Shown one piece after another: positions 1 through 64,000 of a stretch of DNA of 64,000 bases. Within the stretch, counting starts at the first letter, position 1, and every line of letters begins with the position of its first letter. The notes below the pieces were generated by a model. That model made no database searches. It saw nothing but the letters and a program-made list of their open reading frames with translations, and was not told the DNA's origin. The position numbers and the translations under genes are program-made. Location: the IMG/VR virus record IMGVR_UViG_3300047322_001237, positions 214,989 through 278,988 of that record. The stretch is one strand, 5' to 3'.

Positions 1-371
1 AGGATTTCGGCGAGCAGCTCTTCCGGGTGCAGATCCATCGCGCAGTGCTGCAGGATGATGCGCGGATCCTGATACGACTCGATCGCGTGAAGTCCGGTGA
101 GCAGCGTGGTCAGGTGACTGACCCGCGCGTCTTCGCTCGGCTCGACACCCATTGCCTTGAGCAAGGTGACGAGAATCTCCCGTGTCGTGTCGTAGATGTG
201 CTGGACGGTCTGACCTTGATCGGTCCCGTCGTCCGTCATCAGGATCTCAACGAAGTCATCTGAATAGTCCGGCAACTGCAGCGCATCGAGTGCCGCGTGT
301 GCTTCTTCAATTGTTTGGGTGAATTCGGGCGAGGCGGCTCCCGCCAGATAGTCCCGCAGAATGTCAATCAT
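1..371 (-). CDS. hypothetical phage protein, partial (runs off the window start)
   Basis: Read manually: ATG at 371 opens MIDILRDYLAGAASPEFTQTIEEAH... with no stop before base 1. Absent from the ORF track because it is truncated. Confidence 0.7.
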   Translation of the reverse strand, partial: MIDILRDYLAGAASPEFTQTIEEAHAALDALQLPDYSDDFVEILMTDDGTDQGQTVQHIYDTTREILVTLLKAMGVEPSEDARVSHLTTLLTGLHAIESYQDPRIILQHCAMDLHPEELLAEI

Positions 372-533
372 AGATGGCGAGTCCCGCAATAAGAAAATAC
401 CGACGGTATTAATGCTGTAGCGAAAACCATCGACGCCAACCCGATCTCTTTTTGATCGAGCCAGGGAATTTGGAAACGGTCAAATAATGGATCGCAGAAA
501 CAGTACAACTAACTTTCTCAGGATGTTTCACTC

Positions 534-1313
534 ATGACCAAGAAGAGCCAAGCGCGCATTCAGCGCGACATCGCAGAAGGCAAGCGCAAGCCGGCCATGC
601 GTTCGGTAAACATGGCAATGAACCAGCCGATCAAGCCGACGCAGAAGGCTGATGGCTCGTTCTCGATGTCCGCAGCAGATCGCATTCTCGCCGAATGCCG
701 GACCGGCGCTAACACCAACAAGGAAGCGAACACCTGCTGGAACGACCTGATCGGCGTCTATCAGCAGATGTCGGGCATGCTGCTTCGTCACACCGACATC
801 TCGTTGGTCTTGAACGACGCCGACCTGATGTCCTTCATCGAAGACAAGGACACGTTCAAGACCAACGTCCGTCAGTTCGCGAGCGACCTGCGCCAGTTGA
901 GCGACGAGCTGCAACAGCTGCGCGCGCTGCACAACGGCAAGACGGGCGGCAGCGATGATCCGGAAGAAGTGCTGCACTCGATCCACATCTTCGAGCAGTA
1001 CAACCTGTGGATGACGAAGCACGACGGCGTGCTCATGCCGACGGTCTACCACATCCTTGAAGCGACGAATCAGGCTGAACTCGCTCGCGGTCGGGCTCGC
1101 GCCGCAGACGGTCAACTCAACGGCGATGCACCGGAACTCGCAGTCGATCCCGCTGTGCTCGACGTGAACCAGATCACCGACGTCACCTTCAACGACGACA
1201 ACGTGGGCCAAGTCGTCGGCGTGCCGGATACGAAGGGACTCGTCGAAGCAGCGGTCGAATCTGGTCTCGCAGCCGAGAAGGCCGGTCGCGAAGGCAACTT
1301 CGAAATCGTCTAA
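534..1313 (+). CDS. hypothetical jumbo-phage protein (helical, acidic C-terminus)
   Basis: 259-aa ORF with phage-core codon style; first gene of a + strand operon running to 3801. Confidence 0.75.
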   Translation: MTKKSQARIQRDIAEGKRKPAMRSVNMAMNQPIKPTQKADGSFSMSAADRILAECRTGANTNKEANTCWNDLIGVYQQMSGMLLRHTDISLVLNDADLMSFIEDKDTFKTNVRQFASDLRQLSDELQQLRALHNGKTGGSDDPEEVLHSIHIFEQYNLWMTKHDGVLMPTVYHILEATNQAELARGRARAADGQLNGDAPELAVDPAVLDVNQITDVTFNDDNVGQVVGVPDTKGLVEAAVESGLAAEKAGREGNFEIV

Positions 1314-1340
1314 GTCTCCATTCAAGAAAGAGAGGTTGTT

Positions 1341-2930
1341 GTGAGTGGTCACAAAGAACATCCGGTGAACGCGTCGTTCACTCAGCATCTGGAAGCGCAG
1401 CAAGGTTCGGACGTCGTTCCGCCGGTCGAGACCCAAAGCGCGCCCGTCCTCGGCATGGACACGATCGAGACCGAATATCAGGAACCGGCAGGCTCGCTCG
1501 CTGAATCGAAACCGGAAGAGCCGGAAATCGCCGGCATCGGTCATTTGCCCGAGTCGACAACCGCCCAGCAGGACGCTGAAGTGTTCTTCCCGCTCGACGG
1601 CGAATGGGACACCAACGGCACGTTCCTGATCGGCCAGGCCGACACGCAAGATCGTGCATCCCGCGCCATTGCCGCCATGCCGAATCTGGATCTGACAGAT
1701 ACGGAAAGCGGTCGCGAGTGGGTGGACTACATGCGTGAAAGCATGGTCAGCGCACCCAACAAGGATCAGTGGCGTGCCACGGTCGATCGTGAAGCCAGCG
1801 AATGGCGTCAGGGCGTGAAGTCCGAGCGCGGCAATATCGCGATGGGTGCGATGTCGTTCAAGAACGTCGGTGGCGAACTTCTCACTGGCGAGAAGGCAGT
1901 GTTGCAAGTCCGTGCGCTATTGGGCCTGGGAAGTACCATCCAGGTTCCGCTGTGGCACTCAGGCTTCCACATCACCGTCAAGGCGCCGTCGGAAATCGCG
2001 CTGCTCGAACTCAACCGTCGCTTGATGGACGAGAAGATCGTCATGGGTCGCACGACCAACGGTCTGGCTTTCGCGAATACGTCGTCTTATCTCAGCGGCG
2101 GGTTGCTCGACTTCGCCATGGAACACGTGTACGACACGTCGCTCCAGGAGAAGGACATGAATCGCATCAAGTCGATGATCGAAACACCCGATTTGCCCTT
2201 GCTGTTCTGGGGTCTCGCCTGCGCCATCTGGCCGCGCGGTTTCCAATACGCTCGTCCGTACCTCGATCCGATCACGAACGAGGAAAAGATGCTGCGCGAG
2301 AAGCTCGCGGTTGGCAAGCTGCTCTGGGTCGACACCAAGGCACTCACGCCGTGGCAGATCGCGCACATGGCCCATCGCGGCAGCGGCACGATGACTGCGG
2401 ACGCGGTTAAGCGCTACAAGACCGAGTTCACGCTCGGTCAGGCGCGTCGCGTCCAGTTGTCGGAGCATATCGCGGTGACGCTCAAGGTGCCGGCGGCCAA
2501 CGACTACGTGCTCTCGGGTTATAAGTGGATCAGCGAGATCACGCGCGTGGTCGATGAAGCGTTCCAATTGCCTCCGGAAGATCAGCGTCGCACCAACTTC
2601 ATCATCCAGCACGGCAAGGCCACCAACATGCGCCAGTACATCCACTGGGTTGCTGAGGTTCATCCGGGTGCCGCCACGATCACGGATCGCGAAACCATCG
2701 AGAAGATCATCGATGACCTGTCGAGCAACGACGAGGTGCGTCGCAAGTACTTCGACGAGGTCAAGAAATACATCGATGATTCGACGATGGCCGTCATCGC
2801 AACGCCGACGGCGAACACGAAGGAAGAGAAGGAGCTGCCGCGCTTCCCGCATCTGTTGCCGATGAATGTCGAGCAGACTTTTTTTACCCTGCTCGAACAG
2901 AAAATCAGCCAGATCTCCCTCCGGAACTAA
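1341..2930 (+). CDS. conserved phiKZ-like protein, possibly tail/baseplate assembly related
   Basis: 529-aa ORF with GTG start after AGAGG. Acidic disordered N-terminus, then QVPLWHSGFHITVKAP, a segment I recall from phiKZ-like phages. The function is a guess. Confidence 0.6.
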   Translation: MSGHKEHPVNASFTQHLEAQQGSDVVPPVETQSAPVLGMDTIETEYQEPAGSLAESKPEEPEIAGIGHLPESTTAQQDAEVFFPLDGEWDTNGTFLIGQADTQDRASRAIAAMPNLDLTDTESGREWVDYMRESMVSAPNKDQWRATVDREASEWRQGVKSERGNIAMGAMSFKNVGGELLTGEKAVLQVRALLGLGSTIQVPLWHSGFHITVKAPSEIALLELNRRLMDEKIVMGRTTNGLAFANTSSYLSGGLLDFAMEHVYDTSLQEKDMNRIKSMIETPDLPLLFWGLACAIWPRGFQYARPYLDPITNEEKMLREKLAVGKLLWVDTKALTPWQIAHMAHRGSGTMTADAVKRYKTEFTLGQARRVQLSEHIAVTLKVPAANDYVLSGYKWISEITRVVDEAFQLPPEDQRRTNFIIQHGKATNMRQYIHWVAEVHPGAATITDRETIEKIIDDLSSNDEVRRKYFDEVKKYIDDSTMAVIATPTANTKEEKELPRFPHLLPMNVEQTFFTLLEQKISQISLRN

Positions 2931-2998
2931 GACCGCGGCACGTCGCGCAGCCGGACTTTGGCGAGCACGTCAAGGACGAGAATCCACTGAAGGCCGCA

Positions 2999-3358
2999 AT
3001 GGAGCGCGGTCCCGTAGTGCTCAACTCCTCCGACGTGCAGCTGGCGCTGCGCGACTGCTACGAAACCGCGTACCACATCTACGACCATTCGCGATCCGGG
3101 CCGAACGACACGCTCGCGCTGGTCGCAATGCGGGATGCGGAAGATAGTTCGTCGGGTGGTCTTCTGTACGAGCAGATTCGGCGATTCGAAGAGCGGCAAG
3201 TCTACAAGCACTTCGGTCTGAACCTGGTCCAGTTCCTTGAGCTGCCGTCAGACATCGTGCGGTTCGTTCTGGAAATGTCGCTCAAGCGTCAGCAGAACAC
3301 CGCGAAGACGCAGGAAGACGTGGTGGATGAAATCCAGCGTATGGCGGAGGGACAATGA
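2999..3358 (+). CDS. small phage protein, possible tail-assembly-chaperone-like
   Basis: 119 aa. YKHFGLNLVQFLELP resembles the short helical chaperone-type partners that follow hub-like genes. Stop overlaps the next start (ATGA). Confidence 0.5.
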   Translation: MERGPVVLNSSDVQLALRDCYETAYHIYDHSRSGPNDTLALVAMRDAEDSSSGGLLYEQIRRFEERQVYKHFGLNLVQFLELPSDIVRFVLEMSLKRQQNTAKTQEDVVDEIQRMAEGQ

Positions 3359-3801
3359 TCGAGCAGGTTGCAGTGCAAGACATTTTCACTTCTGCCTGTC
3401 AGGCGCTGATTGTGCCGGTGAACGTAGTGGGTACAATGGGCAAGGGTTTGGCGAAAGCCTTCGCTCAGCGGTATCCAGGACTCGAAGCAGCGTATCGAGA
3501 TGCGTGTCGCCGGCGAGTGTTTTCAAACCACGGGCTGTTTGTCTGGGAAGCAGGGGACGGGAAACTGATCGTCTGCTTTCCCACCAAGCGTCACTGGGCT
3601 AACCCATCTCGACTTCCATGGATCGACGAAGGTCTAAAACGACTGGCGCGCGACTTCGAAAAGTATCAGATCCGGTCTATCGCGATGCCGATGATCGGAT
3701 GCGGTGAGGGTGGTCTACGTTGGGATGACGTCTATCCCTTGATCGTGGAATGGCTCGAACCGGTGGAACTGCGAGTGCGAGTATGTCTATCGCCGCGGTG
3801 A
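3355..3801 (+). CDS. macrodomain ADP-ribosylhydrolase (DarG-macro-like)
   Basis: Motifs PVNVVGTMGKGLA, CFPTKRHW and SIAMPMIGCGEGGLRW match DarG-type macrodomains. Confidence 0.88.
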   Translation: MIEQVAVQDIFTSACQALIVPVNVVGTMGKGLAKAFAQRYPGLEAAYRDACRRRVFSNHGLFVWEAGDGKLIVCFPTKRHWANPSRLPWIDEGLKRLARDFEKYQIRSIAMPMIGCGEGGLRWDDVYPLIVEWLEPVELRVRVCLSPR

Positions 3802-3827
3802 AACCAAAAAAGAAGGAAGGTCATATC

Positions 3828-3856
3828 GGGAGGGCACGAGCCCTCCCTTTATGCCG
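3828..3856 (+). terminator. hairpin GGGAGGGC-ACGA-GCCCTCCC followed by TTTATGCCG
   Basis: Perfect 8-bp stem just after the macrodomain operon, with a T-rich run further downstream. Confidence 0.7.
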
Positions 3857-4140
3857 TCTTCTCTTTTTCATTACTTCATTGCCACGACTGCACGCTGCGA
3901 TGCCATGTCGTGACCGACGTGGTCCGCAACCACGAGGCTAAGGCCACCGAGGATGAAGAACATCGTGATCAGGAAGGCGCGCTTCGTCGCACCCTTGTTT
4001 GCTTTGCCCGAGTGGTAGTTGTTGTTTGCAAAGTCGATCATGATTCGCTCCGAATAGATTGGTTTTGCAATCTCACCTGTGGATTGCGTTCGGGCGAGTC
4101 ATATGTGTCTGAGAATTTCTGGAATCCTCGATTGACGGCT

Positions 4141-4149
4141 TGCTACAAT
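4141..4149 (+). promoter_or_regulatory. putative host sigma70 extended -10 promoter for the H-NS-like gene
   Basis: TGcTACAAT 24 bp upstream of the ATG at 4174, with an AGGAG RBS at 4162-4166. No good -35 element. Confidence 0.5.
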
Positions 4150-4173
4150 TTCTCTTTCCTCAGGAGTTTTGTA

Positions 4174-4500
4174 ATGGCAAGGCAACCTCGCGCGACACTC
4201 GAACAACTACGCGAACGACTGGCGACGGTGCAGGAACAAATCGCCAAGGAAGAGGAGAAGCGGCGCACGACGGCGCTTGAGGAGATTCATTCGCTGATGT
4301 TTCAGCACGGACTCACGCCGACTGACATCGAAGCGAAAGGGAAACGAGGGCCGGCGAAGAAGCAATCGAAAGCTGCTTCAAAGACGACGGTCGCGCCGAA
4401 GTATCAGGATCCGAAGACGGGCGCGACGTGGAGCGGTCGCGGTCGCGAACCGCTGTGGATCAAGGGCAAAAAGCGCGAAAAGTTTTTGATCGCGAAGTAA
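4174..4500 (+). CDS. hns: H-NS family nucleoid-associated protein (Burkholderia type)
   Basis: N-terminal coiled coil, then C-terminal PKYQDPKTGATWSGRGREPLWI (H-NS TWxGxGRxP signature). Start set at the ATG after AGGAG; the ORF track extension to 3910 is probably spurious. Confidence 0.93.
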   Translation: MARQPRATLEQLRERLATVQEQIAKEEEKRRTTALEEIHSLMFQHGLTPTDIEAKGKRGPAKKQSKAASKTTVAPKYQDPKTGATWSGRGREPLWIKGKKREKFLIAK

Positions 4501-4523
4501 GCGAGCATCTTAGTGATCGCCCG

Positions 4524-5297
4524 TTACGCTGCGGGGTCCGGTTCGTCGTCAGGCGCCGGATCGTTCTTCTCCGTTTGATCCTTAATGTTCGACCCTTTCC
4601 TGCTTCTTGGTTTTGACTTCGCTTTTGATTCAGGTGCACTAGAGGACCTTTCGGAAGCGCCTGCTGACGTGCTCTCGTTCCGTGGCAGTTTCGGGACGAA
4701 ACCAAGGTAGTCGCCAATCCGCTGGCGGATACTTTCCTCCAAACCGTGGGAGAGCCCACTGGCGATTCCACAAATCACCATCCCCAATGGCACGGAAATG
4801 AGCAAGAGCATCGTGTCCTTGCCAACGATAAAGCCAGCATACGCGCCAATTGCCGAACCGGAGGCACGCACTAAATTTTCTAATGAGATGCTGCTAAGTG
4901 GGGAGCTTTCGAATGGAACAATGCTCTCGTAAGACAAGTAATTCACAAACTCCATGGCATGTCCGTAGTTGACCTCTCGAAGAGATCTAGACTCATGTAT
5001 GACATCCCTTAATGCTTTCCTTGGGTCGAGTCCCTTCAAGGGTTGGTCAGCATTAGGATTTGTGATCTCTTTGAAATAGTCGAAACGCCCAATTAGGGCT
5101 CTTTTTTGCCAGTCGAGGCGGTACCGCTTCAGCTCCACGTTTTCATCCCGAATCGGTCGGACGAAACCCTCAGGAAAGCACCGCTGCGGAACGCTGAACA
5201 AATGCGCAGACAGACCACTTTCTTCGTCGTAGATCGTGGTCTCGTAAAACTGAGGCTTCCGATAAAACTTGGGCGTGCCCGGTTGTTCATCAGTCAT
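4524..5297 (-). CDS. hypothetical membrane-associated protein (AT-richer cargo)
   Basis: 257 aa, with a hydrophobic Gly-rich stretch (GSAIGAYAGFIVG...LLLISVPLGMVICGIASGL) and a charged disordered tail. Confidence 0.6.
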   Translation of the reverse strand: MTDEQPGTPKFYRKPQFYETTIYDEESGLSAHLFSVPQRCFPEGFVRPIRDENVELKRYRLDWQKRALIGRFDYFKEITNPNADQPLKGLDPRKALRDVIHESRSLREVNYGHAMEFVNYLSYESIVPFESSPLSSISLENLVRASGSAIGAYAGFIVGKDTMLLLISVPLGMVICGIASGLSHGLEESIRQRIGDYLGFVPKLPRNESTSAGASERSSSAPESKAKSKPRSRKGSNIKDQTEKNDPAPDDEPDPAA

Positions 5298-5339
5298 GGC
5301 GACGAATCCCCCTAGGTAATCGACTTCACATAAATGAAA

Positions 5340-5642
5340 TCAACTCTCTCCAAACGATCTCGCGAGCTTTTCCCATCGCCGCTGCAACAGGTCGATCACT
5401 TTTTGGTTACGCTCTCGCCCGACCGTTGCCATCTCGAAATACTCTTCGATCGATGCTTCCACCTTGGCCGGATCGTCCCCAACGATCTGATGCCAGGGGC
5501 CGACGTAGGCCACGATCAGGCTGTCATGGAAGATGCAGCGCCCGATCGCCGCGCCAGCGGACATTACGAAGCCTTCATAATGACACCCCTTGAGAGGCCG
5601 TCCGTCGGCGGGCAGGTTTCGAAAATGCAGTTCCACCTTCAT
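5340..5642 (-). CDS. hypothetical protein
   Basis: 100-aa ORF of globular composition; no recognisable family. Confidence 0.5.
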   Translation of the reverse strand: MKVELHFRNLPADGRPLKGCHYEGFVMSAGAAIGRCIFHDSLIVAYVGPWHQIVGDDPAKVEASIEEYFEMATVGRERNQKVIDLLQRRWEKLARSFGES

Positions 5643-5830
5643 CGTGCTTTGGGGCTCCGTGTCGAGGGTCGATCCGCCAAGACCTGACTACGGACAGCAA
5701 AATGCGTACATGCGGGGTTGTGCCCCTAACTTTTTACCGGTTTCACGCCGTCGACGCGCCGTCAACTGCGCTCAAATAACCCTCGGCACCTTCGACACTC
5801 GTACAACTCAGAGTCGGTCGTCGCAGGCTC

Positions 5831-6079
5831 CTATTTGCTTAGCGACGAGTTCCGGAACCATCGCGTTTGCGAATCTTGCCGTTGTTTCGAAATTCGTTCG
5901 TCCAAAGCTAGCTGCAGGTCGTCGATGTGCTTTGTGGCGACCGCAAGCGCGGAGGCTGCGGAGCGGTCGGTATTGAAGAGCCGTTTAAGTGTCTCCACAC
6001 GCTGCTCGCGCGGGACGGCCCGCGTGTCGGGGTACAGCACGGCGAGGATGTCGATAAACTGCTCAAGGTGATTTGACAT
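5831..6079 (-). CDS. hypothetical protein (coiled-coil C-terminus)
   Basis: 82-aa ORF preceded by an AT-rich upstream region. Confidence 0.5.
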   Translation of the reverse strand: MSNHLEQFIDILAVLYPDTRAVPREQRVETLKRLFNTDRSAASALAVATKHIDDLQLALDERISKQRQDSQTRWFRNSSLSK

Positions 6080-6182
6080 AACTGTTTTTAGCGAACTTTT
6101 ACGGATTACTTACATAAACTTGGCACGTGCAATGCTGAAACGACACGGCGTGACCATGTCACGCGTGGTCTCCTCGTATTGG

Positions 6183-6220
6183 GCCCGTCGCCAGTCCCCA
6201 GCGTGACGGGCATTTTTTTT
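6183..6220 (+). terminator. intrinsic terminator on + strand with no annotated + strand gene upstream
   Basis: GCCCGTCGC...GCGTGACGGGC stem followed by A and eight Ts. Confidence 0.6.
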
Positions 6221-6234
6221 AACGAGCAAGACCG

Positions 6235-6471
6235 CTACACGCGGTAGCCATGGGAGGCTAGCAGTTCCCCGATATTCGCCCCTTCCCACGAGCCGGGCCG
6301 ACTGTGCACCATGGCGGCGTCTTCCGCGAGCATGACGAGCAACGCCTTAGCGTCCAGTGGTCCGTGGGTAGTCGCGCCGTCGCGCTGCTTGTTCACAACG
6401 CTGCATGCTTCGGCGACCATGACCAAGCCGCGGTAGACGTCGTCTCTAAGCTCCATCTCGATCTTGACCAT
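6235..6471 (-). CDS. hypothetical protein
   Basis: 78-aa ORF with GAGG upstream. Confidence 0.55.
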   Translation of the reverse strand: MVKIEMELRDDVYRGLVMVAEACSVVNKQRDGATTHGPLDAKALLVMLAEDAAMVHSRPGSWEGANIGELLASHGYRV

Positions 6472-6530
6472 CGGTGCCTCCGCTGCGGGTATCGGCTTTG
6501 CTGCGGGCAGATTATCAGAGGGAGGTCGTC

Positions 6531-7028
6531 ATGTGCTACGGAAAACCAGAAGAGCTACTTGCTCAGCTTTTGCAAGCGCGGCCATTGAAGCCAAACCAGT
6601 ACGGCCATACCGCGCTGGAAGACTTCGAGCATTTCTGTGCTTACTCGGGGTGCGACCCGAATAACACTTGGGCTAAGCTAGCCTTCGTAACAGCGAGTCT
6701 TCCACCATCAACCCCGAAGGGCCATGCCATGAGCGAAGAACTCGAAAAACAGTGCGCTGACATTAGCATGCTCCTGCGCGATCATCCGCCCGGAACAACG
6801 GCCGACATCGCGGAGTTTTGTATCGTTTATTGGGACGGCGACAGACTCGTCGGTGCGCATCTGTCCGCGGATCACCCGGGCCAACCAGACGAGCCATTTG
6901 ACGTCGACGAGGTGTTGTCAGAGATTCCGGAATGCGTCGACGAATGGCTGAAGGCACCGAAGTACTCCTTCAGGCCGACAATCGTCGAATGGATGAAGGA
7001 CTCGCCGCCGCGTGAATCGGGGGCGTGA
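6531..7028 (+). CDS. hypothetical protein
   Basis: ATG at 6531 after GGAGG. A second in-frame ATG near 6729 suggests a possible two-domain or fused ORF. Confidence 0.55.
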   Translation: MCYGKPEELLAQLLQARPLKPNQYGHTALEDFEHFCAYSGCDPNNTWAKLAFVTASLPPSTPKGHAMSEELEKQCADISMLLRDHPPGTTADIAEFCIVYWDGDRLVGAHLSADHPGQPDEPFDVDEVLSEIPECVDEWLKAPKYSFRPTIVEWMKDSPPRESGA

Positions 7029-7034
7029 GCTTCC

Positions 7035-7676
7035 GTGAGCCTGCCGATAATCGAGCCGGGCGACATGATGCACGGCGTGCGAGTACGCGCGCCCTTCTCT
7101 CGCGATGGCTGGATCTTTGAGATCAAATACGACGGGTATCGCGCCTTTATCCGCAAGCAAGCTGACCGCGTCGAACTTCTATCTCGCCACGGCACGGTCA
7201 TGAATGCAGTCTTTCCGGACATCATCGAGGCCGTTAGCGCGGTGCCCGGAAACTTCATTTGGGACGCCGAGCTCACGGTCGACGAGAGTAACGGACGTTC
7301 TTCGTTCGAGGGCCTTCAACAGCGAGGGCGCTTACGCGTTCCGATGCGTGTCCGTGCAGCCGCGCGCGAGCGCCCTGCCCGTCTCTACGTCTTCGATATC
7401 CTCGCCTCCGAAGATGACGACCTACGACAACTCCCGCTCGACCAACGAAAGGAAATCCTCAGAGACACGTTCGATGACAACTCGGTGCTGATCTACGCAG
7501 GGGGAATCATCGGCGCCGGTGAATGGGTCTTCGAGCAGGCGCAGAAACTCGACCTCGAGGGCGTCATGGCGAAACGCCTCGACTCGCTCTACGTGGCGGG
7601 TCGCTCCCATGCATGGCAGAAGGTCAAGAACCTAGACTACAGCCGCCCTGCTGCTCTCGGTATCGGTCGCCGGTAA
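7035..7676 (+). CDS. ATP-dependent DNA ligase, adenylation domain only (LigD/LigC-like)
   Basis: Motif I EIKYDGYR, YVFDIL, EGVMAKR and WQKVK. Ends at 213 aa without an OB domain. Confidence 0.88.
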   Translation: MSLPIIEPGDMMHGVRVRAPFSRDGWIFEIKYDGYRAFIRKQADRVELLSRHGTVMNAVFPDIIEAVSAVPGNFIWDAELTVDESNGRSSFEGLQQRGRLRVPMRVRAAARERPARLYVFDILASEDDDLRQLPLDQRKEILRDTFDDNSVLIYAGGIIGAGEWVFEQAQKLDLEGVMAKRLDSLYVAGRSHAWQKVKNLDYSRPAALGIGRR

Positions 7677-7678
7677 CA

Positions 7679-8392
7679 CTACGCGCCGGTCGCCGCGAGG
7701 ATCGATTGCATCGCCGTTGGCGCAAGCGTCCTCGCAGGCTTGCTGGAACGTCCATAGGGACTGAGCAAGATCGGCGACGGCTTCAGTGCTAAATCGAAAG
7801 GCTCGACACCGATGGGACCTTTTCGCTTCACGATGTTGACCGAGACGCCGTCGGCTGCTGGCCGGATGGCGAGTCGCAGCGACGCGGGCGATGTGTCCTG
7901 CTGCACGGCAAGCGGACGGAAAACGAAAAACAGCATCTCCGACGACTGCGAGACCAGTAACAGACGCCGCAGCGATTCGGGACGCATGTGCTGCTGCCAC
8001 AGTAAGACCGCCCCGCATGTATTCGCCTTCAGTATCTGCTCAGTCGACCAGAGCACGTCCGCCGTCTTTTCGACCTCCAGCCGAATCAACTTCTCCGGCG
8101 GAACGCCGATATACGCGAGTCCCTGGACGTTCGGAACATGTGGCGGTTTGATTAATACAACAGGCCGTTTCGCCACCGTGGTCAGCGCCGGCTGCAACAT
8201 GCGCACTTCGCCGATCCCTGGCTGTTGGACTAGCAGTTCGACCAAGGTGCCAATCGGCCACCCCCCGCCAGGCAATTCCGCCGATAGCCGGTCGTAGCCG
8301 GTGTCGACCGTGCGCCCTGCCCTTCTTGCCAACTGGTTACCGCGCCAGAGGGACGGGTGGATTTCTTCAATGTCCTTGGGAAGTGCTGACAT
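7679..8392 (-). CDS. imuA: translesion synthesis-associated protein ImuA (RecA/SulA-like)
   Basis: HPSLWRG, TGYDRLSAELPGGGWPIGTLVELL and PASLRL are typical ImuA segments. Start set at ATG 8392, downstream of the SOS box. Confidence 0.88.
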   Translation of the reverse strand: MSALPKDIEEIHPSLWRGNQLARRAGRTVDTGYDRLSAELPGGGWPIGTLVELLVQQPGIGEVRMLQPALTTVAKRPVVLIKPPHVPNVQGLAYIGVPPEKLIRLEVEKTADVLWSTEQILKANTCGAVLLWQQHMRPESLRRLLLVSQSSEMLFFVFRPLAVQQDTSPASLRLAIRPAADGVSVNIVKRKGPIGVEPFDLALKPSPILLSPYGRSSKPARTLAPTAMQSILAATGA

Positions 8393-8407
8393 CGTCGCGC
8401 CTAAACA

Positions 8408-8423
8408 CTGTATAGATGTACAG
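8408..8423. promoter_or_regulatory. LexA (SOS) box
   Basis: CTGT-ATAGATGT-ACAG is an exact CTGT-N8-ACAG, 15 bp upstream of the imuA ATG. Confidence 0.9.
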
Positions 8424-8908
8424 TATCCTACACCCTTTTTCGCGGCGCATCGTCTACCACTTAGGGAACCGCTTGGAGAGACAGTTAGTTGCGTGGTGAA
8501 AACCACAAAAAACGTATCATTCATTACGTTTTGGCGCCGTGACTGTCTGCCAACCTCGGCCGACTTCCGGATCACGTCAAAGAACGCTTGCCAGCGGCCA
8601 CTTAGTTCTTTTTCCGTGAAACATTCCCCGCGAGCTGCCGCCGACGCCTTGATTTAGAACAAGTTGGCGCCTTCGAAAATTTGTCCCGAGTGTTTCACGG
8701 GACGTCATTCGAACTTAAGACTACTTCGAGGTTCCACGCCCTCTTCCCCGCCCTGCTTGACCGACAAAAAGTGACAGTACAGCGAAGTATACTTGCTCTG
8801 CCCTTGTTTACAAGCTAGAGTTCGACACAATTCGGTCGTGCGCCGCATTCTTCGGTCGAAGGTGATTTTTCGAAAAACCGAAGAATCCACAACAAAGGGG
8901 AACCTCTC

Positions 8909-10111
8909 GTGAATGCAAGCACTCTGCTCGCCAGCGGCCTGCCGCCGGCGCTTGACTACGCCGCGTCCATGGACACATTGGCTGATGTGTCCGCCCGTGC
9001 CTCGGGTGTTCTAAATCAGATCCGCGATCGGATGCTGGAACCATATCCGCGCAAACGCCCGCCCACGTTCACGAGCGCACAGGTGGCCGGCCTGTGCGGA
9101 CTTGAAAAAATGCGTTTCCAGTATCTGACTACGAAAGGCGATCTCCCCACCGGCACGTCGATTAAAAATGGCAAGAGCAAAGTCTTTACGTTGGAAGAGA
9201 CACTACGGTATATCCGGGCTGTCGGCAATCGCCCGCCGCGACCAGAGAACGCTCCCGGCAAAGTTGTGACGGTGGCCAACTTCAAAGGCGGTGTGGCTAA
9301 GACTACGACGGCCGTCTCGCTCGCTCAGGGACTCACCTTACGCGGTCGTAAGGTTCTCGTTATCGACTGTGATCCCCAAGGCACCGCTACGCAGTTATGC
9401 GGCTTCTCGCCCGAAACGGAAATAGGCGAGGAGATGACGCTCATGCCTTTGATCTACGGCGATGAAACGAGACTGGACTACGCAGTCCAACAAACCTACT
9501 GGCAGGACCTAGACCTGGTCCCGGCGTCTTCCGGTCTCTTTAGCGCTGAGTTTCATATTCCGGGCAAGCTGGCCACCGACCACAAGTTCGAATTCTGGAA
9601 CATCTTGAATCAGGGCCTCGAAGGCCTCAAAGACAAATACGACGCCATCGTCATCGACACTCCGCCATCTCTAAGTTATCTGACGATCAATGCGTTGATG
9701 GCGGCGAACGGACTATTGATGCCCTGCCCGCCCGAGGGGCTCGACTTTGCCAGCTCCACTCAGTTCTGGTTCCTCTTCACCGAAATGTCGAGGCACGTTC
9801 CAGCAATGCGTGAGACGAAAGACTTCGATTTCGTCAATGTCGTGCTCACGAAATCGAAGAGTGACGACCTTTCCGGCGTTGTACGGGGCTGGCTGCAAAA
9901 GGCCTACGGAGATCGAGTCCTTCCGTATGAGATTCCCGACTCCGTCGTCCCGAAGAGCGCATCTGCTCAACTCTCTACCGTCTACGACCTTACCAAGCCC
10001 GAGGGCAGCGTGGCAGCCTACACCCGCTTCAAGGATCCGATGGATCAGTTGGTGAGGCACATCGACTCCCAGTTTGTACAGGCTTGGGCGTCTTCCATGT
10101 TGGAGGTCTAA
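8909..10111 (+). CDS. parA: type Ia plasmid partition ATPase
   Basis: N-terminal HTH extension, deviant Walker A KGGVAKTTT, DCDPQG and IDTPPSL. The start may be the ATG at 8969. Confidence 0.95.
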   Translation: MNASTLLASGLPPALDYAASMDTLADVSARASGVLNQIRDRMLEPYPRKRPPTFTSAQVAGLCGLEKMRFQYLTTKGDLPTGTSIKNGKSKVFTLEETLRYIRAVGNRPPRPENAPGKVVTVANFKGGVAKTTTAVSLAQGLTLRGRKVLVIDCDPQGTATQLCGFSPETEIGEEMTLMPLIYGDETRLDYAVQQTYWQDLDLVPASSGLFSAEFHIPGKLATDHKFEFWNILNQGLEGLKDKYDAIVIDTPPSLSYLTINALMAANGLLMPCPPEGLDFASSTQFWFLFTEMSRHVPAMRETKDFDFVNVVLTKSKSDDLSGVVRGWLQKAYGDRVLPYEIPDSVVPKSASAQLSTVYDLTKPEGSVAAYTRFKDPMDQLVRHIDSQFVQAWASSMLEV

Positions 10112-11106
10112 TGCGCGCCGCTCAAAGACTTAGTGAAAAGATTGGTGACATCGACATCCCAGAACCCGGTCAATCGCCGGCGGCCGGTGATCCGTTTCGT
10201 CCAAGGACGGCACCAGGTGGAGCGCTCGCCTTTCAGCATGCAATGCGCGAGAAGCAGGCCGAGCTCGACGCGATGTCCGCACAGCTGGCCGAACTGCAAG
10301 CTCAGAAGCAGACGAACTCGCCCAGCGGCGTCGAGATTCCCCTCGACCAACTGCATGAAGTCGCAGGTCGCAGACGCTACATGCCGCCGGAAAAGTACAA
10401 TGAATTGCGGGAAAACCTGCGGAACAACAAGCTGATTCAGCTGCCCGTCATTCTGCCACGTGCAGAAGGTGGCTTCGAAATACAGTCGGGACATCACCGG
10501 ATCGACGCTTATCGGGAACTCGGGCGTTCGACCATTCGCTGTGTTCTGGGTGACGCGACGGGCGATGAAGCTGACGACGGCGCGTTCTGGGCCAATCTGA
10601 TGCAGTCGGACCTGACTGACTATGAGAAGTACGTTGGACTGACGCGCGTACATTCGAAACATCCGGAATTGGGCCAAGTCGAGCTAGGCGAGCTCGTCGG
10701 CATTAGCACTTCCCACCTCAACGCCCTGCTCTCTTTCGGTCGTTTGCCTGAGCAGGCCCGCGCGATTCTCGATACCAATAAGGCGATCATGGGCGCGAAC
10801 GCGGCCGCGGCTTTTGCGGCTATCGCGGAGGCCGGCAAGGCGGAGCGGGTTGTGGAAGCGGTACGACGTCTCTCCGAGCGGGAGCTAGATCAGGCGCAGG
10901 CGGTGAAGTTTGCAAAAGCCGTTGAGACGCCCAAGGCAACGAAGCCGGCTGCTGAGTCGTACAAGGTGAAGACCGGAAAGAGTACGTGGTGCGATGTGCG
11001 CAAGACGAAAAACATCATGCGCATCGAGTTCCAGTCCGAAGAGGTGGCCAATGCCGTCCAAGAAGCCATCAAGCAAACCCTCGAGGCGCTCGCCGCAAAG
11101 TCCTAA
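10111..11106 (+). CDS. parB: ParB/Spo0J partition protein
   Basis: GHHR (GxxR CTPase motif) and a central HTH. TAATG overlap with the parA stop. Confidence 0.92.
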   Translation: MRAAQRLSEKIGDIDIPEPGQSPAAGDPFRPRTAPGGALAFQHAMREKQAELDAMSAQLAELQAQKQTNSPSGVEIPLDQLHEVAGRRRYMPPEKYNELRENLRNNKLIQLPVILPRAEGGFEIQSGHHRIDAYRELGRSTIRCVLGDATGDEADDGAFWANLMQSDLTDYEKYVGLTRVHSKHPELGQVELGELVGISTSHLNALLSFGRLPEQARAILDTNKAIMGANAAAAFAAIAEAGKAERVVEAVRRLSERELDQAQAVKFAKAVETPKATKPAAESYKVKTGKSTWCDVRKTKNIMRIEFQSEEVANAVQEAIKQTLEALAAKS

Positions 11107-11180
11107 ACGCTAAGTGCTTGATTCTTTTGATTTCCTTAGTACGGAAAAAGGAGACGGCAGTGAAATAGCTGCTAGAAACA

Positions 11181-11298
11181 CGAAGGCCCCCAGCTGGAAA
11201 CTGAGGGCCTTCGCATAAGTGGGCTTGGCTGGAAACCGTCGCTCACTACACTCCCAAGCTGGAAACTTGGAAGGGTACTTCGTCAACCCCGAGTGTAG
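11181..11298 (+). ncRNA. putative structured repA leader / copy-number control RNA
   Basis: Three contiguous hairpins (11181-11213, 11218-11247, 11247-11277), each with a CTGGAAA loop. Alternative pairing of CTACACTC (11246-11253) with GAGTGTAG (11291-11298). Confidence 0.55.
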
Positions 11299-11357
11299 CG
11301 AATAGCGATCGACAGTCAAGCAAATTCAATCCATTTTTGAGAAATGGACCGCTCGAC

Positions 11358-12446
11358 ATGTCTATCGCGCAACAGCTCGTTGCTGGCGAGGGTGAAACAC
11401 ACCCCGACGATTCAGCAGCCCTCACCGCTTTCCGGTGTGACTCGACAAACCTGCCTTGGGTCATCTTCCGGGCTGCGTTCCGTGCAGCACACATTGAGGA
11501 GATCCCTCCTCGCGCACGTGCGGTTCTTTCCGCCCTCGCCCGCACCGTCGACGCCGCCAAGCCGTTCGCCGCGATCTTCGCTCGTCGTGAACTGCTCACA
11601 GGACGCGCACTGCAATCCATGCGCACCTTCTACCGCAGCCTCGATGACTTGGAGTCCGCCGGTCTAATCGATCGCCGCGCTCAATCCCGCTACGTTGAAG
11701 CCGGTCTCTTCGGTCGTGCCTACATCCACCTCACCGCGCGAGCAGCCGAGCTTCTAGGGCTCGTTGAGTCGATGCAACCGCCCTCACCTGAGCCCGTCGA
11801 ATCTTCGCTTCCGCATCCGTCTGCCAACTTGGCAGACGGTGGAATATATAAGGATCTAAGCCCTTCTGTTTTTCAAAAGAGACAACCGGGGCAAGTGCCT
11901 GAGGATCTCCAGCGTCTGCGGTCCCTGGGTTTTTTTGATTTCTTGATTTTCAAACTCATGCGGGAAGCGCGTGAGCATGGCAAACGTCTCTCGGATGTCG
12001 TGGAAGCAACATGGGACCACCTGAAGCTCGCCAAAGCCCCAATCAACTACCTGCGGAGTCTGCTGCGGGGAACGGTTGATTTCGCTCACCAACTGCGCGC
12101 CAGGATTAACGTCAAAGCCGAGGAGCAGGCTCGGGTGAAGCGCACCTTGGAAGCCGATCAGGTAGCCCGTCAAAGCGCCGGCAAAACGTTCCTAGACGCC
12201 TCGGGGGCACGCAAGTACGTGATCGATGCCGACGGCGAGAACATGGTCGTCTACAACCGTGACGAAGGCATTGGTCGACAAGCCGCGGGTTGGAAAGAAG
12301 GTTTTGCTGCAGCGCTCGCTCGAGGTCAGATCCGTGCGGCGAGCAGCTACGTGCAGCCGGAGCAGGGCAGGGAACGTCCGCCAGTTACAGCACAGGTTCG
12401 GGAACACATCGCGGGACTGCGCAGCCTGCTGGGAGCTCGTCGCTAG
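11358..12446 (+). CDS. repA: plasmid replication initiator (Burkholderiaceae RepA-type, winged HTH)
   Basis: Directly downstream of parAB. HTH-like segment RTFYRSLDDLESAGLIDRR. Internal AT-rich patches near 11841-11960. Confidence 0.8.
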   Translation: MSIAQQLVAGEGETHPDDSAALTAFRCDSTNLPWVIFRAAFRAAHIEEIPPRARAVLSALARTVDAAKPFAAIFARRELLTGRALQSMRTFYRSLDDLESAGLIDRRAQSRYVEAGLFGRAYIHLTARAAELLGLVESMQPPSPEPVESSLPHPSANLADGGIYKDLSPSVFQKRQPGQVPEDLQRLRSLGFFDFLIFKLMREAREHGKRLSDVVEATWDHLKLAKAPINYLRSLLRGTVDFAHQLRARINVKAEEQARVKRTLEADQVARQSAGKTFLDASGARKYVIDADGENMVVYNRDEGIGRQAAGWKEGFAAALARGQIRAASSYVQPEQGRERPPVTAQVREHIAGLRSLLGARR

Positions 12447-12469
12447 TCAGGACTGCTTAGTTTTTGAGC

Positions 12470-12499
12470 AAAAAAAAAAGACGGGTCCGAAGACCCGTC
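12470..12499 (-). terminator. intrinsic terminator with C(UUCG)G loop
   Basis: Minus strand reads GACGGGTC-TTCG-GACCCGTC followed by about ten Ts; it ends the lipoprotein transcript. Confidence 0.9.
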
Positions 12500-12504
12500 A
12501 AAAG

Positions 12505-13263
12505 TCAGTTGGCGAGCTGCCAGCCGTTATCCGTCAACAGCATGTAATACGTTGCCGTGTAACTGTAGCGCACGTCGTCGCTGTATTGACTCGGTTTAAG
12601 GTCAGTTGCCAGCATTGTACTAACCAGATTCGGACTGACATTCGGACATTCGGCGACAATATTTCGAGAAAACACGGATCGGATATTCTGTGCTTCTACC
12701 ACTTTGTCGTGATACGCCGTTGTCGTATCCCATGCCTTCAGCGCAGCGGCCTCAACGTCAGGATGCTGCTTGAGGTACATGTCCGAGTAGACATTGAGGG
12801 GATAGCTCACGGCGGCAGCGAGTCGGTCGTCACCTGGCTGCGACTCGCGAATCTGCGTGTTATAGGCGGCCTGCTGATCCTCAGAGAGGGACGCCCGAAG
12901 CGCATCGACCCCATCTGACACGTCTTTTGCGTATTTCTGCAGCGACGCATCCGCCTCGTCCCGTGCCTCTTTATGCGATTTAAGATACTCATCCAAGTCG
13001 GTCAAGTATCGGACGTTGGCACGTGCGGGTTTCATCACCACTTCGGCAGCCATCTGCATTTCGTAATGTCTGTCGTCGACCTTCACGCCATTGACCTTGT
13101 CGAACTTGGTTATCTTGAAGAGATCACAGTCGGCTATATGGAGATTCTGCTCGACGCCCTTGCGTACATCCGACTCGGACGGGGACTGAGAACAAGCAGC
13201 CAAGGTGGCAACCACTGAGGCGCACAGAGCCAGCCGGCCCACGCCGGTGCGCTGAATAAACAT
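12505..13263 (-). CDS. predicted lipoprotein
   Basis: Signal peptide with LAAC lipobox (MFIQRTGVGRLALCASVVATLAAC). Start set at ATG 13263. Confidence 0.8.
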   Translation of the reverse strand: MFIQRTGVGRLALCASVVATLAACSQSPSESDVRKGVEQNLHIADCDLFKITKFDKVNGVKVDDRHYEMQMAAEVVMKPARANVRYLTDLDEYLKSHKEARDEADASLQKYAKDVSDGVDALRASLSEDQQAAYNTQIRESQPGDDRLAAAVSYPLNVYSDMYLKQHPDVEAAALKAWDTTTAYHDKVVEAQNIRSVFSRNIVAECPNVSPNLVSTMLATDLKPSQYSDDVRYSYTATYYMLLTDNGWQLAN

Positions 13264-13355
13264 GATTCTTTTCCTTTCTAATTGAAAACGTTTGCCCAGA
13301 CGGGCAGGGGAGACGGGAGTCGGAAGCCGCCGCATCTTAGACGAATATCGGCAGC

Positions 13356-13363
13356 GTGATATA
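13356..13363 (-). promoter_or_regulatory. putative phage early promoter motif TATATCAC
   Basis: About 93 bp upstream of the lipoprotein start; same motif as upstream of the core early-type genes. Confidence 0.45.
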
Positions 13364-13380
13364 ACTCTTTAGGAAAAAGA

Positions 13381-13421
13381 CAAAAGAAAAACGGCCTGGG
13401 AAAACCCAGGCCGCTATGCCC
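13381..13421. terminator. hairpin CGGCCTGGG-AAAA-CCCAGGCCG with A-run on the left and CTATGCCC on the right
   Basis: Perfect 9-bp stem. The minus strand gives a T-rich tail after the 13438-13968 gene. Confidence 0.75.
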
Positions 13422-13437
13422 TCAAGAGGGAAGGGGA

Positions 13438-13968
13438 TCAGTCGAAGCTATAACGCACGACTTCCTTGAGCGGGAGAATGCCGATCATCTTGCCGGACCC
13501 GCAACCCGCTACCTCGCGAAAGAGGCGCACGTAGTTGGTGTCGATGTCCTCTTCCTCGCACCATGCGAAAAAGGAGATTGGATCGATCAGGCCAACGTTG
13601 CGCTCAGACGTCCGCCATTCGCTCAGATCGCGACGGACACGATGAGCGAGCGTACTGCCGATCGAGATCTTGCGACCGTCGAACGTGGTGAGTTCATCCA
13701 TAGCGTCCAGACTGCCTTCCACAGGAAGCACGCCATTGATCAAGCAGCAAGCCATGAGGCCCGACCAGACTTTTAGCTTTAAGTAGCGAGCGACCAACAG
13801 AATTTGATCGGCTGCAGATTGCACGTTATCAATACGCGCAACTGAAACGGACGGAACGAGTACGACACCTTTTGCGTCCGTCGTTTTTTCTGCAAGGTAT
13901 TCGCGAAGTTCGACGAACGCCCGTTGGTTTGCGGCGAGGCTGTCCTCGCCAAATGAAGAATGGCCCAT
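13438..13968 (-). CDS. hypothetical protein
   Basis: 176-aa ORF, co-oriented with 13981-14301. Confidence 0.6.
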   Translation of the reverse strand: MGHSSFGEDSLAANQRAFVELREYLAEKTTDAKGVVLVPSVSVARIDNVQSAADQILLVARYLKLKVWSGLMACCLINGVLPVEGSLDAMDELTTFDGRKISIGSTLAHRVRRDLSEWRTSERNVGLIDPISFFAWCEEEDIDTNYVRLFREVAGCGSGKMIGILPLKEVVRYSFD

Positions 13969-13980
13969 GGTATCTGTACC

Positions 13981-14301
13981 TTATTTGATCTCATCGCCCA
14001 TGCAGGCAACGAGCGATGGATGGATGAATGCGAGCTGTGTCGTGGTGAAAAGAATGTCGCGTTGGTCGTGTTTGCCGCTTTGCGTGGCCGTTGAGATCAA
14101 AGACTCCGAAAGGTCCTCCACGAGCACGAGATCCTTTTCAGACCAGACAAGCTTGTAGACTTCTGTTTGTTCCTTGATGTAATTGGTGAGTACCGACAGA
14201 TACTCGGCCGCAGCTTTGATCTCAGCCGCGCAGGTCGGCGGATCCAGAAGCAGCATATTCAACACGGTGCGCTGTGTAGCGCTGAACCGCTTTTCACGCA
14301 T
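13981..14301 (-). CDS. hypothetical protein
   Basis: 106-aa ORF with GAGAG upstream. Confidence 0.55.
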   Translation of the reverse strand: MREKRFSATQRTVLNMLLLDPPTCAAEIKAAAEYLSVLTNYIKEQTEVYKLVWSEKDLVLVEDLSESLISTATQSGKHDQRDILFTTTQLAFIHPSLVACMGDEIK

Positions 14302-14405
14302 GATTTTACTCTCTCAGGTTGAGCCGTTCTCGGGATGCTACTAATGGTCGATGCCACCGACCCCTCAAGCAAGCGGGACTTCAATACTCCGCGTTGCTCA
14401 AGGGC

Positions 14406-14413
14406 GTGATATA
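14406..14413 (-). promoter_or_regulatory. putative phage early promoter motif TATATCAC
   Basis: About 105 bp upstream of the 14301 start. Confidence 0.45.
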
Positions 14414-14437
14414 AGGCTGAAACTTTTTAGGATCGGC

Positions 14438-14485
14438 AAAAAAAAAAACTAAACGGCATAACTGCCAGAGGTTTCCCCCTGGCAG
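14438..14485 (-). terminator. GAAA-loop hairpin + TTATGCCG + T-run
   Basis: Minus strand: CTGCCAGGGG-GAAA-CCTCTGGCAG, then TTATGCCG and TTTAG followed by a long T-run. Confidence 0.85.
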
Positions 14486-14499
14486 CGACAACCACGGCG

Positions 14500-14940
14500 C
14501 TACGCCGCTTTCTGCACCAGCTCCGGCGCGCGGTGGGTACCGCGGTTCGGCAGCTTTTCTTCGACCAGGAACGTCTGGATGTCCTGGCATGCTTGATACA
14601 GTTCCGACAACTCGTACTCGTATCCGGTCAGGAATTCGAGTCCGTCTTCGAGGCACTGGTGGTGCTTGAAGAGGTCGGTCGTTTGCTCATAGTCCGTCAA
14701 AAAGACACTGAACACATTGCGATCCGTCTCGCAGATCCAGGCATTGCGGCAGCCGAAATGACGGCCTCCCGGATGCTTCTCGACGAACATCTTTAAACGC
14801 GTGACGCGCATGGTCCGCTCAGTGTGCTGAGTGATATGCGTGTTGCCACGGGGGGACCCCTGATGTTGGAACATCAGATACAGCATTTCAACGATAGCGG
14901 TCCCGACGGGGGTGATGCGATTAACGACAACGCGATTCAT
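14500..14940 (-). CDS. hypothetical protein
   Basis: ORF downstream of the helicase; GAGGA RBS spacing favours the ATG at 14940. Confidence 0.55.
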   Translation of the reverse strand: MNRVVVNRITPVGTAIVEMLYLMFQHQGSPRGNTHITQHTERTMRVTRLKMFVEKHPGGRHFGCRNAWICETDRNVFSVFLTDYEQTTDLFKHHQCLEDGLEFLTGYEYELSELYQACQDIQTFLVEEKLPNRGTHRAPELVQKAA

Positions 14941-15113
14941 GCTTGACATTCCTCGTTATAATTTTGTTGTTTAGCTGCTGTTCAAGTGAAACTCGTAAGA
15001 AAAGCTACTATCGATCGAGTGCGAGCGACCCGACCCCGTATGGCCTTTATTGTTTTTTTGGTTGTTGCCGGTTTTTGATTCGTTTGCTACCTATCCTTGA
15101 TTAACCTCCTCGC

Positions 15114-16643
15114 TTACATTGCATTGGGGATAACGACTGACGAGTACGCCAGTGCGCGAGTTCTAAGCAATTCCTGATTCTTTTGCTGATACGCCATGTG
15201 CTTCTCGACGTCGGCGCAGTAAAAGGAAATGCATTCAGGCGTCTTTCCCGTCTTCAGCTTTCGAGTCCGGCCAAACATCTGCAGGATCTGCTGCTGACTG
15301 GAGATCGCCACGGACATGATGTTCGTGGTGAGGTTCGGGATGTCGACCGCGGTGCCTGCCGAGATCGGTGTCGTGACGCGGATGTCCGCTTCGATACAGT
15401 TCTCGAACGGGTCCTCTTCCACGTAACGACGCACGTCCAGGTTCGGATACTGCTTCTGCAGGAACTCCGTCACGAGCGTGCAGAATTCGATCGACGCGCA
15501 GAAAATGATCGCCTTCTCAGTCGGCTGATACGTCCTCAGGTACTTCGCCTTAAGCACCTGGTCAATCAGGTTGAGGTAGTTCTTCAGGACAGGCGGGTTC
15601 TTCATCAGGTACTTCTCGAACACATGGTTCGAGTAGTTACCTTGCATGTCCTTGGTGCGGATGGCGTCAGGCCGCGCAATGCGGTAGAACAGGGCGGTCG
15701 CATTGGTGTAGCGGTCGTATGCCGGACCCTTATGGCGGTCAGGGGACGGATACGCGATCTCATACATCCGCTGGATGAACGCATCTTCCTTGTCGAGCGT
15801 TGCGGACAACGACAGCGACTTATGGCAGTGCGTGTAGAGATCCACCAGGAAGTTCAGGTGAAAATCCTGGTGCACTTCGTCGATGAGGCGGAACCCCGAT
15901 CGCAGCGTTTGCATCAACTCCGATGGACGACATGCATAGCCCATCTCAAGCGTCTGGTCGCCGTACTCCTTGTAGAGTTTGAACCAGTTCTGGATCGTCT
16001 TGTTACTGATCAGGACGATCTTGCTCGTAAGCCGACCTTCGAGCGCCATCTCCAGAAGCGCCATCAGATGATCGCTTCCGCGGATGATCATCAGGTCTTC
16101 AATCGCGATGTCGAACACTTCGCGGATTTCGTCACGCCACTTCTCCAGATACATCGGCTTCACGATGATCACCGGAGCAAGGCGCGTCTTCGCCACAGCA
16201 AAGAGCGACGTTACGCCTTTACCTTTACCCGTCTGAAACTCGATCAGCTTCGAGACCGAACCGTCCTCCTTGAGGACGTAGTCGACGCCTTCATCCTGAT
16301 AGTCGTGCAGGTTCCAGCTGTCGAAGATCTTGAAGTCAACTTCTCGAACCGGCGGCAACTCGACCTGCTCGATGTCGACGAGCGAATCCTTCAGGTTGTG
16401 AAACGCGAGGTATTCCTTGAATTTCTTCAGGACGTTGATGTGATAGCGATACTCACCAGTGTCAGCACAATGCGTCGCATAGACCGGAGGCTTCGGAGGC
16501 GGCTTTGTCGAATAAGGACTCGGCTTGGCGCGAAGGGGCTGCACGAACTGCTTGGTGAATCCGAGCACCGCGGGCATGGCGCGCGGCGTCACCTTGCTGA
16601 CGACGAAGTGATGCGAATGAAGACGAATCAGAAGTTCAGCCAT
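15114..16643 (-). CDS. SF2 (UvsW-like) helicase, phiKZ gp75-like
   Basis: Walker A QTGKGKG, DEVH box, SAT motif III and QMFGRTRK motif VI. Follows the beta' gene as in phiKZ. Confidence 0.9.
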   Translation of the reverse strand: MAELLIRLHSHHFVVSKVTPRAMPAVLGFTKQFVQPLRAKPSPYSTKPPPKPPVYATHCADTGEYRYHINVLKKFKEYLAFHNLKDSLVDIEQVELPPVREVDFKIFDSWNLHDYQDEGVDYVLKEDGSVSKLIEFQTGKGKGVTSLFAVAKTRLAPVIIVKPMYLEKWRDEIREVFDIAIEDLMIIRGSDHLMALLEMALEGRLTSKIVLISNKTIQNWFKLYKEYGDQTLEMGYACRPSELMQTLRSGFRLIDEVHQDFHLNFLVDLYTHCHKSLSLSATLDKEDAFIQRMYEIAYPSPDRHKGPAYDRYTNATALFYRIARPDAIRTKDMQGNYSNHVFEKYLMKNPPVLKNYLNLIDQVLKAKYLRTYQPTEKAIIFCASIEFCTLVTEFLQKQYPNLDVRRYVEEDPFENCIEADIRVTTPISAGTAVDIPNLTTNIMSVAISSQQQILQMFGRTRKLKTGKTPECISFYCADVEKHMAYQQKNQELLRTRALAYSSVVIPNAM

Positions 16644-16709
16644 AATGAACCTGCATAGAACGGAGGAAGGGGATTGCGCGGACGGTTGCAATCCCCCGCA
16701 CTACGATGC

Positions 16710-18701
16710 TTATGCGCCGTTACGTTCCAGATGCTCGAAGACCTCGCGCGGACAGAGCGCGACGTCAAACGGGTGATCCATCCGGTTGGTACTGATGAAG
16801 CTGATCGGGTCGGTGATGGCTTCGCGGTGATCCTCGAAAGCCATCGTCGCGGAAAGCGAACGCGACAACATCGAAAGCGACATCACACCGAGACCTTCAT
16901 CGGTCCAAGGCTTCGGCAAGCTGTAGTCGCCGTCCTCCGCCGAAACAATCATCGCTTCGTAGAGAACGACATCAAGCACTGTGAGGTTCACGTCAAGCTT
17001 GCTGTTGACCAGGTCGTACAGTTCGATCAGGGCGTCATCCGGCCTGACGTTCTTGTCCCGGTCTTGCATCATCTTGACGCTCGACTCCAACATCTTCGCG
17101 ATGTCACGCGAATGGTCCGACATGTTGAAGTGCTTGAGGGGAAGCGCCAGAATCGGCAGCGACCAGTCCCAATCCCTCATATCGATGACGTAATTCCCGG
17201 TTTCCGTATCGAGATCCCAGCCGACGCGCCGAATGTGATGCAAGAGCGAATGCGTCATCGAAGCTTTCCGACCGCTCACCGCCGTCAGGATGTCGACGCC
17301 TTCCGCCTTCCCGTATTCGCCGACCAACAGCCCCACGTACTCGAGCTCCGAGAAGCGCGCGATGTTGAGATTGTCGGGATCGTCGATCTCGTTCACGTCG
17401 TTCAAATTCGGTGCAGACTCCGCCGCGATCACCAGCTTCACCGGCAAGTCCTTCAACCGATCCGCCATGAGATACGAGTTGTCGTCCGACCCCACCTTCA
17501 GGTACAGCTTGTCCGCATCCCGCAAGACGATGGCCTCGATCGATGCCGAGCTGTCCAAGTGCTTAACCGACAGCACGGACTGCGACGACTTCTCGGTCAG
17601 CAACATGCAACACATGTGACCGATGTTCGTGAAATCCGGCACCGAGTTGGCGAGTTCGCCGAAGCACGTCGAGCACACGCCGACAGGATCGGGATGTGCG
17701 CATCGCATGACCGAGCGAACCCGAACCGTCTTACCGACCAGATGCTCGTCCCCCTTGCGGAGGATCTTGAGCTTGTTCTCCTTTTCGTCCAGATAGAACT
17801 TGCCGGCGAGACGCCCCAGGTCCTTCTTGCGCATCGGCCACTTCACGTACTTGGTCGTACCGCAATCCCCCTTATGCAGGTTCTGCACGTTCATGGACAT
17901 GAGCTGCAGACGACGCGAGAAGTACTCGGCCTGCTGCAACGGCGCCTTCGAGAAGATCAGCGATTTCGCGGCCGAACGGGATTCGACCAGCGAGTCGCGG
18001 AAGTTCCGATAGCCTTCGGTATAGCTGCGCAGAATCGGCAGCTCGAAGACGTTCGAGTCGATCTCGGTGACGCGACCGCGAGCGGACACGCACTGGAGCA
18101 ACTGATCGAACTTCACCGTACCCGCACGCGCGGCAAGCGCGAGCGGATTCTTCTTCAGATCGACGCCGCCCTTGATCACTGCGCCGACGGCCTGATAGCT
18201 GTCCTCGAGCATCTTGTCCGTGACCTTCTCCAAGGGCACCGAGAACAACGGCTTCTTCGCCTCAATGATCTTCGGATGGTCGAGCATCTCGATGAAGTCA
18301 GTGATGTCGAGCGACACCACGTATTCTTCGAGTCGGTACGAGAGCTCGTTGTACATCTCGTTCGTGATCTCGTACGTGCGCTTGGCCAGTCGGTCGAGCG
18401 TGACTGCCGGATCGCCGTGATAGGCGTCAAACGTATCCCACACCACGCTGGCGAGCAGATCCAGGTGCGTGTTGGAGCCGAGGCGCTTGTCACCCAGCAC
18501 CGAGAGAACGTGATGCTTCTTCAACACCGGCGTCTGGGGAAACTCGCGGTGGAACTGCCAAACGTATGAGCTGTAGATGGTCGAGCGGAAGTCGACCTCC
18601 ATTTCCCCGTCGTCGAACACACAGATGAACGACCCCCAGAGCGAATTCCACAGATCCTCTGTGCTCATTCCGATGAGAGTGCGCGCGCTGATGCGTCTCA
18701 T
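16710..18701 (-). CDS. non-virion RNA polymerase beta' C-terminal subunit (phiKZ gp74-like)
   Basis: Bridge-helix-like AEYFSRRLQL, DCGT, Zn-binding C..CSTCFG and NIGH; position next to the beta subunit. Confidence 0.88.
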   Translation of the reverse strand: MRRISARTLIGMSTEDLWNSLWGSFICVFDDGEMEVDFRSTIYSSYVWQFHREFPQTPVLKKHHVLSVLGDKRLGSNTHLDLLASVVWDTFDAYHGDPAVTLDRLAKRTYEITNEMYNELSYRLEEYVVSLDITDFIEMLDHPKIIEAKKPLFSVPLEKVTDKMLEDSYQAVGAVIKGGVDLKKNPLALAARAGTVKFDQLLQCVSARGRVTEIDSNVFELPILRSYTEGYRNFRDSLVESRSAAKSLIFSKAPLQQAEYFSRRLQLMSMNVQNLHKGDCGTTKYVKWPMRKKDLGRLAGKFYLDEKENKLKILRKGDEHLVGKTVRVRSVMRCAHPDPVGVCSTCFGELANSVPDFTNIGHMCCMLLTEKSSQSVLSVKHLDSSASIEAIVLRDADKLYLKVGSDDNSYLMADRLKDLPVKLVIAAESAPNLNDVNEIDDPDNLNIARFSELEYVGLLVGEYGKAEGVDILTAVSGRKASMTHSLLHHIRRVGWDLDTETGNYVIDMRDWDWSLPILALPLKHFNMSDHSRDIAKMLESSVKMMQDRDKNVRPDDALIELYDLVNSKLDVNLTVLDVVLYEAMIVSAEDGDYSLPKPWTDEGLGVMSLSMLSRSLSATMAFEDHREAITDPISFISTNRMDHPFDVALCPREVFEHLERNGA

Positions 18702-18752
18702 TTGTTTTCCTTGTTAAGCGGCCCGGCCGATGAGCTGGCCGGGCGGTCGTCT

Positions 18753-21002
18753 TCAATGAGTGAGTGCTGCTTGCTGTTTTGCCAGGTTGCCGCTACGGCC
18801 TTTCCAAGACGGCGAGTAGGGTCGATAGACGAACTGGACGCCAGCGCACGCGAGGATGTGCTTGACCAACTGCAACGGACGCGAGTTGCCGTACGGGATG
18901 ACCGAACGATCAACGGCGTTGTGGATATTGGTCGGCTCGTCTGCATCGAGAATCGCGTTACAGACCATCTCGTGCGTTTGCGGATTGTTGTTGCGATCCA
19001 TGACCTCGGCCGATGCCCGCGGTCCAACGTACGATGCCAAGATCCGCTTTTCCGCCTCGCCCCATGCACGAATCGACTGTGCACGGTAGGGCAGGGCGTA
19101 CTTGTCGGCGTTGGTCACCTGAGACAGGACACCGTAGTGCTGAACCTTGCCCGACGACACGGCCGTCCAGTCGTCCGCGATCTTTTCCAGCAGGATGATG
19201 TACACGCTGCCAATCCGCACCGGGACCTTGGTCGTCACGCGTCGACCAGAGTTGCCGACGTAAGTCACGGGACCGTACGTCGACGGATAGTTGGCTTCGA
19301 GCATCCGAACGATGTCACTCGACTCGCGCGGGTTGTTCGTCGGCAGATGCAGATAGATGCCGTTGCGAATCACCTGAGCCAGGTGTTCCGCACGCGTCTT
19401 CAGATACGCACCACCTTCAAACCACGAGTGCATGACAGGTGCCACGATTTCGTAGTAACCCATCAGGTAGTTCCACGCGTGATCGAACACCGGCTTGTTG
19501 CTCGCCTCGAGTTCCTGCGCCTTCGCCAATGCCTGACGATCGTTCTCCGCGATGCCGAACCATGCACGAATCTGCTTGGCCACGTCACGCGAATGTGCGT
19601 TGATGTAGATCTCGTACTTGCGGCCGAGATTCATCCGCGACACCGTCGAGTTCGGGTCCATCACGATGTCTGCACGATTGCCATCCGCGTCGACCGGCAT
19701 GTGATCCGCGGGCACGACGTTACAGATCACGCCCTTACCACCGTGCGTGTCGGTCAGCTTGAAGCCGATCGTCGGCGTGACGTCGTACTCGATCGTGAAC
19801 TCGATGCGCCAGTCATCCAGCGGAGCCTTGCGATACAGCTTGTAGATGCGCTCCTTGGATTCCTGGACCACGGACAGGGCTTCGACCACGAGACGATGGA
19901 ACTCCGGCGTCAGACGCAGGGACTCCTTGCGCTCGCGCTCAAGGCGTCGCCATTCGTAAACGATGTCCGAGTAAAACTGACGACGCGCCCGATCGTAACG
20001 ATCAGCCTGAGCATCCATGCCGATCGGCGTCGGCGAGTTGTTCGCCTGCGTATCGTGATGAACACGGATGTCGATCACCCGGCCGCCTGCACCGTCTGCG
20101 TAGATCATCTTGTCAAAAACGTGATCGATCTCCATCAGGTCGTACGTGCCTTGCTCGACGATCGCCAACTCGCGGTCGTAGCTTTTCGGATCCTTGTCGT
20201 GCGGACGCAGTGCCATCAGCACGCCGTCTTCACGAACGAATTCACCGATGTCCGGGAACGCCTTGAAGTTGTCCTCGTCACCGTACAGATTCAGCGGGTA
20301 GGCCTTGGCGCCAAATTCGACGACACGCGTCTCGTACTTCTTGAAGCCGAATTCTTTGAGCACCTCCGCGCTGATCATGATGCCGTCCTCAGAGGTGGCC
20401 GGATGACTCATGTACGCGATGTTGCATTCACGCCCGTACTTGTAGCCGCCCGTATCCGTCACAGAGGGAGAATCCGTGAGGATCGTGTCCGCCTTCAGAT
20501 AGCTGCCCACGCGGATGTCGGAAAGCGAAGGCTTGATCGCGTTCCGGAACCCGAAGTAGCTGTGATACGACGTGTGCGTCGTGATGTTGATGCAGCCGAT
20601 CTCCTTCGTGTGCACGTTCTCGTAAATGAGCACGCTGTGCGGGTTGTCCTGGCGGCGCTTGAGCACCGTGTCCTGTCCGAACGTTTCGCGATAGCGGTCG
20701 ATCACCTTGATCACTTCGCAGTCGACCGGCACCTTCGTCGAGAAGGTGTACTTGCCGAATTCACGTTCCGTGCCGCTCTGGCAGCGGCGCTCGGTCGAGC
20801 CCTTGATCACGAGACATTGACCGACGTGCGACGAAAACATCTGTTTGCGGGCAGCCGAGTTATGGCCGTCCCACGGGTTCAACCCGCAAACGTTCATGAG
20901 CTCCGGGTCCAGCTCATTCGGTTCTTCCAGCAGAACACCCGAGCGACGAATCGCGGATGTCATGGGCTTGATGCTCGCAGTCAGACTGGCGGTGTCCATC
21001 AT
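18753..21002 (-). CDS. non-virion RNA polymerase beta subunit (phiKZ gp71-73-like)
   Basis: RpoB-like motifs SEDGIMIS, GFKLTDTHGGKGVI and DIVMDPNSTVSRMNLG. Confidence 0.92.
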   Translation of the reverse strand: MMDTASLTASIKPMTSAIRRSGVLLEEPNELDPELMNVCGLNPWDGHNSAARKQMFSSHVGQCLVIKGSTERRCQSGTEREFGKYTFSTKVPVDCEVIKVIDRYRETFGQDTVLKRRQDNPHSVLIYENVHTKEIGCINITTHTSYHSYFGFRNAIKPSLSDIRVGSYLKADTILTDSPSVTDTGGYKYGRECNIAYMSHPATSEDGIMISAEVLKEFGFKKYETRVVEFGAKAYPLNLYGDEDNFKAFPDIGEFVREDGVLMALRPHDKDPKSYDRELAIVEQGTYDLMEIDHVFDKMIYADGAGGRVIDIRVHHDTQANNSPTPIGMDAQADRYDRARRQFYSDIVYEWRRLERERKESLRLTPEFHRLVVEALSVVQESKERIYKLYRKAPLDDWRIEFTIEYDVTPTIGFKLTDTHGGKGVICNVVPADHMPVDADGNRADIVMDPNSTVSRMNLGRKYEIYINAHSRDVAKQIRAWFGIAENDRQALAKAQELEASNKPVFDHAWNYLMGYYEIVAPVMHSWFEGGAYLKTRAEHLAQVIRNGIYLHLPTNNPRESSDIVRMLEANYPSTYGPVTYVGNSGRRVTTKVPVRIGSVYIILLEKIADDWTAVSSGKVQHYGVLSQVTNADKYALPYRAQSIRAWGEAEKRILASYVGPRASAEVMDRNNNPQTHEMVCNAILDADEPTNIHNAVDRSVIPYGNSRPLQLVKHILACAGVQFVYRPYSPSWKGRSGNLAKQQAALTH

Positions 21003-21080
21003 GCGTATTCCTTGTGAAGATGCTTGAATTTGTTATCAGTGTTTTCCACTCTGATAAAGCAGCTGCGCCGCTTCAGAGTA

Positions 21081-21088
21081 GTGATATG
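21081..21088 (-). promoter_or_regulatory. putative early promoter motif CATATCAC
   Basis: 78 bp upstream of the nvRNAP beta start. Confidence 0.55.
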
Positions 21089-21121
21089 TAACCGTGATTC
21101 TTTTGAGACGGATTTCTAACA

Positions 21122-21490
21122 ATGGCCTCAACTTCCAGCACATCCAGCAACGCGATTAATGCCCTCATGTTCGATCCGGGACCGACCGTCTTTTACACAG
21201 ACGGCTTTCGCCAGGTGCTCGAAGACCACATGACGTACCTGCGCCAACATCAGTCGACGCAGCTCATGTCCGTGAGTCCTCAGGCTGCCTGGGAAAACGA
21301 TCAGGATCTGTTTGGGTTCTTGCAGGTGGTCAACTTGGCGCCGCAATACCACTGGGTGACCATGCGGATGAACAACTTCTCATCACCAGCGGAATTCGGC
21401 ACAGGCGTCACGCAACTACTTATCCCTTCAAGCGTTGTCCTCGAACAACTGCGTTCCGCCTACATGACCAGTAATGTCTTGACGGCGTAA
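21122..21490 (+). CDS. small conserved phiKZ-like protein on the opposite strand
   Basis: 122-aa ORF ending at a bidirectional terminator. Confidence 0.7.
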   Translation: MASTSSTSSNAINALMFDPGPTVFYTDGFRQVLEDHMTYLRQHQSTQLMSVSPQAAWENDQDLFGFLQVVNLAPQYHWVTMRMNNFSSPAEFGTGVTQLLIPSSVVLEQLRSAYMTSNVLTA

Positions 21491-21492
21491 TG

Positions 21493-21548
21493 CAAAAAAA
21501 GAAAGAGTCGGAGAAGAGGGCGTGAGCTCTCTTCTCCGGCTTATGCCG
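21493..21548. terminator. bidirectional terminator-like hairpin + TTATGCCG
   Basis: AGTCGGAGAAGAG...CTCTTCTCCGGCT stem with an A-run on the left, between convergent genes. Confidence 0.85.
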
Positions 21549-21559
21549 CTAGGTCTGGT

Positions 21560-23074
21560 TTAGACCAAGCGGCCACCCGCGGGCGGGTAGTAGCCACCTT
21601 GCGGCTGCTGGAACCCTTGCTGCGGATACATCGGTTGCTGCTGCGGATACATCGGCTGGCTCTGCTGATTCGCCCAACGCGATCCTTGCTGCTGCACCGG
21701 CGCTTGTTGCTGTGCCGGATAGCCACCAGTTGCGTAGACAACCGACGGGTTGGTCGCCATCACCGAGTTGAAGTCCAGCCCACGACCCGTGTGCACGAGA
21801 TGCGGCGCTTGTTGCTGCGGCGCCGGTGCGTTCGGGTAGAAACCACCCGTCACCTGCGGCTGCTGGTACACCGGCTGATGATGCTGAACGGGTTGGTGCG
21901 GTTGAACCGGCTGATGAGGACGATGGGTTGCCGACATCCACGCTTGCTGGTGCTGCTGATGCATGGCGCGTTCTGCTTCACGTGCCGCCAGGAAACCGTC
22001 GAGAGGCTGACGATTTGCCGGAGCCGTCGAGACCGGTGCTGCCGCGACAGGTGCCGGAGCTGCCACCGGAGTCGGGGCCGCCAGCACGACCGGAGCCGGT
22101 GCCACGGGCGGCGTCGGTTGCGGATACGACGAGGGCAATGCAGTTGCAGCAGGTTGGGTCGCGACCGGCGGTTCACCGGACGAGCCTTCGTTGCCAGCCT
22201 GCATCGGAACCTTGCGGATTTCCGACAGCATGACGCCGAGGTTGTCGAAGGTGCGTTCCCATTCGCAGTCGATCACGAGATCGGACGCCGGATTCGTCTC
22301 GTCGCCGAGCTGGTTCTCGAACGTGCTGGTCAGATCGTTGAGCGGTGCGATCACGGCAAGCGATGCCTGCATCAATGCATCCAGATTCGGCGCGACGTCG
22401 GAGTCGGAACCGCGGTGATACGACCCCTCCACGTCGATCTGAGGGAACATGAATTCCATCAGCGAGATCAACGTTTCCTTGTCCTTCACGCGGCACTTGA
22501 TGCCGTAGATGTCGTTGCCATCTTTCTTCAGTTCCTGATACAGCGGGAACGTCACGACACCGACGCGCTTGTGGCGTTTTCCGCCGACCGATCCGGTCTT
22601 CTTCAGAAAGATCGTGATGATGCGGCGCGCGGTCTGATCCGATGGCATTGCAGCCAGCACCTTCTTGAACAGATCGTAGGTCTTGTCATCGGCGTTTTTC
22701 ACCTTCGACAGGAACTCAGACTGGTCCGGCGCGAGCTGTGCATGCAGGTCGGTCGAGATCGCGATCGAGATCAGCTGCAGCATCAGTTCGGCTGCGACTA
22801 GGTTGAAGCGCACCATCAGGACCGAGCGGAACTTCTCCAGCACTTCCGATTCGCCGCGCGTGATCGATTCCGCGAGTGGATGGAACAGCACGATCTGGCT
22901 CTTGTCCGGATTCGCGAGATGCTCAGGCGTCGGCAGTGCGAGTCGCTTGCCCTTGATCAGCACCGGCATCGTCTGCTTCATGAGCTTTCCGGAAACCAGG
23001 TTGTCGCTCGTGACGACTAGGTTCGCGGTCTTCATGAGCGACTTATACAGCTCGATCAGATTGGGAGTTGTCAT
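21560..23074 (-). CDS. conserved core protein (phiKZ gp70-like) with Pro/Gln-rich low-complexity C-terminus
   Basis: KRLALPT and FHPLAESITRGESEVL segments; position between the PicA-like and beta genes. Confidence 0.7.
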   Translation of the reverse strand: MTTPNLIELYKSLMKTANLVVTSDNLVSGKLMKQTMPVLIKGKRLALPTPEHLANPDKSQIVLFHPLAESITRGESEVLEKFRSVLMVRFNLVAAELMLQLISIAISTDLHAQLAPDQSEFLSKVKNADDKTYDLFKKVLAAMPSDQTARRIITIFLKKTGSVGGKRHKRVGVVTFPLYQELKKDGNDIYGIKCRVKDKETLISLMEFMFPQIDVEGSYHRGSDSDVAPNLDALMQASLAVIAPLNDLTSTFENQLGDETNPASDLVIDCEWERTFDNLGVMLSEIRKVPMQAGNEGSSGEPPVATQPAATALPSSYPQPTPPVAPAPVVLAAPTPVAAPAPVAAAPVSTAPANRQPLDGFLAAREAERAMHQQHQQAWMSATHRPHQPVQPHQPVQHHQPVYQQPQVTGGFYPNAPAPQQQAPHLVHTGRGLDFNSVMATNPSVVYATGGYPAQQQAPVQQQGSRWANQQSQPMYPQQQPMYPQQGFQQPQGGYYPPAGGRLV

Positions 23075-23110
23075 GTTTTCTTCGGGACTCGCTTCCGAGT
23101 CCGCTCCTTG

Positions 23111-24619
23111 TTAGATGAGACCGAACTGCGGCGTGGCAAGTCCTTCCGGGGTGCCGGGCATGCCCGTGTGGTCGTTCAGGTGATGGAACACCTGCTCGAA
23201 GTCGCGCGAGAGTTGCATGTTCAGGTTCTCGTTGTTCGTGATAACGGGCACCATCAAGGCGTCCGCGAAGCTCGGTGTCACGTACGTGATCAGCGGACCG
23301 CCATCGAGCGAGATCTGCATCCACGTTTCGCCCAAGAGGTCAGCGCGCATTTCGATATAGAAGTCGACCGCGTTCTTGAACGAGATGTCGTTCAGGACCA
23401 TGTGCTCGAGCTTCACGATGAAATGCTGCAAGTACGGACCAAGGTCGTTCGAGCTGAAGCCTTCGGCGTTGGCGATCGCCGTGCTGACCGGCGAAGTGGA
23501 ATCGAGCGACAGACCCGGATGCATCGCACCCGACAGAACCCGGCGGTTCGTCGTCGTGAACGCCAGCTGCGTCAGCGTGAGTTCCATCATCAGAGCCGGA
23601 ACCGACTGGCTGAGAATGGTCGCCACTTGCGTAAGACGATCGGAACCGCCCCAGTCTTGCGACATGCCCGAGCCTGCGCTGTGCACATCGCCCATCGTCG
23701 GTGCCGCGTGATTCGTTTGGCCGAGTGCCGCCACAACCGTGACATGGTCGACGTTCGGATCGAAGCGCTGCAGATCGTGCCATGTGAAGAAGTTCGAGAC
23801 GACGCCGTCGCGGAACTTGGTCATCGCCGAGAAGAACGAGTTGTATCCGATCGGCTGCTCCTGCGCGTAACCGCGCGCCGTTTCCAGCACATCGGTTTCC
23901 TGTTGCACACCGAACGCGTTGTCAACCGTCGCCTTCTTGTAGTTGTCGAGCAGATTCGCTGCGTAATCCGCAGCAAGGTTGTTACCCCGCCGCGATGCAA
24001 CCGGCGTCTGCGACAACACCGTGCGGCAATCGACCACATCGCCGAGGCCCTGCAGATGGCTCAGCTGCATCGTCGAGTACACATCTTCCGGACGCATGCG
24101 GTGAGTCCGGTTCGGCGTGTAAGCGTCGATGAATGCGGGGTCGACGAGCACGTGCGCGTTTTCCGCGACGTTCGTGTAGGCCTGGTTGCCGAATGGCGTG
24201 TGTTCGACCGTGGTTCGAACGGTCACGATCGAGTTCACGAAGAATTCCATCTTCGGGTCGATGTAGTTCGAGTGGAAGATGACGCCGGGATAGTTCGTGT
24301 AGCCCAGGACGATGCTCGTGGACGTGCCACCCGCCATGTATTTGGTTTCCACTTCCATCATGAAGCGCATGCGACGCTCGTTCCAGCCATTCACGATGCC
24401 GGCCGCCTGTTCCGCGGTGGCCGACGGCGCGATCAGCTGATTCGCCACACCTGCCAACAAAGACGGCGTGTACTTCTGCGTGCCGTGCAGCGCATCGGCG
24501 AGATGGTTGAGCGTCGGACCTTGGACGTTCGTTTCGTAGGGACGGCGATACTGCGTGTTGTAGGTGCCAGTTTCCATCAGGAACAGGCGCTTGACCTGCA
24601 TGCGGGCGGCTTGATTCAT
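23111..24619 (-). CDS. picA: phage-nucleus import factor PicA/Imp1-like (phiKZ gp69-like)
   Basis: About 502 aa with N-terminal LMETGTYNTQYRRPY; immediately downstream of the gp68-like gene. Assignment rests mainly on synteny. Confidence 0.7.
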   Translation of the reverse strand: MNQAARMQVKRLFLMETGTYNTQYRRPYETNVQGPTLNHLADALHGTQKYTPSLLAGVANQLIAPSATAEQAAGIVNGWNERRMRFMMEVETKYMAGGTSTSIVLGYTNYPGVIFHSNYIDPKMEFFVNSIVTVRTTVEHTPFGNQAYTNVAENAHVLVDPAFIDAYTPNRTHRMRPEDVYSTMQLSHLQGLGDVVDCRTVLSQTPVASRRGNNLAADYAANLLDNYKKATVDNAFGVQQETDVLETARGYAQEQPIGYNSFFSAMTKFRDGVVSNFFTWHDLQRFDPNVDHVTVVAALGQTNHAAPTMGDVHSAGSGMSQDWGGSDRLTQVATILSQSVPALMMELTLTQLAFTTTNRRVLSGAMHPGLSLDSTSPVSTAIANAEGFSSNDLGPYLQHFIVKLEHMVLNDISFKNAVDFYIEMRADLLGETWMQISLDGGPLITYVTPSFADALMVPVITNNENLNMQLSRDFEQVFHHLNDHTGMPGTPEGLATPQFGLI

Positions 24620-24621
24620 TA

Positions 24622-26184
24622 TTAGAAGCTCCTTGATGCCAGCGCAATGGAGAGTTGCGCCAGTTTGATTTTGATGTTGCCGGGCACGGCGTAGTAGCGG
24701 TCGTGCTGATTCCCAGTGAGTTGTCCAACCCACTCGGCGGGCAGCGTGAGACGCCAGTCGTGCTCGCTTAACTGCTTAGAAATGAGATCGATCGCAACTT
24801 CGGCCGAGGTCGGGAGTCGCGGAGCTTTCTGCTTACCGGGTTGACGACGGGGATGCTTGTACAGCGCTGAGAGCTGGTCGATCATCGGCGCGGGGATCTT
24901 CGCCTTCGAATCGCTACTCGTCAGGTGCATTACGTCCTCGTTCGATCGTGCGATTGCACTCACGAGGCCGGCGAGCTCGGGATAGCCCTTGTGCCAATAA
25001 ATGGCTTGCGCAGCTGCGATGGCCTGAAGCTTGGAAGAGATCTTCAGGTGATGGATACCACGCGGCTGCAACTGCCGATGACTCTTCAGCGCAAACATCA
25101 CGAGAAGCGTCTGCGGCTTGTAATGGATCTCGTTCTCGAGCGCCTTCACGGTCTCGAAGGACATGTCCAGAAATTCCGAGGGCATGTCCGGCGCGATCTG
25201 CTGCGCAATGTGACGCATGTCGCGCGCGTACATCCGGATAGGCGCGATCTTGCCTTCCGCAACGGGCAGCTTGACCTTGCAGCTTTCGAGCTTGGACTGC
25301 TGGTTCTCGGTGTCCTGGTTCTGACCCTCGACTTTCTTTTCCTTCACGATTCCGCTGAAACCGCTATCGGAACCGCCGCGCGTCTTGTACTTGATGAAGT
25401 TGAAGATGCGGCTCACCAAGTGCGAGTTCGGATCGACACCGCGCACGTCGCCAAAGGCGAGCTTGCGAACAAGCACCTGACCCATGATCAACGCAGGAAA
25501 GTCTTCGACGCTGATGCCCTTGAAAATGTGCGCGCTATTGGCGACGTCCATCTTCTTCGGGTCACTCGGAATCATCGATTCCACGTACGTGCGCAGTCGC
25601 TCCATGTGCACCGATTGCGCCATGCGAGTTTGCGACAGCAGCTGATACGCGTGGAACTCTTTCCAATTGGTGCCGCATTCTTCCTTCACCTGCGCGATGA
25701 ACTCGCCCCAGATCGGGAAAATGACGCGCAATGCGACGGAGATCGCGATGAGCCAACCATAATCTTCGCGCAGATACGTTCCTTCACGCGTGCCCGGCAT
25801 CTCGTGCATGACGAAATGCTCCTTGAGGTCTGCCGGGTAGTAGATGTTCGCGTGAAAGTCGATCCAGTGCTTGATGTCTTCGAGCTCATGCAGCTGGTAA
25901 AGCTTGGCCACCAATTCGTACAGAAAGAGGGTCAGTTGGTTCGTGTCGTAGTACATCCCGAACACGTCCTTGACCTGACGGAAGATCGAGAAAATTTCGT
26001 TCTGCCGCTCCATCGGCAGATGTTTCCAGAACGCGTTGATCTGCTCGAAGATGTCGTATTCGAGGTCCTTAATTATGCCTTTGAACTCGGAGATATTCCA
26101 TTCAATACTCTGCCCCTGATGCGAAAGCGTCACTTCGGTACGACTGTTGTCAACCAGCCCGATTTTGCTGATCTGCAGTTCCAA
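24622..26184 (-). CDS. non-virion RNAP specificity subunit (phiKZ gp68-like)
   Basis: About 520 aa at the gp68 position. Probable TTG start 7 nt after AAGGAG (the ORF track start is 26205). Confidence 0.72.
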   Translation of the reverse strand: MELQISKIGLVDNSRTEVTLSHQGQSIEWNISEFKGIIKDLEYDIFEQINAFWKHLPMERQNEIFSIFRQVKDVFGMYYDTNQLTLFLYELVAKLYQLHELEDIKHWIDFHANIYYPADLKEHFVMHEMPGTREGTYLREDYGWLIAISVALRVIFPIWGEFIAQVKEECGTNWKEFHAYQLLSQTRMAQSVHMERLRTYVESMIPSDPKKMDVANSAHIFKGISVEDFPALIMGQVLVRKLAFGDVRGVDPNSHLVSRIFNFIKYKTRGGSDSGFSGIVKEKKVEGQNQDTENQQSKLESCKVKLPVAEGKIAPIRMYARDMRHIAQQIAPDMPSEFLDMSFETVKALENEIHYKPQTLLVMFALKSHRQLQPRGIHHLKISSKLQAIAAAQAIYWHKGYPELAGLVSAIARSNEDVMHLTSSDSKAKIPAPMIDQLSALYKHPRRQPGKQKAPRLPTSAEVAIDLISKQLSEHDWRLTLPAEWVGQLTGNQHDRYYAVPGNIKIKLAQLSIALASRSF

Positions 26185-26225
26185 AACTGATCTCCTTAGG
26201 AACATTAACTACGGAACTTCAGGGA

Positions 26226-26239
26226 GGTGATATATCACC
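26226..26239. promoter_or_regulatory. perfect 14-bp palindrome GGTGATATATCACC (early promoter motif / possible operator)
   Basis: Self-complementary; lies about 40 bp upstream of the gp68-like start. Confidence 0.6.
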
Positions 26240-26338
26240 GAAGCTAGTTTCAATGCGATCTGGGGTCAAAGAACCGGTCAAGCCCCACAGCCTGACCGGT
26301 TCCTCAACTAACTCAGCATTTCAACTGCCTTAACCTGC

Positions 26339-27067
26339 TTACCAGGGGATGTCGTCCGACACTTCTTCGGTCGAACCGCCGCCACCGCCGCCACCGTAGC
26401 TGTTGCCACGATTGCCGCCGCCGCCACCGTTGTTACGGTTGTAGCCACCACCGCCACCGTTGCGGTTACCGCCGCCGTTGTCCTTCTTCTCCGGCTCGAC
26501 GTACTCGGTCACGAGGAGGTGCGCCAACATGTTTTCCATGAGGCGGACCCAACCACGTGCGAAGAGCGCCGACTGCTCGCCGTTGCTGTACTGCTCGCCG
26601 GTCTTGTGGAAGAGCGTGTGGAAGTCACTCTTACCGAACGGGAACTTGATGCGGGGCCGATCACGTGCGGTTACCGAAACCCACACGACGCCTTCCGCAT
26701 CCTTGCCGAAGTGCAGTTCCGACTGCACGACCGGCGATTCGCTGCGCTTGCCGCCCGGGAAGATGAAGTTCTTGTTCTCGATCTTCACCTTGTCTTCCTG
26801 ACCTGCCGGGCCGTCGATGATCTTCGCCAGCGCGCCGAGGAAAACCATGAACACTTGCGCGTCGAGGTTCGCGGTGATCTTGCCGTACTGCTTCGACTCG
26901 CCCTGATCGTCCGGGTCGTTCGTGTAAACCGTAATGCGGGGATTGTTCGAGAAGAGGTTGACTTGCAGGCTCGAGTACTTGCCCTTAGCCGTGGGGCAGG
27001 GAGTCGACAGATGCAGCTTGCGGTTGTCGAATGCAATCTTCTTTCGTTCTTTGCGGAAGTCGCTCAT
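26339..27067 (-). CDS. ChmC-like nucleic-acid-binding protein
   Basis: About 242 aa directly upstream of the gp68-like gene. Folded N-domain, then a Gly/Asn-rich tail ending EEVSDDIPW (SSB-like acidic tip). Confidence 0.68.
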   Translation of the reverse strand: MSDFRKERKKIAFDNRKLHLSTPCPTAKGKYSSLQVNLFSNNPRITVYTNDPDDQGESKQYGKITANLDAQVFMVFLGALAKIIDGPAGQEDKVKIENKNFIFPGGKRSESPVVQSELHFGKDAEGVVWVSVTARDRPRIKFPFGKSDFHTLFHKTGEQYSNGEQSALFARGWVRLMENMLAHLLVTEYVEPEKKDNGGGNRNGGGGGYNRNNGGGGGNRGNSYGGGGGGGSTEEVSDDIPW

Positions 27068-27153
27068 TTTCTTTGTAATCCGATGTTCTGTGGGGTGACA
27101 AACGATACCCACGATGAATAAAAAATCCCCAGTCGAATCGTGTTTCCCCGCAC

Positions 27154-28017
27154 CTATTGACTGGTTACGATGCTCTTCAAGATTTCCCGCGTGAAGGGAT
27201 CCTGGATGAATTCGAGTCCCAAGCGCACCTTGTCGGTGGTGGTAACGCTCGTCCAGTGAAAACGGTTGGCGATCTCGATAACCTCCTTTCGAACTTTGAT
27301 CGGCATCGGGACGAACGTCTCGTTATCGCCGAAGACCTGCATGAGGTCCTCGCGAAACGGCAGCATGACCAGGTCACGCCCGTTGGCGTACTTCGTGTAC
27401 CAGAGCGCTTTGTCCTTGAGTCGTCCCGTGTGCGATTCCAGCAGCGTGACGCTGCGAAAGTATTTGGCCGAGAGCAGGTCGTACGCGACGTGCGTCAACA
27501 ACAGAATCTTCGGCGTGACTTCCTGAGGCGGGTTGAGCAGGCGATCGAAAGTCAAGATCGGCAGAGGCCGCGTCTTGTTTTCAGCCAGCATGAGCGCGAG
27601 CGTCTTCTTCAGAATGGCCGTGTACTCCATCTGCTTAGGCGTGTTGTCCTTGCGCAGGGTGGCATAGCGATAGCGCGTGACGAGATTCGTCATGTTGTTC
27701 ACGTAGAACACGACCTTGCAGCGACCGCTGCTGCTCTCGGCGACGATCTGGCTGATCTGCTCCATCTCGTCGTCGAGGTTTGCTGCGATCTCTTCCGGTA
27801 CCACGCTTCCAGCCGTGACCTTGTCCAGCGCACCAAGAAAGTTGCGGAACAAGGTCTTCACGTTGACCCACAGCTCCTCGTACTTCAGGATGGGCGGAGA
27901 GTCGACGGGGATTTCCGGGTGAATTCCGTTGGCGCTCTCGATCGCCAGCGACGTGGCGACGGAGAGGGGGTACTGACCCACGGCACGCTCGGCAATGCCA
28001 GCATTCATCAGCTGCAT
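27154..28017 (-). CDS. conserved phiKZ-like protein, possible nuclease/PIN-like fold
   Basis: 287 aa between the SbcD-like and ChmC-like genes. The fold guess is unverified. Confidence 0.55.
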   Translation of the reverse strand: MQLMNAGIAERAVGQYPLSVATSLAIESANGIHPEIPVDSPPILKYEELWVNVKTLFRNFLGALDKVTAGSVVPEEIAANLDDEMEQISQIVAESSSGRCKVVFYVNNMTNLVTRYRYATLRKDNTPKQMEYTAILKKTLALMLAENKTRPLPILTFDRLLNPPQEVTPKILLLTHVAYDLLSAKYFRSVTLLESHTGRLKDKALWYTKYANGRDLVMLPFREDLMQVFGDNETFVPMPIKVRKEVIEIANRFHWTSVTTTDKVRLGLEFIQDPFTREILKSIVTSQ

Positions 28018-28021
28018 TACA

Positions 28022-29140
28022 TCACCTCACTTCGTTGATTTTCTGTTGTGCAATGGCGATCATGTCCGCCGAGACACCCATGGCCTGCAGGCGCTCGGAG
28101 AGCAGTTCGACAATGTTTTCGCGTGTGATCGTGATAGGCACGAACTCCACCGTTCCTTCTTCCAGCGCGGGCGCCTCCACTTCATCCGCGTCCTTCGGGT
28201 TCTTGCTCCAGACGAACTGGGGATAGATCCGCATCAACGCATCCATATCTGCAAACAGCGGATGGTCGTAGTTCGCCTCCAGGCGGACCGCCGAGTTATC
28301 GGGCAAATGCTTCACACGACGCTCGATCTCAAGCAGCGAGTCCTCGACCGACATGTGCATGCAGTACACCGTGATGAACTTGCGCGCGCCCGTGTTCTCG
28401 ACGAAAACGACATCGCGATCGCCGTTCGGACGAAACGTTGCGCGGAAGTGACCCTTCGGTTCTTCTTCGCCGTGGCCGAGACGATCGAAGGAGCCTTGGG
28501 CGTAGATCCACTTGTAGGTCGACTGGATATGAACGTGTCCGATGAAAACGCCCATGCGCGTGATCCGGAGATACGCTTCCGAGTCATGCTTCTGTGCTTT
28601 CACGTGGGGCGGGAGCTGATACTCGAATTGCCCGTGCATGAACATCAGATCTACCTGTTCGAGTCCTTTCGCTCGGAGCAGGTCGTAGATTTGGCTAAGA
28701 GTTTGGTCTGTTGTCGGCGCACTCTCATCGGGTACGAACCCAACCCAGATGTCCAGGGAGGGTTCGTACTCGACGGAAATGTCTTTAACATATTTGAGAT
28801 TAGCGCCAATGCCTGCGATCTCATTGATAGAGACGAACCGCTCCGACTGTCGCCAATCGTGACTCGGCGTCCCCTCGAGGACGTAGAGCACGATGTCGTG
28901 CTTTTTGCACAGGCGCAGCAGGTGAGCGATCCAGAAATCGATCTCTACCAAATCTTCGTCATTCAACGACAACAACGTATCGAACACGTCGCCCACGAGG
29001 CAGATCATGTCGAGTTCGGCCGTCTCCGCGTTATCCGGGAAGGCGGCCTTCAGGTTCTTGATGATGTCACGCGTCGGTGTGCGCTTTGCACCCAGATGGA
29101 TGTCGCTCACCGTCGCGATCTTGAGGTCAGAAGTCCTCAT
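28022..29140 (-). CDS. SbcD/Mre11-like metallophosphoesterase nuclease
   Basis: SDIHLG, GDVFD, GTPSHD, MHG and GHVH calcineurin-like motifs. Confidence 0.9.
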   Translation of the reverse strand: MRTSDLKIATVSDIHLGAKRTPTRDIIKNLKAAFPDNAETAELDMICLVGDVFDTLLSLNDEDLVEIDFWIAHLLRLCKKHDIVLYVLEGTPSHDWRQSERFVSINEIAGIGANLKYVKDISVEYEPSLDIWVGFVPDESAPTTDQTLSQIYDLLRAKGLEQVDLMFMHGQFEYQLPPHVKAQKHDSEAYLRITRMGVFIGHVHIQSTYKWIYAQGSFDRLGHGEEEPKGHFRATFRPNGDRDVVFVENTGARKFITVYCMHMSVEDSLLEIERRVKHLPDNSAVRLEANYDHPLFADMDALMRIYPQFVWSKNPKDADEVEAPALEEGTVEFVPITITRENIVELLSERLQAMGVSADMIAIAQQKINEVR

Positions 29141-29756
29141 ACTCGGGCTCGTCTCCCTGTGTCGATGCCGGTCCCGTCGCTTGCGCGGGAGCAGCGGCCG
29201 CTGCTTGTTCCGCCGCGAAAAGAGGAGGGCGACCGTACCGCGTCAGGATCTCGTTCCACACCACAGCATGTTTGTGGAGCTTGTCGCTCGTGTTCATGAT
29301 CGACGCGCGCTGACCCAAAACGTTGCGCAAATAATTCACACCCGCCATTGGGTGCAGATGCGAGTACTGATCCGCCAGCTTCACGACATCCTGAATCGGC
29401 GTTTGCCGCCGGTCCGCTGGATCGCGGACCGGGTTCACCCCCTGGTAGTCAAACAGGGGAGGTACCCGGAACAGCACTTTGTCGGTGCCCGGTTCGAACA
29501 CGTCGACGGATTTGTACGGTGTGCCGGCAATCGAGATCCAGTCAGCAACCGTGACCTTGTGCGGAAGTTCCTCGTCGCCGGCGAGGAGGGGCAGGAAGAC
29601 TTTCGAGAAGATGTCTTCCGGCAGACGCGCAACATCTTGCGATGCGATGACGTTGAGGCTGGCCGCGATCGTGTTGATGAAGTTCGCCTGGCCCTCGTCA
29701 CGACCGTACGTCGCGCGAGCGCGCGCTGCCTGAAACTTGTTCGCGGGCTGGTTCAT
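29127..29756 (-). CDS. conserved phiKZ-like hypothetical protein
   Basis: 209-aa ORF overlapping the nuclease start; phage-core codon style. Confidence 0.7.
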   Translation of the reverse strand: MNQPANKFQAARARATYGRDEGQANFINTIAASLNVIASQDVARLPEDIFSKVFLPLLAGDEELPHKVTVADWISIAGTPYKSVDVFEPGTDKVLFRVPPLFDYQGVNPVRDPADRRQTPIQDVVKLADQYSHLHPMAGVNYLRNVLGQRASIMNTSDKLHKHAVVWNEILTRYGRPPLFAAEQAAAAAPAQATGPASTQGDEPEYEDF

Positions 29757-29767
29757 GCGCGGACTCC

Positions 29768-30370
29768 TTAGTCAGCTGCGGGCGTCGGACCGTCAGAGAT
29801 ACCGGCCGCTTTGGGTTGCGACTTGGCGTAGCCGTTAGGATCTTCGAAAGCCTCGACGACGTTCGGCCTGAGAACGGTGAAGTACAGGAACTGCATGTTG
29901 CGCAACTGCAGCGCATGAGCTTGTCGCTTGAGCTCGGCTGCGATGGCAGGCGACGGCGTCTGCGGGATGTTCTCGTACGCGAAGCGGCCGCGTTCCTGAT
30001 AACAGAAGAGCTTGAAGTCGACGACAGCAACATCGTCGGGCTGCTGACCCATCATGGCGTCGTCGCCGTTCTCGAAGATCGGCGTGTAGACGATCACGAA
30101 GCAGTTATCTACCGCAATCGGGAACACCGTCTGAACGATGATCGAGCCGTCCTGCATCAGGTGCGGCTTGGTCAGCACTTCACTGGGTTTCAGTGCATGC
30201 GGCAGCTTGCGAAAGTCGAGGTACTCGTGTTGTTCGAAGTGGACGACGTCGAGGATCGACTTGTTGATTCGGCGGAACAGGCTTTCGAGCCATGCCGGTG
30301 CTTGGTTCGGGGTGGGCACCTCTTCGAACGCGGGACCCGGGGACGTGATGGGTTTGATGTCGGAGATCAT
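29768..30370 (-). CDS. hypothetical protein
   Basis: 200-aa ORF; start overlaps the upstream stop (ATGA). Confidence 0.7.
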   Translation of the reverse strand: MISDIKPITSPGPAFEEVPTPNQAPAWLESLFRRINKSILDVVHFEQHEYLDFRKLPHALKPSEVLTKPHLMQDGSIIVQTVFPIAVDNCFVIVYTPIFENGDDAMMGQQPDDVAVVDFKLFCYQERGRFAYENIPQTPSPAIAAELKRQAHALQLRNMQFLYFTVLRPNVVEAFEDPNGYAKSQPKAAGISDGPTPAAD

Positions 30371-30801
30371 GATGCTTGTTGGATGACGTTGGCTGCTACC
30401 GACTGTCCGGTGTTGTTCAAATTTACGGCTTTGATGAACTTGGAATTACTTGCCTGGATGAGTCCCGAATACGGGTACGTCACGCCGTCCTCAGTGACCT
30501 GCGCGTAAACCATCAAAGTCACGAGGCTCGTACCGTCGCTGTTGTCGCTTGCCACCTGAACGGTCGCGGCGTCGTAATAGCGATTGAGGTACGTTTCCAT
30601 CGCGACCTGAATGGCCTGACAGGTTCCCGGGATGTCACCAGCGTTCTGCTCAATCACTTTCTGAATGCTGGTGATGTTCCCTGGGTACGTGTACGTCTGG
30701 TTGCTCATCGACTCGTAGATGTGCGCCATCAACAAGTCGGCTTTCTGCTGCGGCGAAACAACCCAACCTGCAGTAGAAAGAGACGGCACGGGAGTTGGCA
30801 T
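30367..30801 (-). CDS. conserved phiKZ-like protein, possibly gp25-like baseplate fold
   Basis: 144 aa, VPSLSTAGWV...YLNRYYD. The fold assignment is inference. Confidence 0.55.
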   Translation of the reverse strand: MPTPVPSLSTAGWVVSPQQKADLLMAHIYESMSNQTYTYPGNITSIQKVIEQNAGDIPGTCQAIQVAMETYLNRYYDAATVQVASDNSDGTSLVTLMVYAQVTEDGVTYPYSGLIQASNSKFIKAVNLNNTGQSVAANVIQQAS

Positions 30802-30922
30802 GATTGGGGCTCACAGTATCAAAGGAAGACATAAAATCTGCCCATCGATACCGTCGACCAAGCAAAAAATAAAGGAGTACGAAGGCACGCCCGGAAGACT
30901 TTCATCTCCCGGACTTACCTTC

Positions 30923-31543
30923 TTACAGCCTTTCGTTCCACTTCGAAGTCGGATCGTCCTGACCAATCTCGACATACGCGCGGATCACGTCGTGAGTGTT
31001 GAGGATGTCTGCCTTCTCCTCGAACTCCAGCTCGCGATCGCCTTCGTGAATCTCGTCAAGATAGTGATGAACGACCCAGCCACCGTCTTCCGTATCCTCC
31101 ACCACGCCGTGATGAATCCTGCGCCAATCGTAATGCTCCACACCACGACGACCCGGCTCGACGTCGAAGTACGTCTGCGAGTAACCATCGCATCGCTGCT
31201 GGTGATAGAGCGTACGCACATCTTCCTGCGCCATAATCCAGCGCTGCATCGTGAGCGGGGCATGCTGCAACCGACCCAGATCCCAGATGCTCTGGATCCT
31301 GTCGCTCATGAACAAGCTATCGAACTTACGCGTCGCTGCTCGCGCAATCCGCATTGCTTCCGAACTGTTGAAGCTGTCGTACAGATGCTTCGCCGAGTTG
31401 AAGAACGCCTGACCGAACTCCGTCAACGCTCCGCTGAACTGCTGCACCTGGTTCTCCAGAAACGCGAGGGTGCCCGGATGCTTCTGGGCGCCATACACGA
31501 GACTGTTGAACGTCTGGGTATTACCCTGAACGATCATTACCAT
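30923..31543 (-). CDS. conserved phiKZ-like hypothetical protein
   Basis: 206-aa ORF directly downstream of the beta' N-terminal subunit. Confidence 0.7.
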   Translation of the reverse strand: MVMIVQGNTQTFNSLVYGAQKHPGTLAFLENQVQQFSGALTEFGQAFFNSAKHLYDSFNSSEAMRIARAATRKFDSLFMSDRIQSIWDLGRLQHAPLTMQRWIMAQEDVRTLYHQQRCDGYSQTYFDVEPGRRGVEHYDWRRIHHGVVEDTEDGGWVVHHYLDEIHEGDRELEFEEKADILNTHDVIRAYVEIGQDDPTSKWNERL

Positions 31544-31556
31544 TTCTCACCTCGCG

Positions 31557-33086
31557 TTAATGAATAGCCGGAACCGGTTCCGCAGCCGGCGGCGCTTCGG
31601 GAATCGCTGCCATGCGACGCAGAACTTCCGGATCGGCTTGTTCCGGTTCGTCCCAGTGAATCCAGTTGCTGATCGTCGCGATCACGGTCTTGGGCATCGA
31701 CAGATTGCGCGACACGGTACGCGGTGCGTTCATGTCGAACACGCTCTGATGCGGTGCCAGTCGATACAGCTCTTCGGCCGTCACGAAGTCGAGCGACAAC
31801 GTTGCGTTGAGCTGGTCGCCGTCGAAGTCCGCGTTGAAGCCGACCACCGACAGAATGCTCATCGAGATCGTCGGGATCGCCGGTTCGCTCTTCACCTTCG
31901 TGATGAACATGGCCTGCGCCGATGAACGCGCCAGCGACGGATTGCGTTGCAGCACGATCGGGACGCCCTTGTACGGGGAACGCTCGATGAAGTCGTGGAA
32001 CATCTGGTCGAGCATCGGACAGTACTTCGCCGCGTGGTCGAGCAGGTACGCATCCGCTTCCGACGGCGTCATGCCTTGACGCATCATGCGGTTCTTCAGA
32101 TGCAACTCGAACACGGCAATGCCGATGCCCCACGGGATGTGAACTTCGTCGTAGTCGTGGCGATCCGTGAGCGAACTGATCACCGCACGGAAGCTGAAAT
32201 GTGCCCGCGTACCATAGACGTGCTTGCGGAAGATGCCTTCCTTCTTCGCCAGCACCGTGCGCATCGTCTCGTCGTAATACTGCGACGTCTGGATGATCAT
32301 CTTGATCGTGCGGTTCTCTTTCACTCGTTCGGAGTGGACGGAGAGCGGCGCGTCAATGCCGACCATCATCAGAATCGCGTCCACAGCAACAGGAGCGGTC
32401 GCGTCCGTGTACGAGCCGTGATTCGTGTCTTCCAACACGAGCAGTGAACGGTTCGGCAGCGGCAGGTATTTCGAGAAGACGCAATCGCGCTGTTCTTGCA
32501 GCAGCTGCTTGAGCGGAGCGAGCTTCTTCTTGCTGTAGAACTTCAGATTGAACATGAAGTCCATGATCTGATCGAAGTTCTCGACGAAGTTGTTGTAGCC
32601 GCGCGGGATGTTCGCCTTGCGGATGTAGTCCATCACAGGCGGCTCTTTCACGGTCGCCTTGTAATTGACGTCGACGATCCAGCGCATCACGTCGAAGTTG
32701 CTCTTCTCGAAGCGCTCCGCGATCATCGTCCAGACCGTCGGATTGATCAGGGCCGTGACACCCTTCGGTGCGCGCAGCCAAATCAGCGGTTCGAGATCGC
32801 GCTGATGCGGTGCCGTCACTTCGGTGTGGCAGTCCGGGCATTCCACGGCCTTGATGTACTTCCCGTCACCGAGCTTATCGACGCCGACCGTGTTGCCGCA
32901 GTCACACGAGGGGATGTTCGAGAGCAGATCCGAGTTGATCAGATCGTACTTCGTGAAAATCAGGTTGTAGATGTGTTCTTTTTCCTCTTCGGAAGTATCC
33001 GAGAGGTCGTTGATGATGATCGGTTCCTTGGACGAGAAGTGATTGAACACTTCGTCTTGGTTCACGAGTTGGAGGAATACGCCCAC
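31557..33086 (-). CDS. non-virion RNA polymerase beta' N-terminal/catalytic subunit (phiKZ gp55-like)
   Basis: Catalytic NADFDGD motif, Zn-finger CDCG...CPDC and QRNPSL; immediately downstream of chimallin. Confidence 0.95.
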   Translation of the reverse strand: MGVFLQLVNQDEVFNHFSSKEPIIINDLSDTSEEEKEHIYNLIFTKYDLINSDLLSNIPSCDCGNTVGVDKLGDGKYIKAVECPDCHTEVTAPHQRDLEPLIWLRAPKGVTALINPTVWTMIAERFEKSNFDVMRWIVDVNYKATVKEPPVMDYIRKANIPRGYNNFVENFDQIMDFMFNLKFYSKKKLAPLKQLLQEQRDCVFSKYLPLPNRSLLVLEDTNHGSYTDATAPVAVDAILMMVGIDAPLSVHSERVKENRTIKMIIQTSQYYDETMRTVLAKKEGIFRKHVYGTRAHFSFRAVISSLTDRHDYDEVHIPWGIGIAVFELHLKNRMMRQGMTPSEADAYLLDHAAKYCPMLDQMFHDFIERSPYKGVPIVLQRNPSLARSSAQAMFITKVKSEPAIPTISMSILSVVGFNADFDGDQLNATLSLDFVTAEELYRLAPHQSVFDMNAPRTVSRNLSMPKTVIATISNWIHWDEPEQADPEVLRRMAAIPEAPPAAEPVPAIH

Positions 33087-33193
33087 CGTGTTCTCCTTGC
33101 TTGGTGCAACTGCTTGATTGGGGATCGTGTTGCTACGTTGCTGCTTACGATTGCTGGGGGAAATAAAATTCGCCTTGCAATCTATTCACGGTA

Positions 33194-33201
33194 GTGATAT
33201 A
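33194..33201 (-). promoter_or_regulatory. putative early promoter motif TATATCAC
   Basis: 107 bp upstream of the beta' N-terminal start; context AGTGATATATCGCC. Confidence 0.55.
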
Positions 33202-33431
33202 TCGCCAAGTTTCGTTTCAACCGTCTGGAAACCGGCGTCATCTGCGATGCTTAAGGCTGCACCGACTTCTCCTCCTCAGGCGTCTCATCGAGGAGCGCGA
33301 CGTTCGAGGAGGTGCCGCGAAGGAGCCAAGCAATCGTGATTGCCAACACCAACCAACCTGCACCAAACAACATCCAAGCGTTCATCTTGTTTCTCTTATT
33401 GCTCGCGGTGGTCTATCCGCGTTGCATGAAC

Positions 33432-33481
33432 CAAAAAAAAAATACGGCATAAAGAGAGGGGAGAGGGCTTTCGCCCCCTCC
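33432..33481 (-). terminator. chimallin terminator: GAAA-loop hairpin + TTATGCCG + T10
   Basis: Minus strand: GGAGGGGGC-GAAA-GCCCTCTCC ... TTTATGCCGTA followed by ten Ts. Confidence 0.85.
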
Positions 33482-33524
33482 GCTCAAACTGCACCTCGCA
33501 TGAGCGAGGCGCAGGCACTACTGC

Positions 33525-35492
33525 TTACTGGTTGGACCAGCGGCTGAAGCCAGCGCGGGCGCCGTACTGCTGTTGTTGCGGGTGCGCGAAGCCGCGGTTG
33601 AACACCGAGCCGTTCATCGAGCCCGTATCCAGACCAGCCGACACTGCGTACGGGTTCACCGCGCGCTCGTACTGGTTCAGATCCGTCATCGGGGCGATGG
33701 TGCGCACCGACAGACCCGTGTCCTTGCATGCGTTCAGCAGCGCGACGATGAACGCCGGCTCGAAAGTCACGCGGCGTGCGAAGCCGGTGAACTCGACGTT
33801 GTTCTTGCCGAGGATGCCTTCGATGATGTGCTTGCGCTTCGCCAGACGAACTTGCAGGTCCAGGTTCGTGCGTGCGAACGTATCCGACCATTCGCGTGCA
33901 ACTTCCGGATCGCGATCGCCGACCATGTTGAGCACGGCCAGGTAGTCGATCTCGCGGAGGTCGCGCTTCACGCCGTGACGGTCGACGTACCAACCCAGGT
34001 GGATGCGGTTGAATTCGTCGGACGCCACGCGGCCGCCGGCCTGGAAGTAACGGCTGAAGTTGCCGTGCGTGAGCACGTTCGCCGCGCGGATGATGATTTC
34101 ATTCGCTTTCTGCCAGTTGTTGCCGCTCAGCTCAGCAGCTGCTGCGAAGATGCCGTTGAACCAGGTCTGCGGACCGCACTCGGGCACGTCCAGCGAGAGG
34201 ATGAGCTTCGGCGTGATGACCGAGCCAACCAGACGCAGGAGGTGGTCGCTCGTCTGACCTTGACCGCGCTGGAACGCATCCGACTTCGTGTCGACGCGCG
34301 AGCCGAAGCCGTTCGGGTTCTTCTCGAAGTTCGCTTCGATGCCGATGGCGCCGATGTCCTTCCAGTCGATTTCCGCGCTGTTGCTCATCGGTGCCGGACG
34401 GAATGCCTCGACCCATGCGTGGTTGTCGGCCAGCGTGAACGCCGTCACGAGCGCCAGCAGCTGCGCCGGAATCGTGAGCAGCTTGACCGACTCGAGATCG
34501 GTCATCACGAAACGCGGACGGTAGCGCTTGAACTCGTCCGGCGACGACGGCTGAGCCGTCTGCTGGACCCACGGGTCGAAGCGTTGCGTCTGCTGTTCGG
34601 TCGGCGCCCACACGAGGTCCATGTAGCCGCTGATGCGCGAGATCTGCGACACACGCTGGGTCACGCCTTGCTGGCCCGGGATTTCCTGCCCGCCTGCGCG
34701 GAAGTCGATGACGATGTCCGAACGGATCGGTGCGCCGACCATGTCACGCGACTGGCCGTTGCCGAACGTCGGCTGAACGGTCAGCGAGTTCTCTTGCTCG
34801 ACGGTGCCCAGGTCCAGGTCCTGGAAGCCGCCCGGCTGACGCACTTCGAGTTCGGTCTGGCACGCCGTTGCAGCGTTCGCTGCCAGCTCGTGAACCAGCG
34901 TCACGTCGTCGACGTTGAAGTCACGCGGCACCACGCATGCGTCCACCGGCCAAATCGGCATGCCCGGGAACGTGCGCGACACGGCGGCGAGCACTTCGTC
35001 CGACAGCGTCTTGTTGTTGACGTCGCCGGTCACGCGCAGGATTTCCGTGTTCGTGTTGTTGATCATCTGGTACGCGACCTGCAGCGGCTCGCTCGAGCCT
35101 TCCAGAATCAGGGTGTGACATGCCACGCCCGTTTCCTTGTTCATCAGGTCACGCATCGCGACGACGATCACCGACTTCACGAGCGACTGCGTGTTGTTGT
35201 AGTCGATCGGGATGAGCGTGACTTCGTAGCTCTTGTCGACGCCGGCGAACACTTCGGTCAGTGCCTTCTCGAGTTTCGTGATGACTTCGCTCTGCGGATT
35301 GCGACCCATGGCGGCACGCGAGAGGCTGCCCAGGTCGGACAGGCGGGTGCGTTGCGTCGGGCGCTGCGCTGCGCTCGGGGCGGCTTGCTGCTGGGCTTGC
35401 GCCGACTGCTCCATCTGACGGCTGAATGCAGCGCCCATCGAGGTTTCTGCTGCTGCGCCTTGCTTGCTGCCGTTGGTGTTGTTCACTGCCAT
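33525..35492 (-). CDS. chmA: chimallin, phage nuclear shell protein
   Basis: 655 aa directly upstream of the NADFDGD subunit. Segments FVMTDLE, LSLDVPECGPQTW, IDYLAVLN and GFARRVTFEPAFIVAL match my recollection of ChmA; disordered termini. Confidence 0.85.
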   Translation of the reverse strand: MAVNNTNGSKQGAAAETSMGAAFSRQMEQSAQAQQQAAPSAAQRPTQRTRLSDLGSLSRAAMGRNPQSEVITKLEKALTEVFAGVDKSYEVTLIPIDYNNTQSLVKSVIVVAMRDLMNKETGVACHTLILEGSSEPLQVAYQMINNTNTEILRVTGDVNNKTLSDEVLAAVSRTFPGMPIWPVDACVVPRDFNVDDVTLVHELAANAATACQTELEVRQPGGFQDLDLGTVEQENSLTVQPTFGNGQSRDMVGAPIRSDIVIDFRAGGQEIPGQQGVTQRVSQISRISGYMDLVWAPTEQQTQRFDPWVQQTAQPSSPDEFKRYRPRFVMTDLESVKLLTIPAQLLALVTAFTLADNHAWVEAFRPAPMSNSAEIDWKDIGAIGIEANFEKNPNGFGSRVDTKSDAFQRGQGQTSDHLLRLVGSVITPKLILSLDVPECGPQTWFNGIFAAAAELSGNNWQKANEIIIRAANVLTHGNFSRYFQAGGRVASDEFNRIHLGWYVDRHGVKRDLREIDYLAVLNMVGDRDPEVAREWSDTFARTNLDLQVRLAKRKHIIEGILGKNNVEFTGFARRVTFEPAFIVALLNACKDTGLSVRTIAPMTDLNQYERAVNPYAVSAGLDTGSMNGSVFNRGFAHPQQQQYGARAGFSRWSNQ

Positions 35493-35567
35493 GGTAGTTT
35501 CCTTTTCTTTTCTAAATCAGGTTAATGATCGCGCGAACACTAATCTTTTCTGTCTAGTGTCAGGGTG

Positions 35568-35575
35568 GTGATATG
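35568..35575 (-). promoter_or_regulatory. putative early promoter motif CATATCAC
   Basis: 75 bp upstream of the chmA start. Confidence 0.55.
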
Positions 35576-36681
35576 TGCCTGAAACTATTTAGAATCAGCG
35601 TCGCCGAAGTCTTCTTGCGGACGTGTCTAAGCACTCCTCAACGAGGAGAAAAACTGTCAACGGGGATTACGGGGTTGCCGGAACGGCGGATGTCTCTCGA
35701 CAGGCCGTCGGGTCAGATTGGTTAGATCTTCTCCTACAACATATACCGAATGCCGTAAATTTTTACTGCTGTTGGGTCTTCAGTCTCGATTAACGTAGCG
35801 CGTGTGCGTGGTCGGTATGTTCGCGGTAAGTCGGTTGGTATTTTTGCAGTTGGGCAGTGCGCAGGGGGCGTTCGAATTTCTTTAGATGTGCAGCGAAAGC
35901 AGGGTCGACAGTTCAGCAGATAAGTAGTTGTAACATGGCGGTCAAAGTTACCTACGGGTTAACGCGTAGTGCACCGTGAACGAGCACGCACTTTACTCCT
36001 TATCTGAGACAAACTGTGTCACGAAATCAAAATATTTTATTGCTATCTTTGGCTCTAAAGAATCATAATGAAAGGTAGCTTTCGAATGTGACCCTTAGCC
36101 CGGCTGAGCATTCGTAAAACAAGGGGATCATCTGCTCGCGAAGCTTTCAGCCCATGTTTCAAGGGGGTTGCGTTGTTGCGCTGCTTGCACACTCTTAAAC
36201 GATCGTTGACAAAACTGCGATTTGTCCTACTTTTGAGTAGGTGTAATGCACGACTAAGAATCGGCGGTGCACGGATATAGTGCAGTGATTATTACGATTT
36301 CCCTACGTGCGCGCGATCGGAATCGCCGCGAAAAACTTGAGCGCCAAATGGTCGCTGTCAACAAGAAAAGTTACACGTAGCGGTAAAAGGTACCTTATCG
36401 GACACAGCAATTGATCGTGACGAACGTCCCGCTTTGAGCTATCTTGACGCCGCCTCGGGCTATCGCCTCAGCCCATTCCCGGTCTGTCATATTTGCGAAT
36501 AGCCCATATCGAATGTTCCGAATCAGTTCACCGTAAAACACCGGATGGGAGTATCGGTCGGATTGTTTTGGCCTGTCCGCATAATCGGCGCGATTATCCG
36601 AGATTCTGCTTATCGGCCTGCGCCGACTAACCGAATCGTTAATCCCGACTCGCCTCTCCCGTATCAAATTTCGTTTCGCCA

Positions 36682-37077
36682 CTATCGATGCTCCCACCAT
36701 TTTCGACCGCGGGCATTCTGGGACGCCTTCGCAGCTTCCCGTTTTTTGCGTGCGATTTTGTTCCTCTTTTTCGGATCTTGTTCGTCTAGGACTTCTGCGG
36801 GAACGGGCACGTTGTAGGTGTGATTCCAGAGGGCCACCTGGTCGAACGTAATGCGTCCCGTCATCTGCATACCTGCGGGGTTCATGCTGAACGCCGCCAC
36901 GCCAGTTCCGGTAGCCAATGCAGGAGGCAGATGATCATGCATGCGCTGACGCATTTCAGCCATGCTCATTTCTATCGGCACCCAGATGGGTGGCTGCTCT
37001 ATAGCGCGCAAAGTCTTCCAGACAAAGTCGTCCTTGTGCGGTGCGAGGATCACGATCATTTTCGTCGGTTCCACCAC
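36682..37077 (-). CDS. hypothetical protein
   Basis: 131-aa ORF with GAGAGG RBS and a basic C-terminus. Confidence 0.6.
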   Translation of the reverse strand: MVEPTKMIVILAPHKDDFVWKTLRAIEQPPIWVPIEMSMAEMRQRMHDHLPPALATGTGVAAFSMNPAGMQMTGRITFDQVALWNHTYNVPVPAEVLDEQDPKKRNKIARKKREAAKASQNARGRKWWEHR

Positions 37078-37191
37078 TGACCTCTCTTGTTCGATGTATC
37101 CCGTTGGCCGCGTCGCTCGGCGCGGTTGCTAAAGTTCGGTGGAGGAAGCAGCTGGCCGAAGCCGTCCCGGCCGTTCATGTCAATAAAGGTC

Positions 37192-37671
37192 TCATCCAAC
37201 CCGTATAACGTCGTCGCGCTGTTGTTCGCTGCGGCCGTGAGCAGGGTCAACGATCGTAGAGTTTGTAGATTCCGGTTGCGTCGCATACTCGTCTCGTATT
37301 CCGCTGAAGTGTTCGTTGAAGAAGGGCACTGTGAAATGCGCTACCGTGAGGCGGTCGATGAACCACTCGCGCTCCGGTTCCTCTTCCTTCGCTGCTTTCT
37401 TCGCGAATAGGGAGAACGTCTCCGCCTCCACGTCGATTTCCAGATCGATGTAGTAGCGGCGACGGGCCCACCAATAGAAGCCGATCTTTCCGGTATTACT
37501 GATCATCGGACCTGGCAGCGGGAACCCTTCTGGAATTGTTCGCAGGAACTCGCAAGCAAGCAAGACAGCACGTGTAGAAGGCGGCTTGCTATCCACCGTT
37601 CCGGCCCAACCCGGTTTCAAGAAGTTGTAGCTCAGCACTTCGCGCATGAGCTCATCGAGCGTCTTCATCGC
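37192..37671 (-). CDS. hypothetical protein
   Basis: Probable start MKTLDELMREV, overlapping the upstream stop; no recognisable family. Confidence 0.55.
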   Translation of the reverse strand, partial: AMKTLDELMREVLSYNFLKPGWAGTVDSKPPSTRAVLLACEFLRTIPEGFPLPGPMISNTGKIGFYWWARRRYYIDLEIDVEAETFSLFAKKAAKEEEPEREWFIDRLTVAHFTVPFFNEHFSGIRDEYATQPESTNSTIVDPAHGRSEQQRDDVIRVG

Positions 37672-37922
37672 CTGCGATCCCATTTCGATTGTTCCCACCA
37701 ACGGCGACCGGCGGCATTGTGTGTCTTCTTGTTTCCGAGGGCGCGGGCGCGGGCGCGGAGTTCATCCGGCGTCTCCGGTTCTGCACATTCGAGGAGATCG
37801 AGGTAGCTGTCGCGACTCATAGGGGCGAGATCGCCAAAGGTCATCTGCTGGATGACCTCGGCGCCTGACAGACGAACGGTCACCTTCTGACCGCGGCGCA
37901 GCTCGGGCTGCATCGCTCGGGG
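37665..37922 (-). CDS. hypothetical protein
   Basis: Small ORF (start uncertain); its C-terminus GRRWWEQ resembles GRKWWEH of the 36682-37077 product. Confidence 0.5.
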   Translation of the reverse strand, partial: PRAMQPELRRGQKVTVRLSGAEVIQQMTFGDLAPMSRDSYLDLLECAEPETPDELRARARALGNKKTHNAAGRRWWEQSKWDRRR

Positions 37923-37993
37923 TGGATAGATCTTGTTCACGGATTGCGTTCTCAATTTTATGAACCTTCAAATTTCCAACTGGATGCGGCGCT

Positions 37994-39121
37994 ATGCACA
38001 CGCTTTTCAATCTGGTGCCTCGGGCGCTCCAAGGCATCCAAGTTCCGCCCTTATGGCCGTATGTTCGGGAAGGCCTCACGCGCAACATCGCGCAGGTGAT
38101 CGGCTACTACCGGAACGCGCCGATGGCCGTGAAGGGCAATCACATCCTGGTGAAGCTCATCCAAACGGTGAACGTGCCGCTGTCGCACAATCTCGAGCGC
38201 TACTACGCGAACGTCGATGCCGTTTCATTAAATCGGGCGACGGCGTTAAAAATGACTTCGTCCATCAATCCGGGACGACTGTTCGACGGTGACTTCTACG
38301 GACCTGGGCACGACGAGATCGTGATCGCGCACACCGAGCCGTTCGACTTCGATCGAGCCGACCGGGACTGGAAGAATGTGACGCCGGTGCGTGTGCTTCG
38401 GCACCCGAGAAGCGATCTCTATCTGAACTTGCCGAACGGCCATATGACTGGCACCGAGACGGGGATCGTCGTCATTGCGATCAACATCCCGATGCTCATG
38501 GTTCAGTACCGGGCGTTCCGGCGCGAGCAGGACCAGATCACGGGCGGACTGGACAGCGAGAAGTCCACGATGATGTTCGTGCACATGTACCTTCTGCCGA
38601 ACATGCTCTTCAGTCACATCGACCAAGCCCTGTTTAATCGGGTTCGCAAGCTGCGTTCAGGCGAAGAGATCGGACAATCGATCAAACGCCATCCCTTTGC
38701 GCTCATCGACTACACAGCCAAGGTGGACAGCTGCTACGACATCGTTCTCGATAACCTGACGAAGACAGGCAAGAACTTCGTGGGTGTGCTCCAGAGCGTG
38801 CCGGCTGTCGTGAAGGAGAACATGGAGCTGGCGATGCACGTCCCGGAAATGGCACCGACTCGACAAGTGATGTGGGGTCTCGCGATCTCGCGACTTCCCG
38901 CACTGGACTTCGTGCTGACGATGGCGAAGGACACGCCAGAGACTCGCAATCAGGCGGACCTCAACCTGGTCAACCGGACGTTCCTCGGATGGTCTCAAGA
39001 ACGGCTGTTTGAGGGCGTCATGGATCCGCTGGTCCAGCAAGACGTCATAGAGGAGCTAAATGGAATCCTCGCGAAGGCGAACCCTTCGAGGACTCCATCC
39101 AGCTCAGCGGCGTCGATGTGA
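37994..39121 (+). CDS. conserved phiKZ-like protein (gp52-like position, probable virion protein)
   Basis: 375 aa on the opposite strand, between DNA polymerase and chimallin. Confidence 0.7.
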   Translation: MHTLFNLVPRALQGIQVPPLWPYVREGLTRNIAQVIGYYRNAPMAVKGNHILVKLIQTVNVPLSHNLERYYANVDAVSLNRATALKMTSSINPGRLFDGDFYGPGHDEIVIAHTEPFDFDRADRDWKNVTPVRVLRHPRSDLYLNLPNGHMTGTETGIVVIAINIPMLMVQYRAFRREQDQITGGLDSEKSTMMFVHMYLLPNMLFSHIDQALFNRVRKLRSGEEIGQSIKRHPFALIDYTAKVDSCYDIVLDNLTKTGKNFVGVLQSVPAVVKENMELAMHVPEMAPTRQVMWGLAISRLPALDFVLTMAKDTPETRNQADLNLVNRTFLGWSQERLFEGVMDPLVQQDVIEELNGILAKANPSRTPSSSAASM

Positions 39122-39301
39122 CGAACGCTTCTTTGAGTTGCGGCAGAACAAGTGCAGCACACAGGTGACACACCACGCGATCTGTCCGACGGTCATGCCA
39201 TCGTCTGCGCTGAAGCCGAGTCGACGACCCAGCTCCATGCCGGCGACGCTGGCCACGACGAAAGAGCCGAAGAAGATGAGTGTTGCCTTATCCTCCCGCA
39301 T
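39104..39301 (-). CDS. small two-TM membrane protein
   Basis: 65 aa with two hydrophobic segments and a basic tail; overlaps its neighbours. Confidence 0.4.
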   Translation of the reverse strand: MREDKATLIFFGSFVVASVAGMELGRRLGFSADDGMTVGQIAWCVTCVLHLFCRNSKKRSSHRRR

Positions 39302-39719
39302 GCTCGCTCTCTGGCGTGCAGGTCGCGCAATCCGGGTCTGCGGCGTATCCGCAGGAGCCGCATTCCTCCGGCTGCTGTGATTTCCACAGATTGTTCAGGA
39401 AGTTCCGGTCGGCTTGCCGTTTGGCGATAGCTTCCGCCAGCGAGGGTGCATCGACCAGTTGCTTGTAGAGCTCGCGGCCTGCATATGTGGCCACGTTCCC
39501 TGCTTCCTTCTGATTGACGATCACCCTTGCAGCGAAACCGCGCGACACCAGTTCATCGCGAGCCGCCTTGCTCGGAATGTCACCGTCGTCGACGGGGCCC
39601 CGTTCGATCAATGCGATGATGGTTTCGGCCCAACCACCACGAAGGACATCCGTTTCGAAAGGGCGATCTTCCCAAGGGGCGCGCTCGCGCATCGAGTACG
39701 CAGTCTTGATCTTGCTCAT
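39288..39719 (-). CDS. phage hypothetical protein
   Basis: GPVDDGDIPSKAARDELV segment; ATGA coupling to the upstream 62-aa ORF. Confidence 0.65.
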   Translation of the reverse strand: MSKIKTAYSMRERAPWEDRPFETDVLRGGWAETIIALIERGPVDDGDIPSKAARDELVSRGFAARVIVNQKEAGNVATYAGRELYKQLVDAPSLAEAIAKRQADRNFLNNLWKSQQPEECGSCGYAADPDCATCTPESEHAGG

Positions 39720-39904
39720 GATGCTTCCTTCTTGATCTTGTCCATACGGGTCTGCAACTCTTCCCGCGGCACGTAGACGAGGAGTTGTTGCCATGCTTCA
39801 GTCCGCACGGCTTTCGTTTCGAGCGGGTGGTTACCCATGAACTCCACGAGATGACTCATATCGGTTTCGATTGCATGGGTCATGATCGGGCTTGGTCGCT
39901 TCAT
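39716..39904 (-). CDS. small hypothetical protein
   Basis: 62 aa with GGAG RBS. Confidence 0.5.
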   Translation of the reverse strand: MKRPSPIMTHAIETDMSHLVEFMGNHPLETKAVRTEAWQQLLVYVPREELQTRMDKIKKEAS

Positions 39905-40092
39905 TGCTTGCTTACTCCTAGAGCCTGTCCTACGGGGCGGGCTTTATGACGTGTCGTTGGTCTACCTGCGCCTACGCGCTAAGCGCATCTGTTCCTTCTG
40001 CTGACATCGCACACAAACAGGTTGCGTCTTCGGCGTGATCTTGGGGCAGCGGAGGCATTTCATCTGCCAGTCACTGAAGAATCCGAAGAAGC

Positions 40093-40287
40093 TCATGGCT
40101 GCTCCTGGTCGACGCCGGTTGCGGCAGCAGTCGCACGGGACAGCAGCTCGCGCAAATCCGAATTGTCGATTCGGGAATCCGACTCATTTTCCGAGCCGGG
40201 TTTCGATACACGACTCCAGTCCCAGCGCGATGCAAACAAGGCCAGCAGCGCAATCCAAATCAATACGGCCCAAAGCCATGTAGGCAT
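40093..40287 (-). CDS. small single-TM protein
   Basis: N-terminal TM segment (WLWAVLIWIALLALFA) and GAGG RBS. Confidence 0.6.
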   Translation of the reverse strand: MPTWLWAVLIWIALLALFASRWDWSRVSKPGSENESDSRIDNSDLRELLSRATAAATGVDQEQP

Positions 40288-40354
40288 GTCTCACCTCTGA
40301 CCAAAAAAAGAAAGCCCACACGAGGCGGGCAGTGTTGTCGATCGAGACGCTCCT

Positions 40355-42523
40355 TTAGGCGGCTTCCGGCTGTTTCACTGGTGCAGCCATGTGGTCACTG
40401 ACCAGGCGCGTCATCTGTTTGTTTTGCATATAGATCCCGAGCGATTCAAGTATGATGTAAAACACAGTCACGGTATCCGTGATGAGCTTACGGATCGCGA
40501 TCTCGCTTTTGATCTCCTTCGGGATGCCCTTCGACTGGATGATCTGCTCAGGCACGTGGAAGGTGCTGATCGCCTTCTTTCCGCTCTTGGCCAGCCAGTT
40601 CTCCAGCTTCGCCGCCAAATCACGGTCTTCCATCTTGGCGAGCCACGCCTTGATCTTCACCGGGGACTTGAGGTCCACGGAGATCTTCACCGAGTTGTAC
40701 GGCGGCTCCTGCACTTCGCCGTACTTCGTGCCGAACGTTGCATTCCAGAAGGTGTAGTGCGCAAAATTGCTTTGCTCGGGAGGGAGCGTGTACGAAGCCG
40801 CAGGTTTAATCTGACCCATGCGGAAGTATTCGTAGCTCGAACGCTCCATAATCGAGTCACGGATGTCGTGCTCCAAACCCGCGATCTCGCCCATGATGTC
40901 CTTCAGCTTCACGGGCTCTTCGCGCATCACTGTGTCCATGATCCGGATCATCATCTCTTTCGCCTTCTTCATCACCGCAGGCGGTGCGTTTGACGACTTC
41001 AAGTGCACGCCCTTGATCTCCGGCTCCTGTGCCTTGTAGAGGTTGCCTTCCTGACAACCGATCGAGGCGTAGTAGTGCTTGGCCACCTGCGTGGGAACGA
41101 ACACGTCGAACTTGTACTCGTTCTTCATCGCCACCTGGAAGATGCGGCTTTCCTCGATGCCGAAGTTGGCGGACATACGCGCGAGCACGTGCGTGATGGT
41201 CTGCGCAGCCAAAAAGATCATCGTGGCGGCCACACCCGACGAGCGGTCGTCGTAACCGAGGCGGCCGTCGTTGTACCAGACCACCCAGTCCTGGACTGTA
41301 AAGATGGTCGAGTCTGTATCTCCCATCAACGCCGAGCGGCGGATGCTGTCCGGGAAGTGCGCGAGGGAGGCCGGGACGTTCTTCGTCACCCAGAACGCCT
41401 TGATCAGGTTCTTGTACTCGGTGATGACCTGACCGATGTGCGCAACAGTCGATGCGAGGATGCCGTACGCGTCGGAACCGACCACGTCCTTCACCTTCTT
41501 GCCCTTCATCTCTTTCGGACAGAGTTGCGAGGCGAGGGCGATGTGATCCTCGTGCGCGTTCTTGATGATACTGTCCGGATCCGGATGTACCTCACCGACG
41601 CGGGACGACAGCTCATGCACAAACCGGTAGACGATCTCCCGGTTGAACTTCATCAGGTGGTACAGATCGCCCGTGTAGACGAATGCGCTGCGCTGGATGT
41701 CGGTGAGCTTGCTGACATACTGCTCGATCAGGCGATGCGCTGCTTCGTCACGGAAGTAGAGCTGGGTGGAGTAACGAATGCACTCCATCGTCTCTTCGAC
41801 GCTCGGATGACGAATCCCGAACTCGTTCATCGCCAGCTGGATCGACTCGTAGTCCGTGTTGGTGACGATCGAGACGATGTTGTTCTTGACGATGTCCGGC
41901 GACCAGTAATGACGGTTGCCGTTCAGAAACTTCTCGTTGTTGGCAGAGCCATAGCCCGCCGTCGACCGGCAGTTCGAGGTCAGGGTCGAGTGTGCAGTCT
42001 TGTTGAACAGTGGCGTCGACGCACTGACGTGAGCACCCGAACACGCGTTGTTCGAGAGCTTCATGTTCGTCTGCTCATTGTCTTTCAGAATCTCGAGGAT
42101 CTTGTTGCCGTCCATGCGAGCCTGGAACATGGCCTTCTTCGCCACGCCGCGACGCTTCACGTTCGCGTCAATGAACCCTGCCAGCAACGACTTCTTCACC
42201 GTCGGGTGATAGTAGGTCGTGAGGGTCGGAGCAATGAGCTGATGCTCTTTGATCGACTCCGAAAGGTAAGCGCCGAGCGTGCCTTCCACCTGCTCGCGAT
42301 CGCCGTGCTCGTTGCGACGCAGGAACATCACCGCCGGATCCTTGAACGCGAACTTGCCGTCCGGGCGCAAGTTGTTTTTCACGAACGCCAAACACTGCTC
42401 GCGCGGTGCACCGGTCATTGTGGAGAGGTACTCGACGCTCTGATCGATGTAATGCTTGAAGACATCCAGATCGCGCCTGTACTCGTTGGCGGGCAGGACG
42501 AAGGGATTGTCGAACGTGGACAT
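40355..42523 (-). CDS. family B DNA polymerase, catalytic subunit (phiKZ gp50-like)
   Basis: KLSNNACSG (motif B-like), MGDTDS (motif C) and EIKGVHL; 722 aa with no exonuclease domain, as in split phiKZ-type polymerases. Confidence 0.9.
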   Translation of the reverse strand: MSTFDNPFVLPANEYRRDLDVFKHYIDQSVEYLSTMTGAPREQCLAFVKNNLRPDGKFAFKDPAVMFLRRNEHGDREQVEGTLGAYLSESIKEHQLIAPTLTTYYHPTVKKSLLAGFIDANVKRRGVAKKAMFQARMDGNKILEILKDNEQTNMKLSNNACSGAHVSASTPLFNKTAHSTLTSNCRSTAGYGSANNEKFLNGNRHYWSPDIVKNNIVSIVTNTDYESIQLAMNEFGIRHPSVEETMECIRYSTQLYFRDEAAHRLIEQYVSKLTDIQRSAFVYTGDLYHLMKFNREIVYRFVHELSSRVGEVHPDPDSIIKNAHEDHIALASQLCPKEMKGKKVKDVVGSDAYGILASTVAHIGQVITEYKNLIKAFWVTKNVPASLAHFPDSIRRSALMGDTDSTIFTVQDWVVWYNDGRLGYDDRSSGVAATMIFLAAQTITHVLARMSANFGIEESRIFQVAMKNEYKFDVFVPTQVAKHYYASIGCQEGNLYKAQEPEIKGVHLKSSNAPPAVMKKAKEMMIRIMDTVMREEPVKLKDIMGEIAGLEHDIRDSIMERSSYEYFRMGQIKPAASYTLPPEQSNFAHYTFWNATFGTKYGEVQEPPYNSVKISVDLKSPVKIKAWLAKMEDRDLAAKLENWLAKSGKKAISTFHVPEQIIQSKGIPKEIKSEIAIRKLITDTVTVFYIILESLGIYMQNKQMTRLVSDHMAAPVKQPEAA

Positions 42524-42679
42524 GACTGTTCCTTTGTTTCTCGTACACGATTCGGACGGGGAATAAAAAAACGATCGGACGTGACAATTGCGGCTTGAGA
42601 CGCCGCGCGAATTAAAAGCTTGCTTCGGTTTAAAACCGTCCTAACCTACTAATTGGAAAAAGATCGAAAGGAACAAGAA

Positions 42680-43090
42680 ATGAGCAAGAAAGCCATATGT
42701 ATCAGCGTGCTCGCGCTATTTTGCGCAGTGCCGACGGCCACAACTGCTCAAGTCCCCGGCATGGGTGGAATCCCGATGGTAGGGGGGCAATCAACAGGCG
42801 CCTTGGGCGGTATCCTGCAAGAGGAGAAGGAAAAGATATGTACCCTGGAGGGGATTCCGAGAGTTGATTCGGGTGACGGCTATGCACCTGTCGACAGGGA
42901 AGACCGCGCTCTCTTATACGCGCGCTGTGAGGTGACGAAGGAGATCGTGCCCGGGAGGCCGTTGAGCGGCCGAAGCTGCTGCGAACATCTAACCAAGGCC
43001 GACTCTCACGCTTTCAACGTTTGCAAGGACGGACCGATAGGCGGCGCTGCGAAGATCTGGTTGAAGAAGACGGTGAAGTGCAAAGGCTAG
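42680..43090 (+). CDS. small secreted Cys-rich protein
   Basis: Signal peptide MSKKAICISVLALFCAVPTATTA and six Cys in the mature part. Followed by an A-run and a hairpin. Confidence 0.7.
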   Translation: MSKKAICISVLALFCAVPTATTAQVPGMGGIPMVGGQSTGALGGILQEEKEKICTLEGIPRVDSGDGYAPVDREDRALLYARCEVTKEIVPGRPLSGRSCCEHLTKADSHAFNVCKDGPIGGAAKIWLKKTVKCKG

Positions 43091-43425
43091 ACGGCAAAAA
43101 AAAAAAGGGAAGAGACCCGAAGGCCTCTTCCCAGAGCAAAGCCGAAGATGACGAGCTCAGGTGTGTCTCTGGATGCGGCCGCCGCTTCCTCCAAGGAAGT
43201 AAAGTCAGCGACGGCCGCGAGCCACACCGGCTGCGAATCGTCTTCGTTGACACCCCTCCGATCCCCATCAGAGTTCCCGCTATCGGCCAAGGCCACTCAG
43301 CAGGCAAACCGGACACTGTCATGCCCTTTTTACCACCCGCATGCTCGCGCATTAGGAACGTCAATTACACGAGTTGAACTGGCGCATCACTTCCAGTCAG
43401 ATCATGGAGCGATCTGGTAAATTTC

Positions 43426-43475
43426 TACAAAAAAAGAAATATAGGAAATAAAGCCTCTCCCCGAAGGGAGAGGCC
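43426..43475 (-). terminator. UUCG-loop terminator
   Basis: GCCTCTCCC-CGAA-GGGAGAGGC with an A-rich left flank, downstream of the 43588-47456 operon. Confidence 0.75.
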
Positions 43476-43587
43476 AATACCAAGCACAACACCAACAAAG
43501 GTCCTGCGTTCCTCGTACAACCCCCGTACCGCTTTGTTCTTCCCGTCTTGCGACGGCGCGTTTTCGCGCTCTGTCACAATATAGCGA

Positions 43588-44004
43588 TCAAGAACCGGGC
43601 ATTGCCGAGACAGTCACGGAGATGTTGGGGAACCCGTTGCTGATGAGCGCGTTCTGAACGGCCGGAATGTCGCTGGCCGTGACGCCAGTGATAACGGCGG
43701 TGATCGTCTGCGAGGTCCAGACCTTGATCGTGCTTTCGTTGATCCACGGCATCCCGAGCGCCGTGATCGCACCCGACTGCGTGCGCACCTTGATGTAGTT
43801 GTACTGACTCGCATCGTTGGGCGTGCCCTGCGGCTTCAGGTACGGATACATCTTGATGTGGTTGCCCACCGTGTCGATGATGCCGTTGGCGGTGGACTGG
43901 TCCATGATGGCCAGAACCGTCACATACTCGAAGCTGTTGCCGAGGATGGCTGCAGGGTAGACGTCAAAGCTGATGACTTGACCGATCTGATAGTTGTACG
44001 ACAT
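43588..44004 (-). CDS. conserved phiKZ-like beta-rich protein
   Basis: 138 aa, last gene of the operon upstream of the polymerase. Confidence 0.7.
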   Translation of the reverse strand: MSYNYQIGQVISFDVYPAAILGNSFEYVTVLAIMDQSTANGIIDTVGNHIKMYPYLKPQGTPNDASQYNYIKVRTQSGAITALGMPWINESTIKVWTSQTITAVITGVTASDIPAVQNALISNGFPNISVTVSAMPGS

Positions 44005-44026
44005 GGACTCTCACCGGAAGGAATCG

Positions 44027-44434
44027 CTAATAGGGAAAGTGAAAGAGGACGATGTCGTTGCCGAGAAAGCGGTCGAACGCGTAGTTGACGTTGACGTACG
44101 TGTCCTTGTTCAGGAATACGCCAGCCTGCGTCAACCGGCCAAACAACTCACAAGCGAACGTTTGAGTGGCGCTCGTCACCTTCTCATACACCGCCTGATA
44201 ATCGTCCCCTCTCAACTCTGGGATCTCTATACGATGAATTTGCGGGAGTTCTGCCAGCTGGCTCTCGTCTCCCGCCCAGTCCATGAAGACGTCGGTGCAC
44301 TGCCGGACGAGCTCTTCGAATCCGAATGGCGTGATGCTGAGACCGGTCAGGTCTTGTCGGTACTGCGCGACGAGGTCAGCGACCGGAATAACGATCCGGC
44401 TTGAGAATTTCACTTCTCGATCATGCTCCGGCAC
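44027..44434 (-). CDS. hypothetical protein, tandem paralog-like family
   Basis: 135 aa; RIVIP at the N-terminus and FLGNDIVL at the C-terminus. Confidence 0.7.
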   Translation of the reverse strand: MPEHDREVKFSSRIVIPVADLVAQYRQDLTGLSITPFGFEELVRQCTDVFMDWAGDESQLAELPQIHRIEIPELRGDDYQAVYEKVTSATQTFACELFGRLTQAGVFLNKDTYVNVNYAFDRFLGNDIVLFHFPY

Positions 44435-44449
44435 GCTGGGCCTCCTTGG

Positions 44450-44980
44450 TTAGCGACGACCCCTCCGGTGAACCTGGCTGCGTTCCCAGAGGTCTTCGTC
44501 GGTCAGATAGTCGATGGGGATCTTCGTCGTGAGCTTGGGCACCATCAGGCGATGCATCAGCATGTCGTTGCCGACCAGCTCGACGAACTGATAGTGGAGG
44601 TAGCCACCGCGATAAAGGCGCAGTGCCCGCAGCTGCTCCAGCAGATCTTCGCCGAACTTGTACATCTCGTTGGAATGCCGCGTCACCGTATCGATGCGCT
44701 CCTGGCGTTCTTCTTCCGGATCGAAACGCCCCAGACGAACGTGAGGTCCGGTCTTGGGCAACGGCATGTGCATCAAGTCGTCGACGAGCTCCGCGCACAT
44801 GAGGCTCAGCTGATCCTGCGCTTCCTTCTCGAATGCGAGACAGTCGAGGACGCGACCGATGAACTCGTCGGTGTCTTCCTTGAGATGGGGCAGCCGCCTG
44901 AAGAGCGGGCCCAACAGCATGCGTGTCTCCAGAATCACGCTGTCCGGCTCATGGCGCGGTCTGAGAAATGAATAGCCCAT
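44450..44980 (-). CDS. hypothetical protein, tandem paralog-like family
   Basis: SVILET ... LVGNDMLM; start set at ATG 44980. Confidence 0.7.
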   Translation of the reverse strand: MGYSFLRPRHEPDSVILETRMLLGPLFRRLPHLKEDTDEFIGRVLDCLAFEKEAQDQLSLMCAELVDDLMHMPLPKTGPHVRLGRFDPEEERQERIDTVTRHSNEMYKFGEDLLEQLRALRLYRGGYLHYQFVELVGNDMLMHRLMVPKLTTKIPIDYLTDEDLWERSQVHRRGRR

Positions 44981-44999
44981 ATTTTCTTCGTGTATGAAA

Positions 45000-45413
45000 T
45001 CAGCCCGCCCTTCGCTGGCGAGCAAGAAAGACCAACAGACCGTCCGATCTGAACTCAGAAAAGGCGTACGGGAAGAAACCGTCACTCTCGTACGCTCGCA
45101 TACGAAACAGGTAATCGACCGCCGCTTGGCCGGCGCTAATGATCTTAAGTGCCAGATCGTCGCGCTCCATCTGCGTCATGTCGTTGTGACCGTACAGCAT
45201 GTCACTGAAGGCCATGCGGTCAGCTACACCATACAGTTCCTGCTTCCAAGTATTTTCCTGATAGGTGCCGATCGCGTTAAAGATCTGCGAGTACAGCCAG
45301 TCGATGTCAACTGTCGGCATAGAAGGATTCGCCACCCAAGCCCGGAGAATCCGAAGCTCAGGGGGCGAATCCAGAACAAGCGTCTGCGGTTTCCGAGTCG
45401 CTCGGAAGTACAT
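45000..45413 (-). CDS. hypothetical protein, tandem paralog-like family
   Basis: TLVLDS ... FRSDGLLV; ATG at 45413 after GGAG. Confidence 0.7.
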   Translation of the reverse strand: MYFRATRKPQTLVLDSPPELRILRAWVANPSMPTVDIDWLYSQIFNAIGTYQENTWKQELYGVADRMAFSDMLYGHNDMTQMERDDLALKIISAGQAAVDYLFRMRAYESDGFFPYAFSEFRSDGLLVFLARQRRAG

Positions 45414-45415
45414 GA

Positions 45416-45886
45416 TCAATACTCCCTTGGGGTCAGAAAGCGAATGAAGACGAGCAGATCGGAGCCGACCCAACGTGGGCGCATCTGGTCTCCGCAGCTG
45501 TCCTGCGCGATCTCAAAGAGTTTCGTGCGCAAGTGCTGCTGAAGCAGCTTATCGGCTGCCTGCTCCATTTCTTCAGCGACAAATCGAATCACGCCGAGAT
45601 TGGACAGAGCGCGATCCTGATTCAGAATGTCCCGTAGACTTTGTTCCCCGTACAGATCGTGGTGACGATCGACCGCGTACTCGAAGTCTTCCATCACCTT
45701 TGCCGCGAGACCGCGAGCGTAGCGATGACCGTGGTGGTAGTTCGTCGTGTACGGACTGTTGAAGGAGCGGGTGAGGACAGCTTCGCGGACCAGGTCCTTC
45801 AGGCCGGAATCGTAGAACTCAAAGAACGGCGCGTACTCTTGGAAATCCCGGATCAGCGAGCGCGTATCAAGGACTATTGGTTTCAT
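45416..45886 (-). CDS. hypothetical protein, tandem paralog-like family
   Basis: PIVLDT ... VGSDLLV. Confidence 0.7.
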   Translation of the reverse strand: MKPIVLDTRSLIRDFQEYAPFFEFYDSGLKDLVREAVLTRSFNSPYTTNYHHGHRYARGLAAKVMEDFEYAVDRHHDLYGEQSLRDILNQDRALSNLGVIRFVAEEMEQAADKLLQQHLRTKLFEIAQDSCGDQMRPRWVGSDLLVFIRFLTPREY

Positions 45887-45908
45887 GGATTATACCCCTC
45901 GCCACCGC

Positions 45909-46367
45909 CTAGTACGGGCGGGTGACTAGCAAGTCGTATTCGGTCATCGCGAACGAGAAGCCTTCACGATTCTGGAAGGAGACTTCCGGCATGGTCTGGC
46001 CGACCGTCTCGACGAAAGCAGAGAAGGCCTCCTCTGCGAACTCGTGAGCGGTGCGTTCATCGATCCCCAATTTCTTCAGTTCACTCTCGCTTCGGGCGAG
46101 ATGTCCCATGTTCCTTACATCGCCTTCATGCTCGCCAAAGACTTCTTGAACGAGCACGTCGAAGAAAGGGCAGGCGTTGATGTCCATCGCACGAATCGGT
46201 TCGGCAAGGACGCCGTACTGCACGCGTTGGTGTTGAGCAAAGTAATCGCGAATCCTCAAGCGCAGCAGGCTCACCACGTGGCTCATGCCAATCCACGTAT
46301 GGCGTTTGGGCTGCCGCACCAGATGCGAGAGCGGCTGCCCGAGCACTGGCACTTTAGTCATACGCAC
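45909..46367 (-). CDS. hypothetical protein, tandem paralog-like family
   Basis: C-terminal TEYDLLV. Confidence 0.65.
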   Translation of the reverse strand: MRMTKVPVLGQPLSHLVRQPKRHTWIGMSHVVSLLRLRIRDYFAQHQRVQYGVLAEPIRAMDINACPFFDVLVQEVFGEHEGDVRNMGHLARSESELKKLGIDERTAHEFAEEAFSAFVETVGQTMPEVSFQNREGFSFAMTEYDLLVTRPY

Positions 46368-46992
46368 ATCCTTTTATCCGATGCCAGTCGACGATGCGGA
46401 AGTCGACGCTCTTCTCGACCATTAAACTTAAGCCGTCACGACGCAGAAAGTGAATGACCCAGCGGTTGACACCAGCGAAGTCACGCACCTGTCCGCGCAT
46501 CGGACTCACCATGCCGAGGATCTGGTTGGCGATTTCGACGTCCGTGCTGTAGTCGGGGTGGATCAGGCTGGCGACATGCGCGAAGTCATCCGACGATCGA
46601 AGGCTGCGATTGCGCTGGTCCCCGTAGATTGAGAGGGTTTCGGCCAGGAGGCGCTCGATGATCGCCATGCCCCGGGTAGGCAGGGTCGGTTCGTAAGAGA
46701 GCATCGGAATCTGGCTGGGGGTCACGACGACGTTTCCGTCCAAGTCTCTGACCTCGGTGCCGCGCTGAATGTCGACGATGTCACGGACGACAAAGTTACC
46801 GGTATCGCCGCGTTCGTTTCTGCCTTGCTGGTAGTAGACGCCGTCGGGTCGCATGACGGGATCAAACTTCCCCTTCGCATAGATACCCGGGGTGGGCTTC
46901 ACCAGGTAGTCGCCGACGACCGCTTCAATCATCGAAGCGACGGGGAACGGGTCCAGCCTGAGTGTTTGAATAATCGGGTAGTTCATGGCCAA
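46354..46992 (-). CDS. conserved phiKZ-like hypothetical protein
   Basis: About 210 aa, overlapping both neighbours. Confidence 0.7.
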   Translation of the reverse strand: MAMNYPIIQTLRLDPFPVASMIEAVVGDYLVKPTPGIYAKGKFDPVMRPDGVYYQQGRNERGDTGNFVVRDIVDIQRGTEVRDLDGNVVVTPSQIPMLSYEPTLPTRGMAIIERLLAETLSIYGDQRNRSLRSSDDFAHVASLIHPDYSTDVEIANQILGMVSPMRGQVRDFAGVNRWVIHFLRRDGLSLMVEKSVDFRIVDWHRIKGCAYD

Positions 46993-47456
46993 GTGAAGAG
47001 GAGGGCGGTGTCGATGTAATAGCCGATGTACAGATCAGAGCCGCGCAGTTGCACGCTCAAAGTCTGGTCGTCGTAAATCAACGGCACCTTTATTAGCTGT
47101 CGGACTAACAGGGATATGGGGTAAGGCAAGACGTTCGCGAGCTGATCGTGAAGCGCGCTGTAGACCGAACGCTCGCGGCTGTGTCCTTGCACGGACAGTC
47201 CATAGCAGTTTTCGATCTGATGCGCGATGGTCCACTCCACCGTATCTTCGACCGACGCGCCTGCGAGGCAGACGTTGTCTAGTTCGAATATTTCCAGCAA
47301 CGGCGGGACGATGGCCGCGACGAACTCGCGAACATCCTGAATGAGGGTGGCTTGTCGAAACACTTCTGGCTCCTGGTCTCTACACGATTTGACGTGGAGA
47401 TATAAACTTCCCAGCGCGAGCGCGTCCTGGGCGTTTCTGAGCCGTTCTAGAGGCAT
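46983..47456 (-). CDS. hypothetical protein, tandem paralog-like family
   Basis: C-terminal LRGSDLYI. Confidence 0.6.
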   Translation of the reverse strand: MPLERLRNAQDALALGSLYLHVKSCRDQEPEVFRQATLIQDVREFVAAIVPPLLEIFELDNVCLAGASVEDTVEWTIAHQIENCYGLSVQGHSRERSVYSALHDQLANVLPYPISLLVRQLIKVPLIYDDQTLSVQLRGSDLYIGYYIDTALLFTWP

Positions 47457-48332
47457 TCCGAAACCTAAGACCCGGCATGATACACGTTTGCACTGTGCTC
47501 CTCGGGTTACAGAAGGGGTGCGAAAGTAGGGGCACAGTTCAGGCCCGACGAATTGACGGCATAAAAGGAAATAAGGGCCAACTCCCTCCTCGCGTAATGC
47601 GATCCTGGGGAGCTGGCCCGTTGCTCTGCTGTAACCCGGCTGAGCAGTTCGGGGCAGACGCTCTATGCTTCTATCCCGCTGAGCAGTTGGGATGCCATCA
47701 CGACGACGTGCAGACAGTGAATCAGCAATTAGGCCAGCACTAGCCCGCGCGCTGCCTTGGTGACGCGAGTCGATGCTCGTGTCAGGCCCGCGCGGCCGCG
47801 TAGGTGGACGCTATATGTTCCAGACTGAATGCGGAATGTCTTACCACTCACTAGAGGGTCACTTGGATGGATGGCTTCAGTCAATCGGACTGGTAATGGA
47901 AGCGTGAGCTAAACCTATTTCTTCATGATGCCCTCGCAAATGTAATCGCAGATTTTGATCGGAATCCAGTCTCGGAATGGTCCCCGCGCGCGGCGTGCGC
48001 CAACACGCGCGTAGCGAGTAAGGAGACTGGGGCAAACGCATGGGTCGAAATCAGGTAATGAGCGCCTTGTCCAAACCACCACCCCTGGCAGCCTGAAGAA
48101 GTCAACCGCTAGATTGATCGAAACCTAAACTACTACAGCCTAAGTTTGTTGCACTGAATTCGTCCCATGCGACTACCGGCGCCAAGGTAGCGTGGGCATG
48201 ATGTCCAAACGCGGGCCTCACATTGTGTTAGCTCACCATCACGCCCAACGGGCAGCGGCGCGTCATTGCGCGCCAACGCCCTAATGCCGCAGCGCGGGTG
48301 CCAATACCCGCAAGCGGCGCGCGCCGGTTGAA

Positions 48333-48587
48333 TCAGATCGTGACCGTGGCGTTGGTCGCGACGTAGTCGACGATGTTCTGGATGGTCTTGAAGGCCTCCG
48401 CTTCCTCGTCGAGGATCTCGATACAGAATTCGTCTTCGATGGCCATTACCATCTCGACTTCATCGAGGGAGTCAGCGCCGAGGACTTCGACAATCGTGTC
48501 TTCGTTCTTGATGTCCTTGACCGGCACCTGAAGCTGAGCCGACACGATGGCTTTGACACGTTCTTCAATCTGCTGTTTATCGCTCAT
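48333..48587 (-). CDS. acpP: acyl carrier protein
   Basis: LGADSLD phosphopantetheine site; closely follows the AcpP pattern (ERVKAIV..QL...EDEF.IEI.DEEAE...TIQ..VDY). GGAG RBS. Confidence 0.92.
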
Positions 48588-49225
48588 GCTTGCTCCGTAG
48601 ATGTGGTGAACGACTGAGGATTTTCACCTCCGGCCCTTTTCCAGACTGCTGCTATGCCCAAACCGGTGAGGCGTGCTCGTCTAGCCCGGTACCGCGCGTA
48701 CCGGCTCGTGGTCGTTCGTAACTGTTGATGTTGGTTTGGAATACGCTCAAAACGAACGCATTCCAAACCCGCCGTACTCGGCGTGTTGGGATCGCCCCGT
48801 CCTCCGCGTTAGCGGATCCTGCGGGAACGACCGGTTGGTTCTCACTGAACCTCGATCGATGCGACAGTGCCTTGGACCTCATTCGGAACGCGCACCCCTT
48901 GATCACAGGGGAATGGGCGAACTCAAGTCTCGTGTCAGCTCACTTCGCGATGACCAGCTTCCTTATAAAGAAGCTCTTTGTTGTTCGATGTCAGGTGAGA
49001 AATCTGGCAGGCGGACTCGTCATGTCCCTGGGCAATCCCGCCAGAGCGTGGGGTCCATACGACCTCCTTTTGATCGCGGTATCCGGCTCTTTAGGGCGTG
49101 CAGTTAGCTTGGGGACGAACGCGCGCATGTGCACGTCATGCGCCGTCTTTGACGAGTATCCGAGATTGCGAAGGATCCAATGCGCAGGCGTGAACCAGAG
49201 CACGCGAACCAGATCCCGCCACCAG

Positions 49226-50224
49226 TTACAACACCAGGCCGGTATCGGTAGCCTGATCAGCACTGCTGGAGATGCCTCCCTTGCGCAGACGGGCAGCCGT
49301 CTGCTCGTTCATGTCGTCCAGCACTCGGTGCAGGTCGGCGGCGACGTCGGCGAATACGCCGTCCGACGTCACGAAGTGACACGGCGCCTCGAGGTCGAGT
49401 TGGTCGGAAGCACCGTCGAGGTAGCCGACGTATTGCACTTCCGGACGCAGCGACAGGTTCGGATCGACACCAGTGGTCGTAAGCGTCGCGATGCTGATGA
49501 GGTTGCCGATCTTGCCGAGATTCGTCGCGTTCAGATCTTCGATGAGCGTAAGTGCGGTGAGCATCGGCTTGTAGGATGTGACCTTCTGGTAATGCAGCCA
49601 GTGGTACAGATCCTTCGAGTCGAGCTCACGGTTGCGACGCGAGAACAGCAGGCAGAGGGCCGCGACGATATGCTGAATGCGCTTATCGACGACCGAGCGC
49701 GTCATTTCCGCGCTGTTCTGCAGGTACGTCACGACTACCGGCTCCTGACGCACCGACGCGATCTGATCGTACGACTTGAGCGTGTTCAGCGTGTTTTCGG
49801 TGTACTTCTTCGTGCTGTCGTCGCCGACGCAGATGACGACGGTCGGATAGTCCTTTGCGAGGAGTTCCGAGACGATCGACGGCGCGATCACAGAACCGGA
49901 ACCGCCACCGCCCGACGACAGGACGATGTTCAGGTCGACCGGCTTGAAGGTCTGCAGGATGTCGCGCACGCGCTCGCTGATGGCGCCGTGATTTTCGCGG
50001 CGCACTTGACCCGAGCCGTCGAGGCCGTCAATCAGATAGACGCTTTCCGCCTTGATGTCCGAATGAAGGTTCGACTTCGACGTGTCGATGTACACGACGT
50101 CCAGTTGCGCGAACGTTTCATCGCTGCTTTTCGCGACGTCCTCGACCTTGTGGCCCATGTTAATGCCAGCGCCGCCGCACGCGTAGAGTCGCACGCGACC
50201 GCGTTCACGTTCATGCGTAGTCAT
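49226..50224 (-). CDS. phuZ: phage tubulin PhuZ
   Basis: CGGAGIN, IDTS, tubulin signature GGGGSGS and a short acidic C-tail (DQATDTGLVL). About 332 aa; ATG at 50224 after AAGGA. Confidence 0.93.
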   Translation of the reverse strand: MTTHERERGRVRLYACGGAGINMGHKVEDVAKSSDETFAQLDVVYIDTSKSNLHSDIKAESVYLIDGLDGSGQVRRENHGAISERVRDILQTFKPVDLNIVLSSGGGGSGSVIAPSIVSELLAKDYPTVVICVGDDSTKKYTENTLNTLKSYDQIASVRQEPVVVTYLQNSAEMTRSVVDKRIQHIVAALCLLFSRRNRELDSKDLYHWLHYQKVTSYKPMLTALTLIEDLNATNLGKIGNLISIATLTTTGVDPNLSLRPEVQYVGYLDGASDQLDLEAPCHFVTSDGVFADVAADLHRVLDDMNEQTAARLRKGGISSSADQATDTGLVL

Positions 50225-50507
50225 GTTTCGTGTTCCTTGGGGTTGTGACTTGTGGTTGGTCATAACAAGTCTGAGGGGGATAAAAAATATCCGAGCGTCA
50301 GGGCGAGGGAACGTCGCGCGGTCCACATTCCGGACAAACGCAATTCTGCTTCGGAAGATCCGTTGTCTCGCACCGATCGATCAGTTCATGCCGATCGCTA
50401 CTTACTTCGGGTGGCGTGGTGACATCCACGAGAGCCTCACCGGTATATTGCGCCATCGTGCTTCTCCTTGAAGGAAATCATTTGATTAGTACGGCGTACC
50501 TCAAGTA

Positions 50508-50521
50508 GGTGATATATCGCC
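50508..50521 (-). promoter_or_regulatory. near-palindrome GGTGATATATCGCC containing the early promoter motif
   Basis: Between the divergent phuZ and 50554 genes. Confidence 0.55.
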
Positions 50522-50553
50522 GTAAATTCCTAAGATCCCTTCACGGAGCCTGC

Positions 50554-51357
50554 ATGAATCCCATTACCAAGGCCCTCGCAGACATCAAGTTCCGCATTCC
50601 GCCCGAGATCCTGCACACCGTTTTCGTTCAGCGCGTCGAGCGTTGGCGCGATACACCGAAGAGCATCGACGACCAGATCATGAATTTGGTCATGCGTCCT
50701 CGCGTTTTGATCGATTGCAACCTGGTGGGCGGCACCGAGATCTGGATTTGTCTAGATGGCTTGTGCGAGAGCGGTGGCAGCATCTACGAATCGGTCTATC
50801 GCATCCCGAAGAAGATGACCAACGGCCGGACGATCATGTCCGTGCTCAACGTCTCCTTCGCCGATCCGTCGCGTGTGTCGGCAGCTGGCATTGCAGCGAA
50901 CGGCCAGAACAACATGATGTTGCAGGCAGGACAGGCCGTGATGGATGCGATGGGGATGATTCCCCAGACGTCGACCGCTCGGCTAGAACTGATCGGCGAG
51001 AACGTGGTGCTGGTGCGAGATGTGATGACGATGCCCGCCAATGCGTACCTGCGCTGCACCGTGGCGAACGACGAGAATCTGAACAACATCCAATTGCGCA
51101 GCTATCTCGCCTTCGTGAAGCTCGTCGAGTATGCAGTCAAGTCCTACATCTACAACACCTACATCGTGCAGTTGGATATGGGTGAGCTGCGCGGCGGGCA
51201 AACGCTCGGAAAGATCAAGGAGATCGTCGAGAGTTACGCGGACGCGGAAGAATTGTACGAAACGTACTTGCGCGAGAAATGGAGAAAGGTTGCTTTCATG
51301 AACGACCAAGAGTCGTTTAACAGGTACCTTAGACTCATGATCGGCGGGAATCGATAA
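50554..51357 (+). CDS. conserved phiKZ-like virion protein (probable)
   Basis: 267 aa, MNPITKALADIKFRIPPEIL; divergent from phuZ. Confidence 0.7.
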   Translation: MNPITKALADIKFRIPPEILHTVFVQRVERWRDTPKSIDDQIMNLVMRPRVLIDCNLVGGTEIWICLDGLCESGGSIYESVYRIPKKMTNGRTIMSVLNVSFADPSRVSAAGIAANGQNNMMLQAGQAVMDAMGMIPQTSTARLELIGENVVLVRDVMTMPANAYLRCTVANDENLNNIQLRSYLAFVKLVEYAVKSYIYNTYIVQLDMGELRGGQTLGKIKEIVESYADAEELYETYLREKWRKVAFMNDQESFNRYLRLMIGGNR

Positions 51358-51405
51358 CAGCATAGAGGCCCGGGGATTCCCCGGGCCCTTATGACGCTTG
51401 GTCAG

Positions 51406-52053
51406 TTACGCAGCGGCTTCGCTCGTTGCGCGCACCGAACGGTTGAAGTCGTCGGGCAGCAAGAACGTGAAGACAGCGGCGCTGCGAGGGCACGCCTCGC
51501 TAGCAGTGGGTTCAACGAACAGATCGATCGTACCCAAGTCGCCGAACGTCCACGTGACCATGATCGAGTGCGAGTGGGCGAGCAGGGTGCGGCGAAGTTC
51601 GTAGAAGAGAGTAGCGAACTGAAGCGTCCGCTTTTCCCCGCCCTGGCCGTTGCCCAGCTGGTACTCGCCTTCGAAGACCGTGCTGCTGACCAGGTTGAGA
51701 GCCGACTCCAGTTCCTTGATCGCTTGAGACACGCTCTCGTAATAGCTGTGATCGTCGATACCTTGAGTCGACATATGCAGGGTCGCGAACGGCATTGCTT
51801 GATCGCCCAGCAGCGCGACGTGCTCGTTGACATCGGGCAGCAGGCCGCCTTTCTCGTTCGGCAGCACGTGCACACCGTAGGTCGCCGAGAAGCCCGGGTG
51901 CGACGACAGAATGCGCAGCGTCTCACGCCATTCGGCGAGGAACTTCTGCTCGGCTGTGTCGCCCATGTGCTGGTAGGCGATCGACTTCAGGAACGGACGA
52001 TCTTCCAGCGGGAAGGTGTAGCCGTGGAACAGTAGGCTATGTGCGTTTTTCAT
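51406..52053 (-). CDS. hypothetical protein
   Basis: 215 aa, downstream of the XRE gene. Confidence 0.65.
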   Translation of the reverse strand: MKNAHSLLFHGYTFPLEDRPFLKSIAYQHMGDTAEQKFLAEWRETLRILSSHPGFSATYGVHVLPNEKGGLLPDVNEHVALLGDQAMPFATLHMSTQGIDDHSYYESVSQAIKELESALNLVSSTVFEGEYQLGNGQGGEKRTLQFATLFYELRRTLLAHSHSIMVTWTFGDLGTIDLFVEPTASEACPRSAAVFTFLLPDDFNRSVRATSEAAA

Positions 52054-52063
52054 GTTCGTTCGC

Positions 52064-52696
52064 TTACTTGCTTGCCGTCGGGACCAGCTCGAGCGTGAGC
52101 GTGAAGCCCAGTGCGTCGACGAGTTGATAGAGGCGGTCAACCGTCAGTGCCTGACGCCCGGTCTCGATCTCGCTGATGGTCGACGGCGCCAGGGACGTCT
52201 TCGCAGCCAGTTGCGATTGCGTGAGGCGCGCCGTGACACGCAGTTCGCGCAGCGTGCGGCCGACGTCCTTGCAGCTCATCGAAATTTCACGGACCGCCGA
52301 CTTCACGACCTTCTTCTTTGCGAATGCATCCTTCGCGACCTTGCGACGCTTCACGTTCGCGCCGGCGACACCGCGCTTTGCAACCGCGTCAGCGATCTTG
52401 GCCGGCGTGTTCGCTTCCGGCACGGCTGGTGCGGCCGCGGCGGCGGTGGTTGCCGGCTTTGCGACGAGATCCTTGAACGCGGCGTTCGCATCGGCCGTCT
52501 TCTGGGAGAGCGACTGCTTCGCGGCGGGCTTCTTGGCTGTGACTGTCTTCGCGACCGGCTGCTTCACGGCGACGCTGGCTTTCGCCGGCTTCGCGACGGT
52601 CTTCTTCACAGGTGCCGTCACCGGAGCCGGTGCGGTCTTGACTGCTGCCGGTGCCTTCGCGACAACTGCGGTCTTCGTGGTTTTCTTCGTGGCCAT
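52064..52696 (-). CDS. histone-H1-like Lys/Ala-rich domain fused to an XRE/Cro-CI HTH
   Basis: About 135 aa of K/A/T/P/V-rich sequence, then LRELRVTARLTQSQLAAKTSLAPSTISEIETG (classic XRE HTH). Confidence 0.85.
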   Translation of the reverse strand: MATKKTTKTAVVAKAPAAVKTAPAPVTAPVKKTVAKPAKASVAVKQPVAKTVTAKKPAAKQSLSQKTADANAAFKDLVAKPATTAAAAAPAVPEANTPAKIADAVAKRGVAGANVKRRKVAKDAFAKKKVVKSAVREISMSCKDVGRTLRELRVTARLTQSQLAAKTSLAPSTISEIETGRQALTVDRLYQLVDALGFTLTLELVPTASK

Positions 52697-52733
52697 GTTC
52701 GTATTGTCTTTGGTTGAGGGTGTTGCTTCGGGG

Positions 52734-53645
52734 TTAGAAATGTGCTTCGGAATCTTTCGGATCGCTCGCTTGCCTGGGGCCGAGTTTGAGCGCACGGATG
52801 CCTGCAGCAAGCTTCGCCGCTTGCGCGATCGCGCCGCGGAAGACTGCCTTTTCGATGAACTCGTGTGGCAGGCAATGCGCGCTCTCTGCTTCGCTCTGCT
52901 CGACTGCCTGATCGCAGAGGAGGGCAGCGGCTTCGACTGCGTTATCGATCATCAGCGCGTTCTCAGCGTTGCTGTCCTGCGGCTGCTTCAGGACCGCGGA
53001 GAGGCTTTGGTGCACATGACCGAGTGCCTTGTTGTAGCCGCGTTCGTAGTCGCCGTAGATCTTCGAACACTCCTTCGGGAGCGCGGCCAGGAGAGTCTGG
53101 CGAGTGGCACGGATCGGATTGGCGTCGAGCGCCTTCGCGACGCGCTCGAGTCGGTTGGCAACGTTGTTGCGATTGTGATCGTCGCGGCCGTCCTGCTTCG
53201 TGTAGCCGAGCAGATCGATGAATGTGCTCAGGTCGATCTTGCCGAACATCGTGAGCTTGAGCAGGCCCGCCTCCCAGAAGACGGGTGACGCGTGCAGCTT
53301 GAAGCTCGGAATCGGCAGCTTGCCGTCAGCACGAACAGATTCGGGAACGTCGATGACATCATTCGACTCGTACATGGCGACCGTGCCGATGACCGTGCCG
53401 AGCATGATGGCGCGCTTGCCGTTCTTGAACGACCCGGTGGCGTAGGTGCCCGGGTCCAGGATGGGATCCCTTTCCGAGGGTTCGAGCTTCAGGCGATCGT
53501 TCTCGTCGAGCTCGAGTGGTGCAATCTTTTTGAGGTCGATCTCTTTGAACTTCTTGTCGAAGTATTCGAGATACGGCTCGATCTGGTCGCGCAGCTGCTG
53601 AGGCAGGTCAGCGAGAGCCGCCTTGGGTTTTGCGTATGGGATCAT
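52734..53645 (-). CDS. hypothetical protein
   Basis: About 303 aa from ATG 53645; the ORF track extension crosses homopolymer tracts and is probably non-coding. Confidence 0.7.
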   Translation of the reverse strand: MIPYAKPKAALADLPQQLRDQIEPYLEYFDKKFKEIDLKKIAPLELDENDRLKLEPSERDPILDPGTYATGSFKNGKRAIMLGTVIGTVAMYESNDVIDVPESVRADGKLPIPSFKLHASPVFWEAGLLKLTMFGKIDLSTFIDLLGYTKQDGRDDHNRNNVANRLERVAKALDANPIRATRQTLLAALPKECSKIYGDYERGYNKALGHVHQSLSAVLKQPQDSNAENALMIDNAVEAAALLCDQAVEQSEAESAHCLPHEFIEKAVFRGAIAQAAKLAAGIRALKLGPRQASDPKDSEAHF

Positions 53646-53790
53646 GAGGGTAGGGTGGGTGATGACACATACCCTACGGTCCCCCAGTATTTCTTCTCCG
53701 CAGACGGGCATAAGGACCAGTCCGCGGCCGGTCGAATTTTCGGTCCCCCCTCCCCCCAGAAAAAGCGGGGGTTTTTCCTGCAATAGATAG

Positions 53791-53818
53791 AGGAGAGGGG
53801 ACCTTCGTCCCCTCTCCT
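53791..53818. terminator. 12-bp perfect hairpin AGGAGAGGGGAC-CTTC-GTCCCCTCTCCT
   Basis: Lies in a hairpin- and homopolymer-rich intergenic region. Confidence 0.55.
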
Positions 53819-54164
53819 AGGATCGACGGCCCCCCTCCCCCAAAACCTATCTATTCTTTATAAATTGAAGGTCACTTTTTCTTGGTGTTGTTGTGTGTGA
53901 CTTTCGATGCAAAGGATGCGGATAGAACGGTATTTTTTTATTCAGTTGGTGGTATGTATTTAAGACGGTCCTCTCTGGGACCGTCAATTAGCGAGAGATG
54001 ACCAACTTTAGTTTTTTTAGATTTTTGCATCGAAAGAAGGCATAGACAGACAACACGAACAACAACAAGAACAGAATCAACGAAAAGGGCAAAGACTTAA
54101 AAGCAAAACCTCTAAAGGGGCGGCCGGGGCGCGGCGGCGGGATTGGCGATGCGCCAGCAAGACC

Positions 54165-54806
54165 TCATAACGCAGATGCAGCTTTGTTCACCGCTTTAGC
54201 CGGCTTTGCTGCAATTCGAGCGTCATACACGCCTTTCAGTGGCAACCAGGTGTTTGTGACCGAAAACTTCATGAAACTGGGGTGGGTGGCGACGATGTGT
54301 GTGTTCTTTTCTCCTGGCCAGATCCATCCCTCATTTGTTTCTTCGGCCCATTTACCGTACTTTGCTACCAGCGCTTTGAATAGTTCGCTCTCGTATGCAT
54401 AGCCAGTCAGGATATAAACGTCCATGACCTTGTCATCAAGCAACTCGATGTGTGCCTCGTAGGGAACGCCTAAGTCCGGCGGGTAGTTCATAACGGCGTT
54501 AGTTCGGCCAAGGTCAGTATCAGGAGACTTCTGAAGGGCGTAGCATTTATTACCGGGCTTCGTAGATTTGCAGTCCGGTAGCTGACCCACGAGCGGTTGT
54601 CCCAACTTTACGCCAAGGAACGTGTCGTGGTCTTTGGGAGGCTGTACCGCAATATCGTTTCCGCCTTGCTGTGGGGCTAACTTTAACCACGGTTCTATCT
54701 TTGATAAATCCGGACGCTCCGACTGCGCGAAGCAGAGTGTTGTGCCGGTCATGGCAAGGACCCCTACGATTCTCCACACGGCGTTCGCAATTTTCTGCTG
54801 CGACAT
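54165..54806 (-). CDS. secreted/periplasmic protein (AT-richer cargo)
   Basis: Signal peptide ending LCFA-Q; GAGG RBS. Confidence 0.7.
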   Translation of the reverse strand: MSQQKIANAVWRIVGVLAMTGTTLCFAQSERPDLSKIEPWLKLAPQQGGNDIAVQPPKDHDTFLGVKLGQPLVGQLPDCKSTKPGNKCYALQKSPDTDLGRTNAVMNYPPDLGVPYEAHIELLDDKVMDVYILTGYAYESELFKALVAKYGKWAEETNEGWIWPGEKNTHIVATHPSFMKFSVTNTWLPLKGVYDARIAAKPAKAVNKAASAL

Positions 54807-54990
54807 TGAGATACCTCCTCTGATATCCGAGGCCGGTGAGTGTTGCCGAACCTCCAGTCTAGTTCAAATTTTCTGAGCGGATATTTGCGGAAACGAACGT
54901 ACGATCGTTTCGTTCGAATTGACGGTGCATGCCTAATCGTGTGTTTGAGTGCAGTCGGTCTGCGCTCGCCCGAATATCCCCGGAGGAACT

Positions 54991-55779
54991 ATGTCCCTGC
55001 TCAAAGCTGCGCTGGAAGGCGAACTCGTCGGCCAGCAAGAGAATCCTGCGCCCCAGGCGTCGGAGAAAGAGATGCTGGAACTGAAAGGTCCGCTCTCGGA
55101 AGTCTTTTCACAAGCGCTTCAAAAGGCCTACGCCCGTCCCACGTCCAGCGACGCACCGGAAAGCGGAGTCGCAACCGAGTCGCAGGCGAATGACGCACTG
55201 GCAATCGCACAGCTCGTCAACGACATGGAAATGGCGAACGCAGCGACCCCGTCCGATGGCAACTCGACGACGGTGTACGGCGTGGCAGCCAACGATGTGA
55301 AGCCGGAAGACATCGTGGAAGTCAGCCAGGATCTGGCAGAGAGCGCCGACAACTTCGCGATCGTCATGGACGCGACCCAACCCTCCGTGAACGGCAGCGA
55401 CAGCAGCGCACCGAGCGAGCGTGTCGAGTATTTCGCCAAGGCACTGGAAGCACTCGCCGAAGCCTACGGCGTCAAGGTGTTCCCGAGCCTGGAAGCGTTC
55501 GCTGCTGATTGGGTCGCCAAGAAGCAGATCGCGACCGAAGCGAAGAAAGAACCCAGCGCTGAAGAACGCGCAGAGCAGAAAAAGTTCAACGCACTGTCGT
55601 TCAAGATCAGTGACCACGCTGTCGCGATTGCGAAGCGGATCGACAAGGCCTTGAAGGCTGGCTACAAGGTGCGCTTCGGCAGGGGACCTAAGGAGAGCGT
55701 CTGCGTGTACGTCTCCGGAAAGAATCCGGCCGGTGGCCCGGCCGTCGAGAATATGGCCGGCACCGAATACAACGACTAA
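54991..55779 (+). CDS. probable inner-head virion protein
   Basis: GGAGG RBS; acidic; several A/S-X-E sites (AALE, VATE, KALE, PSLE, IATE) like phiKZ-type prohead protease sites. Confidence 0.6.
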   Translation: MSLLKAALEGELVGQQENPAPQASEKEMLELKGPLSEVFSQALQKAYARPTSSDAPESGVATESQANDALAIAQLVNDMEMANAATPSDGNSTTVYGVAANDVKPEDIVEVSQDLAESADNFAIVMDATQPSVNGSDSSAPSERVEYFAKALEALAEAYGVKVFPSLEAFAADWVAKKQIATEAKKEPSAEERAEQKKFNALSFKISDHAVAIAKRIDKALKAGYKVRFGRGPKESVCVYVSGKNPAGGPAVENMAGTEYND

Positions 55780-55982
55780 CGGAGTGCATGATGGTCTTCC
55801 CACTCCAGTTCTTCATGTTGCAGCAGGTCATGGTCCGCTCGCAGATTGAGTTGATGATGACGCCGTGGTGGCTCTGGTAATCGCGTCAGAAGGCGTGGCG
55901 GGGATACCCGCCGCGCTTTATGCCGTCGCCAATCTTGTGATCCGGACGCTTTATGTCCGAGCAAATACTTGAGGAAGCGACA

Positions 55983-57212
55983 ATGTCTGGGACCATTCAA
56001 GGCGTCTTCGCCGAGGCCTGCCGGAGCCTGGTGTTCGATGCCGCATTCGCGAAGAAGCTGGCGATCTACCGCACGTCGTTCACGCACAAAAACGAGGACC
56101 ACATCAAGTTCTTCGGCGGCAATCTGCTGGGCGTCGAGGTGGTGCGATTCACCGATGCGGACCGCGATCAGTGGTTCGATGAAATTTTGAAGACGGACCA
56201 GAATAGTCTGACCGAAAGCCTCCTGGCCTTGCCGACGGTGAACCCGACGTTCAACGTCTCGAGCGACACCATGAACTTATCGTGCGCGTGGCTGATGCAT
56301 GCGCTGTTCGCCTCGCCCAAGCTGAACCCCCAACAGAAGCACGATGCGATGATGGACGTCGGCCTTGTGCTCCAGTACAAGTTCCTCACCTCGCGTCTCT
56401 ACCGTCACTTCCGTTATCCGGCTGACCGTGCAACAGCAGAGGCGACGTATGCCGCGCTTTCTGGCAAATACGCGATCAAACAGCTCGGGAGCTGGAACCG
56501 CGTGCTCGAGCAGCGCACCGAGGATCTGATCTCGCCCGAAGGCCTGCACTTCAAGGCGATCTCCAAGATGGACAACGATCTGGAGGTGATCTACCTGCTG
56601 AACGACACGCAGGGCCGTATCCGGGACATGTTGAAAAATATCTACGACGTGTTCCTGCAGATCCACCATCAGGGCATCAAGATCCAGTCCACGTCCTCGC
56701 TCATGGAGTACGACGGCGAAGTGTTCCTGAAGGACCGGAGCAAGAACCTGTTGGCGTACACTCGCTATCTGCACTCGCTCATCACGGACAAGGCGTCCTT
56801 CATGCGCGAAGAGCTGATGGGGGTCATCGAGAAGTTGATGCACACGACGCCGCCGCGGCTGTTCCGTGAAACGCTCACGTGGCTCTCGGACAACTACCGC
56901 CAGTCGGGCGCCGGCAAGATCGAGGAACTGCTTAACGAGGTCCTGATCCACAGCTTCGACTACCTCGCCGAAGAGCGCACCATGGTGCGCAACCATGTGG
57001 ATCTGCCAACCTTGCTCGCGCGACTGAAGGGCGTTTACACGTCCTCGCGCAGTATCGATCCCGCGCTGTTCTCCCTTCGTGAGAAAGCGGAGTGGTGCGT
57101 GAAGCAGGCGACGGGCAATCGCAATGACAGCGTCATCGCATCCGTCCGGACGTCGGTCCTGTTGTACTTGGTCGTTCGAACGATGACCATGCAGCACTAC
57201 ACGAACAAGTAG
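55983..57212 (+). CDS. conserved phiKZ-like virion structural protein (gp32-like position)
   Basis: KNEDHIKFFGGNLLGV segment; 409 aa. Confidence 0.72.
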   Translation: MSGTIQGVFAEACRSLVFDAAFAKKLAIYRTSFTHKNEDHIKFFGGNLLGVEVVRFTDADRDQWFDEILKTDQNSLTESLLALPTVNPTFNVSSDTMNLSCAWLMHALFASPKLNPQQKHDAMMDVGLVLQYKFLTSRLYRHFRYPADRATAEATYAALSGKYAIKQLGSWNRVLEQRTEDLISPEGLHFKAISKMDNDLEVIYLLNDTQGRIRDMLKNIYDVFLQIHHQGIKIQSTSSLMEYDGEVFLKDRSKNLLAYTRYLHSLITDKASFMREELMGVIEKLMHTTPPRLFRETLTWLSDNYRQSGAGKIEELLNEVLIHSFDYLAEERTMVRNHVDLPTLLARLKGVYTSSRSIDPALFSLREKAEWCVKQATGNRNDSVIASVRTSVLLYLVVRTMTMQHYTNK

Positions 57213-57246
57213 GTGCTGTTTTCTTTGTCTTCTCAGGATCGCCCTT

Positions 57247-57681
57247 ATGGCACTGCTAGTTGATTTCTGGGAATGGGGCCGGGCAATGGTGCAACGGGGA
57301 ATTGTACGATTGCAGGGTCCGAGCTGGGTGCAAGAGTCGACGAAGGGGGAGGTGAGCAGCCTCTCCATTCACACGGTGCACGGGTACGATCTCAGCATCT
57401 GCGTTGAGGCGACGTACTACGAACGCACGTATGAGCGCTTGTACATGCCGTCGCGTCTCATGGCGAGCTACCACGTCTATACGCTGGTGCCGCCGGAGGC
57501 ACCGGAGCGCCTGAGACTTATTGCTGGAACGTTCACTGCAGATCTGCCGCGGCAGTACGTGTGGGCAGACGAGATGATGCAGAAGCAAGGGGCCATAGAA
57601 GCCTACCTCGATCTGCTCATCAACCGACTCGATCGGCGCGGGACACCGCGCTGCACGAGCGGACTCATCTTAGACCGATAA
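57247..57681 (+). CDS. hypothetical protein
   Basis: 144 aa, co-transcribed with the upstream gene. Confidence 0.6.
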   Translation: MALLVDFWEWGRAMVQRGIVRLQGPSWVQESTKGEVSSLSIHTVHGYDLSICVEATYYERTYERLYMPSRLMASYHVYTLVPPEAPERLRLIAGTFTADLPRQYVWADEMMQKQGAIEAYLDLLINRLDRRGTPRCTSGLILDR

Positions 57682-57724
57682 CGTCATAGAGGCCAGAGCG
57701 GAATCCGCTCTGGCTCTTATGCCG
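57682..57724 (+). repeat. hairpin element copy 1 (GCCAGAGCGG-AAT-CCGCTCTGGC + TTATGCCG)
   Basis: Near-identical to 58827-58872. Confidence 0.85.
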
Positions 57725-57725
57725 T

Positions 57726-58754
57726 TCAGAGGCCGGACACCTTTCCCAAGAAGACACCTAATGCGAGGGTCCCGAAGCGATCGATGAAGGCGGCTGCCTT
57801 ATCGCTCTTAGATTTCGCAAGATACCCTTTCCACAGGAAGACGATCAAGACGACGAGAAGGAAGACGTAGAACCCTATAACCATCGGCACCCACACCGAA
57901 AGAGGCAAGTTTAGTGGCAGGGTAGAAGTTGATTTAATCGGGTTTGATGTTTGTGCGAAGGCTACCGAAATGGGACTCAGAGGGCTTCGGGAAATCGTAC
58001 TTACCAGTAAGAACAATGTGGTAAGGCATCCGACCAGCCCCGCTGCGAAACCGTCGATACCTCTGACAGCAATCGCTTCGCGGAAGCTGAGTAAGGAATA
58101 GTTGGCTTCGACAATTTCTTGCACGTTCGCACGCTTGGCCACTGAACGACGGTATCGATCAACACTCGTCGGAACTCGGTCCGTATGAGGAGCTTCCTCA
58201 GAAATCTCCCGCCTCAGTTCGTTCTGCTGTTGCGCATTTATGGCGCGCGTTTGAACAGCGCGAAACCCAACATAGTACGGATCTCGAGTTAGAGCGCGCG
58301 TCGACTTGCGGATGGCGTCGCCGGCATCGACGGGCAGCTGCGGCACCAGCTTAGACCAAAACGATTCGATTGCTTTAGCCAGCGAGATGTCTTCTGGATA
58401 ACCGGGAGTCATTGTCCTGTCAACAAATTCTTGGATCAAATTCTCCAACAACCCTCGTGGCGCGTAGGCAGAGCCATATCGCATCAGTTCGAGAAGGCGC
58501 GCAGGAAGGTGTAATGCCAGTATGCACTCGAAGGCGAGTCTTAACGATTGACGATCCAGATCCGTACGATTTTCCTCGAGAACCATGTCGACGGCCTGCC
58601 GTACCGGTATAGATTCCAGTACCTTGAGAGATGGAGGGAAGTCGTGAGGATAGAAGAACTCCAACGCGCGTAATACGCTGACTCGGAGGCGTTCTTCTCG
58701 ACTCAGAAGTAACCAATCCGCACTTAGTTTCGCTTCCGGATCAACTTCGACCAT
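57726..58754 (-). CDS. membrane-anchored accessory protein (AT-richer)
   Basis: 342 aa with two to three C-terminal hydrophobic helices; sits between the two repeat copies. Confidence 0.7.
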   Translation of the reverse strand: MVEVDPEAKLSADWLLLSREERLRVSVLRALEFFYPHDFPPSLKVLESIPVRQAVDMVLEENRTDLDRQSLRLAFECILALHLPARLLELMRYGSAYAPRGLLENLIQEFVDRTMTPGYPEDISLAKAIESFWSKLVPQLPVDAGDAIRKSTRALTRDPYYVGFRAVQTRAINAQQQNELRREISEEAPHTDRVPTSVDRYRRSVAKRANVQEIVEANYSLLSFREAIAVRGIDGFAAGLVGCLTTLFLLVSTISRSPLSPISVAFAQTSNPIKSTSTLPLNLPLSVWVPMVIGFYVFLLVVLIVFLWKGYLAKSKSDKAAAFIDRFGTLALGVFLGKVSGL

Positions 58755-58826
58755 TTGGAGCCTCGCGCGCTATTACTTTGGGGGGACTTAGAACGGACGA
58801 ACGTTTTTCGATTATAGGCGGCAGAA

Positions 58827-58880
58827 CGTCACAGTGGCCAGAGCGGAATACCCCGCTCTGGCCCTTATGCCCTTATGCCG
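58827..58880 (+). repeat. hairpin element copy 2 (GCCAGAGCGG-AATACC-CCGCTCTGGC + TTATGCCC TTATGCCG)
   Basis: Same stem as copy 1; overlaps the terminase stop codon. Confidence 0.85.
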
Positions 58881-61119
58881 CCCTGAGGAAGCGGCGCTCG
58901 TATGCATTCATCGACATCGTCGGTGGACTGTCGCTGAAATGCCCGTGCAGGTTGTTGTAGTGCATCGGCATGTTCCGCCTGTTCGAGACACCGTCACGCA
59001 TGCGCTCGCGCTTCTTCTCCCGTGCGTTGTTGAGGAGCGTATCCAAACTGAAGATCTCACCCTGTTCCAACACGAGCTTGCGATCCAGCATGCGCAGTTG
59101 ATGTTCGAGGCGTTGCGAAATCCACTCGTTCGACTCCTTCGACAGCTGCTCGTAGAGGATCTCGATCTGCTCGCGGACCTGCTGCTGTTCCTGACGCGTT
59201 TGACGATCGATGATCTGCTCTTCCGTCGCCCCGCCCAACGCTGCGCCGATACGACGCTGGTCAATGCCGTAGAACGACAGCATCTTGCCTTTCGTCAGCA
59301 GCCAGTTGCTCAGCAGCCAGCCGATGACCATGTCGTCGTGTCCTCCCGCCGGGTGGTCGATACGACCGTTCTTCGATACCAGCGAGGTGATCTGATCGAT
59401 AAGCGTCTTGTCGTAGACGGCATGACAGCCGCGCTTGGCTGCGAGCTGGAGCGATTCGGAGTAGAGCAAGGTGCGCGACGTTGCGCCCATGCCGCCCGAG
59501 GTCGTGAAGCCAAACATCTTCTTGTAACGCACGTAGATGTCTGCCGGACGACGGCCCATCGGAACCTGGATCTCCTTGAAGCGATCCGGCATCTCGTCAT
59601 AATCCTGAACGACCTTATTGAACAGGCGCTCGAACGGATCGACTCCCATGGTCGGCAGCATCAGCAACAGATAGTCGAGCACCGTCGCGCCTGTGCTTCG
59701 ACGCTCGATGTTCGCCGTGAAGTTCGGGAAGCGGACAAACCAGGTGCAGAGCCATTCGCAGAAGGTGATGATGTTCGTCTCATTGAACGTCCCGGCCGCC
59801 ACCGTTTCCAGTGTCTCGATGTCTTCGAGATAGAGCGAGATGTCGTCGCCACCCGACGCCTCGGACGTATCCATGCCCATCACGAAACGGCCTTCGGCCA
59901 TGCGCTGCTCGATCTCCTCTTCCTCGATGTACCAGCGCGTGACGTAACCTTGCGGACTGATCTCCGTGTGCTTCACATCCTGCACGCTAGCGGTGATCTG
60001 CTTGAGGATCGCCGTCGGCAGCGGGTTGGTCAGCGAGCCGGCTGTCCACATGTTGAAGTAGTCTCGGTTTGCGTCGTCGCCGCTAGCCGTCGATGCTTCC
60101 AGCTTTTCGCGCAGCCACGCATCCGTTTTACCGAGCTGGCGATGGTTGAGGGTGATGTTCACGCGGTAGACGCCACCGCCTTCGCCGCGCGATGCTTTAC
60201 GAACCATGGATTCCAGCTCTTCCTGGTCCCGTGCATCAAAGAACTTTTCCGTCCACACAGCCGCTGCTTGCAGCAGTCCGTAGATGAACGATCCGTCCTT
60301 GTCGTCGATCTTGCCGGCCGTCGTCGTGAAGATCGTGCCGTAGTCGCCACCGTTCGCCTTCACCTTATCCACTGCCGCACCGGTTGCAGCAAGCGCCGAA
60401 CCGACCGCGATCTTGACGTTGGGCTGGAAGGGCGACTCGTCGATGTGCATGATCGGCGAGGTCAGACCGCGGCCGAGCTTGTACGCACCTTTCTCAGACG
60501 CCTGCGGCACGTGCGTCTTGTAGATGTTACCCATCGAGTTGATGGTGATGGCTTCGGTGTTGTTCGTGTCGACCTTCGGGTTTCGCTGGATTAGGTATGG
60601 CGGCAGCTCATCGATACACTTCTTCAGACGGTCGATGTTGGTCTTGCGAAGGATTTCGTCCTTCGTCAACAAGTTGATTTCCGTGTTCTGGCAGCGGAAG
60701 TTCATCAGCAGCGTCATCAACAAGTCGGTCGAGAGCGACTTACCCGTCTGACGAATCTGAATCAGGAACGTCATGACGTGGTTGAAGAAACACCAGAACA
60801 GCGCCACGTTGCCGCGGTTTGCTTCGAAAGGCGTCGAGCCACCGCCACCGATCGGCGGGACCCGCGCGATTTCGCGCATGAAATACCAGCAGTTGTTCTT
60901 GATCTCGACTGCGATGGCAGCCATTTCCTCGATGGTCAGATCAGGAGCGAATGGATCAACGCCCTGGAGCGCCGGGTTCAGGAGCGCGAGGCAAAAGGCG
61001 TTGTTTTTGATGCCCATCTTCCGATAGACAGAGGCCAGTCGGACGTAGCTTTGATTGCTGGTTCTTGTATCGATGATGGCGTTTGGATATTTGAGCCAGT
61101 CTTGTTCGAAGAGAATCAT
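58873..61119 (-). CDS. terminase large subunit (phiKZ gp25-like)
   Basis: Walker A RQTGKS, Walker B HIDE, and RNase-H-like GMDTS...GGDD and HDDM. True start MILFEQDW at 61119 (748 aa). Confidence 0.92.
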   Translation of the reverse strand: MILFEQDWLKYPNAIIDTRTSNQSYVRLASVYRKMGIKNNAFCLALLNPALQGVDPFAPDLTIEEMAAIAVEIKNNCWYFMREIARVPPIGGGGSTPFEANRGNVALFWCFFNHVMTFLIQIRQTGKSLSTDLLMTLLMNFRCQNTEINLLTKDEILRKTNIDRLKKCIDELPPYLIQRNPKVDTNNTEAITINSMGNIYKTHVPQASEKGAYKLGRGLTSPIMHIDESPFQPNVKIAVGSALAATGAAVDKVKANGGDYGTIFTTTAGKIDDKDGSFIYGLLQAAAVWTEKFFDARDQEELESMVRKASRGEGGGVYRVNITLNHRQLGKTDAWLREKLEASTASGDDANRDYFNMWTAGSLTNPLPTAILKQITASVQDVKHTEISPQGYVTRWYIEEEEIEQRMAEGRFVMGMDTSEASGGDDISLYLEDIETLETVAAGTFNETNIITFCEWLCTWFVRFPNFTANIERRSTGATVLDYLLLMLPTMGVDPFERLFNKVVQDYDEMPDRFKEIQVPMGRRPADIYVRYKKMFGFTTSGGMGATSRTLLYSESLQLAAKRGCHAVYDKTLIDQITSLVSKNGRIDHPAGGHDDMVIGWLLSNWLLTKGKMLSFYGIDQRRIGAALGGATEEQIIDRQTRQEQQQVREQIEILYEQLSKESNEWISQRLEHQLRMLDRKLVLEQGEIFSLDTLLNNAREKKRERMRDGVSNRRNMPMHYNNLHGHFSDSPPTMSMNAYERRFLRAA

Positions 61120-61196
61120 TTTCTTTCTCGATGAACGACAACATGCCGTCCATCCCGCCCTCCCTTGTTTGGAAGGCGGGACAGACGACAGGTTGA

Positions 61197-62888
61197 TCAG
61201 TTCTGTTGTATTACGGGGATACCCGCGATGGAGAGTTGAAGGTCGTTTGCGCTGGTGCGCAGGAAGAACGTTACGAACAACGTGCTGTGGTTGGCGATCG
61301 GCACTGTGGACGTCTGAGACGAGTTCCACTGCGAGAGCAGACAGATGATCGGCGAGCTGCCGTCCGGCATCTGAATCGCGAAGTGCGTCGGCACCGGCAG
61401 GCTCGCTTCCTGGGCGAGATCGGTGAGCGGCAGGGTGTTGTAGTAGAACGCCTGCAACCAGTCCGCCTGCGATGCGTAGCCGCTCGTCAGGTTGATGGTG
61501 TAGTTGTTCGCTGCCAACATCGTGGTCGCTGCGAAGTTGCCCGGACCGAACGGCGGCTGCTGGCCCGGCTCGAACTGGACTTCCCACGGCGAGGTCTGCG
61601 TGCCCGGTGCGAGCAGCGTGATGGACACGGTCGAGGTGAACAGGTAGTTCGTGAAGCCCGCGTCGACCTTGTTCAACTGGACCTGACCTTCGATGTTCTG
61701 CTGGATGCCGTAGCCCAGCGGCTGGAAGGCAGGCGAGGCCGGCGAGAACGTAACCAGACTCGTGACATCCCACCAGCTGCTGCGATCGAGTTCGTACAGA
61801 TACCACTGCAGGCGGTAGCCGCTCACCGCGTCGATCCAGACCGGGAACGCGAAGAGCTTGAGCGTGTAGTCGCCGTCTTCGTTGATCGTGACCGCGCTGT
61901 ACTTGGACGTGATGAACTTGGAGTTGTTGACCGAGTTCGCGCCGTACACCGCCTCGTCCGAGGACAGGTTGTACTTGAGCACGAGGTCGAACTTCTCGCC
62001 CACCACCGTCGAGACGAAGCTGTCGAAGCCGAAGATTTGGAACTTGGTCCCGTCCACCGGCAGCGTCGCCGACGAGCCGTCGCTGTACTGCACCACGCCC
62101 ATCAGGTTCAGACCCGAGAGCAGGACGTTCACTGGGAACTGGATGAGCGTCGGATCGGACGTCGCCAAGAACGGGGAAAGCAGCTGGATGCCCGTCACGT
62201 ACTTCACGCCCGTGTCCGCCAGGCGGATGAACGAGGTGTTCTCGATCAGGAGTTGACGCTTCGAGACGACCATGCCGGAGCTCGAATACGCTACCGCAGT
62301 CACCGGGGTGCCGTCGGCAACCTGCACATTCGTGTAGCAGACGGGCACGGTCATCACCGAACCGGTCGAGCCGTCCGGGAAGGTTACGGTCTTGGGCGTC
62401 GTCGGGATCGCTTGATTGAGCAACTTGCCCGACTGATCGTAAAGCGCCGAGATGCAGTTGTTGTTGTCCGAGAAGTCCGAGCCCGTGAAGATCTTCACTG
62501 ACGCGGCTTCATCGCCCGGGAACCACAGACGTGCATCCACCGCCAGCGAATACGGAATCACGCTCGTGTCCAGATAGACGCGATAGGTATCAGCCTGGGT
62601 GCCCGGTCCGACACCCTGGAGCAGGTCGCCAGAGGTCATCACGGCATTGGGCGCCGTGGTGAGCGCCACCAGCGTCGGGATGTAGGTCACCGGATCGACG
62701 ATCGCCACGCGATACCAGTCGTTGGTCGTGTAGTCGCAGACGTAGTCATTGACCTTCGGGATATACATGTTGCTGCCGGACTGGCCCTGATAGACGGACT
62801 GAAGCGCCCAGATCTGCCACAGCCCATTCGGGTTGTAGATCGGGACGCCTCCGTCGGTGCCGGTCGGCAGGTTGACTGCGTCAGCCAT
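61197..62888 (-). CDS. virion structural protein (phiKZ gp26-like position)
   Basis: About 563 aa, beta-rich, T/S/V-rich; directly upstream of the terminase. Confidence 0.7.
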   Translation of the reverse strand: MADAVNLPTGTDGGVPIYNPNGLWQIWALQSVYQGQSGSNMYIPKVNDYVCDYTTNDWYRVAIVDPVTYIPTLVALTTAPNAVMTSGDLLQGVGPGTQADTYRVYLDTSVIPYSLAVDARLWFPGDEAASVKIFTGSDFSDNNNCISALYDQSGKLLNQAIPTTPKTVTFPDGSTGSVMTVPVCYTNVQVADGTPVTAVAYSSSGMVVSKRQLLIENTSFIRLADTGVKYVTGIQLLSPFLATSDPTLIQFPVNVLLSGLNLMGVVQYSDGSSATLPVDGTKFQIFGFDSFVSTVVGEKFDLVLKYNLSSDEAVYGANSVNNSKFITSKYSAVTINEDGDYTLKLFAFPVWIDAVSGYRLQWYLYELDRSSWWDVTSLVTFSPASPAFQPLGYGIQQNIEGQVQLNKVDAGFTNYLFTSTVSITLLAPGTQTSPWEVQFEPGQQPPFGPGNFAATTMLAANNYTINLTSGYASQADWLQAFYYNTLPLTDLAQEASLPVPTHFAIQMPDGSSPIICLLSQWNSSQTSTVPIANHSTLFVTFFLRTSANDLQLSIAGIPVIQQN

Positions 62889-62912
62889 TGACGACTCCAA
62901 AGAGGGAAAGAA

Positions 62913-64000
62913 TTAGCTGCTGCTGATCGCGCTGGCGCTGTTGATGCTGGCGATCGAGACGAAGTTGTTTAGCTGCACCAGACCGTTCAGGTAGATGCGG
63001 ATGACGTGATTCAGGAAGTTGTAGGCGTACAGGTCGAGCGAGATCGTGACCGTCAGGTTGTGCGGACGGATCGTGACGAAGTTCGAATCGGGTTGGTTCG
63101 CCGGTTGCGTCGGGTCGTACGCCAGCAAGTACTCGTACGGTGCGCAGACTTGCTTCACATACGCGTCGTTGTAGAACTGCTTCAACGGCGTTTCGTCGAT
63201 GATGCCGAGAAGAAGGTCGTAGATGATCTTGCAGCAGAACGGACTGAAAATCGGATACAGCGCCGTGATCGTGTCCGGCCCACTCGCCTTGGGGAGCGGA
63301 TAGTACAAGGTCATGTAATCTTCCACGGCCTTGTCGATAGCAACCGCCTTGTCCAAATACTCGTACGTGTCTTCGTTGGTCACGCCAAGCATCGGCACCA
63401 CCACCTTCTCGATTTGGTACGGCAGGCCGTTGATGGTTTGCGGTCCCAGCACATCCGCCGAGTTCTCTGCGAACTTAAGCGCGGTCTTCGGAAAGACACC
63501 ACCGCCCATGACGATCCGGGTTACGTCGTCGTCCCGGATGTTGTAGCGGTTGTTGTTCGAGAGTAGACCGTACTGCACCCAGCCCGTTTCGCGGTAGCTG
63601 CGTTGCGTCAGGTCGCTGTTGCAGAATCCGCTCCATCGGATCGTGATCTGCTGCTGCTTGTCCTGAGGGAAGTCAAGCGCCGTAAGGTTGTTGATCATGA
63701 TCGTCGGAAACTGCATGACGTAGTCGAGATCCTGAATCATCGACCGGCCATTCACGAACACGTCGAGCTGTCCCATCGGAATCTGCATTGCGAAGAGCTG
63801 CAACACGTAGTTCCGGATACCTTCCTGCTGGATCTGGATCGGCAGGTAGCCTTCCTGCGGCTGGATGTACAGGGTGTAGGCGAGCATCACCTTATTGCTT
63901 CGCACGCACGTGTAGACCTTCGTCGGGTCCGTCGACCAAGTGAGCAGCGTCCCCACGACCGAGTACTGACTGCTGTCGGTCACGTCTTCCCAGGCATAGG
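62913..64000 (-). CDS. large virion structural protein, C-terminal part (phiKZ gp27-like position)
   Basis: The frame is open to the window end, so the gene is partial. Confidence 0.7.
   Translation of the reverse strand, partial: YAWEDVTDSSQYSVVGTLLTWSTDPTKVYTCVRSNKVMLAYTLYIQPQEGYLPIQIQQEGIRNYVLQLFAMQIPMGQLDVFVNGRSMIQDLDYVMQFPTIMINNLTALDFPQDKQQQITIRWSGFCNSDLTQRSYRETGWVQYGLLSNNNRYNIRDDDVTRIVMGGGVFPKTALKFAENSADVLGPQTINGLPYQIEKVVVPMLGVTNEDTYEYLDKAVAIDKAVEDYMTLYYPLPKASGPDTITALYPIFSPFCCKIIYDLLLGIIDETPLKQFYNDAYVKQVCAPYEYLLAYDPTQPANQPDSNFVTIRPHNLTVTISLDLYAYNFLNHVIRIYLNGLVQLNNFVSIASINSASAISSS

What the first reader, a model, noticed from the sequence alone, without database searches (positions are those of the whole stretch)
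52064..52696. Histone-H1-like tail fused to an XRE repressor HTH inside the phage core
Seen: about 135 aa of Lys/Ala/Pro-rich, H1-like sequence followed by a canonical Cro/CI-type HTH, with no C-terminal S24 peptidase domain. Inference: the best candidate in the window for a lysogeny repressor, or a DNA compactor for the phage nucleus or dormant plasmid, combining sequence-specific binding with condensation. Without an autocleavage domain, induction would need an antirepressor.
Basis: partly seen in the sequence, partly recalled or inferred. Interest (0 to 1): 0.6.

Follow-up and report, generated by a model that had tools for sequence, protein, structure and literature searches.

The report
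Basic-tailed HTH regulator of jumbo phage
A nucleus-forming giant phage of soil Burkholderia-type bacteria carries one small accessory gene that joins a long, positively charged, floppy tail to an ordinary DNA-reading domain; it is a real and unusual regulator, but nothing yet shows that it is the switch that keeps the phage dormant.

Summary
Window 52064-52696 (minus strand) encodes a 210-aa protein. It has a ~140-aa disordered Ala/Lys/Val/Thr/Pro tail (net +24, pI 10.8) and a canonical XRE helix-turn-helix (Pfam HTH_31 1e-12; AF2 pLDDT 82-91), with no S24 or other C-terminal domain.

It is the only XRE HTH and the only H1-like ORF in a complete 279-kb chimallivirus (chimallin, PhuZ, nvRNAP) from rhizosphere metagenomes. 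A relative lies in the Caballeronia arationis LMG 29324 assembly. The fusion is confined to this clade: 2 clusters among 1.84 billion representatives.

It is not a core gene. It sits in a hypervariable slot beside PhuZ/DUF7484, in a three-gene cassette behind a conserved structured leader and a phage-type TATGCC signal. Sister phages have an empty slot, or a basic-tailed protein with a different domain.

The proposed GGTGATATATCACC operators belong to an oriented 9-copy motif upstream of chimallin, nvRNAP beta' and PhuZ. The motif is conserved in relatives that lack the gene, so the sites are probably early promoters.

The gene co-occurs with ParA in 2 of 2 testable genomes. However, one ParA-bearing relative and three relatives from IMG genome-derived records lack it.

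Best reading: an accessory phage DNA-binding regulator with an affinity-boosting tail. A dormancy-repressor role is possible but unsupported.

The parts
52064..52696 (-). KAP-HTH gene, 210 aa (P0001): polybasic disordered tail plus XRE HTH
   Evidence: ORF and translation; Pfam; homologues of the same architecture; 6 synonymous / 3 non-synonymous differences in natural variants
52277..52696 (-). Tail, residues 1-140: Ala/Lys/Val/Thr/Pro-rich, net +24, predicted disordered
   Evidence: Composition; pLDDT about 40; invariant Lys/Ala/Pro positions across lineages; no DNA tandem repeat; HC2 profile below cut-off
52451..52519 (-). Conserved motif inside the tail, residues 60-82 (K-x-S-L-x-Q-K..A-N-x-A-F-K-x-L..K-P-A); weak amphipathic helix
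   Evidence: Invariant K60 S62 L63 K66 N71 F74 L77 K80 A82; helix 63-78 in the model at pLDDT about 55
52274..52432 (-). Lineage-specific 53-residue basic insertion (residues 89-141), absent from the 181-191-aa homologues
   Evidence: Alignments A1 and A8
52094..52264 (-). XRE/Cro-C1-type HTH domain, residues 145-201, followed by a short C-terminal strand
   Evidence: HTH_31 1e-12 and HTH_3 8e-12; pLDDT 82-91; Foldseek TM 0.70-0.84 (by target) to C.BclI, C.AhdI, HipB, ClgR; helices 2-3 are 71-93% identical across lineages
52734..53645 (-). geneA, 303 aa (starts MIPYAKP), first gene of the cassette; function unknown; absent from the C. arationis relative
   Evidence: ORF; 58% identical in L003, missing in L008; no Pfam, PHROG, NCBIfam or PADLOC hit; paralogous domain fused to basic tails in L051-L053
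51406..52053 (-). geneC, 215 aa; starts 10 nt after the KAP-HTH stop; function unknown; chimallivirus-specific fold
   Evidence: 73-80% identical in L003/L008 and about 33% in L051-L053; AF2 pLDDT 80, pTM 0.81; no PDB fold match; BFVD matches only uncharacterised proteins of RP12, Noxifer, Eowyn
51361..51393 (.). G+C-rich inverted repeat between the convergent geneC and DUF7484; likely bidirectional terminator closing the cassette
   Evidence: the repeat finder I1: 16-nt arms, 88% complementary
53706..53712 (-). TATGCCC after a hairpin, about 60 nt upstream of the geneA start. Variant of the genome-wide hairpin + yTTATGCCG signal (exact TATGCCG in L003 and L008)
   Evidence: phiKZ late promoters are TATG with G as the start site (PMC4666361)
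53790..54060 (-). Conserved structured leader. It is the most conserved part of the island: 87-91% nt identity overall and nearly invariant in its core
   Evidence: Alignments A3 and A7; 13-nt perfect long-range inverted repeat and an inner hairpin with 3 compensatory pairs; no Rfam hit and no tRNA; found only in the three KAP-HTH phages among the loci searched

Best explanation
The gene encodes a real, lineage-specific accessory DNA-binding protein of a nucleus-forming jumbo phage (chimallivirus) of Caballeronia-type hosts. A canonical XRE helix-turn-helix is the C-terminal module. It most resembles small dimeric regulators such as restriction-modification controller proteins, HipB and ClgR. 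A 140-residue disordered polybasic tail precedes it.

Shown: the architecture; its restriction to this phage clade; its place in a hypervariable slot next to PhuZ/DUF7484; its co-linear cassette (geneA, KAP-HTH, geneC) behind a conserved structured leader and a phage-type TATGCC signal; purifying selection at short range; and conservation of the recognition helices against indel-rich evolution of the tail.

Inferred: the protein binds a conserved specific site as a dimer through the HTH. The tail adds strong non-specific electrostatic DNA affinity (sliding, fuzzy contacts, possibly bridging). The protein would then act as a high-occupancy regulator of a few targets during infection. The most likely target is its own conserved leader (autoregulation of the accessory cassette); host DNA is an alternative. 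It is transcribed by a phage RNA polymerase rather than kept on by the host polymerase in a silent prophage. The GGTGATATATCACC sites are early-promoter elements, not its operators.
For: Architecture and fold. Only XRE HTH and only K/A/P-rich basic ORF in the genome. The genome is a chimallivirus (chimallin 6e-100, PhuZ 3e-92, nvRNAP beta' 3e-145). The family is confined to this clade: 8 word-search homologues; only 2 full-length representative clusters of 1.84e9, all other hits HTH-only; none in INPHARED phages or PLSDB plasmids; 1 of 69 Caballeronia species genomes. Variable slot: present in window, L003 and L008; replaced by tail+geneA-like proteins in L051-L053; empty in L054 and L056; absent in FLC9. 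Cassette, leader and phage-type signal. No sigma-70 match in the leader. Conservation pattern: helices 2-3 are 71-93% identical, tail 52-63%, against neighbouring core genes at 79-96%. Coding constraint. Motif reinterpretation. A known precedent for an N-terminal disordered region that aids DNA recognition by an XRE HTH is HigA2 (PMC11006873).
Against: No operator was identified. No repeated palindrome stands out in the genome. The leader is conserved as a whole, so a binding site cannot be singled out. Dimerisation was not established. No RNA data exist for this phage, so the timing of expression rests on a motif whose role (promoter, terminator part, early or late) is itself inferred. Whether the protein enters the phage nucleus is unknown; if it does not, phage DNA is not its target. 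The co-occurrence with ParA (2 of 2 testable, with both complete ParA-less relatives lacking it) fits the rival dormancy reading better than this one.
Confidence: 0.45

Rival explanations
1. Carrier-state (plasmid-prophage) repressor. In cells where the phage is kept as a low-copy plasmid by its parAB-rep module, the protein would sit on the early promoters (the GGTGATATATCACC-type sites before chimallin, nvRNAP beta' and PhuZ). With its tail it would coat the nearby DNA, keep the lytic cascade off and give immunity. Induction would need an antirepressor or proteolysis, because no S24 domain is present.
For: It is the only XRE HTH in the genome. A parAB + rep-like + imuA module of Burkholderiaceae megaplasmid type is present. 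A relative lies in the assembly named 'isolate LMG 29324' of C. arationis. Both testable KAP-HTH genomes have ParA, and both complete relatives without it lack ParA and any XRE HTH. The sites are rare (3 in 279 kb against 0.03 expected), partly palindromic, and placed before key early genes. Persistent chimallivirus infections are documented in bacterial isolates (bioRxiv 10.1101/2024.12.31.630880).
Against: The site motif is oriented, longer than a dimer operator, and conserved in six relatives that lack the gene, including as a perfect palindrome in L054. G428 has a 90%-identical ParA but an empty slot. Three of the four relatives whose records derive from IMG genome entries lack the gene. 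The cassette carries a phage-type TATGCC signal and no sigma-70 match. No cro-like partner and no integrase were found. The recognition helices are conserved between lineages, so there is no heteroimmunity pattern.
Confidence: 0.2
2. Mainly non-specific nucleoid-type protein. The tail would coat and compact DNA, with the HTH as a weak anchor. The DNA could be phage DNA inside the nucleus or for packaging, or the host chromosome in the cytoplasm (host shut-off or nucleoid disruption).
For: Net +24 over 140 disordered residues, with composition like bacterial H1-like tails. Sister phages carry a comparable basic tail on a different, non-HTH domain in the same slot. This suggests that the tail has a function of its own.
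Against: Lys content is only 19% and the HC2 profile is far below its cut-off. The HTH recognition helices are the best conserved part of the protein, which argues for a specific target. The gene is dispensable in close relatives, which is unlike a general packaging or compaction factor. The tails of the sister proteins show no detectable sequence homology to this one.
Confidence: 0.15
3. Antitoxin-like or partner-neutralising regulator of the HigA2/HipB kind. The disordered N-terminal region would bind and neutralise the product of a neighbouring gene (geneC or geneA), and the complex would autoregulate the cassette.
For: The closest sequence and fold matches include HipB, HigA2 and the Y4mF antitoxin subfamily. 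HigA2 has an N-terminal disordered region plus a C-terminal HTH (PMC11006873). geneC starts 10 nt after the KAP-HTH stop and always accompanies it.
Against: All antitoxin family scores are below their cut-offs (couple_hipB 41.9 against 71.65; HigA 16.3 against 47.7). geneA and geneC match no toxin, defence or other family. The geneC fold matches only uncharacterised chimallivirus proteins. geneC also occurs next to tail+geneA-like proteins that have no HTH. The tail is far longer and more basic than known antitoxin disordered regions (my own knowledge).
Confidence: 0.08
4. RNA- or ribosome-binding factor of the MBF1 kind (basic N-terminal part plus Cro/C1-type HTH), acting on translation rather than on DNA.
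For: JGI named two homologues aMBF1. There is a weak TIGR00270 match (E 0.0022). The conserved structured leader RNA lies upstream.
Against: TIGR00270 scores 17.8 bits against a cut-off of 110. Foldseek rows to ribosome-bound MBF1 have rmsd about 19 A. The name comes from a generic HTH match.
Confidence: 0.03

Closest known systems
Small dimeric XRE-family regulators (restriction-modification controller proteins C.BclI/C.AhdI/C.Esp1396I, HipB, ClgR)
   Same: The helical Cro/C1-type HTH passes the Pfam cut-offs. Foldseek TM by target is 0.70-0.84 with rmsd 0.7-3.3 A. Like HipB, it has a short C-terminal strand after the last helix.
   Different: Those proteins are 65-100 aa with no long extension or only a short one. 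This protein carries a 140-aa polybasic disordered N-terminal tail. No cognate partner (methylase/endonuclease, HipA) is nearby. No family-specific cut-off is reached.
HigA2 antitoxin of Vibrio cholerae (N-terminal disordered region + C-terminal XRE HTH; the disordered region also gives fuzzy DNA recognition, PMC11006873)
   Same: The order of modules is the same (disordered N-terminus, HTH C-terminus). The PDB sequence match to HigA2 has E 0.0015. It is a precedent for a disordered region that helps an XRE HTH on DNA.
   Different: The HigA2 disordered region is short and folds on its toxin, whereas the tail here is 140 aa with net charge +24. No HigB/RelE-like gene is adjacent. The HigA profile is below its cut-off.
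Bacterial histone-H1-like tails (Chlamydia Hc2, Pseudomonas AlgP, PhaF/PhaM, mycobacterial HupB tail, Bordetella BpH1; from my own knowledge)
   Same: Ala/Lys/Pro-rich composition, disorder and high positive charge. Such tails are common in Burkholderiales, the likely host order.
   Different: The Pfam HC2 match is 15.1 bits against a cut-off of 40. Lys is 19%. There is no tandem repeat unit. The tail is fused to a sequence-specific XRE HTH. No similar gene was found in 69 Caballeronia genomes other than the phage copy.
Lambda CI / LexA-type lysogeny repressors and N15 CB-type phage-plasmid repressors
   Same: XRE-type HTH in a phage that also carries plasmid partition genes. It is the only such HTH in the genome.
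   Different: It has no S24 peptidase or oligomerisation domain. There is no divergent cro and no immunity-region layout. The gene lies in a cassette with a phage-RNAP-type signal and is absent from several carried relatives.
Basic-tailed slot proteins of sister chimalliviruses (L051, L052, L053; 370-473 aa)
   Same: They occupy the same genomic slot between geneC and geneA and lie on the same strand. Each has an N-terminal Lys/Ala-rich basic region beginning M-(A)-T-(K/T/N).
   Different: The C-terminal module is a geneA-like domain, not an HTH. No significant sequence similarity of the tails was found.

Membership tests
XRE / Cro-C1 HTH superfamily (Pfam HTH_3, HTH_31) | Profile match above the curated gathering score | tested here: met
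   HTH_31 48.6 bits (cut-off 27) and HTH_3 45.5 bits (cut-off 23), residues 145-201
XRE / Cro-C1 HTH superfamily (Pfam HTH_3, HTH_31) | Compact helical HTH fold | tested here: met
   AF2 helices at 142-155, 160-166, 171-178 and 186-196 with pLDDT 82-91. Foldseek TM by target 0.70-0.84 to C.BclI, C.AhdI, HipB, ClgR
XRE / Cro-C1 HTH superfamily (Pfam HTH_3, HTH_31) | Binding of a (pseudo)palindromic operator | tested here: inconclusive
   No repeated palindrome in the genome. The only conspicuous palindrome class is better explained as a promoter element
CI/LexA-type lysogeny repressor | C-terminal S24 peptidase / autocleavage domain | tested here: not met
   No Pfam match beyond the HTH. The protein ends at residue 210
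CI/LexA-type lysogeny repressor | Immunity-region layout: divergent cro-like second HTH gene, lysogeny module (integrase or equivalent) nearby | tested here: not met
   Single XRE HTH in 279 kb. No tyrosine integrase. parAB lies 42 kb away. The neighbours are co-directional genes of unknown function
CI/LexA-type lysogeny repressor | Presence tracks the dormant or carried lifestyle among relatives | tested here: inconclusive
   Concordant with ParA in 4 of 5 testable genomes. However, absent from G428 (ParA 90% identical) and from three of the four relatives whose records derive from IMG genome entries
Histone H1-like nucleoproteins (Pfam HC2 PF07382; linker histone) | Profile match above the gathering score, or a linker-histone globular domain | tested here: not met
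   HC2 15.1 bits against a cut-off of 40. No linker-histone match
Histone H1-like nucleoproteins (Pfam HC2 PF07382; linker histone) | Non-specific DNA condensation | not testable with these tools
   Needs purified protein. Only composition (net +24) and predicted disorder are available
Type II antitoxins HipB / HigA / Y4mF | Family-specific profile above its cut-off | tested here: not met
   couple_hipB 41.9 against 71.65; HipB 23.2 against 79; HigA 16.3 against 47.7
Type II antitoxins HipB / HigA / Y4mF | Adjacent cognate toxin (HipA kinase, HigB/RelE) | tested here: not met
   geneA and geneC have no Pfam, PHROG, NCBIfam or PADLOC match. The geneC fold matches only uncharacterised chimallivirus proteins
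MBF1 / aMBF1 | Family profile above its cut-off | tested here: not met
   TIGR00270 17.8 bits against a cut-off of 110

The most novel reading that the evidence does not exclude
The protein is the dormancy (carrier-state) repressor of a nucleus-forming jumbo phage that lives as a partitioned plasmid. It would bind at or near the early promoters of chimallin, nvRNAP beta' and PhuZ, and its polybasic tail would spread over the flanking DNA. This would be the first regulator shown to hold a chimallivirus in a silent, heritable state.
Probability: 0.15. Interest if true: 0.85.

Novelty: new variant of a known kind. Interest (0 to 1): 0.45.

Why it matters
In the review and transcription papers I consulted, chimalliviruses are described as running their gene expression with their own two RNA polymerases, and no classical transcription factor is named. 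The phiKZ authors themselves raised the idea that an unknown phage DNA-binding protein switches promoter classes (PMC4666361).

A lineage-specific XRE regulator with a histone-tail-like extension is a concrete, testable candidate for such a factor. It sits next to PhuZ in phages that also carry plasmid partition genes and turn up in a bacterial genome assembly. Alternatively, it may be a dormancy or host-directed factor.

The recurrence of a basic tail on different domains in the same slot also raises a further question: does the tail act as a portable DNA-anchoring or targeting module in phages whose DNA is walled off from the cytoplasm?

If it is only an autoregulator of an accessory cassette, it is a modest addition to the XRE family.

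Tried and rejected
- **Homodimer prediction.** Complex prediction on residues 135-210 in two copies gave 'no verdict' (median 0.42, one control 0.27). It is not used as evidence either way.
- **Operator search.** Enumeration of repeated palindromes (half-sites of 6-7 nt, spacers of 0-8 nt) over the whole genome found nothing usable. An imperfect dyad just upstream of geneA (53650-53677) is not conserved in L003 or L008.
- **GGTGATATATCACC as operator.** Rejected as the primary reading.
- **Rfam and tRNA scans of the leader.** No hits.
- **Positional equivalent in the nearest cultured phage.** Burkholderia phage FLC9 (PhuZ 42% identical) has no HTH among ten neighbouring ORFs and no geneC homologue.
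- **Homology of this tail to the tails of the L051-L053 slot proteins.** BLASTP E values of 1.2 to above 10. Only positional and compositional analogy remains.
- **Function of the neighbours.** The Atlas search gave a weak SMI1/KNR4-like lead for geneC (0.89-0.91, within the noise range stated by the tool) and nothing for geneA. The geneC model has no PDB match.
- **Expression evidence.** No RNA run holds the locus; all holders are rhizosphere, root or soil DNA metagenomes.
- **Whether the C. arationis phage has the parAB module.** Unresolved. Its two phage contigs end at the module's borders. The collinear 11.6-kb contig C145 shares only a 349-bp 94%-identical stretch with one of them.
- **AT-rich AATAAAAA sites as early promoters.** They are mostly the T-tracts of terminators on the other strand.
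Full report
**1. The observation**

On the minus strand an ORF runs from ATG 52696 to the stop at 52064-52066 and gives a 210-aa protein, P0001.
- Residues 1-140 are 29% Ala, 19% Lys, 14% Val, 9% Thr and 8% Pro, with net charge +24 and pI 10.8. Residues 141-210 have ordinary composition.
- Pfam HTH_31 (1e-12, 48.6 bits, cut-off 27) and HTH_3 (8e-12, 45.5 bits, cut-off 23) cover residues 145-201. No other domain is found, and the protein ends nine residues later.
- PHROGs places the C-terminal part in transcriptional repressor/regulator families.
- AlphaFold2 on the family alignment gives a confident helical HTH (pLDDT 82-91 for residues 141-200). Residues 1-140 are disordered (pLDDT about 40), apart from a weak helix at 63-78.
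- Foldseek matches only the HTH. The best matches are restriction-modification controller proteins, HipB, ClgR and the N-terminus of Stl, with TM by target 0.70-0.84. The PDB sequence search agrees.

The feature is not a chance low-complexity frame.
- It is the only basic K/A/P-rich ORF among 962 ORFs of at least 80 aa in the genome.
- It is the only XRE HTH in the genome.
- Its homologues share many invariant tail positions.
- Near-identical rhizosphere variants keep the ORF length and show 6 synonymous against 3 non-synonymous best-supported differences.

'H1-like' holds for composition only. The HC2 profile scores 15.1 bits against a cut-off of 40, and the DNA has no tandem repeat.

**2. 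The genome it sits in**

The window is the last 64 kb of a 278,988-bp IMG/VR virus record with terminal repeats, estimated complete.
- It is a chimallivirus. It has a nuclear shell protein (33525-35492, phrog_4795, 6e-100), an nvRNAP beta' fragment (31557-33086, 3e-145), PhuZ tubulin (49226-50224, 3e-92) and DUF7484 (50554-51357).
- The nearest cultured phage by PhuZ is Burkholderia phage FLC9, at 42% identity. No nucleotide match exists in INPHARED.
- The locus occurs in rhizosphere, root and soil DNA metagenomes. No RNA run holds it.
- A relative (chimallin 91% identical) lies on contigs of the Caballeronia arationis isolate LMG 29324 assembly. It was the only hit among 69 Caballeronia species genomes and 401 sampled Burkholderiaceae genomes.

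**3. Distribution of the fusion**

- The word search found eight homologues of 181-214 aa, all with the same architecture.
- The exhaustive profile search of 1.84 billion representatives found only two full-length clusters. Every other hit matched the HTH alone, and many were tandem-HTH proteins.
- Nothing beyond generic HTH matches was found in INPHARED phages. Nothing was found in PLSDB plasmids.
- The fusion is therefore confined to one small clade of chimalliviruses.

**4. The locus is a variable slot, not core**

In the window, in L003 (a metagenomic 80-kb contig) and in L008/L018 (C. arationis), the order is: leader, [geneA], KAP-HTH, geneC, then convergent DUF7484, then PhuZ.
- geneA is missing in C. 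arationis.
- Protein identities between the window and these two phages are DUF7484 93-96%, PhuZ 79-85%, geneC 73-80%, geneA 58% and KAP-HTH 45-47%.
- Within KAP-HTH, aligned tail positions are 52-63% identical between lineages. The HTH is 63-73% identical and helices 2-3 are 71-93% identical. The low overall figure comes from indels in the tail and a 53-residue basic insertion special to the window's lineage.
- More distant relatives (DUF7484 68-77% identical) differ in slot content.
  - L054 and L056 have an empty slot.
  - L055 has geneA only.
  - L051-L053 carry geneA and geneC. Between them sits a 370-473-aa protein with a Lys/Ala-rich basic N-terminal region fused to a geneA-like domain.
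  - None of these six records holds the KAP-HTH family anywhere.
  - The tails of the L051-L053 proteins are not detectably homologous to this one.
- FLC9 has neither the gene nor geneC.

**5. Signals around the cassette**

- The 400 nt upstream of geneA are the most conserved part of the island, at 87-91% nt identity overall and nearly invariant in the core.
- They fold into a long-range helix built on a perfect 13-nt inverted repeat. This encloses a hairpin with three compensatory pairs. Rfam and ARAGORN find nothing.
- About 60 nt before the geneA start lies a hairpin followed by CCTTATGCCC. L003 and L008 have the exact CTCTTATGCCGG.
- TATGCCG occurs 54 times in the genome. TATGCC[C/G] occurs 68 times, 33 of them directly after a hairpin.
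- In phiKZ the late promoters of the non-virion polymerase are TATG, with G as the start site (PMC4666361).
- In some places the motif faces a convergent gene, so it may partly belong to terminators (my reading).
- Either way, the cassette carries the phage's own punctuation. The sigma-70 scan finds no match in the leader.
- The cassette ends at a G+C-rich inverted repeat shared with DUF7484.

**6. The proposed operators**

GGTGATATATCACC with up to 2 mismatches occurs three times in the window, and nowhere else in the genome. The sites are at 26226, 33193 and 50508, against 0.03 expected. The same three positions are kept in the C. arationis phage.
- The sites are part of a longer, asymmetric motif: TCAnGnAGGTGATAT(A/G)T, then about 12 nt, then TTTCAAyC.
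- There are nine genomic copies, all on the plus strand.
- The five in the window lie upstream of minus-strand genes. These are chimallin (motif at 35567), nvRNAP beta' (33193), phrog_3209 (26226), the gene starting at 21002 (21080) and PhuZ (50508).
- The PhuZ/DUF7484 copy is conserved in six relatives that lack KAP-HTH. In L054 it is a perfect palindrome.
- Reviews describe exactly such a bioinformatically visible, about 10-nt AT-rich motif before the early operons of RNAP-encoding jumbo phages (PMC7598289).

I conclude that these are early-promoter elements. A repressor that evolved to sit on them cannot be excluded, but nothing requires it.

**7. Link with plasmid genes**

- Window 5500-13270 holds ImuA (214.9 bits), ParA, ParB and a rep-like gene.
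- The module is 66-70% identical in nucleotides to partition/replication modules of Caballeronia and Burkholderia megaplasmids.
- The ParA query matched no chimallivirus among the phage records listed; the best matches were 27-35% identical ParAs of small phages and phage-plasmids.

| Genome | KAP-HTH | ParA | Other XRE HTH |
|---|---|---|---|
| Window genome | present | present | none |
| G424 (L003 contig) | present | present, only 46% identical | none found with HTH_31 |
| G425 (complete) | absent | absent | none |
| G426 (complete) | absent | absent | none |
| G428 (52% complete) | absent, slot empty | present, 90% identical | unrelated HTH_31 gene elsewhere |
| C. arationis phage | present | unresolved | not searched |

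- The C. arationis case is unresolved because its two phage contigs end at the borders of the module.
- Four relatives come from IMG/VR records whose identifiers look like IMG genome entries rather than metagenome entries. Only the C. arationis one has the gene.
It is negative for necessity.

**8. Neighbours**

- geneA and geneC match no family in Pfam, PHROGs, NCBIfam or PADLOC.
- The geneC model is good (pLDDT 80, pTM 0.81). It matches no solved structure and only uncharacterised proteins of other chimalliviruses: RP12 twice, Noxifer and Eowyn.
- This speaks against a toxin-antitoxin pair of a known kind.

**9. Mechanism I commit to**

The protein is a sequence-specific XRE regulator, probably dimeric.
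- Its disordered polybasic tail raises non-specific DNA affinity and residence time, as shown for the much shorter disordered region of HigA2 (PMC11006873).
- It is made from a phage-type transcription unit during infection.
- It acts on a small conserved target set, most plausibly its own leader, or on host DNA.
- Shown: architecture, distribution, context and constraint.
- Inferred: dimerisation, the role of the tail, timing and target.
- Confidence is 0.45. Rivals: dormancy repressor 0.2, nucleoid-type compactor 0.15, antitoxin-like 0.08, MBF1-like 0.03.

**10. Novelty**

- The HTH is an ordinary member of the XRE superfamily.
- The fusion to a long H1-like tail, its restriction to one chimallivirus clade, and its place in a slot where sister phages hang a basic tail on another domain make it a new variant of a known kind.
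- My literature searches found no description of such a protein. They found no chimallivirus with a partition system either. The one survey of persistent jumbo phages found ParB-profile hits without ParA.

**11. Conduct**

- Read laying was given 2,801 letters.
- No alternative genetic code was used.

Noticed in passing
window 5500-13270 (ImuA 7679-8575 minus; ParA 8909-10111 plus; ParB-like 10084-11106 plus; rep-like 11337-12446 plus): A plasmid-type partition/replication module sits inside a complete chimallivirus genome. It is 66-70% nt identical to modules of Caballeronia/Burkholderia megaplasmids. The ParA query matched no chimallivirus among the phage records listed. ParA alleles are shuffled against the phage backbone. 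G428 has 90% ParA identity but only 70% DUF7484 identity. G424 has 46% ParA identity but 96% DUF7484 identity. This is the pattern expected of incompatibility-driven exchange. It suggests that these nucleus-forming phages really live as plasmids.
   Followed up: partly
L018/L008 = NZ_FCOG02000011.1 (C. arationis LMG 29324, contig of 143,740 bp); also L054, L055, L056: Close relatives of this jumbo phage lie in a bacterial genome assembly: C. arationis 'isolate LMG 29324', with chimallin 91% identical. Three further IMG/VR records with genome-type identifiers also hold relatives. This fits reports of persistent chimallivirus carriage. In C. arationis the phage is split over two contigs (C339, C275). 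They end exactly where the window has its parAB module.
   Followed up: partly
window 53790-54060, minus strand: A roughly 270-nt non-coding element is nearly invariant in three phages whose flanking proteins are only 45-87% identical. It has a perfect 13-nt long-range inverted repeat (CTTTCGATGCAAA / TTTGCATCGAAAG, 110 nt apart), an inner hairpin with three compensatory pairs, and a second strong hairpin at 53791-53818. There is no Rfam family and no tRNA. It could be a structured RNA, a leader, or a DNA element.
   Followed up: partly
whole genome; window copies at 3850, 14460, 21542, 33451, 47563, 55919, 57718, 58874 and others: The signal 'G+C-rich hairpin followed by yTTATGCCGt', often then a T-run, is the most over-represented word in the genome. 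TTATGCCGT occurs 23 times against 1 expected. TATGCCG occurs 54 times. It contains the TATG of phiKZ late promoters. In some places it faces a convergent gene, so it may be a combined terminator/promoter punctuation mark.
   Followed up: partly
window 21080, 26226, 33193, 35567, 50508; genome 9799, 84112, 124919, 180821: An oriented motif, TCAnGnAGGTGATAT(A/G)T followed about 12 nt later by TTTCAAyC, has nine copies, all on the plus strand. In the window they lie upstream of minus-strand genes including chimallin, nvRNAP beta' and PhuZ. This is the candidate early (virion RNAP) promoter of this phage lineage. It is conserved in relatives down to 68% DUF7484 identity.
   Followed up: partly
L051 8209-9321 (minus), L052 8482-9795 (minus), L053 8252-9673 (minus): Sister phages carry, in the same slot, proteins of 370-473 aa. 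Each has a Lys/Ala-rich basic N-terminal region, a shared VVNGVP motif and a C-terminal domain paralogous to geneA. The basic tail therefore recurs on different cargo domains at one genomic position.
   Followed up: partly
window 51406-52053 (minus): geneC gives a confident model (pLDDT 80, pTM 0.81) with no match among solved structures. It has matches to two paralogous uncharacterised proteins of Ralstonia phage RP12 and to proteins of Noxifer and Eowyn. This is a chimallivirus-specific fold family of unknown function.
   Followed up: partly
window 26339-27112 (minus): A 257-aa protein (phrog_3284, unknown function) ends in a long Gly/Asn-rich low-complexity tail (GGGNRNGGGGGYNRNNGGGGGNRGNSYGGGGGGG). 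It lies between the phrog_3209 gene and a conserved gene block.
   Followed up: no
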